From assembly GCF_963676685.1 (NCBI RefSeq), contig NC_092344.1, positions 22,692,001-22,756,000 of the forward strand: a DNA stretch of 64,000 nucleotides, in the 5' to 3' direction. Below, one piece after another: positions 1-64,000 of the stretch (its first letter is position 1; every line of letters starts with the position of its first letter). The translations under genes and the position numbers were made by a program. The DNA is from Mytilus edulis. Lineage: Eukaryota. The notes under the pieces are model-generated. The model saw only the letters and a program-made list of their open reading frames with translations, made no database searches and was not told the origin of the DNA.

Positions 1-179
1 CAAATTTCTGAATTCAGAAATAAAGAATTAATAAATTTCATTAAACAAAAGGTTAAAAAAAAATCTTAATTTCCACTTGTATTATTATTTCTGAAAAAAT
101 TAAGTTTAAATTAAAAAAAAAACCCAAGGAATTAAGAATATTATAACAACCAAATAATGTAAATTTCTTTGTTTTTCAG

Positions 180-267
180 AGGTTTAACACCAGAAGAAGC
201 AGAATTGCAATATTTAGAAAATGCCAAAAAATTAGCTATGTATGGTGTTGATTTACATCAAGCTAGA
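180..267 (+). CDS. EPB41: Protein 4.1 exon, FERM domain ([29 protein letters not shown])
   Basis: ttttcag acceptor, gtaagt donor; typical FERM motif [16 protein letters not shown]. Confidence 0.93.
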
Positions 268-880
268 GTAAGTTTTCATTTATAGAATATAATTCATTAC
301 ATGTACTTTAAGACATAAAAGAGAGTAATATTTTCTTAAATTGGTTCCCTCTTATTTAGTTTGCCTGAACCAAAGGTTATGTAACTTATATATTGAAAGC
401 TTATTACAACAAGATCTGATTTGAATTTGGATAACTTCACTTTCATCGTTCTTGAGTTATGTCCCTTTATAAATAAATAAAAAAAATGCTGAATGGTTGT
501 TTACAAACTTAGCCACAACTATTTGTTCTGAAACATATTGTTTATTTTTACCAAACACATATTATATCCAATTTAGGTGGCATGGCTTACCTCTCTTCAG
601 TTACAAATGGAAAATTGTTGAATTTTCTATTTCCACTCTAAACCGAATCTTATAAAACTTATGCACAATACTTATGACCTCGTAACACAGATCAAGTTGG
701 TGAATTTTCCCCTTCTGCAGTGTTTAACTATATACCCTTTGAAAACTGTGATTTAACATCTTGTTTCAAAATGTCTGAAGGCCTTATATTTATGTTTTGC
801 ATTTTTATTATTAAATGTTTACCATAGATTTATATTAAGGTTTGTGTTTTGGATTAAAACCAACCATTATCTTTTTTCAG

Positions 881-1033
881 GATTCCACAGGAGTAAAGTT
901 AAAGTTAGGAGTTTGTGCCAGTGGTATACAAGTATATAAAGACAAATTACGAATAAACAGATTTGTGTGGCCCGCCATTTTAAAACTTTCATACAAAAGG
1001 AATAACTTTTATGTAAAGAAAAGACCTACAGAG
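881..1033 (+). CDS. EPB41: Protein 4.1 exon, FERM C-lobe ([15 protein letters not shown]...FYVKKRPTE)
   Basis: ttttttcag/gtaaga boundaries; LGVCASG and [20 protein letters not shown] motif. Confidence 0.95.
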
Positions 1034-2024
1034 GTAAGATAATGCATTACATATTTTACATGATACTGTTTATAAAAAATAGGCAAAGGATGGAAAAGGT
1101 ATATTCAAACATGTATGTTGAAAACAAACTTACACTGCCATGGCAAAAATTTGACAAAAAGACAAAACAACAAATATGTGAAGCACAACATCTAAAACTT
1201 AAGATTGAGCAACATCAACATTAATACAGAGATTCATTAGACGTTTTATTTTTGTGTCTTAAAATATGATACCATATAAAATCTAGTAAATGTGTAGTGT
1301 TGTCATTTTTTTTAATGCTTTCTGTTGCAAACATTTTCATAAATCTCTTTAAGAATCTACTAGGCAAGTGAGGGAAACGTTCTTAAATGTTTATGTTTCA
1401 GAATCATGCTTTCCAACTTTTACATGTATGAAATATTTTGAACTGGATATTAAACAAACTTACTAAAATAATGCAAATTTGTCTGCCATCACTTAAAATC
1501 ACACAAGTTCTCTCAAAATATTGCATCATAATTCAAAACATTTGTCCTCATATCATAAAAGTCATTGTTGCATTACATTAGTTGGTTATTGGAGAAAGAC
1601 TTTATAGCTAAGGTCATTCATTGAACCAATTCAACCAAATACCCAAAAGTGAAAATACTACTATTGTTTAACTTGCTTTCTTTGAACATATTCTGATCAT
1701 TCAGATCAAGTTTTTTTTTGCTTCCTTGCCAGCCAATATTATAGGAATCAACACAATATGGTTGTGCTTTGGTATAAAGAAATAGACATGCTTTCTTTTA
1801 AAGGAGCAGATATTTTTGATTGGTTTGTTACCTAAAATTTTAGAGGTTTCATTTAAAAAGTCATGGATTCTGTGTGTTGTTGTAATTATGAAATCAAATA
1901 TAGCAGGTGACATATCTCTTCAATAAATGACTTGCATTGTAATGGAGTGATTGGCAAATCAAAATATGAGAATTATGAAGAAAATTATTAAAAAATACAT
2001 AAATAAAAACTTTATTTGTTTCAG

Positions 2025-2122
2025 AATGAAAAAGATGGTGAGACAATTGGTTTTAAATTAGAAAATCATAAAATGGCAAAAAGATTATGGAAAACCTGTG
2101 TAGAACACCATGCTTTCTTTAG
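2025..2122 (+). CDS. EPB41: Protein 4.1 exon, end of FERM ([26 protein letters not shown])
   Basis: tttcag/gtgaga boundaries; canonical LWKxCVEHHxFFR. Confidence 0.95.
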
Positions 2123-2352
2123 GTGAGAATTCATTTATATGAAAATTATTTTTTGTACTAAAAATTTGAACGGATGAAAGATTTAAGCAGATTTAATTTT
2201 TATTATAATTTCTCATAAAGCTTACATATTTGTGAATTGTAAATTTTTGTATTTCTGTTGTTTAAATTCAAGAATCCTTTGTATTTTGTTCATGTAATTT
2301 AAAAATTATGAAATATGTTTTTAAATATGCTATATGTTCCCTTGTTTTTCAG

Positions 2353-2531
2353 ATTACATCAATCAGATCCACCGAAAAGTTCAACATTTCCTAGATTTAA
2401 CTCAAAGTTTAGATATTCTGGTAGAACACAAAAACAAGTCCGGGATGAAGTGGAAAAGATTGAAAACAAACCAAAATTTGACAGAACACACTTCAAATAT
2501 AGCTCAATGCCACAAACAAACAACACAGAAG
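2353..2531 (+). CDS. EPB41: Protein 4.1 exon, FERM-adjacent (FA) region
   Basis: ttttcag/gttagt; SKFRYSGRTQ motif; phase matches neighbouring exons. Confidence 0.92.
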
Positions 2532-2945
2532 GTTAGTTAAAACACCATCATGTTTATGTAGACAGACTGCTTGGCTAGGAAAGTCTTGTCTCTTCCTTAA
2601 TGAATTTGAAACAATATATTTAATATTTAATGGTTTGATACAAAAATCTTTGTTAAGTAGTGCATATTTCTTTCACTGTAAGAAATTAAAATCTTTAGCT
2701 CATCTTAGATCAGCAGATGTTATACTGTTGAGTTGAAGTAAGGAAAGATTTTTTGTGTATCACATGTATCCACTTTAAGTCGCATATTGATCAGCAAGAC
2801 TAGATCTACCAATAAGTCAAACATGCCAAAACTTTTATACAGCACAGCACATTTCAGCAATGAAGAATTCATTATGACTTGAAATTTATAAAATAAAAAC
2901 TCCCTGCAATTCAGTAAACAAACTAAATATTGTATTTTTCACTAG

Positions 2946-3148
2946 GTTATAACCATGGTTACCCAGACGAGAAAGATAGAACAGATCAGAAAGGTGTGAC
3001 AACACCGTCAACAGAGAGTGGACCTCCTCCATACTTTACCGATAGCCAGGGGCCTGATGGATACAATACACTAGAATCCTCAGCAGACAAACCTAACTCT
3101 CTGGGCAATATGTCAGAGGACAGAACAGACAGAACTCCTGGTCATGAG
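2946..3148 (+). CDS. EPB41: Protein 4.1 exon, variable region (GYNHGYPDEKDRTD...PGHE)
   Basis: ttcactag/gttagt; open frame, phase 1 to phase 0. Confidence 0.85.
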
Positions 3149-4425
3149 GTTAGTTACTATATTATTATACCCCCTCTATAAAAAAAAGTGGGGGTATACA
3201 GTTTTACCTCTGTCTGTTTGTCCAAAAGTCTGTCAATATTTTTAAATATCTTTCTCAAGAACTGCACCATAAGGACTCCCTAAAATTTGGTTTCAGGGTT
3301 TATATAATTCAGCTTTACCTTGTGATGCGTTTTCAAATTCATCACACAACAACTTCCTGTATACCGAAATATTTGGGCGGGGTATCATCAGTGAGCAGTA
3401 GCTAGCAGTTTCACTTGTATTTGTTTCATTATGCAGAATACTATTTTCACCAAATTGATAGTGCGATGAATATATGTAATTGAGAGATATTTGGTGACTT
3501 TATGCAGCAAGTCATTCTTTTCAGAGCATTAATTTATTTACAAAAAATTCACAGACACATAGCATAGCAAAATCATTACTTATGGTAAAGAAACAATTCC
3601 CTTAAAAAAAAATTTGTAACACTATGGTTTTAGCTGATTGTTTTATAAATATATAAAGTTTTCTCTTTTAAATTGTTCTCATATTTTCATCCCTGGATCT
3701 TTGATAGCTTACTCCATGGTATGTGGGACTTATAGTTATTCTTGTATTTTAAACTTTGATAGATAGTTGTAAAATTGGCAATCTTACTTTTATCCAAGGG
3801 AAATAACTTTTGCCAAATAAAAAAAGAAACATTTTGATAAAATCATAGAAGTCAAAATTCTGCAACTGTTTATTTTAAAGGTTCTTTAAATGATTTTTAA
3901 ACATGTTAAATTATAGTTAAGCTAATTAGATGTCATTTGATAGTAGAAGAATCATACACAAATTTTTAGGTAAGATAGCATTAAGGGGATATAGTATTGT
4001 CATGATCTTGTTGACCAACAAAAGCCAAAATAAGATGCATAGAACTTGTCAATATTTTCAATATATACTAAATAGTATTCCAAACAAACTTATTTGTAAC
4101 ATTTCCTGCCTACAGCTTTGAAGTATAAGTAATGCTGTAAACTAACTAATTTGTGAGAGACTCATTTTTGCGACTTTTGCTGGTTGAGAAAAATAATGTA
4201 AATTTAAATTACCTTGAATATGTGAATACTGGATCTTCACTTGTATAAGTAAAAAAGGAAAATGAAAAGATCCAGAAAATGAATTAAATTACAGTTTTTT
4301 TGTAGGAGTTTCACTAACCTTTCTATCTACTTAAAAGTGAAACATACAAAACTTAGAGCCAGTTTAGAGTAGACTTACATTGTATATGTAGTGTGGAGAC
4401 ATTATATGTAATTTGTGTATTTTAG

Positions 4426-4635
4426 GATGCAACACAAGATTGGTCACCAGGTGCTGGTGATGCAGCCACTTTAGAAGCTCAAAGAAGAGGGAAAAAGTCA
4501 AAAGAAGATAAAGAAAGAGAAAAAAAGGAAAAGGAAGAAGAAAAGAGAAGGAAAAAGGAAGAGGAGAAGGAAAGAAAACGATTAGAAAAAGAAAGAAAAC
4601 AAGGAAAAGGTGCTGAAGACAGAACAGATAAAATG
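4426..4635 (+). CDS. EPB41: Protein 4.1 exon, charged K/E/R-rich (DATQDWSPG...RTDKM)
   Basis: attttag/gtaagg; 210 nt, open frame, purine-rich coding composition. Confidence 0.85.
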
Positions 4636-5236
4636 GTAAGGTTTGATCAGCTGTCCTATTTTCATGAATATATCTTCCTTATGGACTATAACTCAATATT
4701 TACAATTTTTTCTCCCAAGATGATGGTTACATAGTTTTATAACACAAGCCCTTTCTAATAAATTGCTGTGTGTAATTTTTAAGATAAATTTAAAAAAAAC
4801 AAGAAGTACATCTGAAGTATAAATAACCACAGGTCAATATAATATCTCACAATCAACAAACCTGGTCTGCAAAATTAAGTTTAAGTTTTAGAATTAAAAG
4901 TGATTGAACAATATTGCTATATAAATTTAAGAAGATGTGGTATGATTGCCAATAAGACAAATTTCAACCAGAGATTAAATGATATAGAAGTTAGCACTTG
5001 TCACTGAAAAGCATTCTACGATGAGCAAAACCCATACCCCATAGCAAACTATAGAAGTCTCGAAGATGATGAATGTAAAACAAATCAAACGTGAAAATTA
5101 ACAGCCTGATTTATGTGCAAAAGGATAAACAAATACTCCCATAACCTGGAACAACAGTATAAAGTAAGAAAAAACTATCAAAATATGCATGATTTTATAG
5201 ATTTAAGATTTCAAAGGATGATACAATTTGTTTCAG

Positions 5237-5302
5237 GGTGATGAATCAGCAACATTAGGTTTGAATGGTGAACATTACCCAGGATCTGCTGGTCTCGATT
5301 CT
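5237..5302 (+). CDS. EPB41: Protein 4.1 small exon (GDESATLGLNGEHYPGSAGLDS)
   Basis: tgtttcag/gtaagt; 66 nt, phase 0-0. Confidence 0.8.
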
Positions 5303-6063
5303 GTAAGTGTTTTAAACAAGATTGACTCCAAACGGCTAGTGAAATCTGTAAAGCTCTTTAAATTCTTATTTTGGTTCGTTTATTTTTAAACATTTGACAG
5401 TCTTTTAAGAGATTTATTTTGTCAATTGTACATGGTTAAATATATAGCAATCTATTAACATCTTCACCCATGGATTTATTTCTGTTTTAGGGAAAGTTTT
5501 TGATGTTAACCCAAACTATTAGAAATGTAGAATTTCTATTAATATTTTTATTTGTTTGAAAGGTTTTGATAAATATTCTAAAACAGACATAAATACAAGT
5601 TATAGTAATAAAGATTGTAAAGAGACTTAAAGAAACACATTTGTATTTTTAGGCTAGTTGCATGATCAAAAACTGACTGTCTTTGTGAAATCAGTATTAT
5701 TTTCTGTCTGATAAATTGGAAAGGCATAGATTAAATATATACTGGCTAGTAAGATCTGGAATGAAATTATTTCAGAACTGGAGATTACATTTATTAAACC
5801 AGTGTCAGATATTCTACAATGAGAATATATATAGCTACAGCAAATATGAAGTCTGATCATATATCATTTTGTTTTGAGTATCATTAGCTAGAAAAACTGT
5901 GATATATTTATAGTGCAGCAATTATTATCTTCTTATGTAATGTAATTTTAAAACATGCTTTCATCAAGGTTCAAGTGTAGTTACAATTGTATTGAAGCAT
6001 GTTGTGTGTCTTTAACAAAATGTTGTTTGTGCATCATATTAACATGTATTTATGTTATACCAG

Positions 6064-6111
6064 GGGAAGATAACTGCGTTAGCACCACCAGATGGAGCTG
6101 ATTCAAGAAAG
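6064..6111 (+). CDS. EPB41: Protein 4.1 candidate small exon (GKITALAPPDGADSRK)
   Basis: taccag/gttaaa; 48 nt, phase 0-0, GC-richer than flanks; weak donor. Confidence 0.6.
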
Positions 6112-6391
6112 GTTAAAATTCATTTATTCCCATATTATATCAAGCATAATAGTCCAGTAATTTCTTTTTTGTTTGATGAGATCATTTATTATTTCAAATT
6201 TAAGTTTCTTTGCAGTTTTGAAAACATCAATTCTAAGTTTTAGTTTATCATAATAATTTAAAACCATTTTTCTCCTCAATATTTTTAAGTTAATGAATTA
6301 CTTTTTTCATTAAGTTAAAAAAAAATCATAAAAAGCAAGTTATTTTTCTTTAAACCTGATTTTGTAATTTCAAGAATCATTTTCAAAACAG

Positions 6392-6847
6392 GATTTAGAA
6401 CAACAGCCAAAGGCTGAGACAACAATTGATGATTCTTATAACAATATGGGTACTGGGCCTGGTATTGGAATTGCTCCCCCGCTGGTATCAGAAAAACAAA
6501 GGTCAGTTGCCTCCCCTGAAACTGACATAGATGATGATGATGCTGAGAGAAGGAAGAGAGAGAATGATAATAAATTAAATAGAGATGATGATTCTAAAAT
6601 GAATAGAGATGATGATCCTAAATTGAGTAGAGATGATGGTCATAGAAAGTCAGATAAATTTGATGATGATAAAAAGAAGGGTGACAAATCTAAAAGAAAA
6701 GAGTCGGACAAATCTAAAGACAAGAAATCTGGTTTCTTCGGAAGACTCAGGTCTCCAAAGGACAAGGATTCCAAGAAAGGAAAGGGGAAGGAAACTGACA
6801 TTGATTCTGCTCCAGGAAGTCCAACCAGCCCTGATTCAGCATATCAG
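6392..6847 (+). CDS. EPB41: Protein 4.1 exon, D/K-rich variable region
   Basis: aaacag/gttaaa; 456 nt, in frame with ORF 6446-6961. Confidence 0.82.
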
Positions 6848-7400
6848 GTTAAAAAACACACCTGCTTGCTTAAAATTATATTAGGGCAATGCATATGTAT
6901 GTGCTATATGCTTAAAATCATTTTATTTATACAATTTTACATGTATTTTTTATATTCATAAATATATGATTTTTATTTTCTAAAACTTTTTTTCATAAAA
7001 TATAGCTTCTAGCAATATAAAGATATACATGAAACTCCCTTTTCAATATAGTATATTACATTTTGCATTGTAGACTAGTTGATGCCATGTTGCTTTTATT
7101 TGTTGGGGAATTAGTTTTTATAAATAATGCCTTTGCTTTTATAAGATGTTTGTTTAATTATTTCAGTTATTGTTGACGACTTTCTGGTACATTTAAATTT
7201 TATATTAAGATTTTTAAAGTATTATCTATTTTGACTTCCCCTTCTTGACTAACTCGTATTTGAAGTGTGTAAAGCAGGGAACTGAGTGTATAAGTCTTAT
7301 AGGTTAGCTTCTTGTAGAAAAATACATTTCAAAATAGAAATAATTGTATATATGAGCATTTTGATAAAAAAAAAATTATAGAATTTAACTATAGAAATAA

Positions 7401-7869
7401 GCATGTTTTAATACTTACAGTTTTTGGCATGATCTTATTTCCTTTGACAAAGTACAACAATGGTGACAAGATAACGTGTTTCCTGAAATATCACAAAGTA
7501 CTTTTAAAAGGAAGTAATATGACAATGACTATGTATATTTTTATCATAGATTTTATGTGAAGAATTTCACAACTAATTATAGATTTGAGAGTAAGCATGA
7601 CAAGCTTGAAACAGTAATGAACCTACCACTGTGGAGTTACAAAGGTAAAATTATGCATGGACACTTAAAGCAAGACGATAAATCTACTGGCTGCCAAGCA
7701 GCAAGAAATTATCTTACCATTCAGCATGGACTTCAAAGTGACACCAAAGCATGGTCTAAATTAATAGCAATTTATTATTAGATTTATCAAATGGAAAATC
7801 TATCAAAGACTCATGATCATTTGCATACTTGTAATTCAGCATGGCATGGAAATAATACTCTAAGGCATG
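7401..7869 (+). promoter_or_regulatory. Cluster of nine GCATG (RBFOX-type) motifs upstream of the giant exon
   Basis: GCATG at 7401, 7427, 7595, 7655, 7724, 7749, 7839, 7844, 7865. Confidence 0.6.
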
Positions 7870-7935
7870 AGTTTCAACTATAATAGAACAAATGATATTA
7901 GCTGTATGGCTAATTATATCTATCTTTTTCTTTAG

Positions 7936-10206
7936 AAAGAGACAATTGTCAAGGAAACCAATATAGTGGAAGAAACACAAATCAGCAATATTGTCCAACC
8001 TGCTGTTAATGAAACTTCTGAAAAAGTTAGAGAGGTAGTGATAACTGTGGTGGCTAAAGAAGAAATGAAAACAGAGATACCAGAAGTAAAAGTTGAAGAA
8101 AAAATTGTAGAAACTGTCAATAACAAAGATGCTTCTGAAAAGGTTATAGATGAAGTGGATGGTTGTTGTGTAGGAAGGAACACTAATAATGAGATTGAGG
8201 AAGTAAAAGTAGTTACTGAGGAAATAACTGCTGAAATAGAAACAAAAGACGTTGAGAAAATAATGGAGAACAAGGAAGTGGAAGAAAACTTAGCAGATTT
8301 GTCTAAGTCTGAGGAAAATAGAACTGTTGAGAGGATTATTGTAGAAGAGGAGATTGTAATAGAGGATAAGACAGTTAACAACGAAGAGGAAGTTAAAAAA
8401 GAAACCTCTAATGGTCCTTTAATTGAGACTATTGAAGATGAAGTATTTACTACAGAAGTACATAAAACCGAATCAGTTGGTCTCCCAATGATCAGTAATC
8501 ACGTTGGATCAGAGACTGGTAGTTTAAGTAGCGATAGTAGTGATGACGAGGAGGTGTGTGGCTCTTATCATGTAGAATCTCCCATGGAGGAAACTCCACC
8601 TAAAGTGAAAGTAGAAACTATTGTAGAAGAGGAACAAAGTGAAAGTAGAGTTGAAGTTTTTAATTGTAATGAAACAGAAACTATTCCAGTAAAACAAACT
8701 CAACTTGAAGTAAAAACAGAAATTAAAGTAATAGATAGTCCTGTTATATCAGTAAGAGAAAAACAAACGGAGAACGAAACAGAAATTGTGACTACAGATG
8801 AGAAAGATATAGTTGATAGTGTCAAAGTTACTGAAACAGAAACTGTATCTGAAGTAAAGCAGGACATCCAAACTGAAGTTCAGAAAGATTTATATGTATC
8901 AAATGATGTTCAGGGTGAAACACTAAATAATAAAGAGACATTGGTTGATGATAAAAAGGATGATTGTGAGAGAAAAGTGGATGAAAAAAGGGATTTTGAT
9001 GTTGTAGTTTCTGAACAAAAGTGTGTATCGCCTGATGGTAGTCAAGTTATATCACATCGTTCTGAAAGAAAGACTGAAACCATTCAAAAAGAGGTTTTAA
9101 CGCATACCCGGAGAGAACTGAAGCCTGAAGAATTTGAGAAATACAAAAAAGAAATAGAAGCTGCAGACAAGAAGAATAGAATGGGATTACAAGATGAATT
9201 AGGGGAAGTTAGACAAGTCATAGAAACTGTTGTAGTTACAGATATTAAAAACGATAGTGGAAATATTGTATCAGAGGAAAGAAAAGAAAAACCTGAAATA
9301 GAAGAACCAAAGGAGGTAAAAGCACCTGTTGAATCAGATGATAAGAAAGAGGAGAGTGTCATTGAGGTCAAAGTTGTGAAATCTGAAAATACATTAGAGG
9401 AAAATGTCAAAAAGATGAAATATATTGATGAAAGCTCTGGTGATAGTGTCAGTGAAAAGGTGAAGGAACATGATGAAACACCTGAAGTTGTTAAACAGGT
9501 AGTTAACGAGGAGGCTGGGAATGACAATGTAGCTCCAAAGTTGGATAAAAAGGAGAGCATGCGATTGAAAAAAGAAGAAAAAGAAAGGAAAAAGAAGGAA
9601 CTTGCTGAAGAAAAAGAAAGAAAGAAAAGAGAAATACAGGAAGAAAAGGAGAGGGTGAAAAGGGAAAAGATGGAAGAAAAAGAGAGGAAGAAGAAGGAAA
9701 AGGAAGCAGAAAAAGAAAAGAAAAAAAAGGAAAAGGAAGAGAAAAAAGCTAAGAAAAACAAAAAGACTGTGGTAGTTGTAGAACAAGGCATAGAAGAAGT
9801 ACCAGATACAAATGTTGAAAAGAAAGAATCAGAAAAAGAAAAGACGGGAGTGATTGTGGAGGAAGTTGTAGAGGAACGTGTACCAACAGCTATAGCTATG
9901 GTCATGGCAAAACAGAAGGAAGACGAAAAAATGGAGGAAATAAATCTGAAAGATGAACCAGCTGAAGAGGAAACACCAAAACCAGAAGAACCAGTTGAAG
10001 AAACAAATAAAAAACAGAAAAAGCCAAAAAAAGAGAAAAAAGAAAAACAAAGTAAAAAGGAAAAGGAAAAGAAAACACCCAAAAATAAGAAAAAACATAA
10101 ATCTACGGGTTGTTTTGGAGCGTCTGGTGAACTCAGTTCTGATGAAGATGAGAAAGTTGAGGAGAAACCACCTGAAGAAGTAATAGAAGAAATAGTTCAG
10201 GAGGAG
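7936..10206 (+). CDS. EPB41: Protein 4.1 giant exon, 757 aa, E/K/V/T-rich low-complexity
   Basis: tttttctttag acceptor, gag|gttctt donor; 2271-nt uninterrupted frame (ORF 7966-10227), phase 0-0. Confidence 0.82.
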
Positions 10207-10456
10207 GTTCTTATATTTCAATTCTAGAAAATAGTAAAAATCGTAAAATATTGTGAAAAAATGTTCATTGACAATAATTGAATTTTGTTTTGAAATAGTA
10301 CTACTTTGGAAAAGGAAATAATTGATTTAACATTTTTTTATTCAAATTATTCTATGATGTAAATTAATTGTAAAGTAATTTTTTGTTTCTGTTTTCTGCA
10401 TTTATTTATTTATCTGAGAAATACAGTTTATTACGTATTTGTGTATAATTATATAG

Positions 10457-10498
10457 GAAGTGAAACCAGTAGAAGAGGTGAAAGTCAGTCCCAAACAG
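10457..10498 (+). CDS. EPB41: Protein 4.1 candidate micro-exon (EVKPVEEVKVSPKQ)
   Basis: atatag/gtgctc; 42 nt, phase 0-0, composition like the giant exon. Confidence 0.55.
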
Positions 10499-11194
10499 GT
10501 GCTCTATCACAAGCATGACAAACGTCATACTAAAACTTGTCAATCATTACTAATAAATAGTTGTATAACAAACCTTTATTACGGTTTTACATTGTACTAA
10601 ATATTGCTCATGAGCTCACAATATACTGATTGTTTCACTAATACTTTCTTGTAAAGTTCATTGTTGATTTGATTCTTTTTCGTGACTGCACTAATTCTGT
10701 TTATAATCATTTCCATACACTTTTCTGTCAATTACCCCTCCACCTTCTCATGTCCATACTTTTTGCCTGTTTGCTTTATTTCATTCCACTTACTAAAATT
10801 ATATGTCTTAACATATAGTATAATGAATTAGTACCCTAGTCTTGAGTCATTTTTCCTACACTCTATGTTGCTTATACCATACTGTGTAATATGTAATATA
10901 TGAACGACATGGTTCACCATATAAAATTTGTACCCATTTCTATTTATATAGAATTATCTATTTATAAAATAGACATTGTTTATTATTTTATTTTTTCATC
11001 ATTGTTCAATTGTCAGTTGAAATCAGTTTAATTTGTGATAATTTTAGATAGTAGTTAAGATACTTATAATTTGATTTGTCTCCAAGGAAAGTCTGATTTA
11101 AAGTAGCTGTTATTAATTGGAAAGTAAAAATACGTGAAGGATATTTAGTAAACATATTCATACATTAGGATGTAAATATAATATATTATTTCAG

Positions 11195-11257
11195 AAAGGG
11201 AAAGGGTTCGGTTGGGCTTTACCAGGGATGGAAGAGTTGCAGAAGAAAGGAACAAAG
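11195..11257 (+). CDS. EPB41: Protein 4.1 candidate small exon (KGKGFGWALPGMEELQKKGTK)
   Basis: atttcag/gtttga; 63 nt, phase 0-0, purine-rich. Confidence 0.6.
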
Positions 11258-11942
11258 GTTTGAGCTCATTCTTACAAAGCATGCAGCCAGTAACTTTGTT
11301 TCTGTCAATTTGCAATTGTTTTTGTTTTGGGGTTTTGAAATTGATAATTAACTTCCTAGCATGACATTTCAAATACCAGGATTCATAGCTTTTGTTTATT
11401 TTGTGGCAGTGTTTTTTTCTGCCTTTTGGATTTCATATTAGAAGGCTTTTCCCAGGGAATTTATTTCATTTTGTTATGTTGCATGTCACAGTGCATTTTT
11501 AGGGAGATATAATCATAAATCATTGATCAATATTTATTTTTTTATAAAGGGTGCAGTATTATTTGACAATGAATTTTAGGGTTTTTTATCATGAAATAGT
11601 TTTATGAGAGCAATTTTGTTTTCATTTTCCGCTGTAGTAATGCTTTTCTGTGGTAGATTTTGATTTACATTGCATTTCTTGAATGGTTTATTGGAAAATT
11701 TTATATTGAATGGGTAGGTCCCATCCTTGATTTTGAATTGTATAAAAATTACATGCTTTAAAAAGATATTTGTAGTTGGTTGCTCAAAGCATGAAGTACT
11801 GTTCATGCATTCGGCTGATACACAATAGATCAATAGAGATTTTATTCTGTTATTACTGATTTACTGTTTTTAGTCATTAGACAGTATTAAGTATAAATAT
11901 TAGTGATAACTTTTAGTCAGTAGCTTAAAATTCATCCTGCAG

Positions 11943-12224
11943 CATGAAGACAAGACTAAACGACATAGTACTACCTCATCCCATTCAACACACTCTACTC
12001 ACGATGACAACGCCAAAGCACCTATAGCTGACCTCACGGAAATGCAGGATCAAAATATGCAGAATTTGGAACCAGTCAGTATGAACGAAGAAAAAATGAC
12101 TGAATCTGCACCAAAGGAAGTTCCAGAATCATGTGCGACAGAGGTTGAGGAAGTACGGGAAATAATTGATGTGGTAGAGAAGAAAGAAAATGTTATGACT
12201 GAAGCAGCTATTACAACTCCAGAG
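11943..12224 (+). CDS. EPB41: Protein 4.1 variable exon (HEDKTKRHS...AITTPE)
   Basis: tcctgcag/gtttgg; 282 nt, in frame with ORF 12042-12302. Confidence 0.72.
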
Positions 12225-13524
12225 GTTTGGAATATGGTGCATGGGAGTGATTTGAATGTTGCCTGTTTTCCTCAGATTGCTTGTTGTTACCAGAATGATT
12301 GAATTGATTTGTTATAAAAAAGGAAATGCATGATCCTTCAGAGTGGAGTTATGTATTGTTAAATTTAGAAAAAATGTGTCTTAATTTTGTGACCGATTTA
12401 AAAAAAAATGTTTGAATAGTGAAGTCACATATACTTTATAAATGTAAGAACTCTGTTATTTATTTGTTTGCATGTATATTGTAACACATCTTTAGGGACA
12501 TACATGAAAAAAAGTGAAAATGTTCTAGTCAAAATAGGTGCTGAGAAATCTGAGAGCTCTTTCAGTACTCAGTATATATGTTTTCAGACTAGTTCAAGTA
12601 CAAGACTTGACTGGTCATAAGATATGACTAGTTGTAATATAATGAATATCAAAATATTATACCAATATTTGTACATGTACCAAAAATGTTACAACTTTTT
12701 ATTTTTAACAGAATATGCAAATTTTCAAATTAAAAATTTTGAACAAATGGTGCTGTTTAATTTAAAATCCAGAATATTTGATGTTCAGTATATTGCAGAA
12801 ACTTATCATTACTAGAACTCTCCTACTATCCAACTATTTACTTTGCCAAATAAATCTAAAACATAAGCTTATGTACTATAAACCATCTTATATTACCCTG
12901 ACCAATCTCTTGCTTGTATGTGTATTGTTAACAGTTATTGTACTCAAATATATACAGTGTATATGATAAGATGATAATTAATCTCATGAAAAAACTGTGC
13001 ATATCTTTTTTGTAAATGTGTACTTTAAAAATTGCATTTACATTTTACAGTTGAAAAAGCTAAAACATATTTTACAGAATAGTTGCACAGATTTATTACA
13101 CAGATTTTGTAAAACATATTTGTATATCATTTATATCATTTTTACTCCAACATAAATGTTGCTAAGCATGCATAATGTTCAAATTTGTGTTTTTGCAGTT
13201 GAATAGTTACATGTAAGAAATAAGTAGTTTGCTTTTTAGTGCAGCTTTCTCTTTAGTCAATGCATTCTTTAATGCAGTAAGATATATGCTTCTGGGTTTA
13301 CAGTTTTCCATGAATTGTTAATTGAAAATTGATAAATGAGTCACTTTCTTTTTGAATATTTTAAATGGAAATGAAGAAAAAGGTCTGTCTTGGACTGGTT
13401 ATATCATGCAAGAGTTAGTATTTCTTTGGACTGATTTATTACAAAAGATCAGATAAATTAGTAATTTTGTGAAGTAAAAAGCATTACTTGTCGTCCAATA
13501 ATAATGAACTACTGTGTTTTCTAG

Positions 13525-13629
13525 GTCGGACTTGGTATGGATGGAGATATGATCAACCGAGTTTTACCTGAGGGAGAAGGTTCTATAGATAGAAGAATGC
13601 AATTTATCCCAGTAACACCTCCAGTACAG
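13525..13629 (+). CDS. EPB41: Protein 4.1 exon (VGLGMDGDMINRVLPEG...TPPVQ)
   Basis: ttttctag/gttaat; 105 nt, phase 0-0. Confidence 0.75.
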
Positions 13630-14341
13630 GTTAATATTTTACTTCATGCAGTTAAAACATTTGCAAACAACTCCTCTTGAAGATATTTGTCAGTTTTTAA
13701 ACTTGATGACCCAAGACTCAAGTGTTTTGTCCAGCTTTTGCAATTGATATATAAATTCCACTGATTTGACCTACTGTACGTGGTTTTATGCATACATGTC
13801 AACCTCTGACAATGGGAAATTTGCGTGTAAAGTGGTGAAAAGGGTCTACACGCCATGTGACAAAATCCTCGCGTGTAAACCGTTGAAAAAGCGTGTATTA
13901 CATGCGAATATCATGTCACTTGACATGTATGGTTTTATGATTATACTATGTAGAAGAAATTGTTTAGATCTCAGCATACAGCAAACAAAAACAACATCGT
14001 AAACATTTTAAACAAAATTTACTAAGATTTTCTACCTTAAGTAAAAACCTATCAATTGATATTTGCTAACAAGTTTTGGGAAACATTTCTAGTTCTTTCA
14101 ATTATTGCTGACAACTTTAACTACTATTGATAATATCATTTTTGGAAAATGACTTATTTTAATCTTTTAAACTTTGATATTTTATATTGACAGAGATGAA
14201 CACTTCATTGTTCTTTGCAAAGCTTCTAGTGAGGCTACACAGTGTAATTTGACAATTAAAACAATTGATATAGTATTGGATTTTTGATCACAGAGTAAGC
14301 TCTCTGAAATTGTACAAATGATTTTTTTGTTTCTACTTCAG

Positions 14342-14497
14342 GAGACTAAAGATTCGCTGAAGGGCCATAGCAATTCAACAATGCCATTTTTCGATTCTGC
14401 GTCAGGAGATACCCTTGGCAAAAAGGTACCACCCCCAGTTCCTCCAAAAGGCATGAGGAATGGATTTTCGGAAGAAGACAGATCAATGCAAGACATG
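14342..14497 (+). CDS. EPB41: Protein 4.1 exon with proline-rich PPPVPPK motif
   Basis: ctacttcag/gtaaat; 156 nt, phase 0-0. Confidence 0.8.
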
Positions 14498-15459
14498 GTA
14501 AATTTTTTAATTTTTTATTAACAATTCTTTTTCTTCTACATATTTAGGTGTAAAGTTTATTTTAATTGGTGTTTCTTTATTGGAAAGGTGATGGTAGGTT
14601 ATTGTATTTCAGTCTACTAATTAAACCACTATTTTAGTTGAATCAGCTAGATTCACTTTCTGATAAATCATTTTTTCCTTCCTGATGCAGATTTATATGA
14701 AATCAAAAGACCATCTTTCAGCCATTAGTAAAATCATAGAGCCGACTCCAGCGGTACTTGCCTCATAAATTTAATTTAGGAGCTAAAAACAATGAATTAT
14801 TTGGGATATTTAAAAAAAAATATTTGCTTCTATTATTTCCATTTAGAAATTAGAAAAAAATATCTGTTTTTTTATACCTACTTTCTAGGTAGATCTTTTA
14901 ATGTTTATTAACACTAACCTCTGATGTATATGTTGTCTAAATATGTCAATAACATATAGAATGTTTGTCCTGTCCATGTTCTAATGTGACATCATGTCCT
15001 GTCCATGTCTTCTAATGTACACAATGTTTGTATTGTCATATGCCTGATTGGTTGTCTCTGTTTAGGTACCACAGTCAATAAACAAAATATTATAGGATGT
15101 TGTCCAATCTTTATAGGAAGACCTTCAAAATTAATGACACTTTATAAAAAGGAATTAAATTAGTTTTACAAAATTAATGAAAGGTGTGATTTTAATCAAA
15201 GAGAGTTCTTTCCCTTTGAGGAATGTTTTATTTTGCCCTGACTTTTGCTGTTGGAATGGTTTTATATTTCAGGTTTTAACGGCTAGTGTTATGCATTGTT
15301 TTTGGCTTTTACAAGTTGCATTTCTTCATGAGCATTTGTTGCCAGTGTTTAGATTAAACAATTTCTGTCTCTCTGCCGCGTACATCTGTTTATCTTCAGG
15401 TGAAGGTTCTTGCGCTGCTTCTGAAAGCTTCAAGCAGATTCCATCTTTCTGTTTTTCAG

Positions 15460-15663
15460 CCACCAACTATTCCTACAGAAAGTTTTACTTATGAAAATAA
15501 TACGGATGACATCCCTATTTCAACGAAAAATGTTCCTTTTGTAAAGACAAAAACACAAACAGTTACATATGAAAAAGACGGTTATCCTTATGAAACGGAA
15601 GATGGAATCCTGATAAGTTCACAGTCCCATAGTACACGATCACAAACCATTGAAACTACCACA
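15460..15663 (+). CDS. EPB41: Protein 4.1 C-terminal domain exon 1 (PPTIPTES...VPFVKTKTQTVTYE...QTIETTT)
   Basis: gtttttcag/gtaagt; resembles 4.1 CTD VPxVxTETKTITYE. Confidence 0.9.
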
Positions 15664-15962
15664 GTAAGTTCTTATAGGCAGACTGTGGTTTCTTATTTAC
15701 TAACATTTCTTAATTGCTCTTTGAATGTTTATATTTTCTTTACCTATAGTATAATGGAGAATGCAATTACAAAATTAGCATGTTGGATTATGCAAACTGG
15801 AATGTTTATATATAGAATTAAAAAAGCATCGGCATTTAAGCTTTCATTTATTTCCAGTGCCATCTGTTAGATCTTGACCAAACTTGGACGTTGCCTCTTT
15901 TGAAGCAATGACCTTGACTTCTTTAATAAAATACCTTTGGTATCTTCTATCTCTCAAAATTA

Positions 15963-16836
15963 TAAAGTCACTAGATCATTGTTAAAGGTTAAAGTCACTA
16001 GATCATTGTTAAAGGTTAAAGTCGCTAGATCATTGTTAAAGGTTAAAGTCGCTAGATCATTGTTAAAGGTTAAAGTCACTAGATCATTGTTAAAAGTTAA
16101 AGTCACTAGATCATTGTTAAAGGTTAAAGTCACTAGATCATTGTTAAAGGTTAAAGTCACTGGATCATTGTTAAAGGTTAAAGTCACTAGATCATTGTTA
16201 AAGGTTAAAGTCACTAGATCATTGTTAAAGGTTAAAGTTGCTAGATCATTGTTAAAGGTTAAAGTTGCTAGATCATTGTTAAAGGTAAAGGTTAAAGTCC
16301 CTAGATCATTGTTAAAGGTTAAAGTCCCTAGATCATTGTTAAAGGTTAAAGTCCCTAGATCATTGTTAAAGGTTAAAGTCCCTAGATCATTGTTAAAGGT
16401 TAAAGTCGCTAGATCATTGTTAAAGGTTAAAGTCGCTAGATCATTGTTAAAGGTTAAAGTCGCTAGATCATTGTTGAAGGTTAAAGTCGCTAGGTCATTG
16501 TTAAAGGTTAAAGTCATAGATCATTGTTAAAGGTTAAAGTCACTAGATCATTGTTAAAGGTTAAAGTCACTAGATCATTGTTAAAGGTTAAAGTCACTAG
16601 ATCATTGTTAAAGGTTAGTCACTAGATCATTGTTAAAGGTTAAAGTCACTGGATCATTGTTAAAGGTTAAAGTCACTGGATCATTGTTAAAGGTTAAAGT
16701 CACTGGATCATTGTTAAAGGTTAAAGTCACTAGATCATTGTTAAAGGTTAAAGTCACTAGATCATTGTTAAAGGTTAAAGTCGCTAGATCATTGTTAAAG
16801 GTTAAAGTCGATAGATCATTGTTAAAGGTTAAAGTA
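15963..16836. repeat. 27-bp minisatellite (aaagtcactagatcattgttaaaggtt), about 32 copies, intronic
   Basis: Directly visible tandem periodicity; produces the spurious KVTRSLLKV ORFs. Confidence 0.97.
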
Positions 16837-19170
16837 ACCATAATATAAAATGAAATATAAAGTACGATTTGATTATAGGCTATTAATCAAGAGTAAAATT
16901 TGGGAAGAATTTTAAATTTTTACATTTTTTCATAGACATTAAACACATGGCTTAGGCTCTATATAAAGGAGGCTTCTTGAAATATTATGTAATTTATGAC
17001 TACTGTTTAATTGACATTGATTATTTTACTTAAAACCACAATTAATAGTCTTGCAGCACTGTTCATGTGTAAACTTTCATGATGTTATCTTCCAGTAAAA
17101 CACCTTAAACAATTGGAACTAATCAACATATAGTTGATTGATATTGCAGCAGTTCCTTTTTAGAACTATATTTATTAGCTTGAATTGTAATTTAAAAAAT
17201 AAAGGCCTGAGCTTCTGCAATTTAAATCAGGCTTCAACGAAACTTTTCTAAGGTGCTCAACTTTTGAAAACTATATCTTGGAGTCCATTTGTAATGACTA
17301 TCATTAAGACACTATTCTTAACATCTTGGACATTTTATATTATATTTAAAATTCAATTATGCATTTAGGTCAGCTAACAGTAGAACCTTCTCTATACCTA
17401 TTTTCTTTGGCTCCTTTAAAAGTTTCTTAGAATCTGTGAAATGCATTTATGCTAGATAATGAGACTTGCAGCTTCTTTCTTTTCTTATTTTAAAAGTTAA
17501 AAAATAATTATTAAATAATGGAAACGTTAGATATTGCATATTTTTTTTAAAGGTAAAGATTGCATGAAATGCAATCAAAACCTTATGGGACTGACTTGAT
17601 ATCTAAATCTTCCAAGACTTATCACTAGTTTTTGATACACAAAATATAGTGCATTCATCATAACATTCTATACATCCTATCCTTGAACATTTCCAGAAAT
17701 TATCAATGTAATGTATGCTCAGATATTTGAGGCACAAAATGCTGTTACACTTGTCAAGAAAATTACATTACTCTTGCAAGGTGCAGGAATATAATATCTG
17801 ATCTAAAATTATAAATGATGTCATTGTTAAAGTCATCTCAATTAAAAAATTGGAGTTATCTTCCTTTGTCTAGAATTGCTGTTAAATCAACTACAACCAA
17901 TGCAATATTTTATTTTACTTCCAACTGATAAATTAAAGCAATCTTTACCATTCAGTGCTTACAAGCACTTCGATTTTCTTATGTTTAATATAGTGTGTTA
18001 TTTAAAGATACAAGGAAAATGTTGAATAATTATAGATTATCGTTGATCATCTCAACGAGATTGATTTTCTCGCTTGAGCTGGTACAGCGAAAGTGAGAAA
18101 AGCAATCCAGTTGAGATGACCAATGATAATCTGTTTATCGCTATTTTACCTATGACGACGTTGTCAGATAATTTTTCCATCTCAAGCGAGAAGCATGATA
18201 TGAAAATTATCACAAAAAAAGATCAAAGGAAAAATGCACAAAATAGCGATAAATGCTATTACTTGCTCTAAAAAATAATCTTTTCTGCCATGATTGATTT
18301 GTCATGGGTAGTAAATAAGTATTGCCATGTGACAGTCATAGAGTATTGCAGAATATTGCATGAATTTTAAAGGACAGTTGTTCTAAGATATTTCTGAATA
18401 TACTGTATTATTGTTACATGCTTTAGTCATTTTACTTGCACTTAAATTCAATTAAAACATATAAAACAAAAATGTTTCAAATTTTGAAGATCAATAACCT
18501 TATGTATTATCAATTGAAAAAGAAAAATAATTTTACGGAGGATAAGTTAGAATTAAAGTTATTTTGCAGAGGATTAGTGAGAATTCAAGTTATTTTACTA
18601 TAAATGCATTTACCAAATGATTTAGGTCTTGAAACTTTCCTTTTTTTTCAGATATTAGTAGCTAATTGCTTTGTATAACCATATTAGCATGCTAAATAGA
18701 TATAACCCTGCCATATAATGATCTAATGAGGTTTTGTTTTTATGTGAAATACTTACATTTTGAAAATTAAACTTTATTTAAAACTTTCTTGCCTTTCTAC
18801 CTAACACCATTACCATCTAAAAAAATGTTTTAGTCTTGGAGTACTAAATTCAACAGATACACTTTAGTATGATCTTTAAAACAAATTACTAGACAGACCT
18901 CATTAAAGCAGTTACATTTTAAAAAGCATTAAAAATATTTATGTTGATAACAATGTTACGATTTAATTGTCATATATATCATGTATATCAATTGATAGGA
19001 ACTGTTATATTTATATGCCACCTATATTTGCAGTGTTTGATATTTTACCATTTCAATTTTATGTGGAAATTAACATTGAAATACAAACAATTTCCTGCTG
19101 TATATTTTAATGAGAATTTTCTTATTATATTGTGACAATATTTGTAATATGGTATATAATTTTGTTGCAG

Positions 19171-19266
19171 TATAAAACAGAAAAAGATGGCAAAGTAGAA
19201 ACACGGGTGGAGAAAAAGGTTGTGATAACAGATGAAGGAGATGATGATGATTTAGATCATGATGAT
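19171..19266 (+). CDS. EPB41: Protein 4.1 CTD exon 2 (YKTEKDGKVETRVEKKVVITDEGDDDDLDHDD)
   Basis: ttgttgcag/gtaaga; ETRVEKKVVIT..DHD CTD motif. Confidence 0.93.
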
Positions 19267-19425
19267 GTAAGATTTACCTTAAAGTCATATGAAACCTCAA
19301 ATTAAAAAAAATGATGCACATGTTTTTTATAACAAAATGGATAGTTTGCATTATTTAACTTATGGTCATGTACTTTTTTCTGAAGAAAATTCTTTTATTT
19401 GTCCACATTTAGAAGAAGTATATTG

Positions 19426-20779
19426 TTTTTAACGGATTTTTGTGACAAAAATGTCGGTTATTGATTTGTAGGGCAATCAAATGTTGTCCGTGCATTAACT
19501 CATGAACCGTTCAACCAAAGCTTTTAAAATTTTAATATGTTGCTACTGACAACTAAATGAAGGTCAAGTTAAATAATGGCGATTTTGACTTTTACCGTTT
19601 AGGAGTTATGGTTCTTGAAAGATTGAAAAATGGTTTTTCCAGTCGTGTCCGTGCATTTACGCATGAACTGTTCTTCCAAAGCTCCCCAAATTTTAATATG
19701 TTGTCACTGATGACAAAATGGAGGTCAATTTCAATAATGACGATTTTGACTTTTCCCGTTCAAGATTTATGGTTCTTGAAAGATTGAAAAATGGAGTTTC
19801 CAGTCGTGTCCGTGTATTTACACATGAACTGTTCTACCAAAACTTCCCAAATTTCAATATGTTGTTACTGATGACAAAATGGAGGTCAAGTTCAATAATG
19901 ACGATTTTGACTTTTACCGTTCAGGAGTTATGGTTCTTGAAAGATTGAAAAATGGTGTTTCCAGTCGTGTCCGTGCATTTTCTCATGAACCATTCAACCA
20001 AAGCTTTGGAAATTTTTATATGTTGTTACTGATGACAAAATAGAGGTCAAGTTCAATAATGACGATTTTGACTTTTACCGGTCAGAAGTTGTGGTTCTTG
20101 AAAGATCGTAAAATGGTGTTTCCATTCACTTTAGGCCTAAAAAAAAAAGATATGTGTTTCCGGTAACATCATTTTGAAAAATAGGGTCGGTAGGTCGGAA
20201 TTCTTTTTTTTTTTTTTTGACATCGTAAATGAAATCCGGAAAATTATCATGGTTTTTCCAAGTCCGGATCCGTAATTAGTTTCAAAAACCGGAAGTGTGC
20301 CATTTGCAATGTTTTTGAAGCACCTGCTGTGCAAATTTCTTGGATTTTAACCTATTTGGAATACCTTTTGACATTAATAAAATGTTTTACTGGCTTTCTA
20401 TGCAAGTAGAAGCAAGAGAGAAAAAATATTATGTCATCTATCAGAAGCCTGTGTCAAAAACGGGGTCAGTTGATACAATTTTTTTTTTTTTTTTTGAAGA
20501 TCCAATAAAAGAGTTAGGGTCGGGGCTAAAAAACAGGGTCGGTCGGGTTACCGGAAACATCGATCTTTTTTTTCTCGGCCTTATTGCATTTACTCATGAA
20601 CCATTCAATCTAAGCTTTTCAAATTTTAATATGTTGATACTGATGACAAAATAGAGGTCAAATTTGATATTGACGATTTTCACTTTCACCATTGATCAGT
20701 AATGGTTCTTGTGATATTGCCAGGACACAAATAAATGTTAGTAAATCCGGTTTGCTGTTGTTGTGACAGCCTCTTGTTT
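19426..20779 (+). mobile_element. Non-autonomous Helentron/HINE-like element with ~161-bp internal tandem repeats
   Basis: T-rich insertion site, 4-5 tandem core repeats, 3' end ctcttgttt shared with other such elements in the window. Confidence 0.6.
20134..20580. mobile_element. PIF/Harbinger-type MITE inserted in the HINE-like element
   Basis: ~34-bp imperfect TIRs (ggcctaaaa...gtttccggtaac / gttaccggaaac...ctcggcc), TTA target duplication on both sides. Confidence 0.8.
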
Positions 20780-21479
20780 ATTGCTTGCTTCCAAGAAGCA
20801 ATTCACTGACATATTTTCCGTATTCAAAGTGCCCATAACGTGAACCTTCTCATAAAAATCCGGTGATCGCAATATGCATGGATCTGTCACTGATAAACTA
20901 TCATCTTATTGTACATGTTATAAACACATGCTTAATATCCATGCTTTTTCGTTGATTGGTTACTATAAGATGTCAATTGGTAAACTTCGGAGTCAAAATA
21001 CGGCATTTAATGAGCTGCCATATTTGTTAAACATAACAGACAGAGAGAAAAAAAATTGACAATTGCACGATATATTTGCGTCAAAAATGATAAAATCATG
21101 CACAGAAGACTAAGTTTATATATGTACATGCATTGGTTCAAGAATTGGATAAACATTATTTTCACCAGTCACTTGTTTCATATGACTTTAAAATACAATG
21201 TTGTGCCTGGTTTTATTAATATTACTTCATGTGCTTGGGTACAGGATTTCAATACAGGTATCAATGTTTTCATAAATTATTTAAATGATGTGGTCAAACT
21301 TTTTGTAGCCCAAACTCCTTATTCAAATGCAAGATATTTTAAAAAAAAATGGAATTTAAAATGTACTGTATCATGTATGTATTTTATACACATTGTTTTA
21401 CAGTTGGTGCTATACTTTTAATTTCTTAGTGGGTTTTTTTCTGACGATAAACTGATGTTTTAATAATATTTCATTTTAG

Positions 21480-21578
21480 CTCTTAGCAGAAGCTATCCGT
21501 TCTGTAACAGAAATGAATCCAGATTTGTCAGTAGAAAGAATAGAATGCATGAGACAGATTGAAGAAGTGGAAAAATAG
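21480..21578 (+). CDS. EPB41: Protein 4.1 last coding exon (LLAEAIRSVTEMNPDLSVERIECMRQIEEVEK*)
   Basis: cattttag acceptor; LAxAIxxxxEMNPDLSV CTD motif; TAG stop. Confidence 0.92.
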   Translation, partial: LLAEAIRSVTEMNPDLSVERIECMRQIEEVEK

Positions 21579-22134
21579 AAACATTATCATTGGTATGAAA
21601 GTTATTTACTCAATATCTGTTGATAATAGACAATAGTTTTGATAACTTTTTTAAATAGGAGTTAAGTCCCTTGAAAATGTAAATTCTATATAAAATTGCA
21701 ATGTTAGTGCTCACAAGTGAATAAACCTTTCAAGATATTTTGTAAATGAATCATAGATCAAGCAATATCTTGGACCAGTTAGAAAATCAGTACTGATCCA
21801 CTAAGGAGTTAATCCCTTGGAAATCTAGATTATATGCTAATTGCATTGTAAGAACACTTGCAACTAAATTTATAAGGATTGTTATGAAATTTTCATCAAA
21901 GGTTTATATCAGCAATGTTATGGAAAAGTTTGAAAATCGGTGCTAATCAAGTAATTTTACAGTTGAAATGTAATATTTATTGAACATTGCATTGTAAGCA
22001 CTCTCTCACCTTTATTTATTTACAATAACTCCTGTTTTGTATATATCATCATCATCCGTAGAATAATATGAAAATAAAATCTCAAGTAGTATACCTTGCT
22101 GTTGATGGATCAATGTTTACAAAAGCCTTTGTTT

Positions 22135-23032
22135 GGGAAAGCATTTCTTTTGATAATTATACATAGAACATACTTTTACTTCAATGTTTATAAAAGCTAT
22201 ATTTTGGGAAGCCTTATTATTGAAGAAATTACATAAAACATATATTTACCTAAATGCCTATAAAAGCTGTATTTTGGGAAGCCTTTCTATTAAAGATCTT
22301 TGAAAGGACATACATTTACCTCAATGTTTATAAAATCTATATTTTAGTAAGCCTTTCTATTAAAGATCTTTGAAAGGACATACATTTACCTCAATGTTTA
22401 TAAAATCTATATTTTAGTAAGCCTTTCTATTAAAGATCTTTGAAAGGACATACATTTACCTCAATGTTTATAAAATCTATATTTTAGTAAGCCTTTCTAT
22501 TAAAGATCTTTGAAAGGACATACATTTACCTCAATGTTTATAAAATCTATATTTTAGTAAGCCTTTCTATATAAGATCTTTGAAAGGACATACATTTACC
22601 TCAATGTTTATAAAATCTATATTTTAGTAAGCCTTTCTATTAAAGATCTTTGAAAGGACATACATTTACCTCAATGTTTATAAAATCTATATTTTAGTAA
22701 GCCTTTCTATTAAAGATCTTTGAAAGGACATACATTTACCTCAATGTTTATAAAATCTATATTTTAGTAAGCCTTTCTATTAAAGATCTTTGAAAGGACA
22801 TACATTTACCTCAATGTTTATAAAATCTATATTTTAGTAAGCCTTTCTATTAAAGATCTTTGAAAGGACATACATTTACCTCAATGTTTATAAAATCTAT
22901 ATTTTAGTAAGCCTTTCTATTAAAGATCTTTGAAAGGACATACATTTACCTCAATGTTTAATTTATAAAAGCTATATTTTAGTAAGCCTTTCTATTAAAG
23001 ATCTTTGAAAGGACATACATTTACTCAATGTT
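22135..23032. repeat. 70-bp minisatellite, about 10 near-identical plus 2 degenerate copies
   Basis: Unit tcaatgtttataaaatctatattttagtaagcctttctattaaagatctttgaaaggacatacatttacc. Confidence 0.95.
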
Positions 23033-23048
23033 TATGTTTATATTTTAG

Positions 23049-24990
23049 GTTTCAAGTGTTGAAAGGAGTGCTTCAGAAGAGACAGATGATCTTTTAGTGC
23101 CTAAAGACTTGTTTTATTGCTCTTTATAAAGACGTTGGCCTGTTATATTGTACTGATGGTACTAAACCACAGCGCCAGACTGGTTTAGAAAGAATATCGT
23201 AAAATGTGATAACAACCTTCCCCTCCCCAAACTAATTATAATCAGTTAGTGTTATTTTAATGGGTATTCCAAACTATAAGCAGTTTTACATTTTGATTTG
23301 ATTGTTTGATATTTTCATTTGATGAGTATACATGGACTGTCATAAGTGTAGTTGTTTATATAAACTGCCTTCTGTAGCTTACAATTCTGTTCTTTATGAA
23401 TAGTGTGGTTTCTGGGGGATAATTCAGGATTGTTATATACATTTTTTTTCATAATAACATTCATTTGTTTATTTTCTTCTAATCCAGTCTGGTTTTAAAT
23501 GCAATAATTTATATGTGAAAGTGTTTAGTTTTATTGTTTTAGCATCATTATAGATAAATCATGACATATTTTGTATAGCTCATCAATTGTAAAGAAAAAT
23601 CCATTTTTATCATGCATTTGTTTTATATATGTTAGTCCATTTATTTTTTATCTTTCGTTGATCAACACATTTGTGAAGAAGACATATATGATGATACTTT
23701 TAAGAAATGAGGTTCTGAACCTGAATATTCATTAGTTTACATTTATCCATGAAGCAAAGGTCATTTAGGTTTGAAATAATTTATTTTTTAAATTTTAAAA
23801 GAAAATTAAGAACTTTTTATTTTTTGTTGTTAAATTTATTTAGAAAAATGAGGATTTTTATAATTAAACACAAAATTGTGATGATAATAGGGATGAGAGA
23901 CCACTGAAAATGGAATTAATAATGAAATAATAATACATGATAAAACATTAAAATATTACACATAGATATATTGTTACTGAATATATCATTTTATAGTTTT
24001 TATTAAATTCTAATTTTTTACAAAAAAAGTGCATTTTCTTATCTGTTTTATAAATTCTATATGAAAATGCTTATTTTATTTATGAATTAATGTTGTGTGG
24101 GAGGCAGCCGGTACACAGTTGATTATTATTATACAAATAAATTTGTTCTTTTTGTATAAAAATGTAGTTATAACAAATTTTTATGAATTTGTAAATTTGT
24201 CTTTGGTCAAAAAATATTTCTTTTTTTACTACAAGAAATTATTTGACCAAGTAAATTGACAAATCTATTTATATAGACTATTTTATGTTGCATTTTGCTC
24301 AATGCTTGTTTCACTTCGACTTGCTTTATGTTTTAAAATAGATGTAGCATAGATTTTGAAGCTTGAAAACAGATAAAGCCTTCTATCTTGCTGTCTTTGT
24401 AGGTGATAAGTCTGCGCCATTCTTTTGATCTCCTAAAAATTTGTTTTTTATTAAATTTTGTCAAGATTTAATTTTAAATCATTGAATCTAATACAGGTTA
24501 TCCTGAAGCAGTCTGTATTCTTTTTGTTATGGGAAAAGTGGGGACTAATTTTACTCATTACATTTTGTTTTTACATAAAAGAGTATATTTCACAAATAAC
24601 ATTTAACAATGTATTTCTTCAGTAGCAGAATGACAAATTTTCAAACCCATGTCATCATTGAGTTATTGTTTATCAAATCACATCAAAATACTTTTGCTAT
24701 TTTTTTTTATGTTTCATAAAATGCGTGGATACTATACTAAAAAAAGTTACAGTAATTGATATTTTTGATACATGGTAACGAGTAATCTCAGATTTTAATC
24801 ATTATCAGTGTGATGAAATGAAAGTCATTCTGCTGAACTGTCCTTACATAAACTTTCTGTAGTTGTCACACATTTTATGGTTGTTTTAATTGTAGCCTTG
24901 AAAAGGCATTATTTATTTTGTCTGTTTCCCACATATTATAGCAGCTGTTCAGAACATCATTTTATTCTTAAAAGCATATTAATAAATTTT
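23049..24990 (+). other. Probable non-coding terminal exon / 3' UTR of the protein 4.1 gene
   Basis: Candidate donor g|gtatga at 21593 just after the stop, acceptor tatattttag at 23048, T-rich sequence without obvious repeats, AATAAA at 24981. Confidence 0.4.
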
Positions 24991-25512
24991 TAAATGACAC
25001 TTGGATTTTCATTGCGCCTTATGAATTCAAGAAGTTTTTTCAATATAATTGTCACTTCAATGTGACTTCAAATGACATCTAGTGATAATAAATGACTTGA
25101 ACAGTTTTGATACAAGTAATTGCAAACCAGATTTTACTGTGAAGCACATATTACCCTAGCATAATAGAAAGAAAGTATCCATGACTCAAAATCAGTTTAT
25201 GCACTACAAAAAAACACATAAAGCAATGTGCAGGGAACTCTTCTTCATCTCAAAATGTAGTGAGGCCTTCAAGTTGAAGCAACAAACCAAAAAAACTTGC
25301 ACCTCACTGCAAGTTTTAGACAGCCCTAAGAACCTATTTGAGCAGAATTCTTTGCAAACTGACAATCGTACAACATTTGTTAATTAAAGACCAAAGAAAT
25401 GGAGTAGCATCCATAAAATAAATCTGGCAAAAAAATCAAATATGTACTGTCATAATTTTAACCTAACAATCACAATGTAGTTTGCCAAAAAGTACATACA
25501 TTTAGACAACTA

Positions 25513-25722
25513 ATGTGGATTCACCTATTTTTGTGGGTACCAATTTTCGTGGATAAAGGAAAACTTGCATGTTCTTTGATATTTAATTTCGTAGTTTTGC
25601 CGAGGTCTGCATACAAGCCTATAGAAAATTTGACATTTGCTGAATATTTTATTTCGTGGTTTACTTGTTCCCACGAAATCCACGAAAATTGGTATCCAAA
25701 GAATGATAATGAATCCACAGTA
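25513..25722. mobile_element. MITE (Tc1/mariner-like, tgtggattca...tgaatccacagta)
   Basis: Terminal inverted repeats and internal inverted ccaattttcgtgga / tccacgaaaattgg. Confidence 0.7.
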
Positions 25723-26096
25723 TGTGTCTGATAGTTGTCATTCTCATCTTTTTCCTGATCAGTTCATGTGATCTAGGTTCAATGAAGCAAGTACCATTCA
25801 TAACACAATCTACCATAGTTATGCGGTGGATTCCACTTTACTTGAGCCTCAGTTTGCTTAAACCTGAAGTTTCATTTTAACCAAAACAGACAAATTGAGT
25901 TTTAAAGTTAGTCACACAGAATAGAGTCCAACCTCCTTTTGTTGAAATTGTAGTGTCAGAAACTGATAAATCTCAAATTTTGTCAAGTCACCATAAATGT
26001 CCAGTTTGTTCAATGTTTTTTCTGAGAAAATCTTGGTGAGATTTCGAAAAATATGTATCCTTGGAGAATAAATGTACAAAAATTATCCTAAGGCTG

Positions 26097-27297
26097 AACT
26101 AGAGGCTCTTAAGAGCCTGTGTCGCTCTGACACCTTGGTTTATGTGCATATTAGACAAAGGACACAGATGGATTCACGACAAAATTGTGTTTTGGTGATG
26201 GTGATGTGTTTGTAGATCTTACTTTACTGAACATTCTCACTTCTTACAATTATCTCAATTTATAATGAACTTGGCCAATTAGTTAGAGGAAACTTTTGGT
26301 AATATTTACAAAATTATTAAAAATTGACTATAAAGGGCAATAACTCCTTAAGGGGTCAACTGACCTTTTTGGTCATGCTGACTAATTTGTGGATCTTACT
26401 TTGCTGAACATTATTGCTGTTTACAGTTTATATCTATCTATAATAATATTTAAGATAATAACCAAAAACAGCAAAATTTCCTTAAAAATTACCAATTCAG
26501 AGGCAGCAACCCAACAACTGGTTGTCCGATTCATCTGCAAATTTCATATATAAAGCAGATAGATCTTGACTAAGCCAAAATCTACATTTTACCCCTATGT
26601 TCTATTTTTAACCATTGCAGCCATCTTGATTGGTTGACAGGGTCACCACACACATTTTTTAAACAAGATACATCAATGATGATTATGGCCAAGTATGGTT
26701 AAGTTTGGTCCAGTAGTTTTAGAGGAGAAGATTGTTGTAAAAGATTACGAAAAAAATTGGTAAAAAATTACTATAAAGGGCAATAACTCCCTTAGGGGTC
26801 AATTGACTATTTTAGTCGTATTAACTTATTTGTAGATCTTACTTTGCTGAACATTATTGCTGTTTACACATTATCTCTATCTATAATAATATTCAAGATA
26901 ATAGCCAAAAAACGGTCCATAAAATTGCCAATTCAGGGGCAGCAACCCAACAACCGGTTGTCTGATTTGTCTGAAAATTTTAGGGCAGACAAACAATTTC
27001 ACCCCATTTCAGATTTGCTCTAAATGCTTTGGTTTCAGAGTTATAAGTCAAAATCTACATTTTACCCTAATGTTCTATTTTTAGCCATGGCGGCCATCTG
27101 GTTGGCTGGCCGGGTCACGTCACACATTTTTTAAAGGCTAGATACCCCAATGATGATTGTGGCCAAGTTTTATTTAATTTAGCCCAGTAGTTTCAGAGGA
27201 GAAGATTTTTGTAAAAGTTAACGACGGACGACGACGGACGACGGACGCAAAGTGATGAGAAAAGCTCACTTGGCCTTTCGGGCCAGGTGAGCTAAAA
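26097..27297 (-). mobile_element. Helentron/HINE-like element (tttagctcacctggcc head, (cgtc)n tract, long internal duplication, agagcctctagtt tail)
   Basis: Reverse complement of the element at 49174-50414. Confidence 0.8.
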
Positions 27298-27597
27298 AAG
27301 CAGAAAATTTGAACAAATTTGAAAAGAGATTTTTGCTGTTTAACAAGGGCATTAGTGTGTCTGTCACTTGTCATCTCTGTCAATCTATTTTCCACAATAA
27401 CTTAAGTTACAATTGACATCCTGTTTGAATGCAATGTACATTGTCATAAAACAAAGGCTGGTAACTTTTTAAGGGTATTTTGGTTGTCTAACATTCTCAC
27501 AAAGAAAAGGATCTAAACGGTCCACACCAGTTTTAATGCTAAATCTGATGTACAGCATTTTATTTTTGTCACAAAATGTGAGACATGCAGATTCTAA

Positions 27598-27825
27598 GGG
27601 ACGACATCAAAAGATCAATGTAAGATAAAAAAAACTTAATTCAAATAGTTGGGGGGGGGGGGGTTGGACTGCTGCAAGATTTGGTTATCCGACATTGATT
27701 TTTACATATATCCATATGGGTCAATCAATTTTTCCCAAATTAAGTTAATAGGGGGTTAGGGGGGTCAGTGAACAAACTATTTAAATTAAGTTTTTTATCC
27801 TTCGTTGAACTTTTGATGTCGTCCC
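27598..27825. mobile_element. PIF/Harbinger-type MITE
   Basis: ~55-bp TIRs gggacgacatcaaaag... / ...cttttgatgtcgtccc; TAA target duplication. Confidence 0.85.
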
Positions 27826-27916
27826 TAATAAAGTGGTGGTATTATCTTTTTGTACAAGCTTATATTTCTGAAGGTAAAATACGTGCATATTTATACCCCC
27901 ACTGTAGCGGAAGAGG

Positions 27917-28071
27917 CAGAGGCGGATTTAGGGGGGTGGGGCCTGGCCCCCCTTTTTTTGGGAACAAAAATGGTTGCTTATATAAGGAATCACTGAAGCG
28001 TGAATAGAGCGGGGCCCCCTCTTAGGCAGTCAGTGGGCCCCCACTTATGAAAATTTCTGAATCCGCCACTG
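27917..28071. mobile_element. Small GC-rich MITE (CAG...CTG ends, hAT-like)
   Basis: TIRs cagaggcggattt / aatccgccactg; TSD not clear. Confidence 0.6.
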
Positions 28072-29142
28072 GGAGGCATTAAGTTTTACCCTTGTCCGTT
28101 ATGCCAAAGTTGGTTTCCGTTCTCTAACTTTACTTTGCCTCAATTAAATGTTATGAAACCTATACATAATGCTTATTTCCGCAAAAAAACAGATCAAGTT
28201 TGAATTTGTGTGGCATCAACCATTATATGGGTCAAAGTACGGTCTTCAACACAGAGACTTGGCTCACACAAAACAGCAAGCTATAAAAGGCCCAAATATG
28301 AATAGTGTAAACCCAACAGTCAAATCCAAATAAAAAACGAGAAACACTTATGAACCACATCAACAAACGACAACCACTGAACATAAGGTTAGATGTGCCA
28401 AAGGAACATCACCATTTGAAAAAGGAAAATTAACAATAGGAAATGAAAATCATAAAAAAACAATCTTAAATTTTAGTGGAGAATTTCCCATGTAAACCTG
28501 AAATATTTAAATCTAGGAAAGGACAGTTATTACAGTTTATATTTGATTTATTTTAAAGTGAGTTACTTTGGGTAAATTTCGGCAGTACATGTTGTTGAAT
28601 TTATCAATTAGACGGGTCTTTTACTGAGTTTGGTCATAAACTGTGATTCAGTACAATAACAAGTCGACCATTAAAGGGGTGCAATTGATATGCCCATGCG
28701 AATACACGAAACTGTCGACGGAATGTATTACAACAATGTACATAAATAGTATCAAGGAGAAAGTTAATTGCTTCAATCAACACATCATCGCTCCAGTAAG
28801 AATACCTATCATATTTACATTTGGTATTAGAGAAAAGGCCTACACCTGTCCTAAGTAATTAGGAATCTGATGTTCAGAAGTTGTCGTTTGTTGATGTGGT
28901 TCCTAAGTGATTTTCGTTTTTCGTTTTTTTTTCTATATAGATCAGACCGTTGTTTTTCCCGTTTGAATGTTTTTACACTAGCCATTTCTGTGGCCCTTTA
29001 TAACTTGCTGTTCGGTGTGAGCCAGGGCTCCGTGTTGAAGACCACACTTTGACATATAAAGGTTTACTTTTATAAATTGTGACGTGGATAGAGAGTTGTC
29101 TTGTTGGCACCCATCATTTTATATCTATTTAGATGAGTTGCA

Positions 29143-29480
29143 TTAAATACATTTGCATTCAGATTTATTAAACGAATTTTTAATCAAATAGTAAAAATTG
29201 TGTTTGAGAAGATTGTGTGGAAGTGCAGTGTAAAGAATTGAAAAGTCACAACTGTCAACAGAACCAAATGGACCATCAAAAGAACGTAATTTATCTAACA
29301 CATCCAGCGAATTTTGTATACTAGTACTCAAAAAGTAGTTAATTCCACTTTTTTCATATATTTCATTACAAAAGTTAATGATAAGTTCTTTAATAGCAGT
29401 TATAAGATCTTATAAGGAACTAGCTAAAAGTACCGAAAGATGAGTTAAATAACACTTACCTGAAGCCGAGACGAAATAAA
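29143..29480 (-). pseudogene. Degenerate reverse-transcriptase fragment, Penelope-like element
   Basis: Minus-strand peptide ...EKSGINYF..IQNSLDVLDKL...DFSILYTALPH resembles the PLE RT motif DFSTLYTxIPH; disrupted upstream. Confidence 0.6.
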
Positions 29481-31074
29481 GTTTTACTCTGTGACATTTC
29501 ATAGAAAGAGCCTTAAAATGTTCAGAAGAGGCCTTCTTAAAGCTGTGATGAGCATGATTTAGTGTATGTATGAGGTCATGTTTAAAAGTTGTTTGTCTAG
29601 TAGATCATGACAAATTATTGTAGAAGCATTGCAAACAAAGAATGTCGTTGTGTTAAGAATCCAAATTGGAATAAAGACGACCGATATTAGACGCTTAACA
29701 TATTAAGTGCATTTTATATTCGCAGATTTAATTCTAGAAGCAAGCTTTCAGTCAGTCATTTTGAGTATAATTAAAAGTTCATCACTTGCAACTCTGTTTT
29801 GGTAGTCTGTAACATCTATAGAATAGATTTTTTTTCTTAAAATCCTTAGATTGTATAATTTCTTTTTTGTATACCCTTTTTATTTTACTAAAGGAAACAA
29901 ACTAGAGTCTGGAGAGAGCCTGTGTCGCTCACCTTGGTCTTTGTGCATATTAAACAAGGACACTCTCCAACATTGTAGATGAAAATAGGTAGAATTCATG
30001 ACAAAACCCTCTTTTCTGTTGATCTTGTTTTGCTGACCATAAAGGGGCACTAGCTACGAGATATGAAAAAATAGAATGTGATTTTGTTTATTTCAATCAT
30101 TAATAAAAGTGAAATAATAAAATAATAATTCGCTGTTAGAGGCCAATTTGGTTCATTTTTGTCTGAATGAGCAAAAAAGATCTCTGGTGAATTATTCACA
30201 TGCAAGTAAATAATTAGACCGTTTTCATGTGACCTTCAAAAAACCCATTATTTATCAATTGGTTATGCATGAAAAAGTATTGTTCAGCCATTAAAAGGAA
30301 AAGAATGTCAACATTTATTTTAAAGTGAAACAAATGTGGACCATTTCATTGACTGACTCGATCCACAAAAAAAAACCCACATTTCTATACTTGTAAAAAC
30401 GATAATTATCTTTTGTATTTAACCCAGAGATGAAATTAAACAGACCTGGGACTATTATACTCATAGTTAGAATAATAGTCACAGAACAGACCTAGTAAGT
30501 TTCAGTTGTGCTGTAACACATCTGTCCTCTAGGTAGGTTGGTCCCCTCCGTAAAACATTCAGTATGCCTTCGGAATATATACAAATATCAAGAATTTCAA
30601 TAACGGCCGGGAAACAGACTATCCTCTAGGGGACTGAGAGCCTATATTAAAAGCGCTGGCAAACACGTCAGTTTACCCACACGCACTTGTCTCCTGTATG
30701 TTTAGCCCTGCCACCGGTTTTACAAGTTATTTCCCTAAACATATAGGGCTCATTGTAAGCATATAATACGAGTTACAAATAAAGAAAAAAAACATAAGAA
30801 GGGGATAAGACTACATTTCGAATTTCGCGGAATTTTAAACTGTTTTCATTGGTGCATATGAACACACCTCCAATATTGCTAACATGTTCTTAGGTAAATA
30901 ATTTTAAACGGCACAAAAGACTTAACTCGATTTTAATAGATTGGATTGGTAATTTGAAGTACAAATGCGCTTATAATATGCATAATTTAGCAAGAATATA
31001 ACCAAAACACATTGTTCTTCTTGATTGTCTCCCATTATCAAGATTGAAATTATCTCCCTCTATTGTGTACAACC

Positions 31075-31158
31075 ATGGCCAGTGTACTGCAAATTTTCAG
31101 AACAAACGTCAAACCGTGCAAATTGAGGCTAACTGTGAACTGTCTACCATTAATAAGT
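31075..31158 (+). CDS. OXCT1: OXCT1 exon 1 (MASVLQIFRTNVKPCKLRLTVNCLPLIS), probable mitochondrial transit peptide
   Basis: aaccATGG start context, gtatgt donor, basic peptide with no acidic residues, phase 0 matches exon 2. Confidence 0.72.
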
Positions 31159-32539
31159 GTATGTTGATGCTGACATGATTGTTATTTGACCTATACTGCC
31201 TCTATTGAGAGGTCATTCACATAATTCCTGACCCCTAAACAGATCCACTGAAAATAAACAAGAGTTGAAGACATCTTTTGTTTTAACTGTTTGACAGTTG
31301 TTGAATAAAATTACTTGATATGTACACTAGAACTTGCATATTTTATTGACCCTCCCTTCCTTGTCCCTTCTGTTAGTAGTAGCATATATAAGGCACTAAA
31401 TGTGCACCATAATTCAGTTACCTTGTTTTGTAACCCCCATTGACATAATGGTTACATTCATACCAAACGAGCAGGATCTACATAATCAAAGACATACAAT
31501 TATTATGAATTATAAAAGACATGCTCATTTTTCAATGAGACAATTACTGAATTAGGGGGTCTCATTGGGGGTTCTGATCACGGATCCTGCTTACTGTTTT
31601 GTCAGATTCCCCTATCCTGCTTACACAATGTACGTATTAAAGCAATTCTCATTTTTTTTGTAATTTCCTGTGTCTCCCTAGACTTCATTTCCCATTTTCA
31701 TGGTATAATAATTTGACTTGAACGTGTCGCGCTTACCTAAAGATTGGCAGTCCTGCGTCGGGCCTAGACCCCAGTGAGACTACTCACAATTAGGTGCCTT
31801 CTGTACAACTTGATTTAATTTGATCATCACTCCTTAATGATGGCTTGATCCCAGTCAGCAGTATAGTCAGAAGTTGGTTCAGTCATGGGAGTTGTAGTAA
31901 TAATGGTGTTTTGAATACAGGCAAACTATTCCAGTGTACTATATCTTTATAAAGAGTGCATCAATGCATATAATTTGGTGGTTGTTTTTTCTTGTCACAA
32001 TGTCAGACTAAAGCTAGGGTTCATACTGGTATTTAAAGTGCATAATTGGTTTCACTTCATTAAACAGTATTTCCAGAAACAACAGAAAGCAGGCCGTCAA
32101 TATTTTTCATAAATTAAATTTTTATGTTTAGATACGCCTAATATTTTTTAACAAAAACGCCTTTTATAGCTGGCTATTCGGTATTGGCTTTGCTCATTGT
32201 TGAAGGCCGTACGGTGAACTATAGTTGTTAGTTTCTGTGTTATTTTGGTCTCTTGTGGACAGTTGTCTCATTGGCAATCATACTACATCTTCTTTTTTAT
32301 ATTTGAATTTAAGCGAATGGTTTTGACCATCATGATTTTTTTATCATGAAAAATTTCAAAAGTGGAAGTTCTTGAACTTGATTAGGTAAAAACACAATAT
32401 TTTTCAGATTGCAACTAAAAACAAAAAAGTAAATAAAAATAAACCAATCTTCTATCCCTATAATTTTAGGAAAATACAACCCTCATATTTGTGTATGGAC
32501 TTTTCTCAATGTATAATATGGTATATTTATTTTCTGTAG

Positions 32540-32648
32540 GCATCCAGCAACTTCAGTACATCAGGCAGAAGATATAAAGCCAAATTCTTTAATTCAGCTG
32601 ATGAAGCCATTCAAGATATACCAGATGGATCAAAACTGTTGGTTGGAG
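32540..32648 (+). CDS. OXCT1: OXCT1 exon 2 (ASSNFSTSGRRYKAKFFNSADEAIQDIPDGSKLLVG)
   Basis: tttctgtag/gtgtgt; DIPDGxxLLVGG motif. Confidence 0.9.
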
Positions 32649-32898
32649 GTGTGTTAACTTTATTGTTTATTTCCTCATAATCTATAACTAGTAATTTTCA
32701 AGTTTCACATAAAAGTGAAAAGTATTTATAGATCTAAATCACAAGAGAATGTTCTTCATTTTCCAGAAATATAAGGAATGGTAAATACAAGTCATGTCTT
32801 TGTATACAGTAGCGTCCTTGATTTTCTTTGGATAATAATTTTCATGGATTTTGTGGGAATAAGGGAACCACAAAATTATAATGTTCAATGATTTACAA

Positions 32899-33278
32899 GA
32901 TTTTGGAAGGAATGTATGCAGATTTTGGAAGGAATGTATGCAGATTTTGGAAGGAATGTATGCAGATTTTGGAAGGAATGTATGCAGATTTTGGAAGGAA
33001 TGTATGCAGATTATGGAAGGAATGTATGCAGGTTTTGGAAGGAATGTATGCAGATTTTGGAAGGAATGTATGCAGATTATGGAAGGAATGTATGCAGGTT
33101 TTGGAAGGAATGTATGCAGATTTTGGAAGGAATGTATGCAGATTATGGAAGGAATGTATGCAGGTTTTGGAAGGAATGTATGCAGATTTTGGAAGGAATG
33201 TATGCAGATTTTGGAAGGAATGTATGCAGGTTTTGGAAGGAATGTATGCAGGTTTTGGAAGGAATGTATGCAGATTTT
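32899..33278. repeat. 22-bp minisatellite (gattttggaaggaatgtatgca), about 17 copies, inside a MITE-like element
   Basis: Direct periodicity; produces spurious ORFs 32739-33431. Confidence 0.96.
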
Positions 33279-33505
33279 GCCAAAAGCAAAAATGAAATAT
33301 CCATGAAAATGCAAGTTTTCCTCAATCCAAGGAAATTAGTACCTATAAAAATAAATGAATTTATAAGGTGTTTTCAGCTGAAGGATATAATTCATCTGCA
33401 AACTGCGAAGCTGTTATATATATATGTGTAGTCATGTTTATGCTACAGTATAAATATGTTCTGTATAAAAACACTAATCAAACTACTTTGTTTATTTTTG
33501 AACAG

Positions 33506-33639
33506 GATTTGGATTATGTGGAATACCAGAAAACCTAATTCAAGCTTTACTGAAAACAAAGGTTAAAGATTTGACAATTGTCAGTAATAATGCTGGTGTA
33601 GATGATTTTGGTCTTGGATTATTACTTCAGCAGAAACAG
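33506..33639 (+). CDS. OXCT1: OXCT1 exon 3 ([11 protein letters not shown]...[19 protein letters not shown])
   Basis: gaacag/gtatgg; CoA-transferase signature. Confidence 0.95.
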
Positions 33640-34019
33640 GTATGGACCGTTAATTTGACCATGACGTAATTAACCTACATGTTGTTGGTAGGGTTTGGAT
33701 AATAATCATATGAATATGACTGATAGTATCTTTTGTAAAAAAATAAGAATGTACATGTGGGTACAGTTATAAAAGAACATTTTTGACATTTTTAGCTTTT
33801 GAACTTTAAAAGAAGTTAGAAAATTTAATGATTATGAGTAATTGTTAATAATAGTTTTATCAATTGAAAATGTGATGATTAAATTCTTGGTATTATCAAT
33901 ACCTGATAATTTTATCTAAGAATTTGTCATTGAAATAGCTCTTCAATTATTTGTTTATGTTGCTTTTTAAAAGGAGACTAATTAATCATTGAATTTAAAA
34001 TTTAAAGAGTTTGTATTAA

Positions 34020-34217
<198 letters not shown>

Positions 34218-34450
34218 TAATTAAATGAGACATCAACCACACAACACATTTTGTCCATCCAACTATCTTTCCTTCCATTTGTAAATCCATTAATTTGTCA
34301 AATATACTTTTTCCCACTTTTATCATTTATATAAGCATTGAGAATTTTGAGGTATTGATTCTCTCTGGAGTTTTCATACATTTAACATTGTACCTTTTAT
34401 CCTAAAAAAATAACAAGGATTAAATTAGATTTTCTAATATGGCTTCTTAA

Positions 34451-35543
34451 GGGGGCTCGTGAGTATAAATCATGTTTTTTTTTTAATATAGGATTTCGCT
34501 ATATTTTTTCATAAATGAACTTTATCATATACAATAGAAAAATGAAGTAAAAAAATAGAGATAAACTGTAAACAGCAATAATGTTCAGCAAAGTAAGATC
34601 TACAAATATGTCAACATGACCAAAATGGTCAGTTGACCCCTTAAGGAGTTATTGCCTTTTATAGTAATTTTTTACCAATTTTTCGTAAATTTTTGTAATC
34701 TTTTACAAAAATCTTCTTCTCTGAAAATTACTGGGCCAAATTTAACCAAACTTTGCCACAATTATTATTAGGGTATCTAGTTTAAAATATGTGTGCGGTG
34801 ACCCAGCCAACCAACCAAGACGGCCGCCATGGTTAAAAATAAAACATAGGGGTAAAATGTAGATTTTGGCTTATAACTCTGAAACCAAAGCGTTTAGAGC
34901 AAATCTGTTGGAATTAAATTGTTTATTAAGTCAATATCTATCTGCTGTGAAATTTTCAGATGAATTGGACAACTTGTTGTTAGGTTGCTGCCCCCAATAG
35001 GTAATTTTTAAAGATATTTTGCCATTTTGGTTATTATCTTGAATACTATCATAGATAGAGATAAACTGTAAACAGCAATAATGTTCAGCAAAGTAAGATC
35101 TACAAATAATTCAACGCGAACAAAATGGTTAGTTGACCCCTTAAGGAGTTATTGCCCTTTATAGTCAATTTTTACAAAATATTACCTCTATAACTAAAGG
35201 GCCAAGTTTATTATAGATAGAGAAAATTGTAAGTAGAAAGAATGTTCAGTAAAGTAAGATCTACAAACACATCACCATCACCAAAACACAATTTTGTCAT
35301 GAATCCATCTGTTTCCTTTGTTTAATATGGACATAGACCAAGGTGAGCGACACAGGGTCTTAAGAGCCTCTAGTTTAATGATATAAACGTTTTAAAAGTC
35401 ATCTGGGGCCAAACCGAATCCATTTTTTGGGTTCATTTTAGTACCATATCATAAAGTTATAACTAATAGAGTAATAAATAAAATTTGTAATAAAAAAACG
35501 AATGTTTAATTTTTTGCTGAATTTTCTGTACCCACGAGCATCC
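34451..35543. mobile_element. Kolobok-like TTAA element carrying an inserted 5'-truncated HINE (about 34560-35375)
   Basis: ttaa|gggggctcgtgagta ... tacccacgagcatcc|ttaa; interior matches the 49174-50414 family. Confidence 0.65.
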
Positions 35544-35881
35544 TTAAACTATACTATATATATATATAAGTAATAAAATTATGACTAGAAAAGTAGGGGG
35601 TTGGTAGGCAAACTTTTCAATATAACTTTATGGATAAAAACAGAGGATTTGAAATGTCTGACAAAAAGTTAAAAAAAGAGTAGCAAACATCCTTGATATG
35701 TATTATGATTTTTGAATAATATTTTCATTACACATTTCTGCAGTACTACTTATCAGAATGACCCCCAATTTGTTAATGGTAAGTTGAAATATGTGAGAGT
35801 CTCAGACACTAAATTCCTATTTCTAATACTTTGAATTATAATTAGGTGTATCCTCACAAAACAACGTGCCCACCTACGATA

Positions 35882-36353
35882 TTATGCCCCACTTACGATA
35901 GTAGAGGGGCATTATGTTTTCTAGTCTGTGCGTGCGTCTGTTCGTGCGTCCATTTGTGCGTCCGTTTGTCTGTCTGTCCCGCTTCAGGTTAAAGTTTTTG
36001 GTCAAGATAGTTTTTGATGAAGCTGAAGTCCAGTCAACTAGAAACTTAGTACACTTGTTGCTTATGATATGATCTTCCTAATTTTAAAGCCAAATTAAAC
36101 ATTTGACCCCAATTTCACGGTCCACTGAACATAGAAAATGAAAGTGCAAGTTTCAGGTTAAAGTTTTTGGTCAAGCTAATTTTTGATGAAGTTGAAGTCC
36201 AATCAACTTGAAACTTAGTACACATGTTCCCTATGGTATGATCTTTCTAATTTTAATGCCAAATTAGATCTTTTATCCAATTTCACGGCCCATTGAATAT
36301 GGAAAATGATAGTGCGAGTGGGGCATCCGTGTACTTCGGGCACATTCTTGTTT
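35882..36353 (+). mobile_element. Helentron/HINE-like element with (gtcc/gtgc)n tract and two ~157-bp core repeats
   Basis: ttatgcccc head, cattcttgttt tail; a related copy lies on the minus strand at 59948-60240. Confidence 0.7.
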
Positions 36354-36514
36354 TCATTTGAAATATTAATGAAAATGAACACTCATTGTTGAAGGCCATG
36401 TAGTAACCTATAGCTGTTAACTTCTATGTCATAATTTAGTCTCAGGGTATAGAGAATTGTCTTATTGTCTCTTCTAAATTTTAACATTTATTGTTCACTT
36501 TTGTATTATAAAAA

Positions 36515-37095
36515 AAGAAGATGTGGTATGATTGCTAATGAGACAACTCTCCACAAGAGACCAAAATAACACAACAACTATAGATCACCGTACGTCCTTC
36601 AACAATGAGCAAAGCCCATACCTGATAGTCAGCTCTAAAAGGCCATGAAATGACAATGTTAAACAATTTAAATGAGAAAAATAACGGCCTAATTTATGTT
36701 AAAAAATTGAACGAAAAACAAATATCTATCACATAAACAAACGACAACCACTGAATTACAGGCTCCTAACTTGGGACAGGCACATACAAACAGAATGTGG
36801 CAGGGTTAAACATGTTAGCGGGATCCCAACCCTCCCCTAACCTGGGACAGTGGTATATCAGTACAACATAAGAATGAACTATAAAAATCAGTTGAAAAAG
36901 ACTTAACTCATCAGATGGACAAAAATACAAGTGGACTTGACTGGGTACTTGTACATCCCAACAACATAAAGACACTAGGTCCAGATCTGAGAGTACTCAC
37001 AGTTAAATGACAGCTAGTTCAAAGCCTCTAACAACTAATAAAAAAATCATGTCATGGATCTAAGACTAAATTATCAATCCGTACACATCCAACAT
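36515..37095 (+). mobile_element. Long copy of the abundant dispersed repeat beginning aagaagatgtggtatgattgccaatgagacaac
   Basis: Related copies at about 4930-5160, 28225-28390, 28870-29120(-), 32160-32300(-), 48110-48220, 51522-51635 and 53532-53775. Confidence 0.8.
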
Positions 37096-37116
37096 ATAAG
37101 TTCATTTGCACTTTAG

Positions 37117-37266
37117 GGTACACTGGCTGAGAGAATAAGAGCTGGTGGAGCCGGTATCCCAGCATTCTTTACACCTACTGGTTATGGAACTTTAATACAG
37201 ACAGGTGGCGCTCCAATCAAATATAACAGCGATAAATCTATAGACGTTGCTAGTCAACCAAGGGAG
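37117..37266 (+). CDS. OXCT1: OXCT1 exon 5 ([28 protein letters not shown]...ASQPRE)
   Basis: ctttag/gtaagt; conserved SCOT peptide. Confidence 0.95.
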
Positions 37267-37291
37267 GTAAGTCAGCTGATTTCTATCTGGA

Positions 37292-37380
37292 TAATACAGA
37301 AAGGTGGTGCTCCAATTAAATACAACAGTGATAAATCTATAGACATTGCTAGTCAGCCAAGGGAGGTAAGTCAGCTGATT
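37292..37380 (+). repeat. Direct duplicate of the 3' end of OXCT1 exon 5 plus its donor site (99-nt offset)
   Basis: 37193-37281 and 37292-37380 align without gaps, 7 substitutions. Confidence 0.92.
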
Positions 37381-39190
37381 AAATGACAATTTCAGCACAA
37401 TTCAGCATTTCGTCTATCATCTTTCAACATTTTATAGGTAGGCAGAAACTGGAGCAAATTTGACAAAGGGCGGACCCAGCCATTTATAAAAGGGGGGGTG
37501 TAAACTAAATGTCCTTATTTCAAATGCATTGATTGTCAGAAAAAAAGGGGGATCCAACCAAGGGTTCGGAAATGGTCATATTTGCCAGTCTTGTCCTAAA
37601 CTGAAAGTATTTGTCCTAAATGAGTAATTGGGATTTAGGACAAATTTTATTTTTGAACAGAAATAATTTCGGTCAATTCGTTGAGATCGATTTTCTAAAT
37701 CACCATTTTGAAATTGTTTTTGTTTTGTTATCCCTCTCATGTAATGAAACTGCCACTCCAGTACAGTGTTATGTTCCTGAGGTCCCTCCTTATAACTTTA
37801 TTAATACCTCGGGGAAATATTGGCTAATGATTGCTAATCTCTTTACTCAAGTTTTTAATTCACACCTGGCTATTGATCACAAGCACAGAACAAATATTTT
37901 AAAGAAATTAAAATTCTATGTCTTTATTATTTAATTACTTTTCAGCTAAGACAATTGTCAATAATGATTTGAAATTAAAATATAACTTAATTCGATTTAA
38001 TTTACGTAGAATTTTTTTTTTTTAACCACTAAAACACGTGCTTTGTTTACTATGTAATACACATGCTTTAAATATTTTGATTAGACACTAAATTGAATAG
38101 GAAAGTTGTCTCATTGGCACTCATACCACATCTTCTTATATCTAAATCATCTTTATTGCACTAAATGCTGTTTAACAATCTACTGAGCTTACAGCATTGG
38201 GCTTAGTTTCCCTGCGTACTATCAAGGGGAATATCTAATGAACATATAGAAATGTTAGTATTATACAATTAAACATTAAACATAATTATAATAAAAATAA
38301 ACATAAATATACATTGATTCAAACGATTTTTTTTATGTCTGCTTACAGATTTACAACTTAAGGTTTTATGTTTCATGTGTGTTTACTTTCTCACAGGATA
38401 CCTGTAACCATATACATTGTATTGAAATATAAGTTTTTTTTGTACAAGGCTTAAAAACAGTTGCATTTCTATCCTGTTTGAGCTTAGTACCGGTACAAAT
38501 AAAATTTATATTTTGATATAATGTATGGTTTTTCTTTATATACTCCAACTCGAACAACTGTTTTATACGATTCATATGATTATACTTTTCAAAAAAATAG
38601 GAGTTATCTTCCTTTATCCAAAATTGTAGTTGAATCAACAACTTCTGTTTTTCTAATACTATAAGCAATAGGTCAACTAACTATATTTTGGTGTATGGAA
38701 TGATTTAAATGTGTACATATCTGTCTGGCAGGAATCATCTGCCTTTTGGTTTATTTTTATGGTTCATTTGTCAATGTTATGTTTCAGTAGTAAGATTCTT
38801 TTCAAAGATATTATTAGAAATAGCTCAATTGCATTTGGTGTATGTAATGCTTGTTAGATGACATATCTGCCTAGCTTGTTTTAAAAGATGTGAAAGGGAA
38901 ATGAAAAAGCAGTTAAGAAAAAGGTTTAGAAAAAATTAGCTTCTTTAGTATCACCATTATTTGACAGAAATTTAAATACAAACACCAGTAGTAAGCAGCA
39001 TTGTTGTAAATACATAAAATAGATGATACATGTGTATGGCTAAGATTTTAAGATATCAGATTCTATTCTGTAAAAGTAAGGTATTGTATATCAGTTTAAA
39101 GACAGATTTTCTTTTGTTATGTAAAGAACTTTACTAATAAATGTAAATTCAAATGTTTCAGGGTATATGCATATGATACCAATTGATAAT

Positions 39191-39411
39191 TACTGTAAAC
39201 CAACTAATTTTCGCGAGCGATTTATTTTCGCGACTTTCCCGAGTAGAAAAACAACATGAATATTTATCGTCGCGAATATGTAAAACTTCGATCTTTTGTT
39301 ATTAACCTACATTAAGTTAATTGAAAAATCGCAGAATTAAATAGTCGCGAATTGGAATAAAAAGGTAAAACGCGAAATAAAGTATCCGCGAAAATTAGTT
39401 GGTATACAGTA
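39191..39411. mobile_element. TA-flanked MITE (Tc1/mariner-like)
   Basis: tactgtaaaccaactaattttcgcg / cgcgaaaattagttggtatacagta TIRs; degenerate relatives at about 4134-4295 and 59780-59930. Confidence 0.8.
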
Positions 39412-42011
39412 CCTTGGTTATAACATCTGTCACACTTCAATATCTTCATGTATGTAAATTATGTGTACCTTTCATATTATGATTTTATTGTGGTTTTATG
39501 TTGATATTAATGTTCGTCCAGTTTGTCCAAAGTTTGAATTCCTACAAGGAATATCTGATATCTATAGTAGCTTTGGTCCTTTGTGTTGTGTAAACCACTG
39601 TTTTTTTCAAAACCAGCAACCACTTATAGTTTAACATTGGCTAAACAAGTTGAAATTGGTAGATTTTTATTTCTCTCAAAAATGTCAATGTTTTTACAAG
39701 ACTTTATATATGAACAGGGGGTATTTTTGAAATCCCAGCTGAATCCATAATGCAATATTGAGACCCCCCATTTAGCTTTAGATAAGAGATGAAGTCAACA
39801 GCCCAGCAACACAATCAGTCATCTAGAAGAAAAATGAAAGATAGCAAAGAGATATTAAAACTCATACATCAAAAAAACAATCTGACAATGCCATGGCCAA
39901 AAAAAATTATGCATTTTCAGCATTATATATATCTTTTTTGTCCAGTGCAAATACAAATACCAAAAAAGTGATTCAGGCTCCTAAAAGCCTGATACTTTTT
40001 TTGCATGTTGAAGTCTGGTCATATGCCAATGTCCATTACATTATTGTAGGGGTTGTTGAAAGAAAGCTCTTTTGTGATAAGCAAATTTTTACAAATCATA
40101 TATTTACTCCAGAATTCTGGGATTGATTTCCTCCAAACTTTACTTTATAGGAGCCTTAAGTTTGTTGGTATTGATGGAAGACAGTTTCAGAGTATTTTTG
40201 TTTTTATTCAATTCTTAGCTCCAGCAGAGTTATGGGACTATAATTGTGAGATATAAGTGAATTTTTCACATATTGTACTATTGCTTGAGTTAGCTTGGAT
40301 TGATTTAGTATACACTTTACATAATTCTTGGAATTTGTGAACATAAGAAACTTTTCAATTTTTGAAATCATAATCCTCAGGCTCGTTTTTCTACAGAGCC
40401 ATTTCATTTGCTGATGATAAAATGACTTCCAAATATTTTCTTCTTGATACAATTTCAATTATACAATTATACGCTCTTGGTACAGCTGTTTATTGAAGTT
40501 GTGACAAAAACATTTATTTGTCAGAATTAAAATTTAAGGTCATCTTTTAAAATTGTGTTTCAATTTGCGTATTATTTATATTTTCAATCTATGTGTACAA
40601 ATGATCAGGAATTAAGTATACATTGATTTAAAATAAAATTTTAGAAAGTATAAATGGGTATTTTTCTTTGTAATGAGAAGTAAAGGAAAAGTAATAAATA
40701 TGTTTATTTTGTTCTACCTGCCTAACCACAAACGGTTGAAAACTAGAGGACATTTAGTCATTGAAACACTTGAGTTCACATTAACTATTTATCTCTAATA
40801 TCTTAGTAGATGAATTATTCTGTACTTGATAGACTTGTAAAGAGCCCAATTCACTGATAAAAGTGACACCTTCAATTACATGTACATTTTGATATGTATA
40901 CTGTAGTAGCAGGTTTTGATTGACAAAAGATAAAAAATATTGTAACAATTACTGTAGTAAATCATGTAATAAATATCTTTGAGGCTAAAAAAACATGTGA
41001 CTTCCCCAGTTGTAGGCCTCGAGATATTTGTATGCATTTATATTTAGACTATAACTACACTTTGTATTGTTGTAATATGATTAAAAGGTGATGTAGAGGG
41101 GAATGGAAAAATGTTTTATATATATCTCGAGATATATATAAACGAATAAATTAACTAAATCACTGATCTTGTATTATACACAATGATTTATGTTATGATT
41201 GTTTAGGATTTAAAAAACATAAGTAAATGTAATTAGTGTCTCACTGTGACAAGTTGTGTACATGTACAGTTATTCAATGGCATTTACATTTAACAAAGGG
41301 ATAAACTTTAGGATTATCTTCTAAGTAAATAGAATTTATATGTGATTTAATTATCTGTTTGGTGTAACAAAAATAATATATATAGTATTAAAAAATGTAT
41401 GCCAGTTGAAACTTGATTTAATTATGTTATCTTTTAATCTATGACATACCCCTTGGCCTGGCCTTTATTACATGAGGTATTACTTGAGTCATTGGAGTGT
41501 GACACAGTAACAAGGTTATACCAGATCATTTCTATTTTCATTTTATAAATTGTGTGCAACATAAATTTATGTATATAGATTGATCAGAAACTTTGATTAA
41601 AGTTGGCATATCAATATCTGCAACAGGTGTTGGTGAAGTTATACTTTGTGATAAACTTTTTACCTGAGTTCTAATGCAAATTTACCTTTTGGATGTGATT
41701 CACACTATAGGACTATATATATTGTCTGTCTAGAGGGAAAATACTACTTCTTTAGACTAATTGAATATATTTTGAAGCCTTGATGTCAACTTGACTTGAA
41801 GAGTACATTTTGTCAGGAAATACATTATAAGTGAAGACTAGTGAAATCTTTAATCTGGATGTGACTACGAATTCTATTGATATTTAAATTAGGTGATGTC
41901 TTTTTAGAATTCGGCGTCTGTTTGAATTCATTTAACAAATATTATTTTATGTGGCTCATTTAGTGCGTTGAAGGATTTGAGAAAGAGGTTTTAGTGACAT
42001 TATTGTTTTAA

Positions 42012-42911
42012 ATGGTAAAGGATAGATTGCAAGAGATGCAGGAAAAGAGGGAAGAATATGAAAAAGAAAGTAAAAAGAAAAAGAAGAAGGGGAAAAGTGA
42101 GGACAATGGAGATATGAATGTGTTCATAGACAAAGTTAACATGGTGGAAAACCAGTTAGAAGAACTGAAAAAAGATGTTGCTCAAATTAAAAAGACACAA
42201 AGTAATTTATACTGCTCCCCGTTCGTTACTACTGCTAACTTACAAGATATGGAAAGTAAGGCAGATTCTATTATATCTAGTTCTAGTAAAATACGGAAAG
42301 ACATCCAACTCATAGCCGCTGAAAACTTTCCAAAATCACAAAAGGATTCGTTACTTAATACAAGTACTCAAGAACGTGTTCATACCTCACAGGTTGAAAG
42401 ACTGCAATATGAGTTGAGAGAAGCAATGAACGATTTTAGAACAAGTCAAGCTGATTATGTAGAGAAAACTAGAGCAAGGTTCCGAAGACAAATGGAAATT
42501 GTCAAAGATAGTAGTGAAATAAACGGAAATGAGCAAGGGGATAATTTTCAAAACCAAGCTCTGTTTACAGGGAATATTATATTAGAAATGCAACAAGCTA
42601 AGGGAGAATTGCAAATGATAGATGAACGAGAACAAGAACTACAACATTTAGAAGGTCAGATTCATGAAGTCAATAAACTATTTAAGGAAATGCATGTGTT
42701 AGTAGATGAACAGGGTGAAATGGTTGATAATATTGAAAAGAATATAGAAGAGGCTGTTGACGATGTTGAAAAAGGGAAAGGACAATTAACTGAGGCAGAA
42801 AAAAATCAAAAGAAAGCACGAAAAAAGAAAATTTGTTGTATTTCTATTGTAGCAGTTATTTTGATTATTATTATTATTATAGTGGCTGTAATGATCAGTC
42901 AAAATACATAA
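42012..42911 (+). CDS. Intronless syntaxin (Qa-SNARE, syntaxin-1/plasma-membrane-like), nested in OXCT1 intron 5
   Basis: 299-aa ORF: N-peptide MVKDRL, helical Habc-like region, SNARE motif with 0-layer Q (VDEQGEMVDNIE), polybasic KKARKKK, CC, C-terminal hydrophobic TM helix. Confidence 0.92.
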   Translation: MVKDRLQEMQEKREEYEKESKKKKKKGKSEDNGDMNVFIDKVNMVENQLEELKKDVAQIKKTQSNLYCSPFVTTANLQDMESKADSIISSSSKIRKDIQLIAAENFPKSQKDSLLNTSTQERVHTSQVERLQYELREAMNDFRTSQADYVEKTRARFRRQMEIVKDSSEINGNEQGDNFQNQALFTGNIILEMQQAKGELQMIDEREQELQHLEGQIHEVNKLFKEMHVLVDEQGEMVDNIEKNIEEAVDDVEKGKGQLTEAEKNQKKARKKKICCISIVAVILIIIIIIVAVMISQNT

Positions 42912-43794
42912 TAAATGGAGGTCCGAAATAGAAGTGCTTGGTGTGTGAATTTGTCCTAATGTGAGAAAGCTTCAGAACATATTGCAAATATACTACATGT
43001 ATTGAACTAATGTTCAAATAGTGGTTTTATATTGTTTAATGAGGGTCATATAGAATGTGCCAATACTCGTCAAGTGTTAAAACTGAAGGCATTATTTCAT
43101 ATCATGATTGTACAACACATTAAATTTAAAACCTTTAACAGCTTTGTTTATTGTACTTCATAGTACTTGGTAAAAGAACAAGGAAAATGTTTTGTCAATG
43201 AAAGGTCAAATTGTCATATATCAACAGTTACATTAATGATAATACCCTACTTGGGGAAAACAAACAGTTTCTTCCTGGCTCGCCTTATTGTATAACTTCC
43301 TTTGTATATATAGGTTTGGCTTTTAGTATAAAGTTTCTTGTGTAAGGGTAATTAGGGTAAGACGAAGGAGTAAATTAAATCTGTTTCCTTTACGTTTGAC
43401 ATAAACTTAAAAAATAACAAACTATTTTTAATAAGATAGGTTCATTGAATGTCATGGTTCAGAGGTGAAAGGAAGGAATTAACTGAAACTACTACACACA
43501 TTTAAAAGTGTTAGTTTAAAGTTTAATATCATGTAGAAATTAGGGCTCCTTTGGGAAAAAATAGAAAAAAATATTATTAAACAATTTGAAATGAATATTA
43601 CTGAAATTGATGTGATGGTAAAAATTTTTCTTTTATTAAATTCAAGTTTAAATTCTATGTTATTGCAACCAAACTAAAGTTGCAAATTCTTGTGCTTCAT
43701 GGGTTTAAACGTGGAGTCTAGGCCATTGCCTCTTCTATTATGACTGATGGTTTCAATTTTTTACTGTGCATTTTGGGTCTTGACTGTACTGTTT

Positions 43795-44200
43795 AGACCA
43801 CAAGCTTCAATGTTTGAACTGTGCTTTTTATGCCATTAACTGTGCTGTTAAGACTGCAGACATCAAGTTTTTGACTCTGCTGTGTAGACCTTTGACTGTG
43901 ATGTCAAGATATAAGCTTCAATGTTTTGACTGTGATGTCAAGATCACAAGCTTCAATGTTTTGACTGTGCTGTGTAGACCTTTGACTGTGATGTCAAGAT
44001 CACAAGCTTCAATGTTTTGACTGTGCTGTGTAGACCTTTGACTGTGATGTCAAGATCACAATCTTCAATGTTTTGACTGTGCTGTGTAGACCTTTGACTG
44101 TGATGTTAAGATCACAAGCTTCAATGTTTTGACTGTGCTGTGTAGACCTTTGACTGTGAATCTGATGTCAAGATCACAAGCTTCAATGTTTTGACTATGC
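43795..44200. repeat. 56-bp minisatellite downstream of the syntaxin gene
   Basis: Unit tcaatgttttgactgtgctgtgtagacctttgactgtgatgtcaagatcacaagct, about 5 good copies plus degenerate ones. Confidence 0.9.
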
Positions 44201-45569
44201 AGTCATCAAGGTCCCTATATGTGTTGTTAAGACCCCTTTTGTTTTTAAAACTCATGTTAAGCTTTACGAACTCTTTGTGTTGTTTATTGAATTTCTGTTG
44301 TTCCTGAAACCTGTGTTGTGTACATTGATACCATACCTGCTCTTTTGTTAATTAAGATTAAAGATTGAGAATTGTATGTATCATCCTGCTTTATTTCCTT
44401 CTTGAAAAACCTCCTTTTTACAGGATAACCACCCTTTGTTAAAGGAGTACAACATGTTTTTAGAGAAACATGTTACTGAATACAATTATATCAGCTGTTG
44501 CATTGATTTAGAAGAATTGTTAAACTTACTAAATTTGTAATGCATAAAAATGCATTGAACATACCAGCTTAATATCCAAAAGGCTTTGGCAGGCCAAAGC
44601 ATGGACATCTATAACTTTAGTATAACATTTTATATTTTAACTTCAAGAGAAATAATTCAAATGATTGTTAACTTGAATGAAACTCAAACTTGTTTGTAAT
44701 GATCCTGATACAACTTCAAAATGAATGATTAGAAATTGACAACGTACTAGCAGTAATTACCTATAAAAAAGGGAAGATGATTATTTATATTAAAGAAAGA
44801 CAGAGGATGGAATAAGTGACATTGATAAAAAAAATCTTTCAAATAAAACATAACATTTAAAAAAGTTGTGTGTCTGAGGCACTTTCCTTGATTTACCTTC
44901 ATCAGGAATTGTAAGCTAGCGATCAAACATAAAACTTTGAAAGCCAGGGATGTATTAATATGAAGAAACCATATGACCTATATGACCAAATGGGACATAA
45001 AATGAATAGCCAAGGGTCAGCTTAGGTCAACTTAGTCTGATGTTATCATTACTTATGATGATTTTATTTGTCACATCAAATAACTCGTGCTGTTTGACAT
45101 TAATTAATTTTCCATCTGTTATATAATGGAAATCAATATATTTGATCAGATATTTATTCAGATATTTATTCAAAATATTGTAGTTTATACTACAAAAGGA
45201 GTAAATAAATATATAAATAGTGATGCATATACATGTCAACAAATAATACAGACATTGAAATTTGCCTATGTGTTTACTGAAGGGATAATTACTCTATAAT
45301 ATATATTTATGAACACAACAAGAATTAAGTTAGGAAATTATAGTGTATTCTGTACGTTAAATTTATCTCTGATAAGTAAAACATTCCAATGGTTGACTGG
45401 GGAATAGAAATATGGTAGCCTGTCAGGACTTCTTCCATTTAGCACTAAAAAAAACCATGGTAAAGCAGAGTAAAATTAAGAATAGAAATGGGGAATGTGT
45501 CAAAGAGACAACAACCTGACCAAAGAGCTGAATACATCTGAAGGCCACCAATAGGTCTTCAACTTTAAC

Positions 45570-47738
45570 AGAGAATAGATTGTCTGTTTTGCTGTACCAG
45601 ATGTACAAATACACCTTAAAAGTCTAGTCTGAATGAAGATGTTAAGTCTGATGCCTTGACCTCGGCCTTGACACAGGGAGAATAGATTACCAGATGTACA
45701 AATACACCTGAAAGTCTAGTCTGAATGAAGATGTTAAGTCTGATGCCTTGACACAGGGAGAATAGATTGTCTGTTTTACTGTACCAGATGTACAAATAAA
45801 CCTGAAAGTCTAGTCTGAATGAGGATGTTAAGTCTGATGCCTTGACACAGGGAGAATAGATTGTCTGTTTTGCTGTACCAGATGTACAAATAAACCTGAA
45901 AGTCTAGTCTGAATGAGGATGTTAAGTCTGATGCCTTGACACAGGGAGAATAGATTGTCTGTTTTGCTATACCAGATGTACAAATACACCTGAAAGTCTA
46001 GTCTGAATGAGGATGTTAAGTCTGATGCCTTGACACAGGGAGAATAGATTGTCTGTTTTGCTGTACCAGATGTACAAATACACCTGAAAGTCAAGTCTGA
46101 ATGAGGATGTTAAGTCTGATGCCTTGATACAGGGAGAATAGATTGTCTGTTTTGCTGTACCAGATGTACAAATACACCTGAAAGTCTAGTCTGAATGAGG
46201 ATGTTAAGTCTGATGCCTTGACACAGGGAGAATAGATTGTCTGTTTTGCTATACCAGATGTACAAATACACCTGAAAGTCTAGTCTGAATGAGGATGTTA
46301 AGTCTGATGCCTTGACACAGGGAGAATAGATTGTTTGTTTTGCTGTACCAGATGTACAAATACACCTGAAAGTCAAGTCTGAATGAGGATGTTAAGTCTG
46401 ATGCCTTGATACAGGGAGAATAGATTGTCTGTTTTGCTGTTCCAGATGTACAAATACACCTGAAAGTCTAGTCTGAATGAGGATGTTAAGTCTGACGCCT
46501 TGACACAGGGAGAATAGATTGTCTGTTTTGCTGTACCAGATGTACAAATACACCTCCAAGTATAGTCTGAATGAGGATGTTAAGTCTGATGCCTTGACAC
46601 AGGGAGAATAGATTGTCTGTTTTGCTGTACAAGATGTACAAATACACCTGAAAGTCTAGTCTGAATGAGAATGTTAAGTCTGATGCCTTGACACAGGGAG
46701 AATAGATTGTCTGTTTTGCTGTACCAGATGTACAAATACACCTGAAAGTGTAGTCTGAATGAGGATGTTAAGTCTGATGCCCTGACACAGGGAGAATAGA
46801 TTGTCTGTTTTGCTGTACAAGATGTACAAATAAACCTGAAAGTCTAGTCTGAATGAGAATGTTAAGTCTGATGCCTTGACACAGGGAGAATAGATTGTCT
46901 GTTTTGCTGTACCAGATGTACAAATACACCTGAAAGTGTAGTCTGAATGAGGATGTTAAGTCTGATGCCCTGACACAGGGAGAATAGATTGTCTGTTTTC
47001 TTGTATCAGATGTACAAATACACCTGAAAGTCTAGTCTGAATGAGGATGTTAAGTCTGATGCCTTGACACAGGGAGAATAGATTGTCTGTTTTGTTGTAT
47101 CAGATGTACAAATACACCTGAAAGTCTAGTCTGAATGAGGATGTTAAGTCTGATGCCTTGACACAGGGAGAATAGATTGTCTGTTTTGTTGTATCAGATG
47201 TACAAATACACCTGAAAGTCTAGTCTGAATGAGGATGTTAAGTCTGATGCCTTGATACAGGGAGAATAGATTGTCTGTTTTACTGTACCAGATGTACAAA
47301 TACACCTGAAAGTCTAGTCTGAATGAGGATGTTAAATCTGATGCCTTGACACAGGGAGAATAGATTGTCTGTTTTGCTGTAACAGATGTACAAATAGTCA
47401 AATACACCTAAAAGTCTAGTCTGAATGAGGATGTTAAGTCAGATGCCTTGACACAGGGAGAATAGATTGTCTGTTTTGCTGTACCAGATGTACAAATACA
47501 TGTACACCTGAAAGTCTAGTCTGAATGAGGATGTTAAGTCTGATGCCTTGACACAGGGAGAATAGATTGTCTGTTTTCTTGTACCAGATGTACAAATACA
47601 CCTGAAAGTCTAGTCTGAATGAGGATGTTAAGTCTGATGCCTTGACACAGGGAGAATAGATTGTCTGTTTTGCTGTACCAGATGTACAAATACACCTGAA
47701 AGTCTAGTCTGAATGAGGATGTTAAATCTGATGCCTTG
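45570..47738. repeat. 94-bp tandem repeat, about 23 copies
   Basis: Unit gagaatagattgtctgttttgctgtaccagatgtacaaatacacctgaaagtctagtctgaatgaggatgttaagtctgatgccttgacacagg; spurious ORFs recur every 282 bp. Confidence 0.96.
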
Positions 47739-49173
47739 CAAAGGGAGAGAACGATGTTATCAATCTTGCTTGCAGCAACTGATTGAGGAGTCTATAAGTA
47801 TAAACTAATGTCACTATACATAAAACAAACAACAATCAATCATTTAGAATTGATACATGTGATAATGGAGAATTTGCAGACTTTCCATCCATATGTTTCT
47901 ATTTTCCATCACCTGATTCCTCAGTTGGAGTGATACTGATTTAAAAATGAAACAAAACATGATTGACAATTCTGAGTGTGTCTGAGCTTGTTAATCTGGA
48001 ACTCATCTAAAACAGCTCTACTGAATTCCACTTAACTTGCAGTCTTTCGTTTAAAGGTTTAAGTTGTGCACCAGCTAAATTAATATTATTTTTTACATCT
48101 GTACAGAAATAAGAAGATGTGGTATGACTGCCAATGAGAAAACTCACCACCAGACACCACATGTTAAAGTTGGTACTATGAGTCACTTTAAATCCTTCAA
48201 CAATGAACAAACCCCATATCCATTGAATTCCCATTCTAAATATTTATTTATAAAAATGGTGGCCACTCTGCATTTGGTGGCATACAACTTCTTTGAAAGA
48301 TATACACATACATGTATTGTTTTACAATGGACACTTATGGTGGCTTTCATTTGTATAAATGATTATTGGACGATAAAAGATGTCACAAATCCTATGGAAT
48401 ATTCTGAATAAACACAATATTTTATGGTAGTATTTATGTATGGTTTCATGAGGGTGTGACTTAGTATTTTTGTCATTTTTTGCTTAGGTATTCATCAAAG
48501 AGCTAATTCTAGTAATATGCATATATGATCTATAATGTTTTAATTATTGCACACTGTACATCACACCCATCACAAACAAGATAAATGTCATGTATTAAAA
48601 TAAACTGTCCCTAGGTGTAAGTGATACATTATGGTTAATCTTTAATCTTTAAATGGGATAAACAGTGGATTAATACAAACATAAATAAAACAGATATAGA
48701 TATATAGTGAAAACCACAAGATAAACAGACAAATACTATGATCTCACACTTTATGAAATTGACAGGGTTACTCATGTATTAGTAATCTTTTTATGGCAGT
48801 CTTCCTCTTAGAAAAACAAAGGTAAAGGTAAAACTCATTTATTGATAAGAATGACATCAAATATATACAATTGTGGTTAAAAATTTGAGACATTAATTCA
48901 TGAGCAAACATATTGCAAACAATTGCCTATTAAAATGCACTATGTTTCCAAGGATTGCCCATTAAAGCATTTCCGCTTATTTCCAATAGGGATCTTTTAT
49001 TGTATTACACTTGCATTTGTTAACTATGAGCTAAATGGCACAAATTAAGATGTTTTTCATTCAAATATTAAATCACTCTTCAATGATTTCTAAGATATAA
49101 CCTTAACTGGGCTTTGAAAACACCATGGTCTTTCATTGACTTTAATGAACTAGGAATAACATACCACATCTCC

Positions 49174-50414
49174 TTTTTAGCTCACCTGGCCTAAAAGGCC
49201 AAATGAGCTTTTCTCATCACTTGGCGTCCGGCATCCGGCGTCGTCCGTCGTCCGTCGTCCTCGTTAACTTTTACAAAAATGTTCTCCTCTGAAACTACTG
49301 GGCCAAATTAAACCAAACTTGGCCACAATCATCATTGGGGTATCTTGTTTAAAAAATATGTCCAGTGACCCGGCCAACCATCCAAGATGGCCACCATGGC
49401 TAAAAATAGAACATAGGGGTAAAATGCAGTTTTTGGCTTATAACTCAAAAACCAAAGCATTTAGAGCAAATCTGACATGGGGTAGAATTGTTAAACAGGT
49501 GAAGATCTATCTGCTCTGAAATTTTCAGATGAATCGGATAACCTGTTGTTGGGTTGCTGCCCCTGAATTGGTAATTTTAAGGAAATTTTGCTGTTTTTGG
49601 TTATTATCTTGAATATTATTATAGATAGAGATAAACAGTAAACAGCAATCATGTTCAGCAAAGTAAGATTTACAAATAAGTCAACATGACTGAAATGGTC
49701 AGTTGACCCCTTTAGGAGTTATTGCCCTTTATAGTCAATTTTTAACCATTTTTCGTAAATCTTAGTAATATTTTACAAAAATCTTCTCCTCTGAAACTAC
49801 TTGGCCAAATTAATCCAAACTTGGCCACAATCATCTTTTGGGTTAGTAGTTTGAAAAATGTGTCCGGTGACCCGGCCATCAAACCAAGATGGCCGCCATG
49901 GCTAAAAATAGAACATGGGGTAAAATGCAGTTTTTGGCTTATAACTCAAAACCCAAAGCATTTAGAGCAAATCTGACATGGGTTAAAATTGTTTATCAGG
50001 TCAATCTGCTCTGAAATTTTTAGATGAATCGGACAACCCGTTGTTGGGTTGCTGACCCTGAATTGTTAGTTTTAAGGAAATTTTGCTGTTTTTGGTCTTT
50101 ATCTTGAATATTATTATTGATAGAGAAAAACTGTAAACAACAATAATGTTCAGCAAAGTAAGATTTACAAATAAGTCAACATGACCGAAATGGTCAGTTG
50201 ACCCCCTTAGGAGTAATTGTTCTTTATAGTCTGAAACTAATGGGCCAAGTTCATTATAGATAGAGATAATTTTAAGCAACAAGAATGTTCAGTAAAGTAA
50301 GATGTACAAACACATCACCATCACCAAAACACAATTTTGTCATGAATCCATCTGCTTCCTTTAATATTCACATAGACCAAGAAGAGCGACACAGGCTCTT
50401 TAGAGCCTCTAGTT
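49174..50414 (+). mobile_element. Helentron/HINE-like element, full-length copy
   Basis: Head hairpin agctcacctggcc..ggcc...gagct, (cgtc)n tract, ~500-bp internal duplication, tail aggctctt.agagcctctagtt. Confidence 0.8.
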
Positions 50415-51487
50415 TTTGTCAGAAAGCTCGACATAGGGATAGTGATCCGGCGGCGACGGCTACGGCGGCGGTGTTAGCTAACTTCTTAAAAGCTTTATAT
50501 TTTAGAAGGTGGAAGACCTGGATGCTTCATACTTTGTATATAGATGTTTCATGTTACGAAGTTTCCGTCAGTCACATGTCCAATGTCCTTGACCTCATTT
50601 TCATGGTTCAGTGACCACTTGAAAAAAAAGTTCAGATTTTTTGTAATGATGAATTCTCTCTTATTATAAGTAATAGGATAACTATATTTGATATGTGCGT
50701 ACCTTGCAAGGTCCTCATGTCTGTCAGACAGTTTTCACTTGACCTTGACCTCATTTCATGGATCAGTGAACAAGGTTAAGTTTTGGTGGTCAAGTCCATA
50801 TCTCAGATACTATAAGCAATAGGGATTGTATATTTGGTGTATGGAAGGACTGTAAGGTGTACATGTCCAACTGGCAGGTGTCATCTGACCTTGACCTCAT
50901 TTTCATGGTTCAGTGGTTATAGTTAAATTTTTGTGTTTTGGTCTGTTTTTTTCATACTATATGCAATAGGTCTACTATATTTGTTGTATGGAATGATTGT
51001 AAGGTGTACATGTCTAGCGGGCAGATGTCATGTGACCATGACCTCATTTTCAAGGTTCAGTGGTCAAAGTTAAGTTTTTAAGTTTTGGTCTATTTATCTA
51101 ATACTATATGCCATAGGTCAACTATATTTGGTGTATGGAAATATTTTATGATCTTTTTTCAGTAGCGCAGGTTTCTTTTGACCATGACCTCATTTTCACG
51201 GTTCATTGCACAGTGTTAATTTTTTGTGTTTTGGTCTATTTTTCTTAAACTATAAGTAATAGGTCAACTATATATGTTGTATAGAAGCATTGTTAGCTGT
51301 ACATGTCTGCCTGGCATGGTTTATCTGACCTTGACCTCATTTTCATGGTTCATTGGTCTTTGTTTAGTTATCTTGGTTAATGTTAAGTTTATGAGACAGT
51401 TGTAATAAAGCTTTATACTTAAGACTATCAACATAATATCAATGATTAGTATAGAAGGCGAGACATTTCAGCGTGTGCACTCTTGTT
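50415..51487 (+). mobile_element. Second HINE-like element with (ggc)n tract and ~150-bp tandem core repeats (tgaccttgacctcattttcatggttca)
   Basis: About 6 core repeats, tail cactcttgttt; directly abuts the previous element. Confidence 0.7.
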
Positions 51488-52662
51488 TATATAAAGTATG
51501 TGTGACCATTAGATATATATAAGAAGATCTGGTATGAGTGTCAATGCGACTACTTTCCATCCAAATTACAATTTATAAAAGTAAACCATTATAGGTCAAA
51601 GTACAGTCTTCAACACAAAGTGAACAGCAAGCTATATATTCTTTAAGTTATTATTTAGAGGATAACTGTATTGCATTTTAAGCTCTGACAGCATTAATTG
51701 GTGATTTGATGGTCTCAAATTAAGATTACTGGTGATACATAAGGAGAGCCAGTAAACGGGTATTTGTGACCATCAAATCACCAATTGATGCCGTCAGAGC
51801 TTAAATACAATCTTGTTATCTCCATTCTAATGAAACTAACAGAAAACTACATCAAAACATCCATTTAAAGTCTGTACTTGCACATACTTTTCATAGCATC
51901 AGTTGTGAAATGATGCCATGAAAATTAGTGACGTTATCCAATCAAAATGTACAGTAAAAGCAAAGTAGCATTAGAATTAAAGATACATTGATTCAAAATC
52001 TATACAGAAGGAAATATTAATTACGACAAGACTAAAAAATTATACAAAAAAATATAACTTGACTTTAACAGAACACACTGTATTGTTTAATATTCAAGAT
52101 TTAAAAATTTGAGCTGGTTAAAATGGAAACTGCCCACCAGTTCATCTTTCACAAACCAAATCTTACACCAAGTTAATGCACCTTATGTGAAGTTTTAAAT
52201 CAATACCACCTCACTAGGGGCTCTATTTTAAGGTCACATTTACTCTGATGAAAAGATGGGGATCAGAGAGGTGGAGTACTATGACCTAAAGAAAGGTTGT
52301 TTTAAATAACACAACAGTTGAACTCAAAACTTTTAAATGCCTAATTATTCACTAAAAGTTACCTAGCATAAAATCTGTAAATGTATCTAAAGATTTGTGT
52401 TAATGTAAGTTAAGTTGTTGATTTTAATAGTACTTATAGATGAGATGAGGTGTGATGAAAAAAAAATTCTACAATAAAATATTTTTTTTTATTCAAAGGT
52501 GAAAACTTTAATATTTCCAAAACTCCTTCTTAAAAATAAAAAAAAAACAATCTTCTGTTTTATAAATTAAAACATTTGAAGGTACACTTTAAAGAAAATT
52601 TAACATTTAACCAGTAAATCACATATCAATACACATTAAAAAAAAAACACATTTTGTTACAG

Positions 52663-52769
52663 GTTCGGGATTTTAATGGATTTCAGTATATAATGGAAGA
52701 GGCCATCACAGGAGATTTTGGTCTGGTCAAAGCATGGAAAGCAGATAAGGCAGGGAATCTAACTTTCAG
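52663..52769 (+). CDS. OXCT1: OXCT1 exon 6 ([36 protein letters not shown])
   Basis: ttgttacag/gtgtct; conserved [19 protein letters not shown]. Confidence 0.95.
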
Positions 52770-53531
52770 GTGTCTATCTAATTGTCAAAGTTCTTAATTA
52801 ATCTTCATATACAGTTCCCCATAGAAAATATCACTGGTATTCCAGTGGAAACCAGTGGTATACCATTGGAATCCAGTGGTATACCACTGGACAACACTGG
52901 AATGACTTATTCCAGTGGTATTCCAGTGGAATTACCATTGAAATTCCAGTGGAAAGATGCATTCCACTGGAATTTTGAATAAATTATACCAGTGGAAAAA
53001 AAAATCAGTGGAATACCAGTGGGAAAAAAAATCAGTGGAATACCACTGGACCCCTGCGAGATGAAATTCATGAACTGATGATGAACCACCATGAACTGTC
53101 CATGAATGTTCATGAACAATGCATGACTGTTCATAATGAGTTCATTAAGTTTGTTCATGAATTTAGTTCATGAATAGTTCATAAAATGCAGTTCATGAAT
53201 ATTTTCTGAACTTTAATGAACTGTGAGTCAGTTCATAATGTTCATAAATTGTTCATAACACATGTTCATGAACATTTTATGAACTTTTAATGAATAAATG
53301 AATTCATTAAGTTCATAAATAATTTCATAAATTTGACTGTCATACAAGTTCTCATAAACATCTATACATTGTATTATGACATCACAATTAAAGTGCTTTT
53401 AGCATGACCTCCAGGTTATTCATTTACAGATCTTGAGATCATTTTGAGACAAAATTCAGTTGAATAGCAAAAGTGTAAATACATGTACATGTTTGTTTAT
53501 CAAAAAGCATTAAAAATATAAATATATAAAA

Positions 53532-53775
53532 AAGAAGATGTGGTATGATTGCCAATGAGACAACTATCCACAAAAGACCAAAATGACACAAACATCAACA
53601 ACTATAGGTCACCGTACGGCCTTCAACAATGAGCATTGAGCCCATACCGCATAGTCAGCTGTAAAAGGCCCCGATAAGACAATGTAAAACAATTCAAACG
53701 AGAAAACTAACGGCCTTATTTATGTGAAAAAATGAACGAAAAACAAATAACACATAAACAAAGACAACCACTGAT
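53532..53775 (+). mobile_element. Copy of the aagaagatgtggtatg dispersed repeat, nested inside the 53051-55757 element
   Basis: High similarity to 36515-36760. Confidence 0.8.
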
Positions 53776-53791
53776 ATACTCACTTTTGCTG

Positions 53792-53922
53792 TGCTGCGAC
53801 TCCCCAAAAGTTTAAAGAATTGAAACCAACTTTGGGACGTACATGTACATCTATACATGCTGCGACTCCCCAAAAGTTTAAAGAATTGAAACCAACTTTG
53901 GGACGTACATGTACATCTATAC
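53792..53922. repeat. 66-bp direct duplication
   Basis: tgctgcgactccccaaaagtttaaagaattgaaaccaactttgggacgtacatgtacatctataca occurs twice. Confidence 0.9.
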
Positions 53923-56900
53923 AGAGGGACAAGGGTAAAACGTATTGCCCCCTCCGCTATGGCAGAGGCAAAATTAAAAAAAAATCATACAGATTTGATT
54001 AGTTCCCTTTCACAGCATGCAGGTAGAGCCTCATATTACTTCAATACATGTGATACAAATGTGTTTACAAATGTAGTGTAAGCTTAAGTAATTATAAGCA
54101 AAAGTATGTCCATAAAAAATATTTCCTTTTCATTGAACAACAGAAATTAGCTCAGCACCTTTTTCTTTTTTTTTTCATACTACACCAGAAGAGTGTTACA
54201 TTTTGAGAGTCATACAAAATTTGGGACTAACTTTGAAGTTTTGTAACTTACTTTGAGCTGGAGATGTTTCTCATGTTTCGTTTTTACAATCATGACAATG
54301 GTAAACTTAATTTCTTTCTTCTAAAGATGTAATTTCTGATTGTCTCTCCAAGTTCAAACATGTGCCTTTCTTAACCATCATACGGCACATAGAGGAACTT
54401 GGAAACAAAGCCCAGATTAATGACAATTAATTCTTTCCCAAACATTGCAGACCGGTGTCAATAATTATCATATTTAATGAATTACGTTTACCTATTGTAA
54501 AACGCTTCAATGACTTTGACAAAAGATTGCAATGCAGACAAATGATTACAAGTGACTGGGATTAGAAAAACGTCATAATTACGTCAGCAAAATGGTGGTT
54601 TTGACGCTTACAATACAAATGAAGATGAAGTAATATAGCTGTCAAAATAAAGCAGATTTGTTATCAGATAAGTAAATTATATATATTTTTGATTTTTTTT
54701 TTTTGCTGAATAACTATTTGTTGAAGCATTATAATAATTATTGATTAATTATAATAAATATAAAACACCAGAAAGTGAAAGTAACCTGTTGGTTTAATGT
54801 TTTCCATTCAGGAATAACTGATAGATTTGTACAATATATTTTATTTCAAGGTAAACATAATTCATGCTTTAGCCATTCTTATGATTGTGTGTGGGCAAAT
54901 TAAAAGGGGAAAAGGGGGGGGGGGGGGGTACATTATTTGAAATGTCATGAAAAGGCAAGTAGTATTCATGTTATTAATCTTACTCTATTGATATTTTAAT
55001 AAAAACAACAATTATTAAATTAAATTATTACATTGTATTATACCTGTTAGAAACTGTTTAATCTTGAGTGTTTATTTAAAACAAATATCAAGGACTTTTG
55101 ATTCTTTGTGGAGTGATTTTTGATTTTGCAGGGGGAAACTTAGATGCATTTATTGATTAAAAGATCTGTTCAACTGGGAAGAATTTCAAGCAGAACAACT
55201 TCACCAAGATGTTATGTAGCATTTCTAGTTGGAAGTCCAGCAATTTCAATTACAGACAGGAAGAGAAGTTTACTTATGATAATAACACAAAAATGAATAT
55301 TCAAGAAAATCCTTTTTAATAATTTCATGAACTTTAGATGAACAGTTCATGAACACAGTAGTTCATGTGTTCATGAATGATTCATGGACTGGTATATTTC
55401 ATGAACAAATTCATGAATCATTCATAAAAAATTCATGAACTATACATGAACAGGACATGAACTACAAATGGACAAGCGTGTTCATGAACTATAAAATCAT
55501 GAACAATTCATGAATAATAAAAGTTCAAGAACTATTTTTGTTCATGAACTTTAGTGAACCAAAGAGTTCATGAACACTTTCTGTTCATGAATAGTTCATT
55601 ATTCACTGGTTCATGAACATGCATGTCCATTTGTAGTTCATGTCTAGTTCATTAACTGTTCATGAATCTTTTATGAACAATTCATGAATTGTGTTCATGA
55701 ATCATTCATGAATCATCCATGAACATTCATGAATTATTCATAATCATTTCGCAGGGGGGTCACTATCAAAAGGAAAAAAAAATATCTTATTTTAAATGTA
55801 CATATAATTAAGTTATAATTGAACAAACAATATAATATATAACAAACAACATGCCCTTTTTAAATTTATATAATTTAAGTAAATCTATATGAATTATAAA
55901 CATAAATACTGATACAATGCATAGATCCCAAATGACATATGTACATTTCTAATTACAAAATAAAAAAATACAAAATTAACGTGTAATAATTGAACAAACA
56001 ATATATATAAGGCCTAAAACCAGAGGCTCCCTGGAGCCTGGAGCCGCACACCTGGTAACCTGTTGGATACCCAACAGAAGCAACCGTCCATGTTTTTTGA
56101 CAAATTGGAACAAAATGAGCAATCTTTTCCCCTAGGGTCCAATGTTAAACTATGTTCCCTGCTGGTGGCCATAATGGATCAGGTGTGGACATGTCGGATA
56201 CAATTTTTAAAGAAAACCACCTAAGGACCATTGTCACCAAGTTTGGTTCCAACTGGTACAGTAGATTCAGAAGAGGAGATCTTTGAATACATTTTCCCAA
56301 AATGGCATCCATCTTGGATCATGTGTGGACATGACGGATACAATTTTGAAATGGGACCGCTCAAAGACTTTTGTGACCAAGTTTGGTTCCAATTGGCCAA
56401 GCGGTTTCAGAGGTGTAGAAAACAATAGGGGCATCCTCAGGGGTTTTCTTCAGAGCAAGGGATGACGGAGATCCCTCTCAATTAATGCCCCTTCAAAAAT
56501 GGTGTATTCTTTAATACAATTTAAGAACAAGGCGGGCTTGTGATTATATCCCCATCTGAACAAATTTTCTGAAGAAAACGCTGATCCTATGTCTCATAAC
56601 TTTTTAGTTTTTTATTTAAATTGGAATTTTCATGCAGTATAATTTTTATAGTGTGGATATTATAATTGCTTCATTATATTTGTACTTTCAGTAGAAATGA
56701 ATTTTTTATAGTGAAGATTAAAGAATGATCATACCACAAAGATTTATGGTTGTTTTTGTTAAACTGTGAGTTAGCATGATGCATGATTTACTGAAACCCT
56801 AATTTCCAAAACAAGTACTGTGACCGCAAATTATTCAATACAACAATTTTTTATTGGAATTCCACTGGAGAGAAATTGTCTGGCATTCCACTGATCTACT

Positions 56901-57992
56901 GGAATTCCACTGATTGACCAGTGATAATTCCAGTGGAATCTACTGGAATTCCACTGATTTACCAGTGATAATTCCAGTGGAATCAACTGAAATTCCACTG
57001 ATTTACCAGTGAAGATTCCAGTAGATCAGTGGAATGCCAGAGAAAATACCACTGGAATTCCACTGGAACTTGTTGCATTCCACTGGAGTTACCACTGGTA
57101 ATTCAGTGGAATTCCAGTAGATCAGTGGAATGCCAGACATTTTTTACCGCTGGATTCCACTGGAATTCCACTGGAATCCAGTGGTTAATCCACTGATTTT
57201 GCCAGTGGCTTTCCAGTGGAATTCCACTGGGATTTTGTCATCTTTTTCTATGGGGTTATTTATATTAACAAATCTTCATAAAAAGTTATTAATATTAATA
57301 AATCTTCATATACAGTTATTAATGTTAATAAAATTTATTGCAGAAATTATTGGATATTTCTGATACTTCACTTTTGAGTAATTCAGTTTTATATATTAAA
57401 ATAATTTATATCGCAGTCTGTCATTAAGTAAATAACCCACCTTTATAACACATGGTATAACATGGTAATTGTTGTTTTTATTGAAACACCTGTGTTATAT
57501 TTTCAAAGGATTTTGTGTAAGTGCATTGATTAAATGTTAACAATATCACTTTTATCAAAAGAAAAAAATGTTTTTATTATCTTTTAGGCAAATGCTCTAT
57601 AGAATTAAAAACAGAAATAAGGAATGTGTCAAAGAGACCACAACTGGCTCAAAATGCATATAAAAAGCCAAGGTCACCAATGGGTCTTCAACACAGCAAG
57701 AAAATCCTGCACTCTTAGGCAGGCTTCATCTGACCACTAAACAATATTCTTTACTAGTTAAGTGAATATAGACTTCACACTACTCTCAGAAGCGTATAAA
57801 TGAACTAGAATTAAAAAAAACCCATACAAGACTAAAAAAAGATAGAGGCTCCTGACTTTGGAGAAGCGCAAAAAATTTTCTGATATGAATTAAACAGGAT
57901 TTTCCTCAATATAGTAGAAATTAAAATTACATTTTAGTCTAAAATAACAAAATCACATGCATGCAAAAATTTCTGAAATTCCAGTAATTGAA

Positions 57993-58202
57993 TACTGTAA
58001 ATTCAGAAATTATTGCAAGGTTTTTATTATTGCGAAATATGTGACAGAGTTGTAAACGCAATAATTTCAACTCCCATTTTGAAATATTTTACATGAATTT
58101 AACTGGATTTTTTTCAAAATCATAAAAATTTAAATTGCATTTAAGTCTTAAATGACAAAATCGCAATAATAAATGCACGCAATAATTTCTGAATTTACAG
58201 TA
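57993..58202. mobile_element. TA-flanked MITE
   Basis: Perfect 24-bp inverted ends tactgtaaattcagaaattattgc / gcaataatttctgaatttacagta. Confidence 0.85.
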
Positions 58203-58531
58203 AGTAGTTTTAGCATCATTACAAAGTATGTAGTCACTACAATCAGAAATGACGAAAACACATACCCTTATGCAGAACACAAGTTTTGATTAAGTTTGTT
58301 AGCTTCAAACAAATTAAGATTCCATTTTTATACAACCGGTGAAGATAGAAAATGCTTCCATCAAATTTTATGAAACTTGTAAGGAGTTTTTTTTTATCGC
58401 ATTATGTGCACCTTGCACAGTTGTTAATTTTTTCCTTGTAGTTCTTTAAAATTTATTTGAAACAAAATTTAAAGGTTTTCTGTAAAATCCTATCTGAAAC
58501 AAAATTAAAAATGGCGACATTTTTCTTTTAG

Positions 58532-58700
58532 GAAAACAGCAAGAAATTTCAATCCTCCTATGTGTAAGGCAGCTAAGATAACTATAGCAGAGGTGGAGGA
58601 GATTGTCCCATGTGGTGCTATAGCCCCAGAGGATGTCCATGTACCACATGCCTTTGTACAAAGAGTTATCAAAGGACCTAAATATGAGAAACGAATAGAG
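58532..58700 (+). CDS. OXCT1: OXCT1 exon 7 ([15 protein letters not shown]...YEKRIE)
   Basis: ttcttttag/gtagat; ARNFN.PMCKAA motif. Confidence 0.95.
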
Positions 58701-59367
58701 GTAGATAATTTTAATCATCATAATCAGATGTTTGAGTTAAAGTTTTGGTAAATCCAGAAAAGCACTTCCAACACTTTGAAAGGATTGTTTTCTTTTCATT
58801 GATCAACAAAATTAAGAAAATAGTTGTATTCATATGTTATTCTTGAAGTTAGACATGTGTTGAGCTAAATCCAACATGTAAATTTATTATCAAAATTATC
58901 ACATCTTCCTATATCTAGGACACCAAATTAACATGTATCATGGTACATGTAATAAGTTTTTGAGCTGTAAGAATGAGTTGTAATGTCAAAATTTTTATTG
59001 AAAAGTACGAATTCATATGAGGTACAAAAACATATGAATAGACCTTAAAGCAATATATTCAATAACATTGATTTAAAGAGATGATGAGGAAAATTTTGAT
59101 CTCCTTAGGAGTAGACATGTCCTAAGGATTTAGATTTACTCAAAACAGAAAAGTCACCCCTAAAATGGAGAGATAGCAACAGATATGTCAGGTTTATATG
59201 CAACTCATGTTTTTACCAGAATTTTTACACAATATGATTGAAATAATTCTACAGATGGACAAAGGAACCAACAAAAAACTGTTAAATAGATGAATATTCT
59301 TATTTTCAACTAAGTTTTACCCACAAAAAAAAGTAAATAGTATTGACATTTCATCAATTAATTTCAG

Positions 59368-59482
59368 AGATTGAAACTTCGTAAAGAAAAAGGCAGCACC
59401 ACTCATGCTACTGATCCAGCATCACTTATGAGGGAAAGAATAATCAGGAGGGCAGCACTAGAATTCCATGATGGTATCTATG
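59368..59482 (+). CDS. OXCT1: OXCT1 exon 8 (RLKLRKEK...RERIIRRAALEFHDGIY)
   Basis: atttcag/gtatgt; RERIIxRAALEF motif. Confidence 0.93.
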
Positions 59483-59947
59483 GTATGTCTGTTTACCATA
59501 TGTAATATTTAAATAATAATTCGGCAAATGGGGAAAGATGATAAAACAATAAAAAAGGAGACTTGTACAGTTCATGATGTGGTTCTTTGTACATGTTTGT
59601 AAGTAAAACATTCTTGTCTTGTCACTGTTTATGTCAAAGCTGTTTTTATGAATGAAAGTATGTATGTGTTCATTGTCAGAGATTTACAGTTTTTATTCTT
59701 ATGTTCAAACATATAATTAATGTCAGTTTTCAAATGTTGGTAAAAATAAACAGTGATCACATTTGTATTTATAAATCTAAACTGTAAACCAATTATTTTC
59801 ATGAGTGATTTATTTATGTGGTTTTCACGAGTAGAAAAATTACATGAATATTAATTGTCACAATGATTATATTAAACTTAGAACATAAATTAATGTAAAC
59901 ACTTGAAAAATAAATTGCAGGAAAGTCATTTGAAAAGGCTTAACACA

Positions 59948-60240
59948 AAACAAGAATTTGTCCATTGTACACTAATGCCCAGATTGTACTATCATTTTCT
60001 ATGTCCAGTGGACCGTGAAATTTGGGTCAAAACTCTAATTTGGCATTAAAATTAGAAATATCATATCATAAGGAACATCTGTACTTAGTTTCAAGTTGAT
60101 AGGACTTCAACTTCATCAAAACTATTTTTAACAAAAACTTTAACCTGAAGCGGGACAAACCGAAAGACGAATGGACGGACAAATAGATGATTGAATAGAC
60201 GCACAGACAAGAAAACATAATGCCCATAAATGGGGATAAA
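59948..60240 (-). mobile_element. HINE-like element, same family as 35882-36353, with one core repeat
   Basis: Reverse-complement similarity (ttaacctgaagcgggaca, gaaaacataatgccc). Confidence 0.7.
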
Positions 60241-60310
60241 AAAATGGTATCTGCTAAAAATAAATTGGTTTACACTTATTTTGGCTTTGTTCTGCAGATT
60301 AAAGGTTATA

Positions 60311-61641
60311 TTTGTTTTCTTCACAGCAAACCTTGGGATTGGTATGCCTATGTTAGCCAGTAATTATGTTTGTTTTCTTCACAGCAAACCTTGGTATTGG
60401 TATGCCAATGTTAGCCAGTAATTATGTTTGTTTTACCCACAGCAAACCTTGGGATTGGTATGCCAATGTTAGCCAGTAATTATGTTTGTTTTCTTCACAA
60501 CAAACCTTGGTATTGGTATGCCTATGTTAGCCAGTAATTATGTTTGTTTTCTCCACAGCAAACCTTGGTATTGGTATGCCTATGTTAGCCAGTAATTATG
60601 TTTGTTTTCTTCACAGCAAACCTTGGGATTGGTATGCCTATGTTAGCCAGTAATTATGTTTGTTTTCTCCACAGCAAACCTTGGTATTGGTATGCCTATG
60701 TTAGCCAGTAATTATGTTTGTTTTCTTCACAGCAAACCTTGGGATTGGTATGCCTATGTTAACCAGTAATTATGTTTGTTTTTCCACAGCAAACCTTGGT
60801 ATTGGTATGCCTATGTTAGCCAGTAATTATGTTTGTTTTCTCCACAGCAAACCTTGGTATTGGTATGCCTATGTTAGCCAGTAATTATGTTTGTTTTCTC
60901 CACAGCAAACCTTGGTATTGGTATGCCTATGTTAGCCAGTAATTATGTTTGTTTTCTTCACAGCAAACCTTGGGATTGGTATGCCTATGTTAACCAGTAA
61001 TTATGTTTGTTTTCTCCACAGCAAACCTTGGTATTGGTATGCCTATGTTAGCCAGTAATTATGTTTGTTTTCTTCACAACAAACCTTGGTATTGGTATGC
61101 CTATGTTAGCCAGTAATTATGTTTGTTTTCTCCACAGCAAACCTTGGTATTGGTATGCCTATGTTAGCCAGTAATTATGTTTGTTTTCTTCACAGCAAAC
61201 CTTGGGATTGGTATGCATATGTTAGCCAGTAATTATGTTTGTTTTCTCCACAGCAAACCTTGGTATTGGTATGCCTATGTTAGCCAGTAATTATGTTTGT
61301 TTTCTTCACAGCAAACCTTGGGATTGGTATGCCTATGTTAACCAGTAATTATGTTTGTTTTCTCCACAGCAAACCTTGGTATTGGTATGCCTATGTTAGC
61401 CAGTAATTATGTTTGTTTTCTCCATAGCAAACCTTGGTATTGGTATGCCTATGTTAACCAGTAATTATGTTTGTTTTCTCCACAGCAAACCTTGGTATTG
61501 GTATGCCTATGTTAGCCAGTAATTATGTTTGTTTTCTCCACAGCAAACCTTGGTATTGGTATGCCTATGTTAGCCAGTAATATGTTTGTTTTCTCCACAG
61601 CAAACCTTGGTATTGGTATGCCTATGTTAGCCAGTAATTAT
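60311..61641 (+). repeat. 58-bp tandem array (23 units); each unit is the polypyrimidine tract, the AG acceptor and the first ~41 nt of OXCT1 exon 9
   Basis: Unit gtttgttttctccacag|caaaccttggtattggtatgcctatgttagccagtaattat; the last unit runs into the real exon. Confidence 0.95.
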
Positions 61642-61695
61642 ATAACACCAGGAATGACAGTACATTTACAGAGTGAAAATGGAATTTTGGGATTG
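61601..61695 (+). CDS. OXCT1: OXCT1 exon 9 ([32 protein letters not shown]), contains the catalytic Glu (SENG)
   Basis: ctccacag/gtaact; NLGIG and QSENG motifs. Confidence 0.93.
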
Positions 61696-62270
61696 GTAAC
61701 TAATGATTTAAGCCAAAACACAGTTTTTTCAAGTTATTCTATTTTCCTTGATCCAAAATATCTTTGCATGACCTATTGTGTTTATAGTGCATCATCATCT
61801 AAAATGGAGGCTTCAGTTGAGAGAATTTGACTTTTTTTTTGTGAATTATGACCCCAAGTGTGATGTTGCAAACATGTGTGTTGTCTTATTTCTTTATTTC
61901 CTATACACAGATTGACTGAGTAAATAATAATGCAGACAAAACTGCAAAAACCAGAAGTAAATAAATGGTTGCTTCAGAGAAAGTGTATTGTGACCTTCAC
62001 TAGTCACCAATGCAATAGCCAATTGAAATATCAAAGGATAGGCTAATAAAATTAACACTTTTGTGGTATAACTTATACTTAACACACTCTATTTAGATTA
62101 TAAGATAAACATCTCTTCATGCAGAAGAAAGATAATAGTGGAATATTGATCTGCCTCCTTTTGGGATGTTAAGATTGTTCAAGACAAAATGATGAAAAAA
62201 CTTTAGTAGATATTTTCTTCAACTCTATGGTCCAGACCAAAACCTAATTGATAATTTTCTTCTACTCTAG

Positions 62271-62392
62271 GGTCCATTTCCAGCACAAGGAGAGGTAGAT
62301 CCAGACCTAATTAATGCTGGTAAAGAAACGGTAACAAGTATTCCTGGTAGTTCTTTCTTTTCCAGTGATGAATCTTTTGCAATGATCAGAGG
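62271..62392 (+). CDS. OXCT1: OXCT1 exon 10 ([41 protein letters not shown])
   Basis: tactctag/gtaggt; [11 protein letters not shown] and [12 protein letters not shown] motifs. Confidence 0.95.
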
Positions 62393-62603
62393 GTAGGTTG
62401 TTGCAATGTTTTTGTTGTAATGATATTCAGAGATTTGAAGATGAACCATTTCAATAAGTGTTGTGTTTACTCAATTTAAGATATGTTTATGAATTATTTT
62501 ACAAAAAAAATCTTAAAACCAAATTAAAATAATGTTGATGATGGATTAAAAGACAGAAAATAAAGGGGGGGGAGGCAGGAAATAGTGATAAATTCAATTT
62601 TAA

Positions 62604-63171
62604 GGTGGCTCGGGCCTAATCGAAGTTTCTATCAGAAGTGCTGTATTTTTTGTTATTTTCTTCTTTACAGAGGGTGTATAAAATCAGTCGGAAAAAAATA
62701 GGGGGGTCAAGGACCATTTAAGCTAAAACTTTTACTTTTGAACAGGTATGTAAAAGGAACCATTATTCAATGAAATGTTAGGGAAAATAGAGGTGTGGCC
62801 ATATTTTTAACGGAATATCAAAAAAACGTTCTATGACACTTGGTCCAAAACTGTAATATAAACAGCTGAAATATAGCTTCAAAGAATGAGCAAATAAAAA
62901 ACATAGGTCACCGATAAGGAAAAAAATATTTTGCCTAAAAACCCACCTTTTGGTGGGAAAATGGTGAAATTGGGTGAAATGTCTTATTTTGAGCCTTTCA
63001 CAGGTACACATAATAACGATAATATTTTTTTAGTGACATTACTACAATGATTTAACATTTCTAATCAATCAAAATATTAAAAAAAATAATATTGAATTTA
63101 CGACACATACTTTTCGTGTGCATTGTAATTCATGCGTGAAATTATGCGCTGTCGAATAGTCCTGATCCACC
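62604..63171. mobile_element. Kolobok-like non-autonomous element
   Basis: TTAA on both sides; TIRs ggtggctcgggcctaatcga / tcgaatagtcctgatccacc. Confidence 0.75.
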
Positions 63172-63219
63172 TTAAGGACACTTTTATGATGATATCACAT
63201 TATCACAAATACATCAGAA

Positions 63220-64000
63220 AATGTCACATGATTACTGAATATGCAAAAATTTATCACATGATACAATGATATGCCACATGATTACCAAAGATACAATAAT
63301 ATGTCACAAGATTACCAAAGATACCAGTAGATTTTGTCAGCTGGTGGTCCGGCGGACCAGTAGAAATTTTTCGTTAAAATCAATGATTGCATCTCTGTCT
63401 CGGTTTGTTTACAAAAAAATAAACCTGAGAAATTATTTTTAGGGTATTGGGGGTGCTATTTTTGGAATAAAGAATAGGAAAGCAGCTGAGGAAAATAAAA
63501 CTAAACATCTGTCATATCTTTTAGTGGTTATCAAATGGATGTCATTTTTGCAGGACCAGTAAATTTTGAGCCGGACCAGTAGATCTTAAGTCCACTGGTC
63601 CAGCTGGCAGGAACACTTAAAAGCTTAAATTCAACCCCTGGTCACATGATTACCAAAGATACAATAATAAGTCACATCATTACCAAAGATACAATATTAT
63701 GTCTGTCACATGATTACCAAAGATACAATAATATGTCACATGATTATCAAAGATACAATAATATGTCACATGATTATCAAAGATACAATATTATGTCTGT
63801 CACATGATTACCAAAGAGACAATAATATGTCACATGATTACCAAAGATACAATAATATGTCACATGATTACCAAAGATACAATATTATGTTTGTCACAAG
63901 ATTACCAAAGATAAAATAATGTGTCACATGATTACCAAAGATAAAATAATGTGTCACATGATTACCAAAGATACAATTTTATGTCTGTCACATGATTATC
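63220..64000. repeat. 30/34-bp minisatellite (tgtcacatgattaccaaagatacaataata), interrupted at about 63325-63640 by a GC-richer transposon-like fragment
   Basis: Direct periodicity up to the window end; the insert ends in ttcaacccctg. Confidence 0.88.

What the first reader, a model, noticed from the sequence alone, without database searches (positions are those of the whole stretch)
60311..61641. 23-copy tandem array of the splice acceptor of the OXCT1 catalytic exon
Seen: the 58-bp unit is exactly the exon 9 polypyrimidine tract, the AG and the first ~41 coding nt ([14 protein letters not shown]). Acceptor positions run from 60326 to 61600; 21 of 23 retain AG (AA at 60500 and 61079). Only the last copy continues into the rest of the exon with the SENG motif. 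Because 58 is not a multiple of 3, splicing to intact copies among units 1-21 shifts frame and hits cagTAA in the following unit. Established: the SENG glutamate is the SCOT catalytic residue, and premature stops usually trigger NMD. Inference: either the spliceosome skips about 20 near-identical upstream acceptors (exon definition from the single downstream donor), or array length tunes the fraction of productive OXCT1 mRNA, a VNTR rheostat on ketone-body use. Each unit also contains GT motifs (g|gtattg, g|gtatgc) that could allow micro-exons or re-splicing.
Basis: partly seen in the sequence, partly recalled or inferred. Interest (0 to 1): 0.8.

Follow-up and report, generated by a model that had tools for sequence, protein, structure and literature searches.

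The report
Copied splice acceptors in mussel OXCT1
An intron of a mussel's only ketone-body enzyme gene (SCOT/OXCT1) ends in 22 extra tandem copies of the next exon's splice acceptor and first 41 bases, but the RNA uses only the last, genuine copy, so this is one more tolerated "mirage" minisatellite, not a shown expression dial.

Summary
The array has a 58-bp unit in 23 copies at 95% identity (60306-61641). Each unit is the intron's last 17 nt plus the first 41 nt of the exon that carries the SCOT catalytic glutamate. AG is kept in 21 of 23 copies. Acceptors 1-21 run into TAA; acceptor 22 would add 19 residues in frame.

The array is real. It occurs once in the 1.37-Gb genome. Short DNA contigs that cross unit-to-unit junctions occur far above single-copy depth in two independent runs under other organism labels.

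A PacBio cDNA contig joins exon 8 directly to the last acceptor (61601). Raw RNA-seq gives depth 0 across 60374-61501, against about 17-36x on the exons. So the decoys are silent in steady-state RNA, at under roughly 2-11% depending on which decoy. The "VNTR rheostat" has no support, but decoy use hidden by NMD is not excluded.

This kind is already known: amphioxus "mirage" minisatellites, including acceptor-side ones, and the human F7, CBS and IFI6 donor-side VNTRs. This scan has already reported many such arrays elsewhere in this same mussel genome.

Verdict: a new member of a known kind, of low to moderate interest.

The parts
58525..58700 (+). OXCT1/SCOT exon 7 (end of the first CoA_trans domain)
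   Evidence: PF01144 match at window 58512-58673. The RNA joint 58698->59366 (cut +2, GT..AG) has 35 reads. Loose ends at 58525 mark the exon start.
59368..59482 (+). Exon 8 (115 nt); its donor is ATG|GTATGT at 59482|59483
   Evidence: RNA joints and X19 contig pieces; sequence. The exon ends in phase 1.
59483..61600 (+). Intron 8 (2118 nt); 1290 nt of it (61%) is array
   Evidence: The X19 cDNA contig record 9 is continuous from 59481/2 to 61600/1.
59947..60246 (.). Interspersed repeat (about 300 bp, over 4500 candidate copies at 82-85% identity) with an (ACGG/ACGA)-like microsatellite. It lies about 60 nt upstream of the array and is not part of it.
   Evidence: 40 of 40 scored copies match query positions 8-286/307. 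DNA word depth is 10^5-10^6. No consistent adjacent arrays at 11 other copies.
60306..61641 (+). 58-bp minisatellite, 23 units. Each unit is 17 nt of intron end plus AG, then the first 41 nt of exon 9. TTATAT stands at both original breakpoints (60306-60311 and 61638-61643).
60311..61600 (+). 22 decoy acceptor units (exon-like starts 60327...61544). Units 5, 7, 10, 11, 13, 15, 17, 19 and 21 are identical to the used acceptor over -20..+41.
   Evidence: RNA depth is 0 over 60374-61501.
60499..60500 (+). AG->AA in unit 4
   Evidence: The same change occurs in unit 14, ten units on.
61078..61079 (+). AG->AA in unit 14, a copy of the unit-4 mutation carried by a 10-unit internal duplication
   Evidence: In one search the query 60311-60720 matches again at +579 nt with 98% identity. 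In one search a shift of 10 units gives the highest identity (0.974).
61544..61600 (+). Unit 22, 57 nt after a 1-nt deletion. It is the only decoy whose use would stay in frame (+19 aa, no stop).
61601..61695 (+). Exon 9 (95 nt), the acceptor actually used (AG at 61599-61600). It encodes [32 protein letters not shown].
   Evidence: X19 contig piece 61600-61694; the joint 61694->62270 (cut +1, GT..AG) has 20 reads. Alignment to SCOT 280-311.
61675..61677 (+). GAA codon of the SENG glutamate, aligned with Glu305 of pig SCOT
   Evidence: Alignment. That Glu305 is the catalytic residue is established knowledge, not tested here.
62271..62392 (+). Exon 10 ([18 protein letters not shown]...)
   Evidence: Single copy in the genome.

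Best explanation
This is a 'mirage'-type minisatellite, a tandem amplification of a 58-bp segment that straddles the intron 8/exon 9 boundary of the mussel's single SCOT/OXCT1 gene.

Origin (inferred): a first duplication arose between two TTATAT microhomologies 58 bp apart. The array then grew by unequal exchange in blocks of 2 and 10 units.

Consequence (shown): the 22 upstream copies, including their 41 exon-derived bases, are now simply part of intron 8. The spliceosome pairs the exon 8 donor with the last acceptor, the only one followed by the rest of the exon and its donor 95 nt downstream.

Mechanism of choice (inferred): nine decoys are identical to the real site from -20 to +41, so the choice cannot be made by the local 3' splice-site sequence. 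It must come from what lies beyond +41, that is, exon definition by the unique exon body and the nearby 5' splice site.

The array is most likely a tolerated, length-variable, functionally neutral insert.
For: The array anatomy is confirmed.

It is unique in the genome, so it is not a dispersed satellite or transposon.

It is real in other samples. Contigs of 56-60 nt that cross unit junctions occur in DNA runs X3 (organism B) and X10 (organism C), at depths of 146 and 279 against about 31 and 6 for the flanks.

RNA evidence:
- PacBio cDNA contig X19 record 9 runs exon 7, exon 8, 61600/1..61694, exon 10 with no extra letters.
- Raw reads X24 give depth 0 over 60374-61501, while the exons stand at about 17-36x.
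- No inserted letters are listed at the junction.

Acceptors are identical over -20..+41.

Higher-order periodicity and the copied AG->AA mutation point to unequal exchange.

Exons 9 and 10 are single copy, so this gene has to work.

The same repeat type, with undisturbed splicing, is described in amphioxus, including an acceptor-side globin case, and on the donor side in human F7 and other genes. Earlier scan notes report many further cases in this genome (unchecked by me).
Against: - The exon 8->9 joint itself is not among the rows printed for the raw reads (19 joints not shown). For X24 the case therefore rests on the depth profile, and for the junction on one Logan contig of a PacBio run.
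- Steady-state RNA cannot see products removed by NMD.
- Use of acceptor 22 (in frame, 57 nt) falls in the same depth bin as the exon start and is bounded only loosely.
- It is not proven that the RNA individuals carried a long array.
- Neutrality is an inference from silence, not a measurement.
Confidence: 0.75

Rival explanations
1. VNTR rheostat. A sizeable share of pre-mRNAs is spliced to decoy acceptors 1-21, acquires a TAA and is destroyed by NMD. Array length would then set the yield of productive OXCT1 mRNA.
For: 21 decoys keep AG, and nine are identical to the real site over -20..+41. All of units 1-21 give a premature stop. Depth ratios suggest that array length differs between samples. 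For the human CBS 31-bp boundary VNTR, the title of a paper in the reference list seen reports an association with reduced CBS activity; I did not read that paper.
Against: There are zero RNA reads over 60374-61501 at 17-36x exon depth. This bounds steady-state decoy isoforms at roughly 2-11%. NMD rarely removes everything. Published mirage and F7-type arrays leave splicing undisturbed.
Confidence: 0.12
2. Stepwise removal, or micro-exons. The array is taken out in several steps, or contributes 9- or 15-nt micro-exons, through the GT motifs inside each unit (TTG|GTATTG, TTG|GTATGC).
For: The motifs exist in every T-type unit. GTATGC resembles the gene's own exon 8 donor GTATGT. Micro-exons of 9 or 15 nt would stay in frame.
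Against: The acceptor junction is AG|CAAACC, not AG|GT, so the first step would not regenerate a 5' splice site. The cDNA contig has no extra letters between exons 8 and 9, and no inserted letters are listed for the raw reads. Nothing requires such steps.
Confidence: 0.05
3. Regulated alternative acceptor. Unit 22 is used in some tissues to make a SCOT isoform with a 19-residue insertion ahead of the catalytic loop.
For: Unit 22 is 57 nt, so it is in frame and free of stops. In human IFI6 and CBS the one or two pseudo-sites nearest the exon are used.
Against: The bin 61502-61642 holds no more RNA than the 42 exonic bases account for (about 702 base-reads, against about 940 expected from the depth of the neighbouring exon part). 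The cDNA contig starts the exon at 61600/1. An insertion inside a conserved active-site segment is unlikely to be functional (inference).
Confidence: 0.04
4. Assembly artefact. The array, or its size, is produced by mis-assembly.
For: Tandem arrays are error-prone, and the published amphioxus globin mirage was mis-assembled in the draft genome. Short-read contigs cannot confirm the number 23.
Against: Unit-to-unit junction contigs occur at many times single-copy depth in two independent DNA runs from other studies and organism labels. Internal variants form an ordered 2-unit and 10-unit pattern, which is not typical of a collapse artefact.
Confidence: 0.03

Closest known systems
Amphioxus 'mirage' minisatellites (Adh3, troponin C, globin BflGb6/BflGb9, PGBD5)
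   Same: They are tandem repeats whose unit spans an exon-intron boundary and carries the splice signal. BflGb6 is acceptor-side: the 3' end of the intron plus the 5' part of exon 2. The authentic copy sits at the array edge, regular splicing is not disturbed, and the arrays show length instability and concerted evolution.
   Different: The phylum differs (mollusc against cephalochordate). There are far more copies here: 23, against 3-6 in BflGb6. The exon here encodes the catalytic residue of a single-copy metabolic enzyme. Length polymorphism is only suggested here, not shown.
Human F7 IVS7 37-bp VNTR and related donor-side boundary minisatellites (IFI6/6-16, CBS 31-bp, LMNB2, PDGFA)
   Same: A minisatellite reiterates a splice junction, giving several pseudo-sites identical to the authentic one. 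In F7, LMNB2 and PDGFA only the site contiguous with the exon is used.
   Different: Those arrays reiterate the 5' splice site and the first copy is used; here the 3' splice site is reiterated and the last copy is used. The 5'->3' scanning proposed for F7 cannot explain the choice of the last acceptor. A mirror-image, exon-anchored rule can. In IFI6 and CBS the nearest pseudo-sites are also used, which is not seen here.
Other splice-junction minisatellites in this same mussel genome
   Same: The architecture is the same: acceptor plus exon start in tandem, with the last copy used. The notes report this for nidogen, TBCD, PCM1, LIPE, QTRT1, RINT1, UNG and a receptor gene, and donor-side arrays in ASCC3, DPM1 and others.
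   Different: They are unrelated sequences and genes. I did not re-examine those loci.
Intron gain or growth by tandem duplication across proto-splice sites (Rogers model; segmental duplication generating an intron)
   Same: Tandem duplication turns exon-derived sequence into intron because only one of the duplicated splice sites is used (abstract seen; discussion).
   Different: No new intron is created here. An existing intron is lengthened by about 1.27 kb.

Membership tests
'Mirage' (splice-junction) minisatellite | Head-to-tail tandem repeat with a minisatellite-size unit | tested here: met
   58 bp x 23.1 copies, 95% identity
'Mirage' (splice-junction) minisatellite | The unit spans an exon-intron boundary and carries the splice signal | tested here: met
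   17 nt of intron end with AG plus 41 nt of exon 9. The boundary is fixed by RNA at 61600|61601.
'Mirage' (splice-junction) minisatellite | The authentic copy is the edge copy contiguous with the exon body | tested here: met
   Only unit 23 continues into the rest of the exon
'Mirage' (splice-junction) minisatellite | Regular splicing is not disturbed | tested here: met
   The cDNA contig joins exon 8 to 61601, and RNA depth is 0 inside the array. This is steady-state RNA only.
'Mirage' (splice-junction) minisatellite | Length polymorphism or instability | tested here: inconclusive
   A consensus junction contig stands at about 45x flank depth in X10, while its 31-mers occur about 10x in the reference array. 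Depth is a poor proxy for copy number, and no long reads were available.
SCOT / OXCT1 (succinyl-CoA:3-ketoacid CoA transferase, CoA_trans PF01144) | Two CoA_trans domains in one gene, with the SENG glutamate segment | tested here: met
   Four exons match PF01144 above the cut-off. Exon 9 aligns to SCOT 280-311, E = 1.6e-12. C-terminal exons carrying the NAGK, DLANW, GGAMD and LPLTG motifs lie downstream.
Recursive splice site (ratchet point) | AG|GT juxtaposition that regenerates a 5' splice site after the first step | tested here: not met
   Every unit reads AG|CAAACC
Donor-side boundary VNTR of the F7, CBS or IFI6 type | The reiterated element is the 5' splice site at the start of the intron | tested here: not met
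   The reiterated element is the 3' splice site at the end of the intron. The principle is the same, on the opposite side.
Dispersed satellite or transposon-borne tandem repeat | The same unit occurs at other loci, or the array lies inside a mobile element | tested here: not met
   The only genomic matches are within this array. The neighbouring interspersed repeat ends about 60 nt before it, and 11 other copies have no consistent adjacent array.

The most novel reading that the evidence does not exclude
Mussel minisatellites may be born preferentially at splice junctions by a transcription- or splicing-coupled DNA process, and this array would be one product. Alternatively, array length at such loci may lower productive mRNA through decoy splicing plus NMD. 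At this locus both remain open. Two tandem arrays in this one gene straddle its own junctions (exon 5 donor, exon 9 acceptor). My back-of-envelope estimate gives about 0.3 expected from unit sizes and junction density; it was not computed with a tool and rests on about 20 assumed junctions, since exons 1-6 were never mapped. Products cleared by NMD cannot be seen in the RNA I had.
Probability: 0.12. Interest if true: 0.65.

Novelty: new member of a known kind. Interest (0 to 1): 0.27.

Why it matters
This array alone changes little. OXCT1 is spliced normally, and the repeat type is known from the literature and from this scan.

Its value is as a clean natural experiment. Nine decoy 3' splice sites, identical to the real one from -20 to +41, lie 58 nt apart upstream of it and stay silent. 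Selection therefore depends on sequence beyond +41, meaning the exon body and the donor. This is the mirror image of the human F7 donor case, and it argues against a simple first-come 5'->3' choice of acceptors in this animal.

Together with the many similar arrays in this genome, it adds one RNA-checked data point. The open question it bears on is why mussel minisatellites sit so often on splice junctions.

Tried and rejected
1. Dispersed satellite or TE cargo: rejected. The unit occurs only here in 1.37 Gb.
2. Array seeded by the adjacent interspersed repeat (59947-60246, with an ACGG-like microsatellite): no support. The element ends about 60 nt before the array, and 11 other copies show no consistent neighbouring array.
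3. A second SCOT gene that would relax constraint: none found for exons 9 and 10 or for PF01144. The sensitivity of the first-look filter is limited.
4. Recursive splicing: the AG|GT requirement is not met.
5. Micro-exons or in-frame use of unit 22: not seen, but only loosely bounded.
6. A scan of metagenome contigs for the unit junction gave 0 hits.
7. The 22-bp x 17 array at 32898-33279 was checked as a possible further junction array. It is purely intronic, 225 nt from the next exon.
8. Generic literature searches for acceptor-side boundary VNTRs were unproductive. The term 'mirage' came from earlier scan notes, and I then verified it in two papers. The original Adh3 paper is not in the searchable library.
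9. Copy number in other samples could only be guessed from contig depth. The reads tool warns that depth is not copy number.

Full report
**Observation**

The stretch 60306-61641 is a single tandem array: period 58, 23.1 copies, 95% matches, no indels, score 2455.
- The anchor CAAACCTTGG occurs 23 times, at 60327...61601. Spacing is 58 nt, except 57 nt at unit 8->9 (one T lost in the pyrimidine tract) and at unit 22->23 (one T lost in the exon-derived part).
- Each unit is 17 nt of intron end (pyrimidine tract plus AG) followed by the first 41 nt of the exon.
- AG is kept in 21 of 23 units. AA stands at 60499-60500 and 61078-61079.

**The gene**

- PF01144 (CoA_trans) matches four exons of one gene in this window and nowhere else in the 1.37-Gb assembly.
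- The 32 residues read from the last unit onward align over their whole length to pig and human succinyl-CoA:3-ketoacid CoA transferase residues 280-311, including SENG (E = 1.6e-12).
- That this glutamate (Glu305 in pig numbering) forms the CoA thioester is established knowledge, not tested here.
- Downstream exons with further SCOT motifs follow at 62271 and beyond the window.
- Exons 9 and 10 are single copy in the genome, so this appears to be the animal's only SCOT gene and must be expressed correctly.
- The animal is a mollusc by the labels of the runs that hold the sequence. Earlier notes of this scan call it a blue mussel, Mytilus; I did not verify the species.
- Exons were searched one at a time.

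**Consequences of each acceptor**

I read the contiguous genomic sequence in the exon-9 frame.
- Acceptors 1-21 meet TAA after 31 codons, or 50 for unit 8, whose 57-nt length delays the shift.
- Acceptor 22 stays open because its unit is 57 nt. It would insert 19 residues just ahead of the catalytic segment.
- Nine decoys (units 5, 7, 10, 11, 13, 15, 17, 19, 21) are identical to the genuine site from -20 to +41. Unit 22 is identical from -20 to +38.
- Each unit also offers plausible branch-point-like sequence (CAGTAAT, ATTAT) 18-22 nt before the next AG. This is my reading of the sequence and is not tested.

**Is the array real?**

- It occurs only here in the genome, so it is not a dispersed satellite.
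- Two DNA runs from other studies and other organism labels were laid on the region: X3 (organism B) and X10 (organism C). Their flanks are covered by long contigs with about 0.6% differences.
- Inside the array there are 56-60-nt contigs that cross unit-to-unit junctions, at word depths of 146 (X3) and 279 (X10). Flank depths are about 31 and about 6.
- The 31-mers of the X10 contig occur about 10 times in the reference array, so that sample may carry a longer array. The tool warns that such depths are not copy numbers, so I treat length polymorphism as suggested, not shown.
- An assembly artefact as the origin of the array is effectively excluded. The exact count of 23 cannot be checked with short-read contigs.

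**RNA**

- The stranded raw reads of X24 (organism B) and a 2083-nt contig of a PacBio cDNA run (X19, record 9) define the exons. Exon 7 ends at 58700, exon 8 is 59368-59482, exon 9 is 61601-61695, and exon 10 starts at 62271. All junctions are GT..AG.
- In the X19 contig the pieces 59366-59481 and 61600-61694 are adjacent in the record (positions 1101-1216 and 1006-1100). So exon 8 is joined directly to the last acceptor, with one copy of the 41-nt segment and no extra letters.
- X24 gives depth 0.00 in all eight bins from 60374 to 61501. The exons stand at about 36x (exons 7 and 8) and about 17-26x (exons 9 and 10).
- The bin that holds unit 22 and the first 42 exon bases contains no more signal than the exon part explains.
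- No inserted letters are listed at the junction.
- Limits: the 8->9 joint is not among the printed rows for X24 (19 joints were not shown). Steady-state RNA cannot show products cleared by NMD. It is not proven that the RNA individuals carry a long array.
- From zero reads I estimate that decoy isoforms make up less than about 2% (if mid-array acceptors were used) to about 11% (if only unit 21 were used) of steady-state transcripts.

**History of the array**

- The hexamer TTATAT stands at 60306-60311 and again at 61638-61643. In a one-unit ancestor these lie exactly one unit apart, which fits a first duplication by slippage at microhomology (inference). The internal junctions read TTATGT, one substitution away.
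- Units fall into two types: cttcacag...GGG and ctccacag...GGT, both coding for glycine.
- Identity is higher at even shifts (0.967-0.974) than at odd shifts (0.953-0.956), and highest at a shift of 10 units.
- Consistent with this, 60311-60720 matches again 579 nt further on at 98%.
- The two AG->AA units are exactly ten units apart, so they are one mutation copied by a block duplication.
- This is the usual signature of growth by unequal exchange.

**Mechanism**

- Shown: only the exon-contiguous acceptor appears in mature RNA.
- Inferred: because local sequence is identical among ten sites, the decision must rest on what follows +41. That is the unique 54 nt of exon body and the donor at 61696, in other words exon definition.
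- A first-come 5'->3' choice of acceptor would have picked unit 1.

**Comparison with what is known**

- Minisatellites that reiterate a splice junction are described for human F7 (37 bp, 5-9 copies, only the first donor used), IFI6, CBS, LMNB2 and PDGFA.
- Tandem repeats spanning exon-intron boundaries were named 'mirages' in amphioxus (Adh3, troponin C, globins, PGBD5).
- The globin BflGb6 case is acceptor-side and, like the others, does not disturb splicing and varies in length between haplotypes.
- The word 'mirage' reached me through earlier notes of this scan, and I then verified it in those two papers.
- The same notes list at least eight other acceptor-side and several donor-side arrays in this same genome. 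In them, where RNA was available, only the genuine edge copy is used. I did not re-examine those loci.
- In this very gene a second, two-copy duplication carries the end of exon 5 with its GGTAAGT donor (37193-37380).
- I found no paper on such arrays in Mytilus. That is not proof that none exists.

**Rejected leads**

- The interspersed repeat 59947-60246 has over 4500 candidate copies. It ends about 60 nt before the array, and 11 other copies have no consistent adjacent array.
- The 22-bp array at 32898-33279 is purely intronic.
- Recursive splicing needs AG|GT, which the units lack.
- A metagenome scan for the unit junction found nothing.

**Verdict**

The second (expression rheostat) is unsupported but not excluded.
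- The structure is a new member of a known kind that is common in this genome. Interest is low to moderate, and lies mainly in its use as a clean natural test of 3' splice-site choice.

Noticed in passing
window 59947-60246: An interspersed repeat of about 300 bp lies inside intron 8. It has over 4500 candidate copies genome-wide at 82-85% identity and an internal (ACGG/ACGA)-like microsatellite. RNA reads from other copies pile up on it in the orientation opposite to the OXCT1 reads.
   Followed up: partly
window 37193-37380: A two-copy 99-bp tandem duplication carries the end of an OXCT1 exon plus its GGTAAGT donor.
   Followed up: no
window 63641-63998 (and 63260-63324): A 30-bp minisatellite (about 11 copies, with a 94-bp higher-order period) lies in intron 10 and runs to the end of the window.
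   Followed up: no
window 45571-47748; 15963-16835; 22168-23035; 32898-33279: Four further large minisatellites (94 bp x 23, 27 bp x 32, 70 bp x 12, 22 bp x 17) lie in or near the same gene. The last was checked and is purely intronic. The 70-bp unit contains a GTAAG motif, and I did not test whether it derives from an exon end.
   Followed up: partly
window 59483-59559 (RNA run X19): A contig from the cDNA library runs from exon 8 for 77 nt into intron 8 and then continues for 255 or more nt unlike the reference. It is either an unspliced transcript from an allele with a different intron or genomic DNA carry-over.
   Followed up: no
window 61544-61600: The decoy unit nearest the real acceptor is the only one shortened to 57 nt. 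Mis-splicing to it would therefore be in frame instead of meeting a stop. Whether this is chance or selected is unknown.
   Followed up: partly
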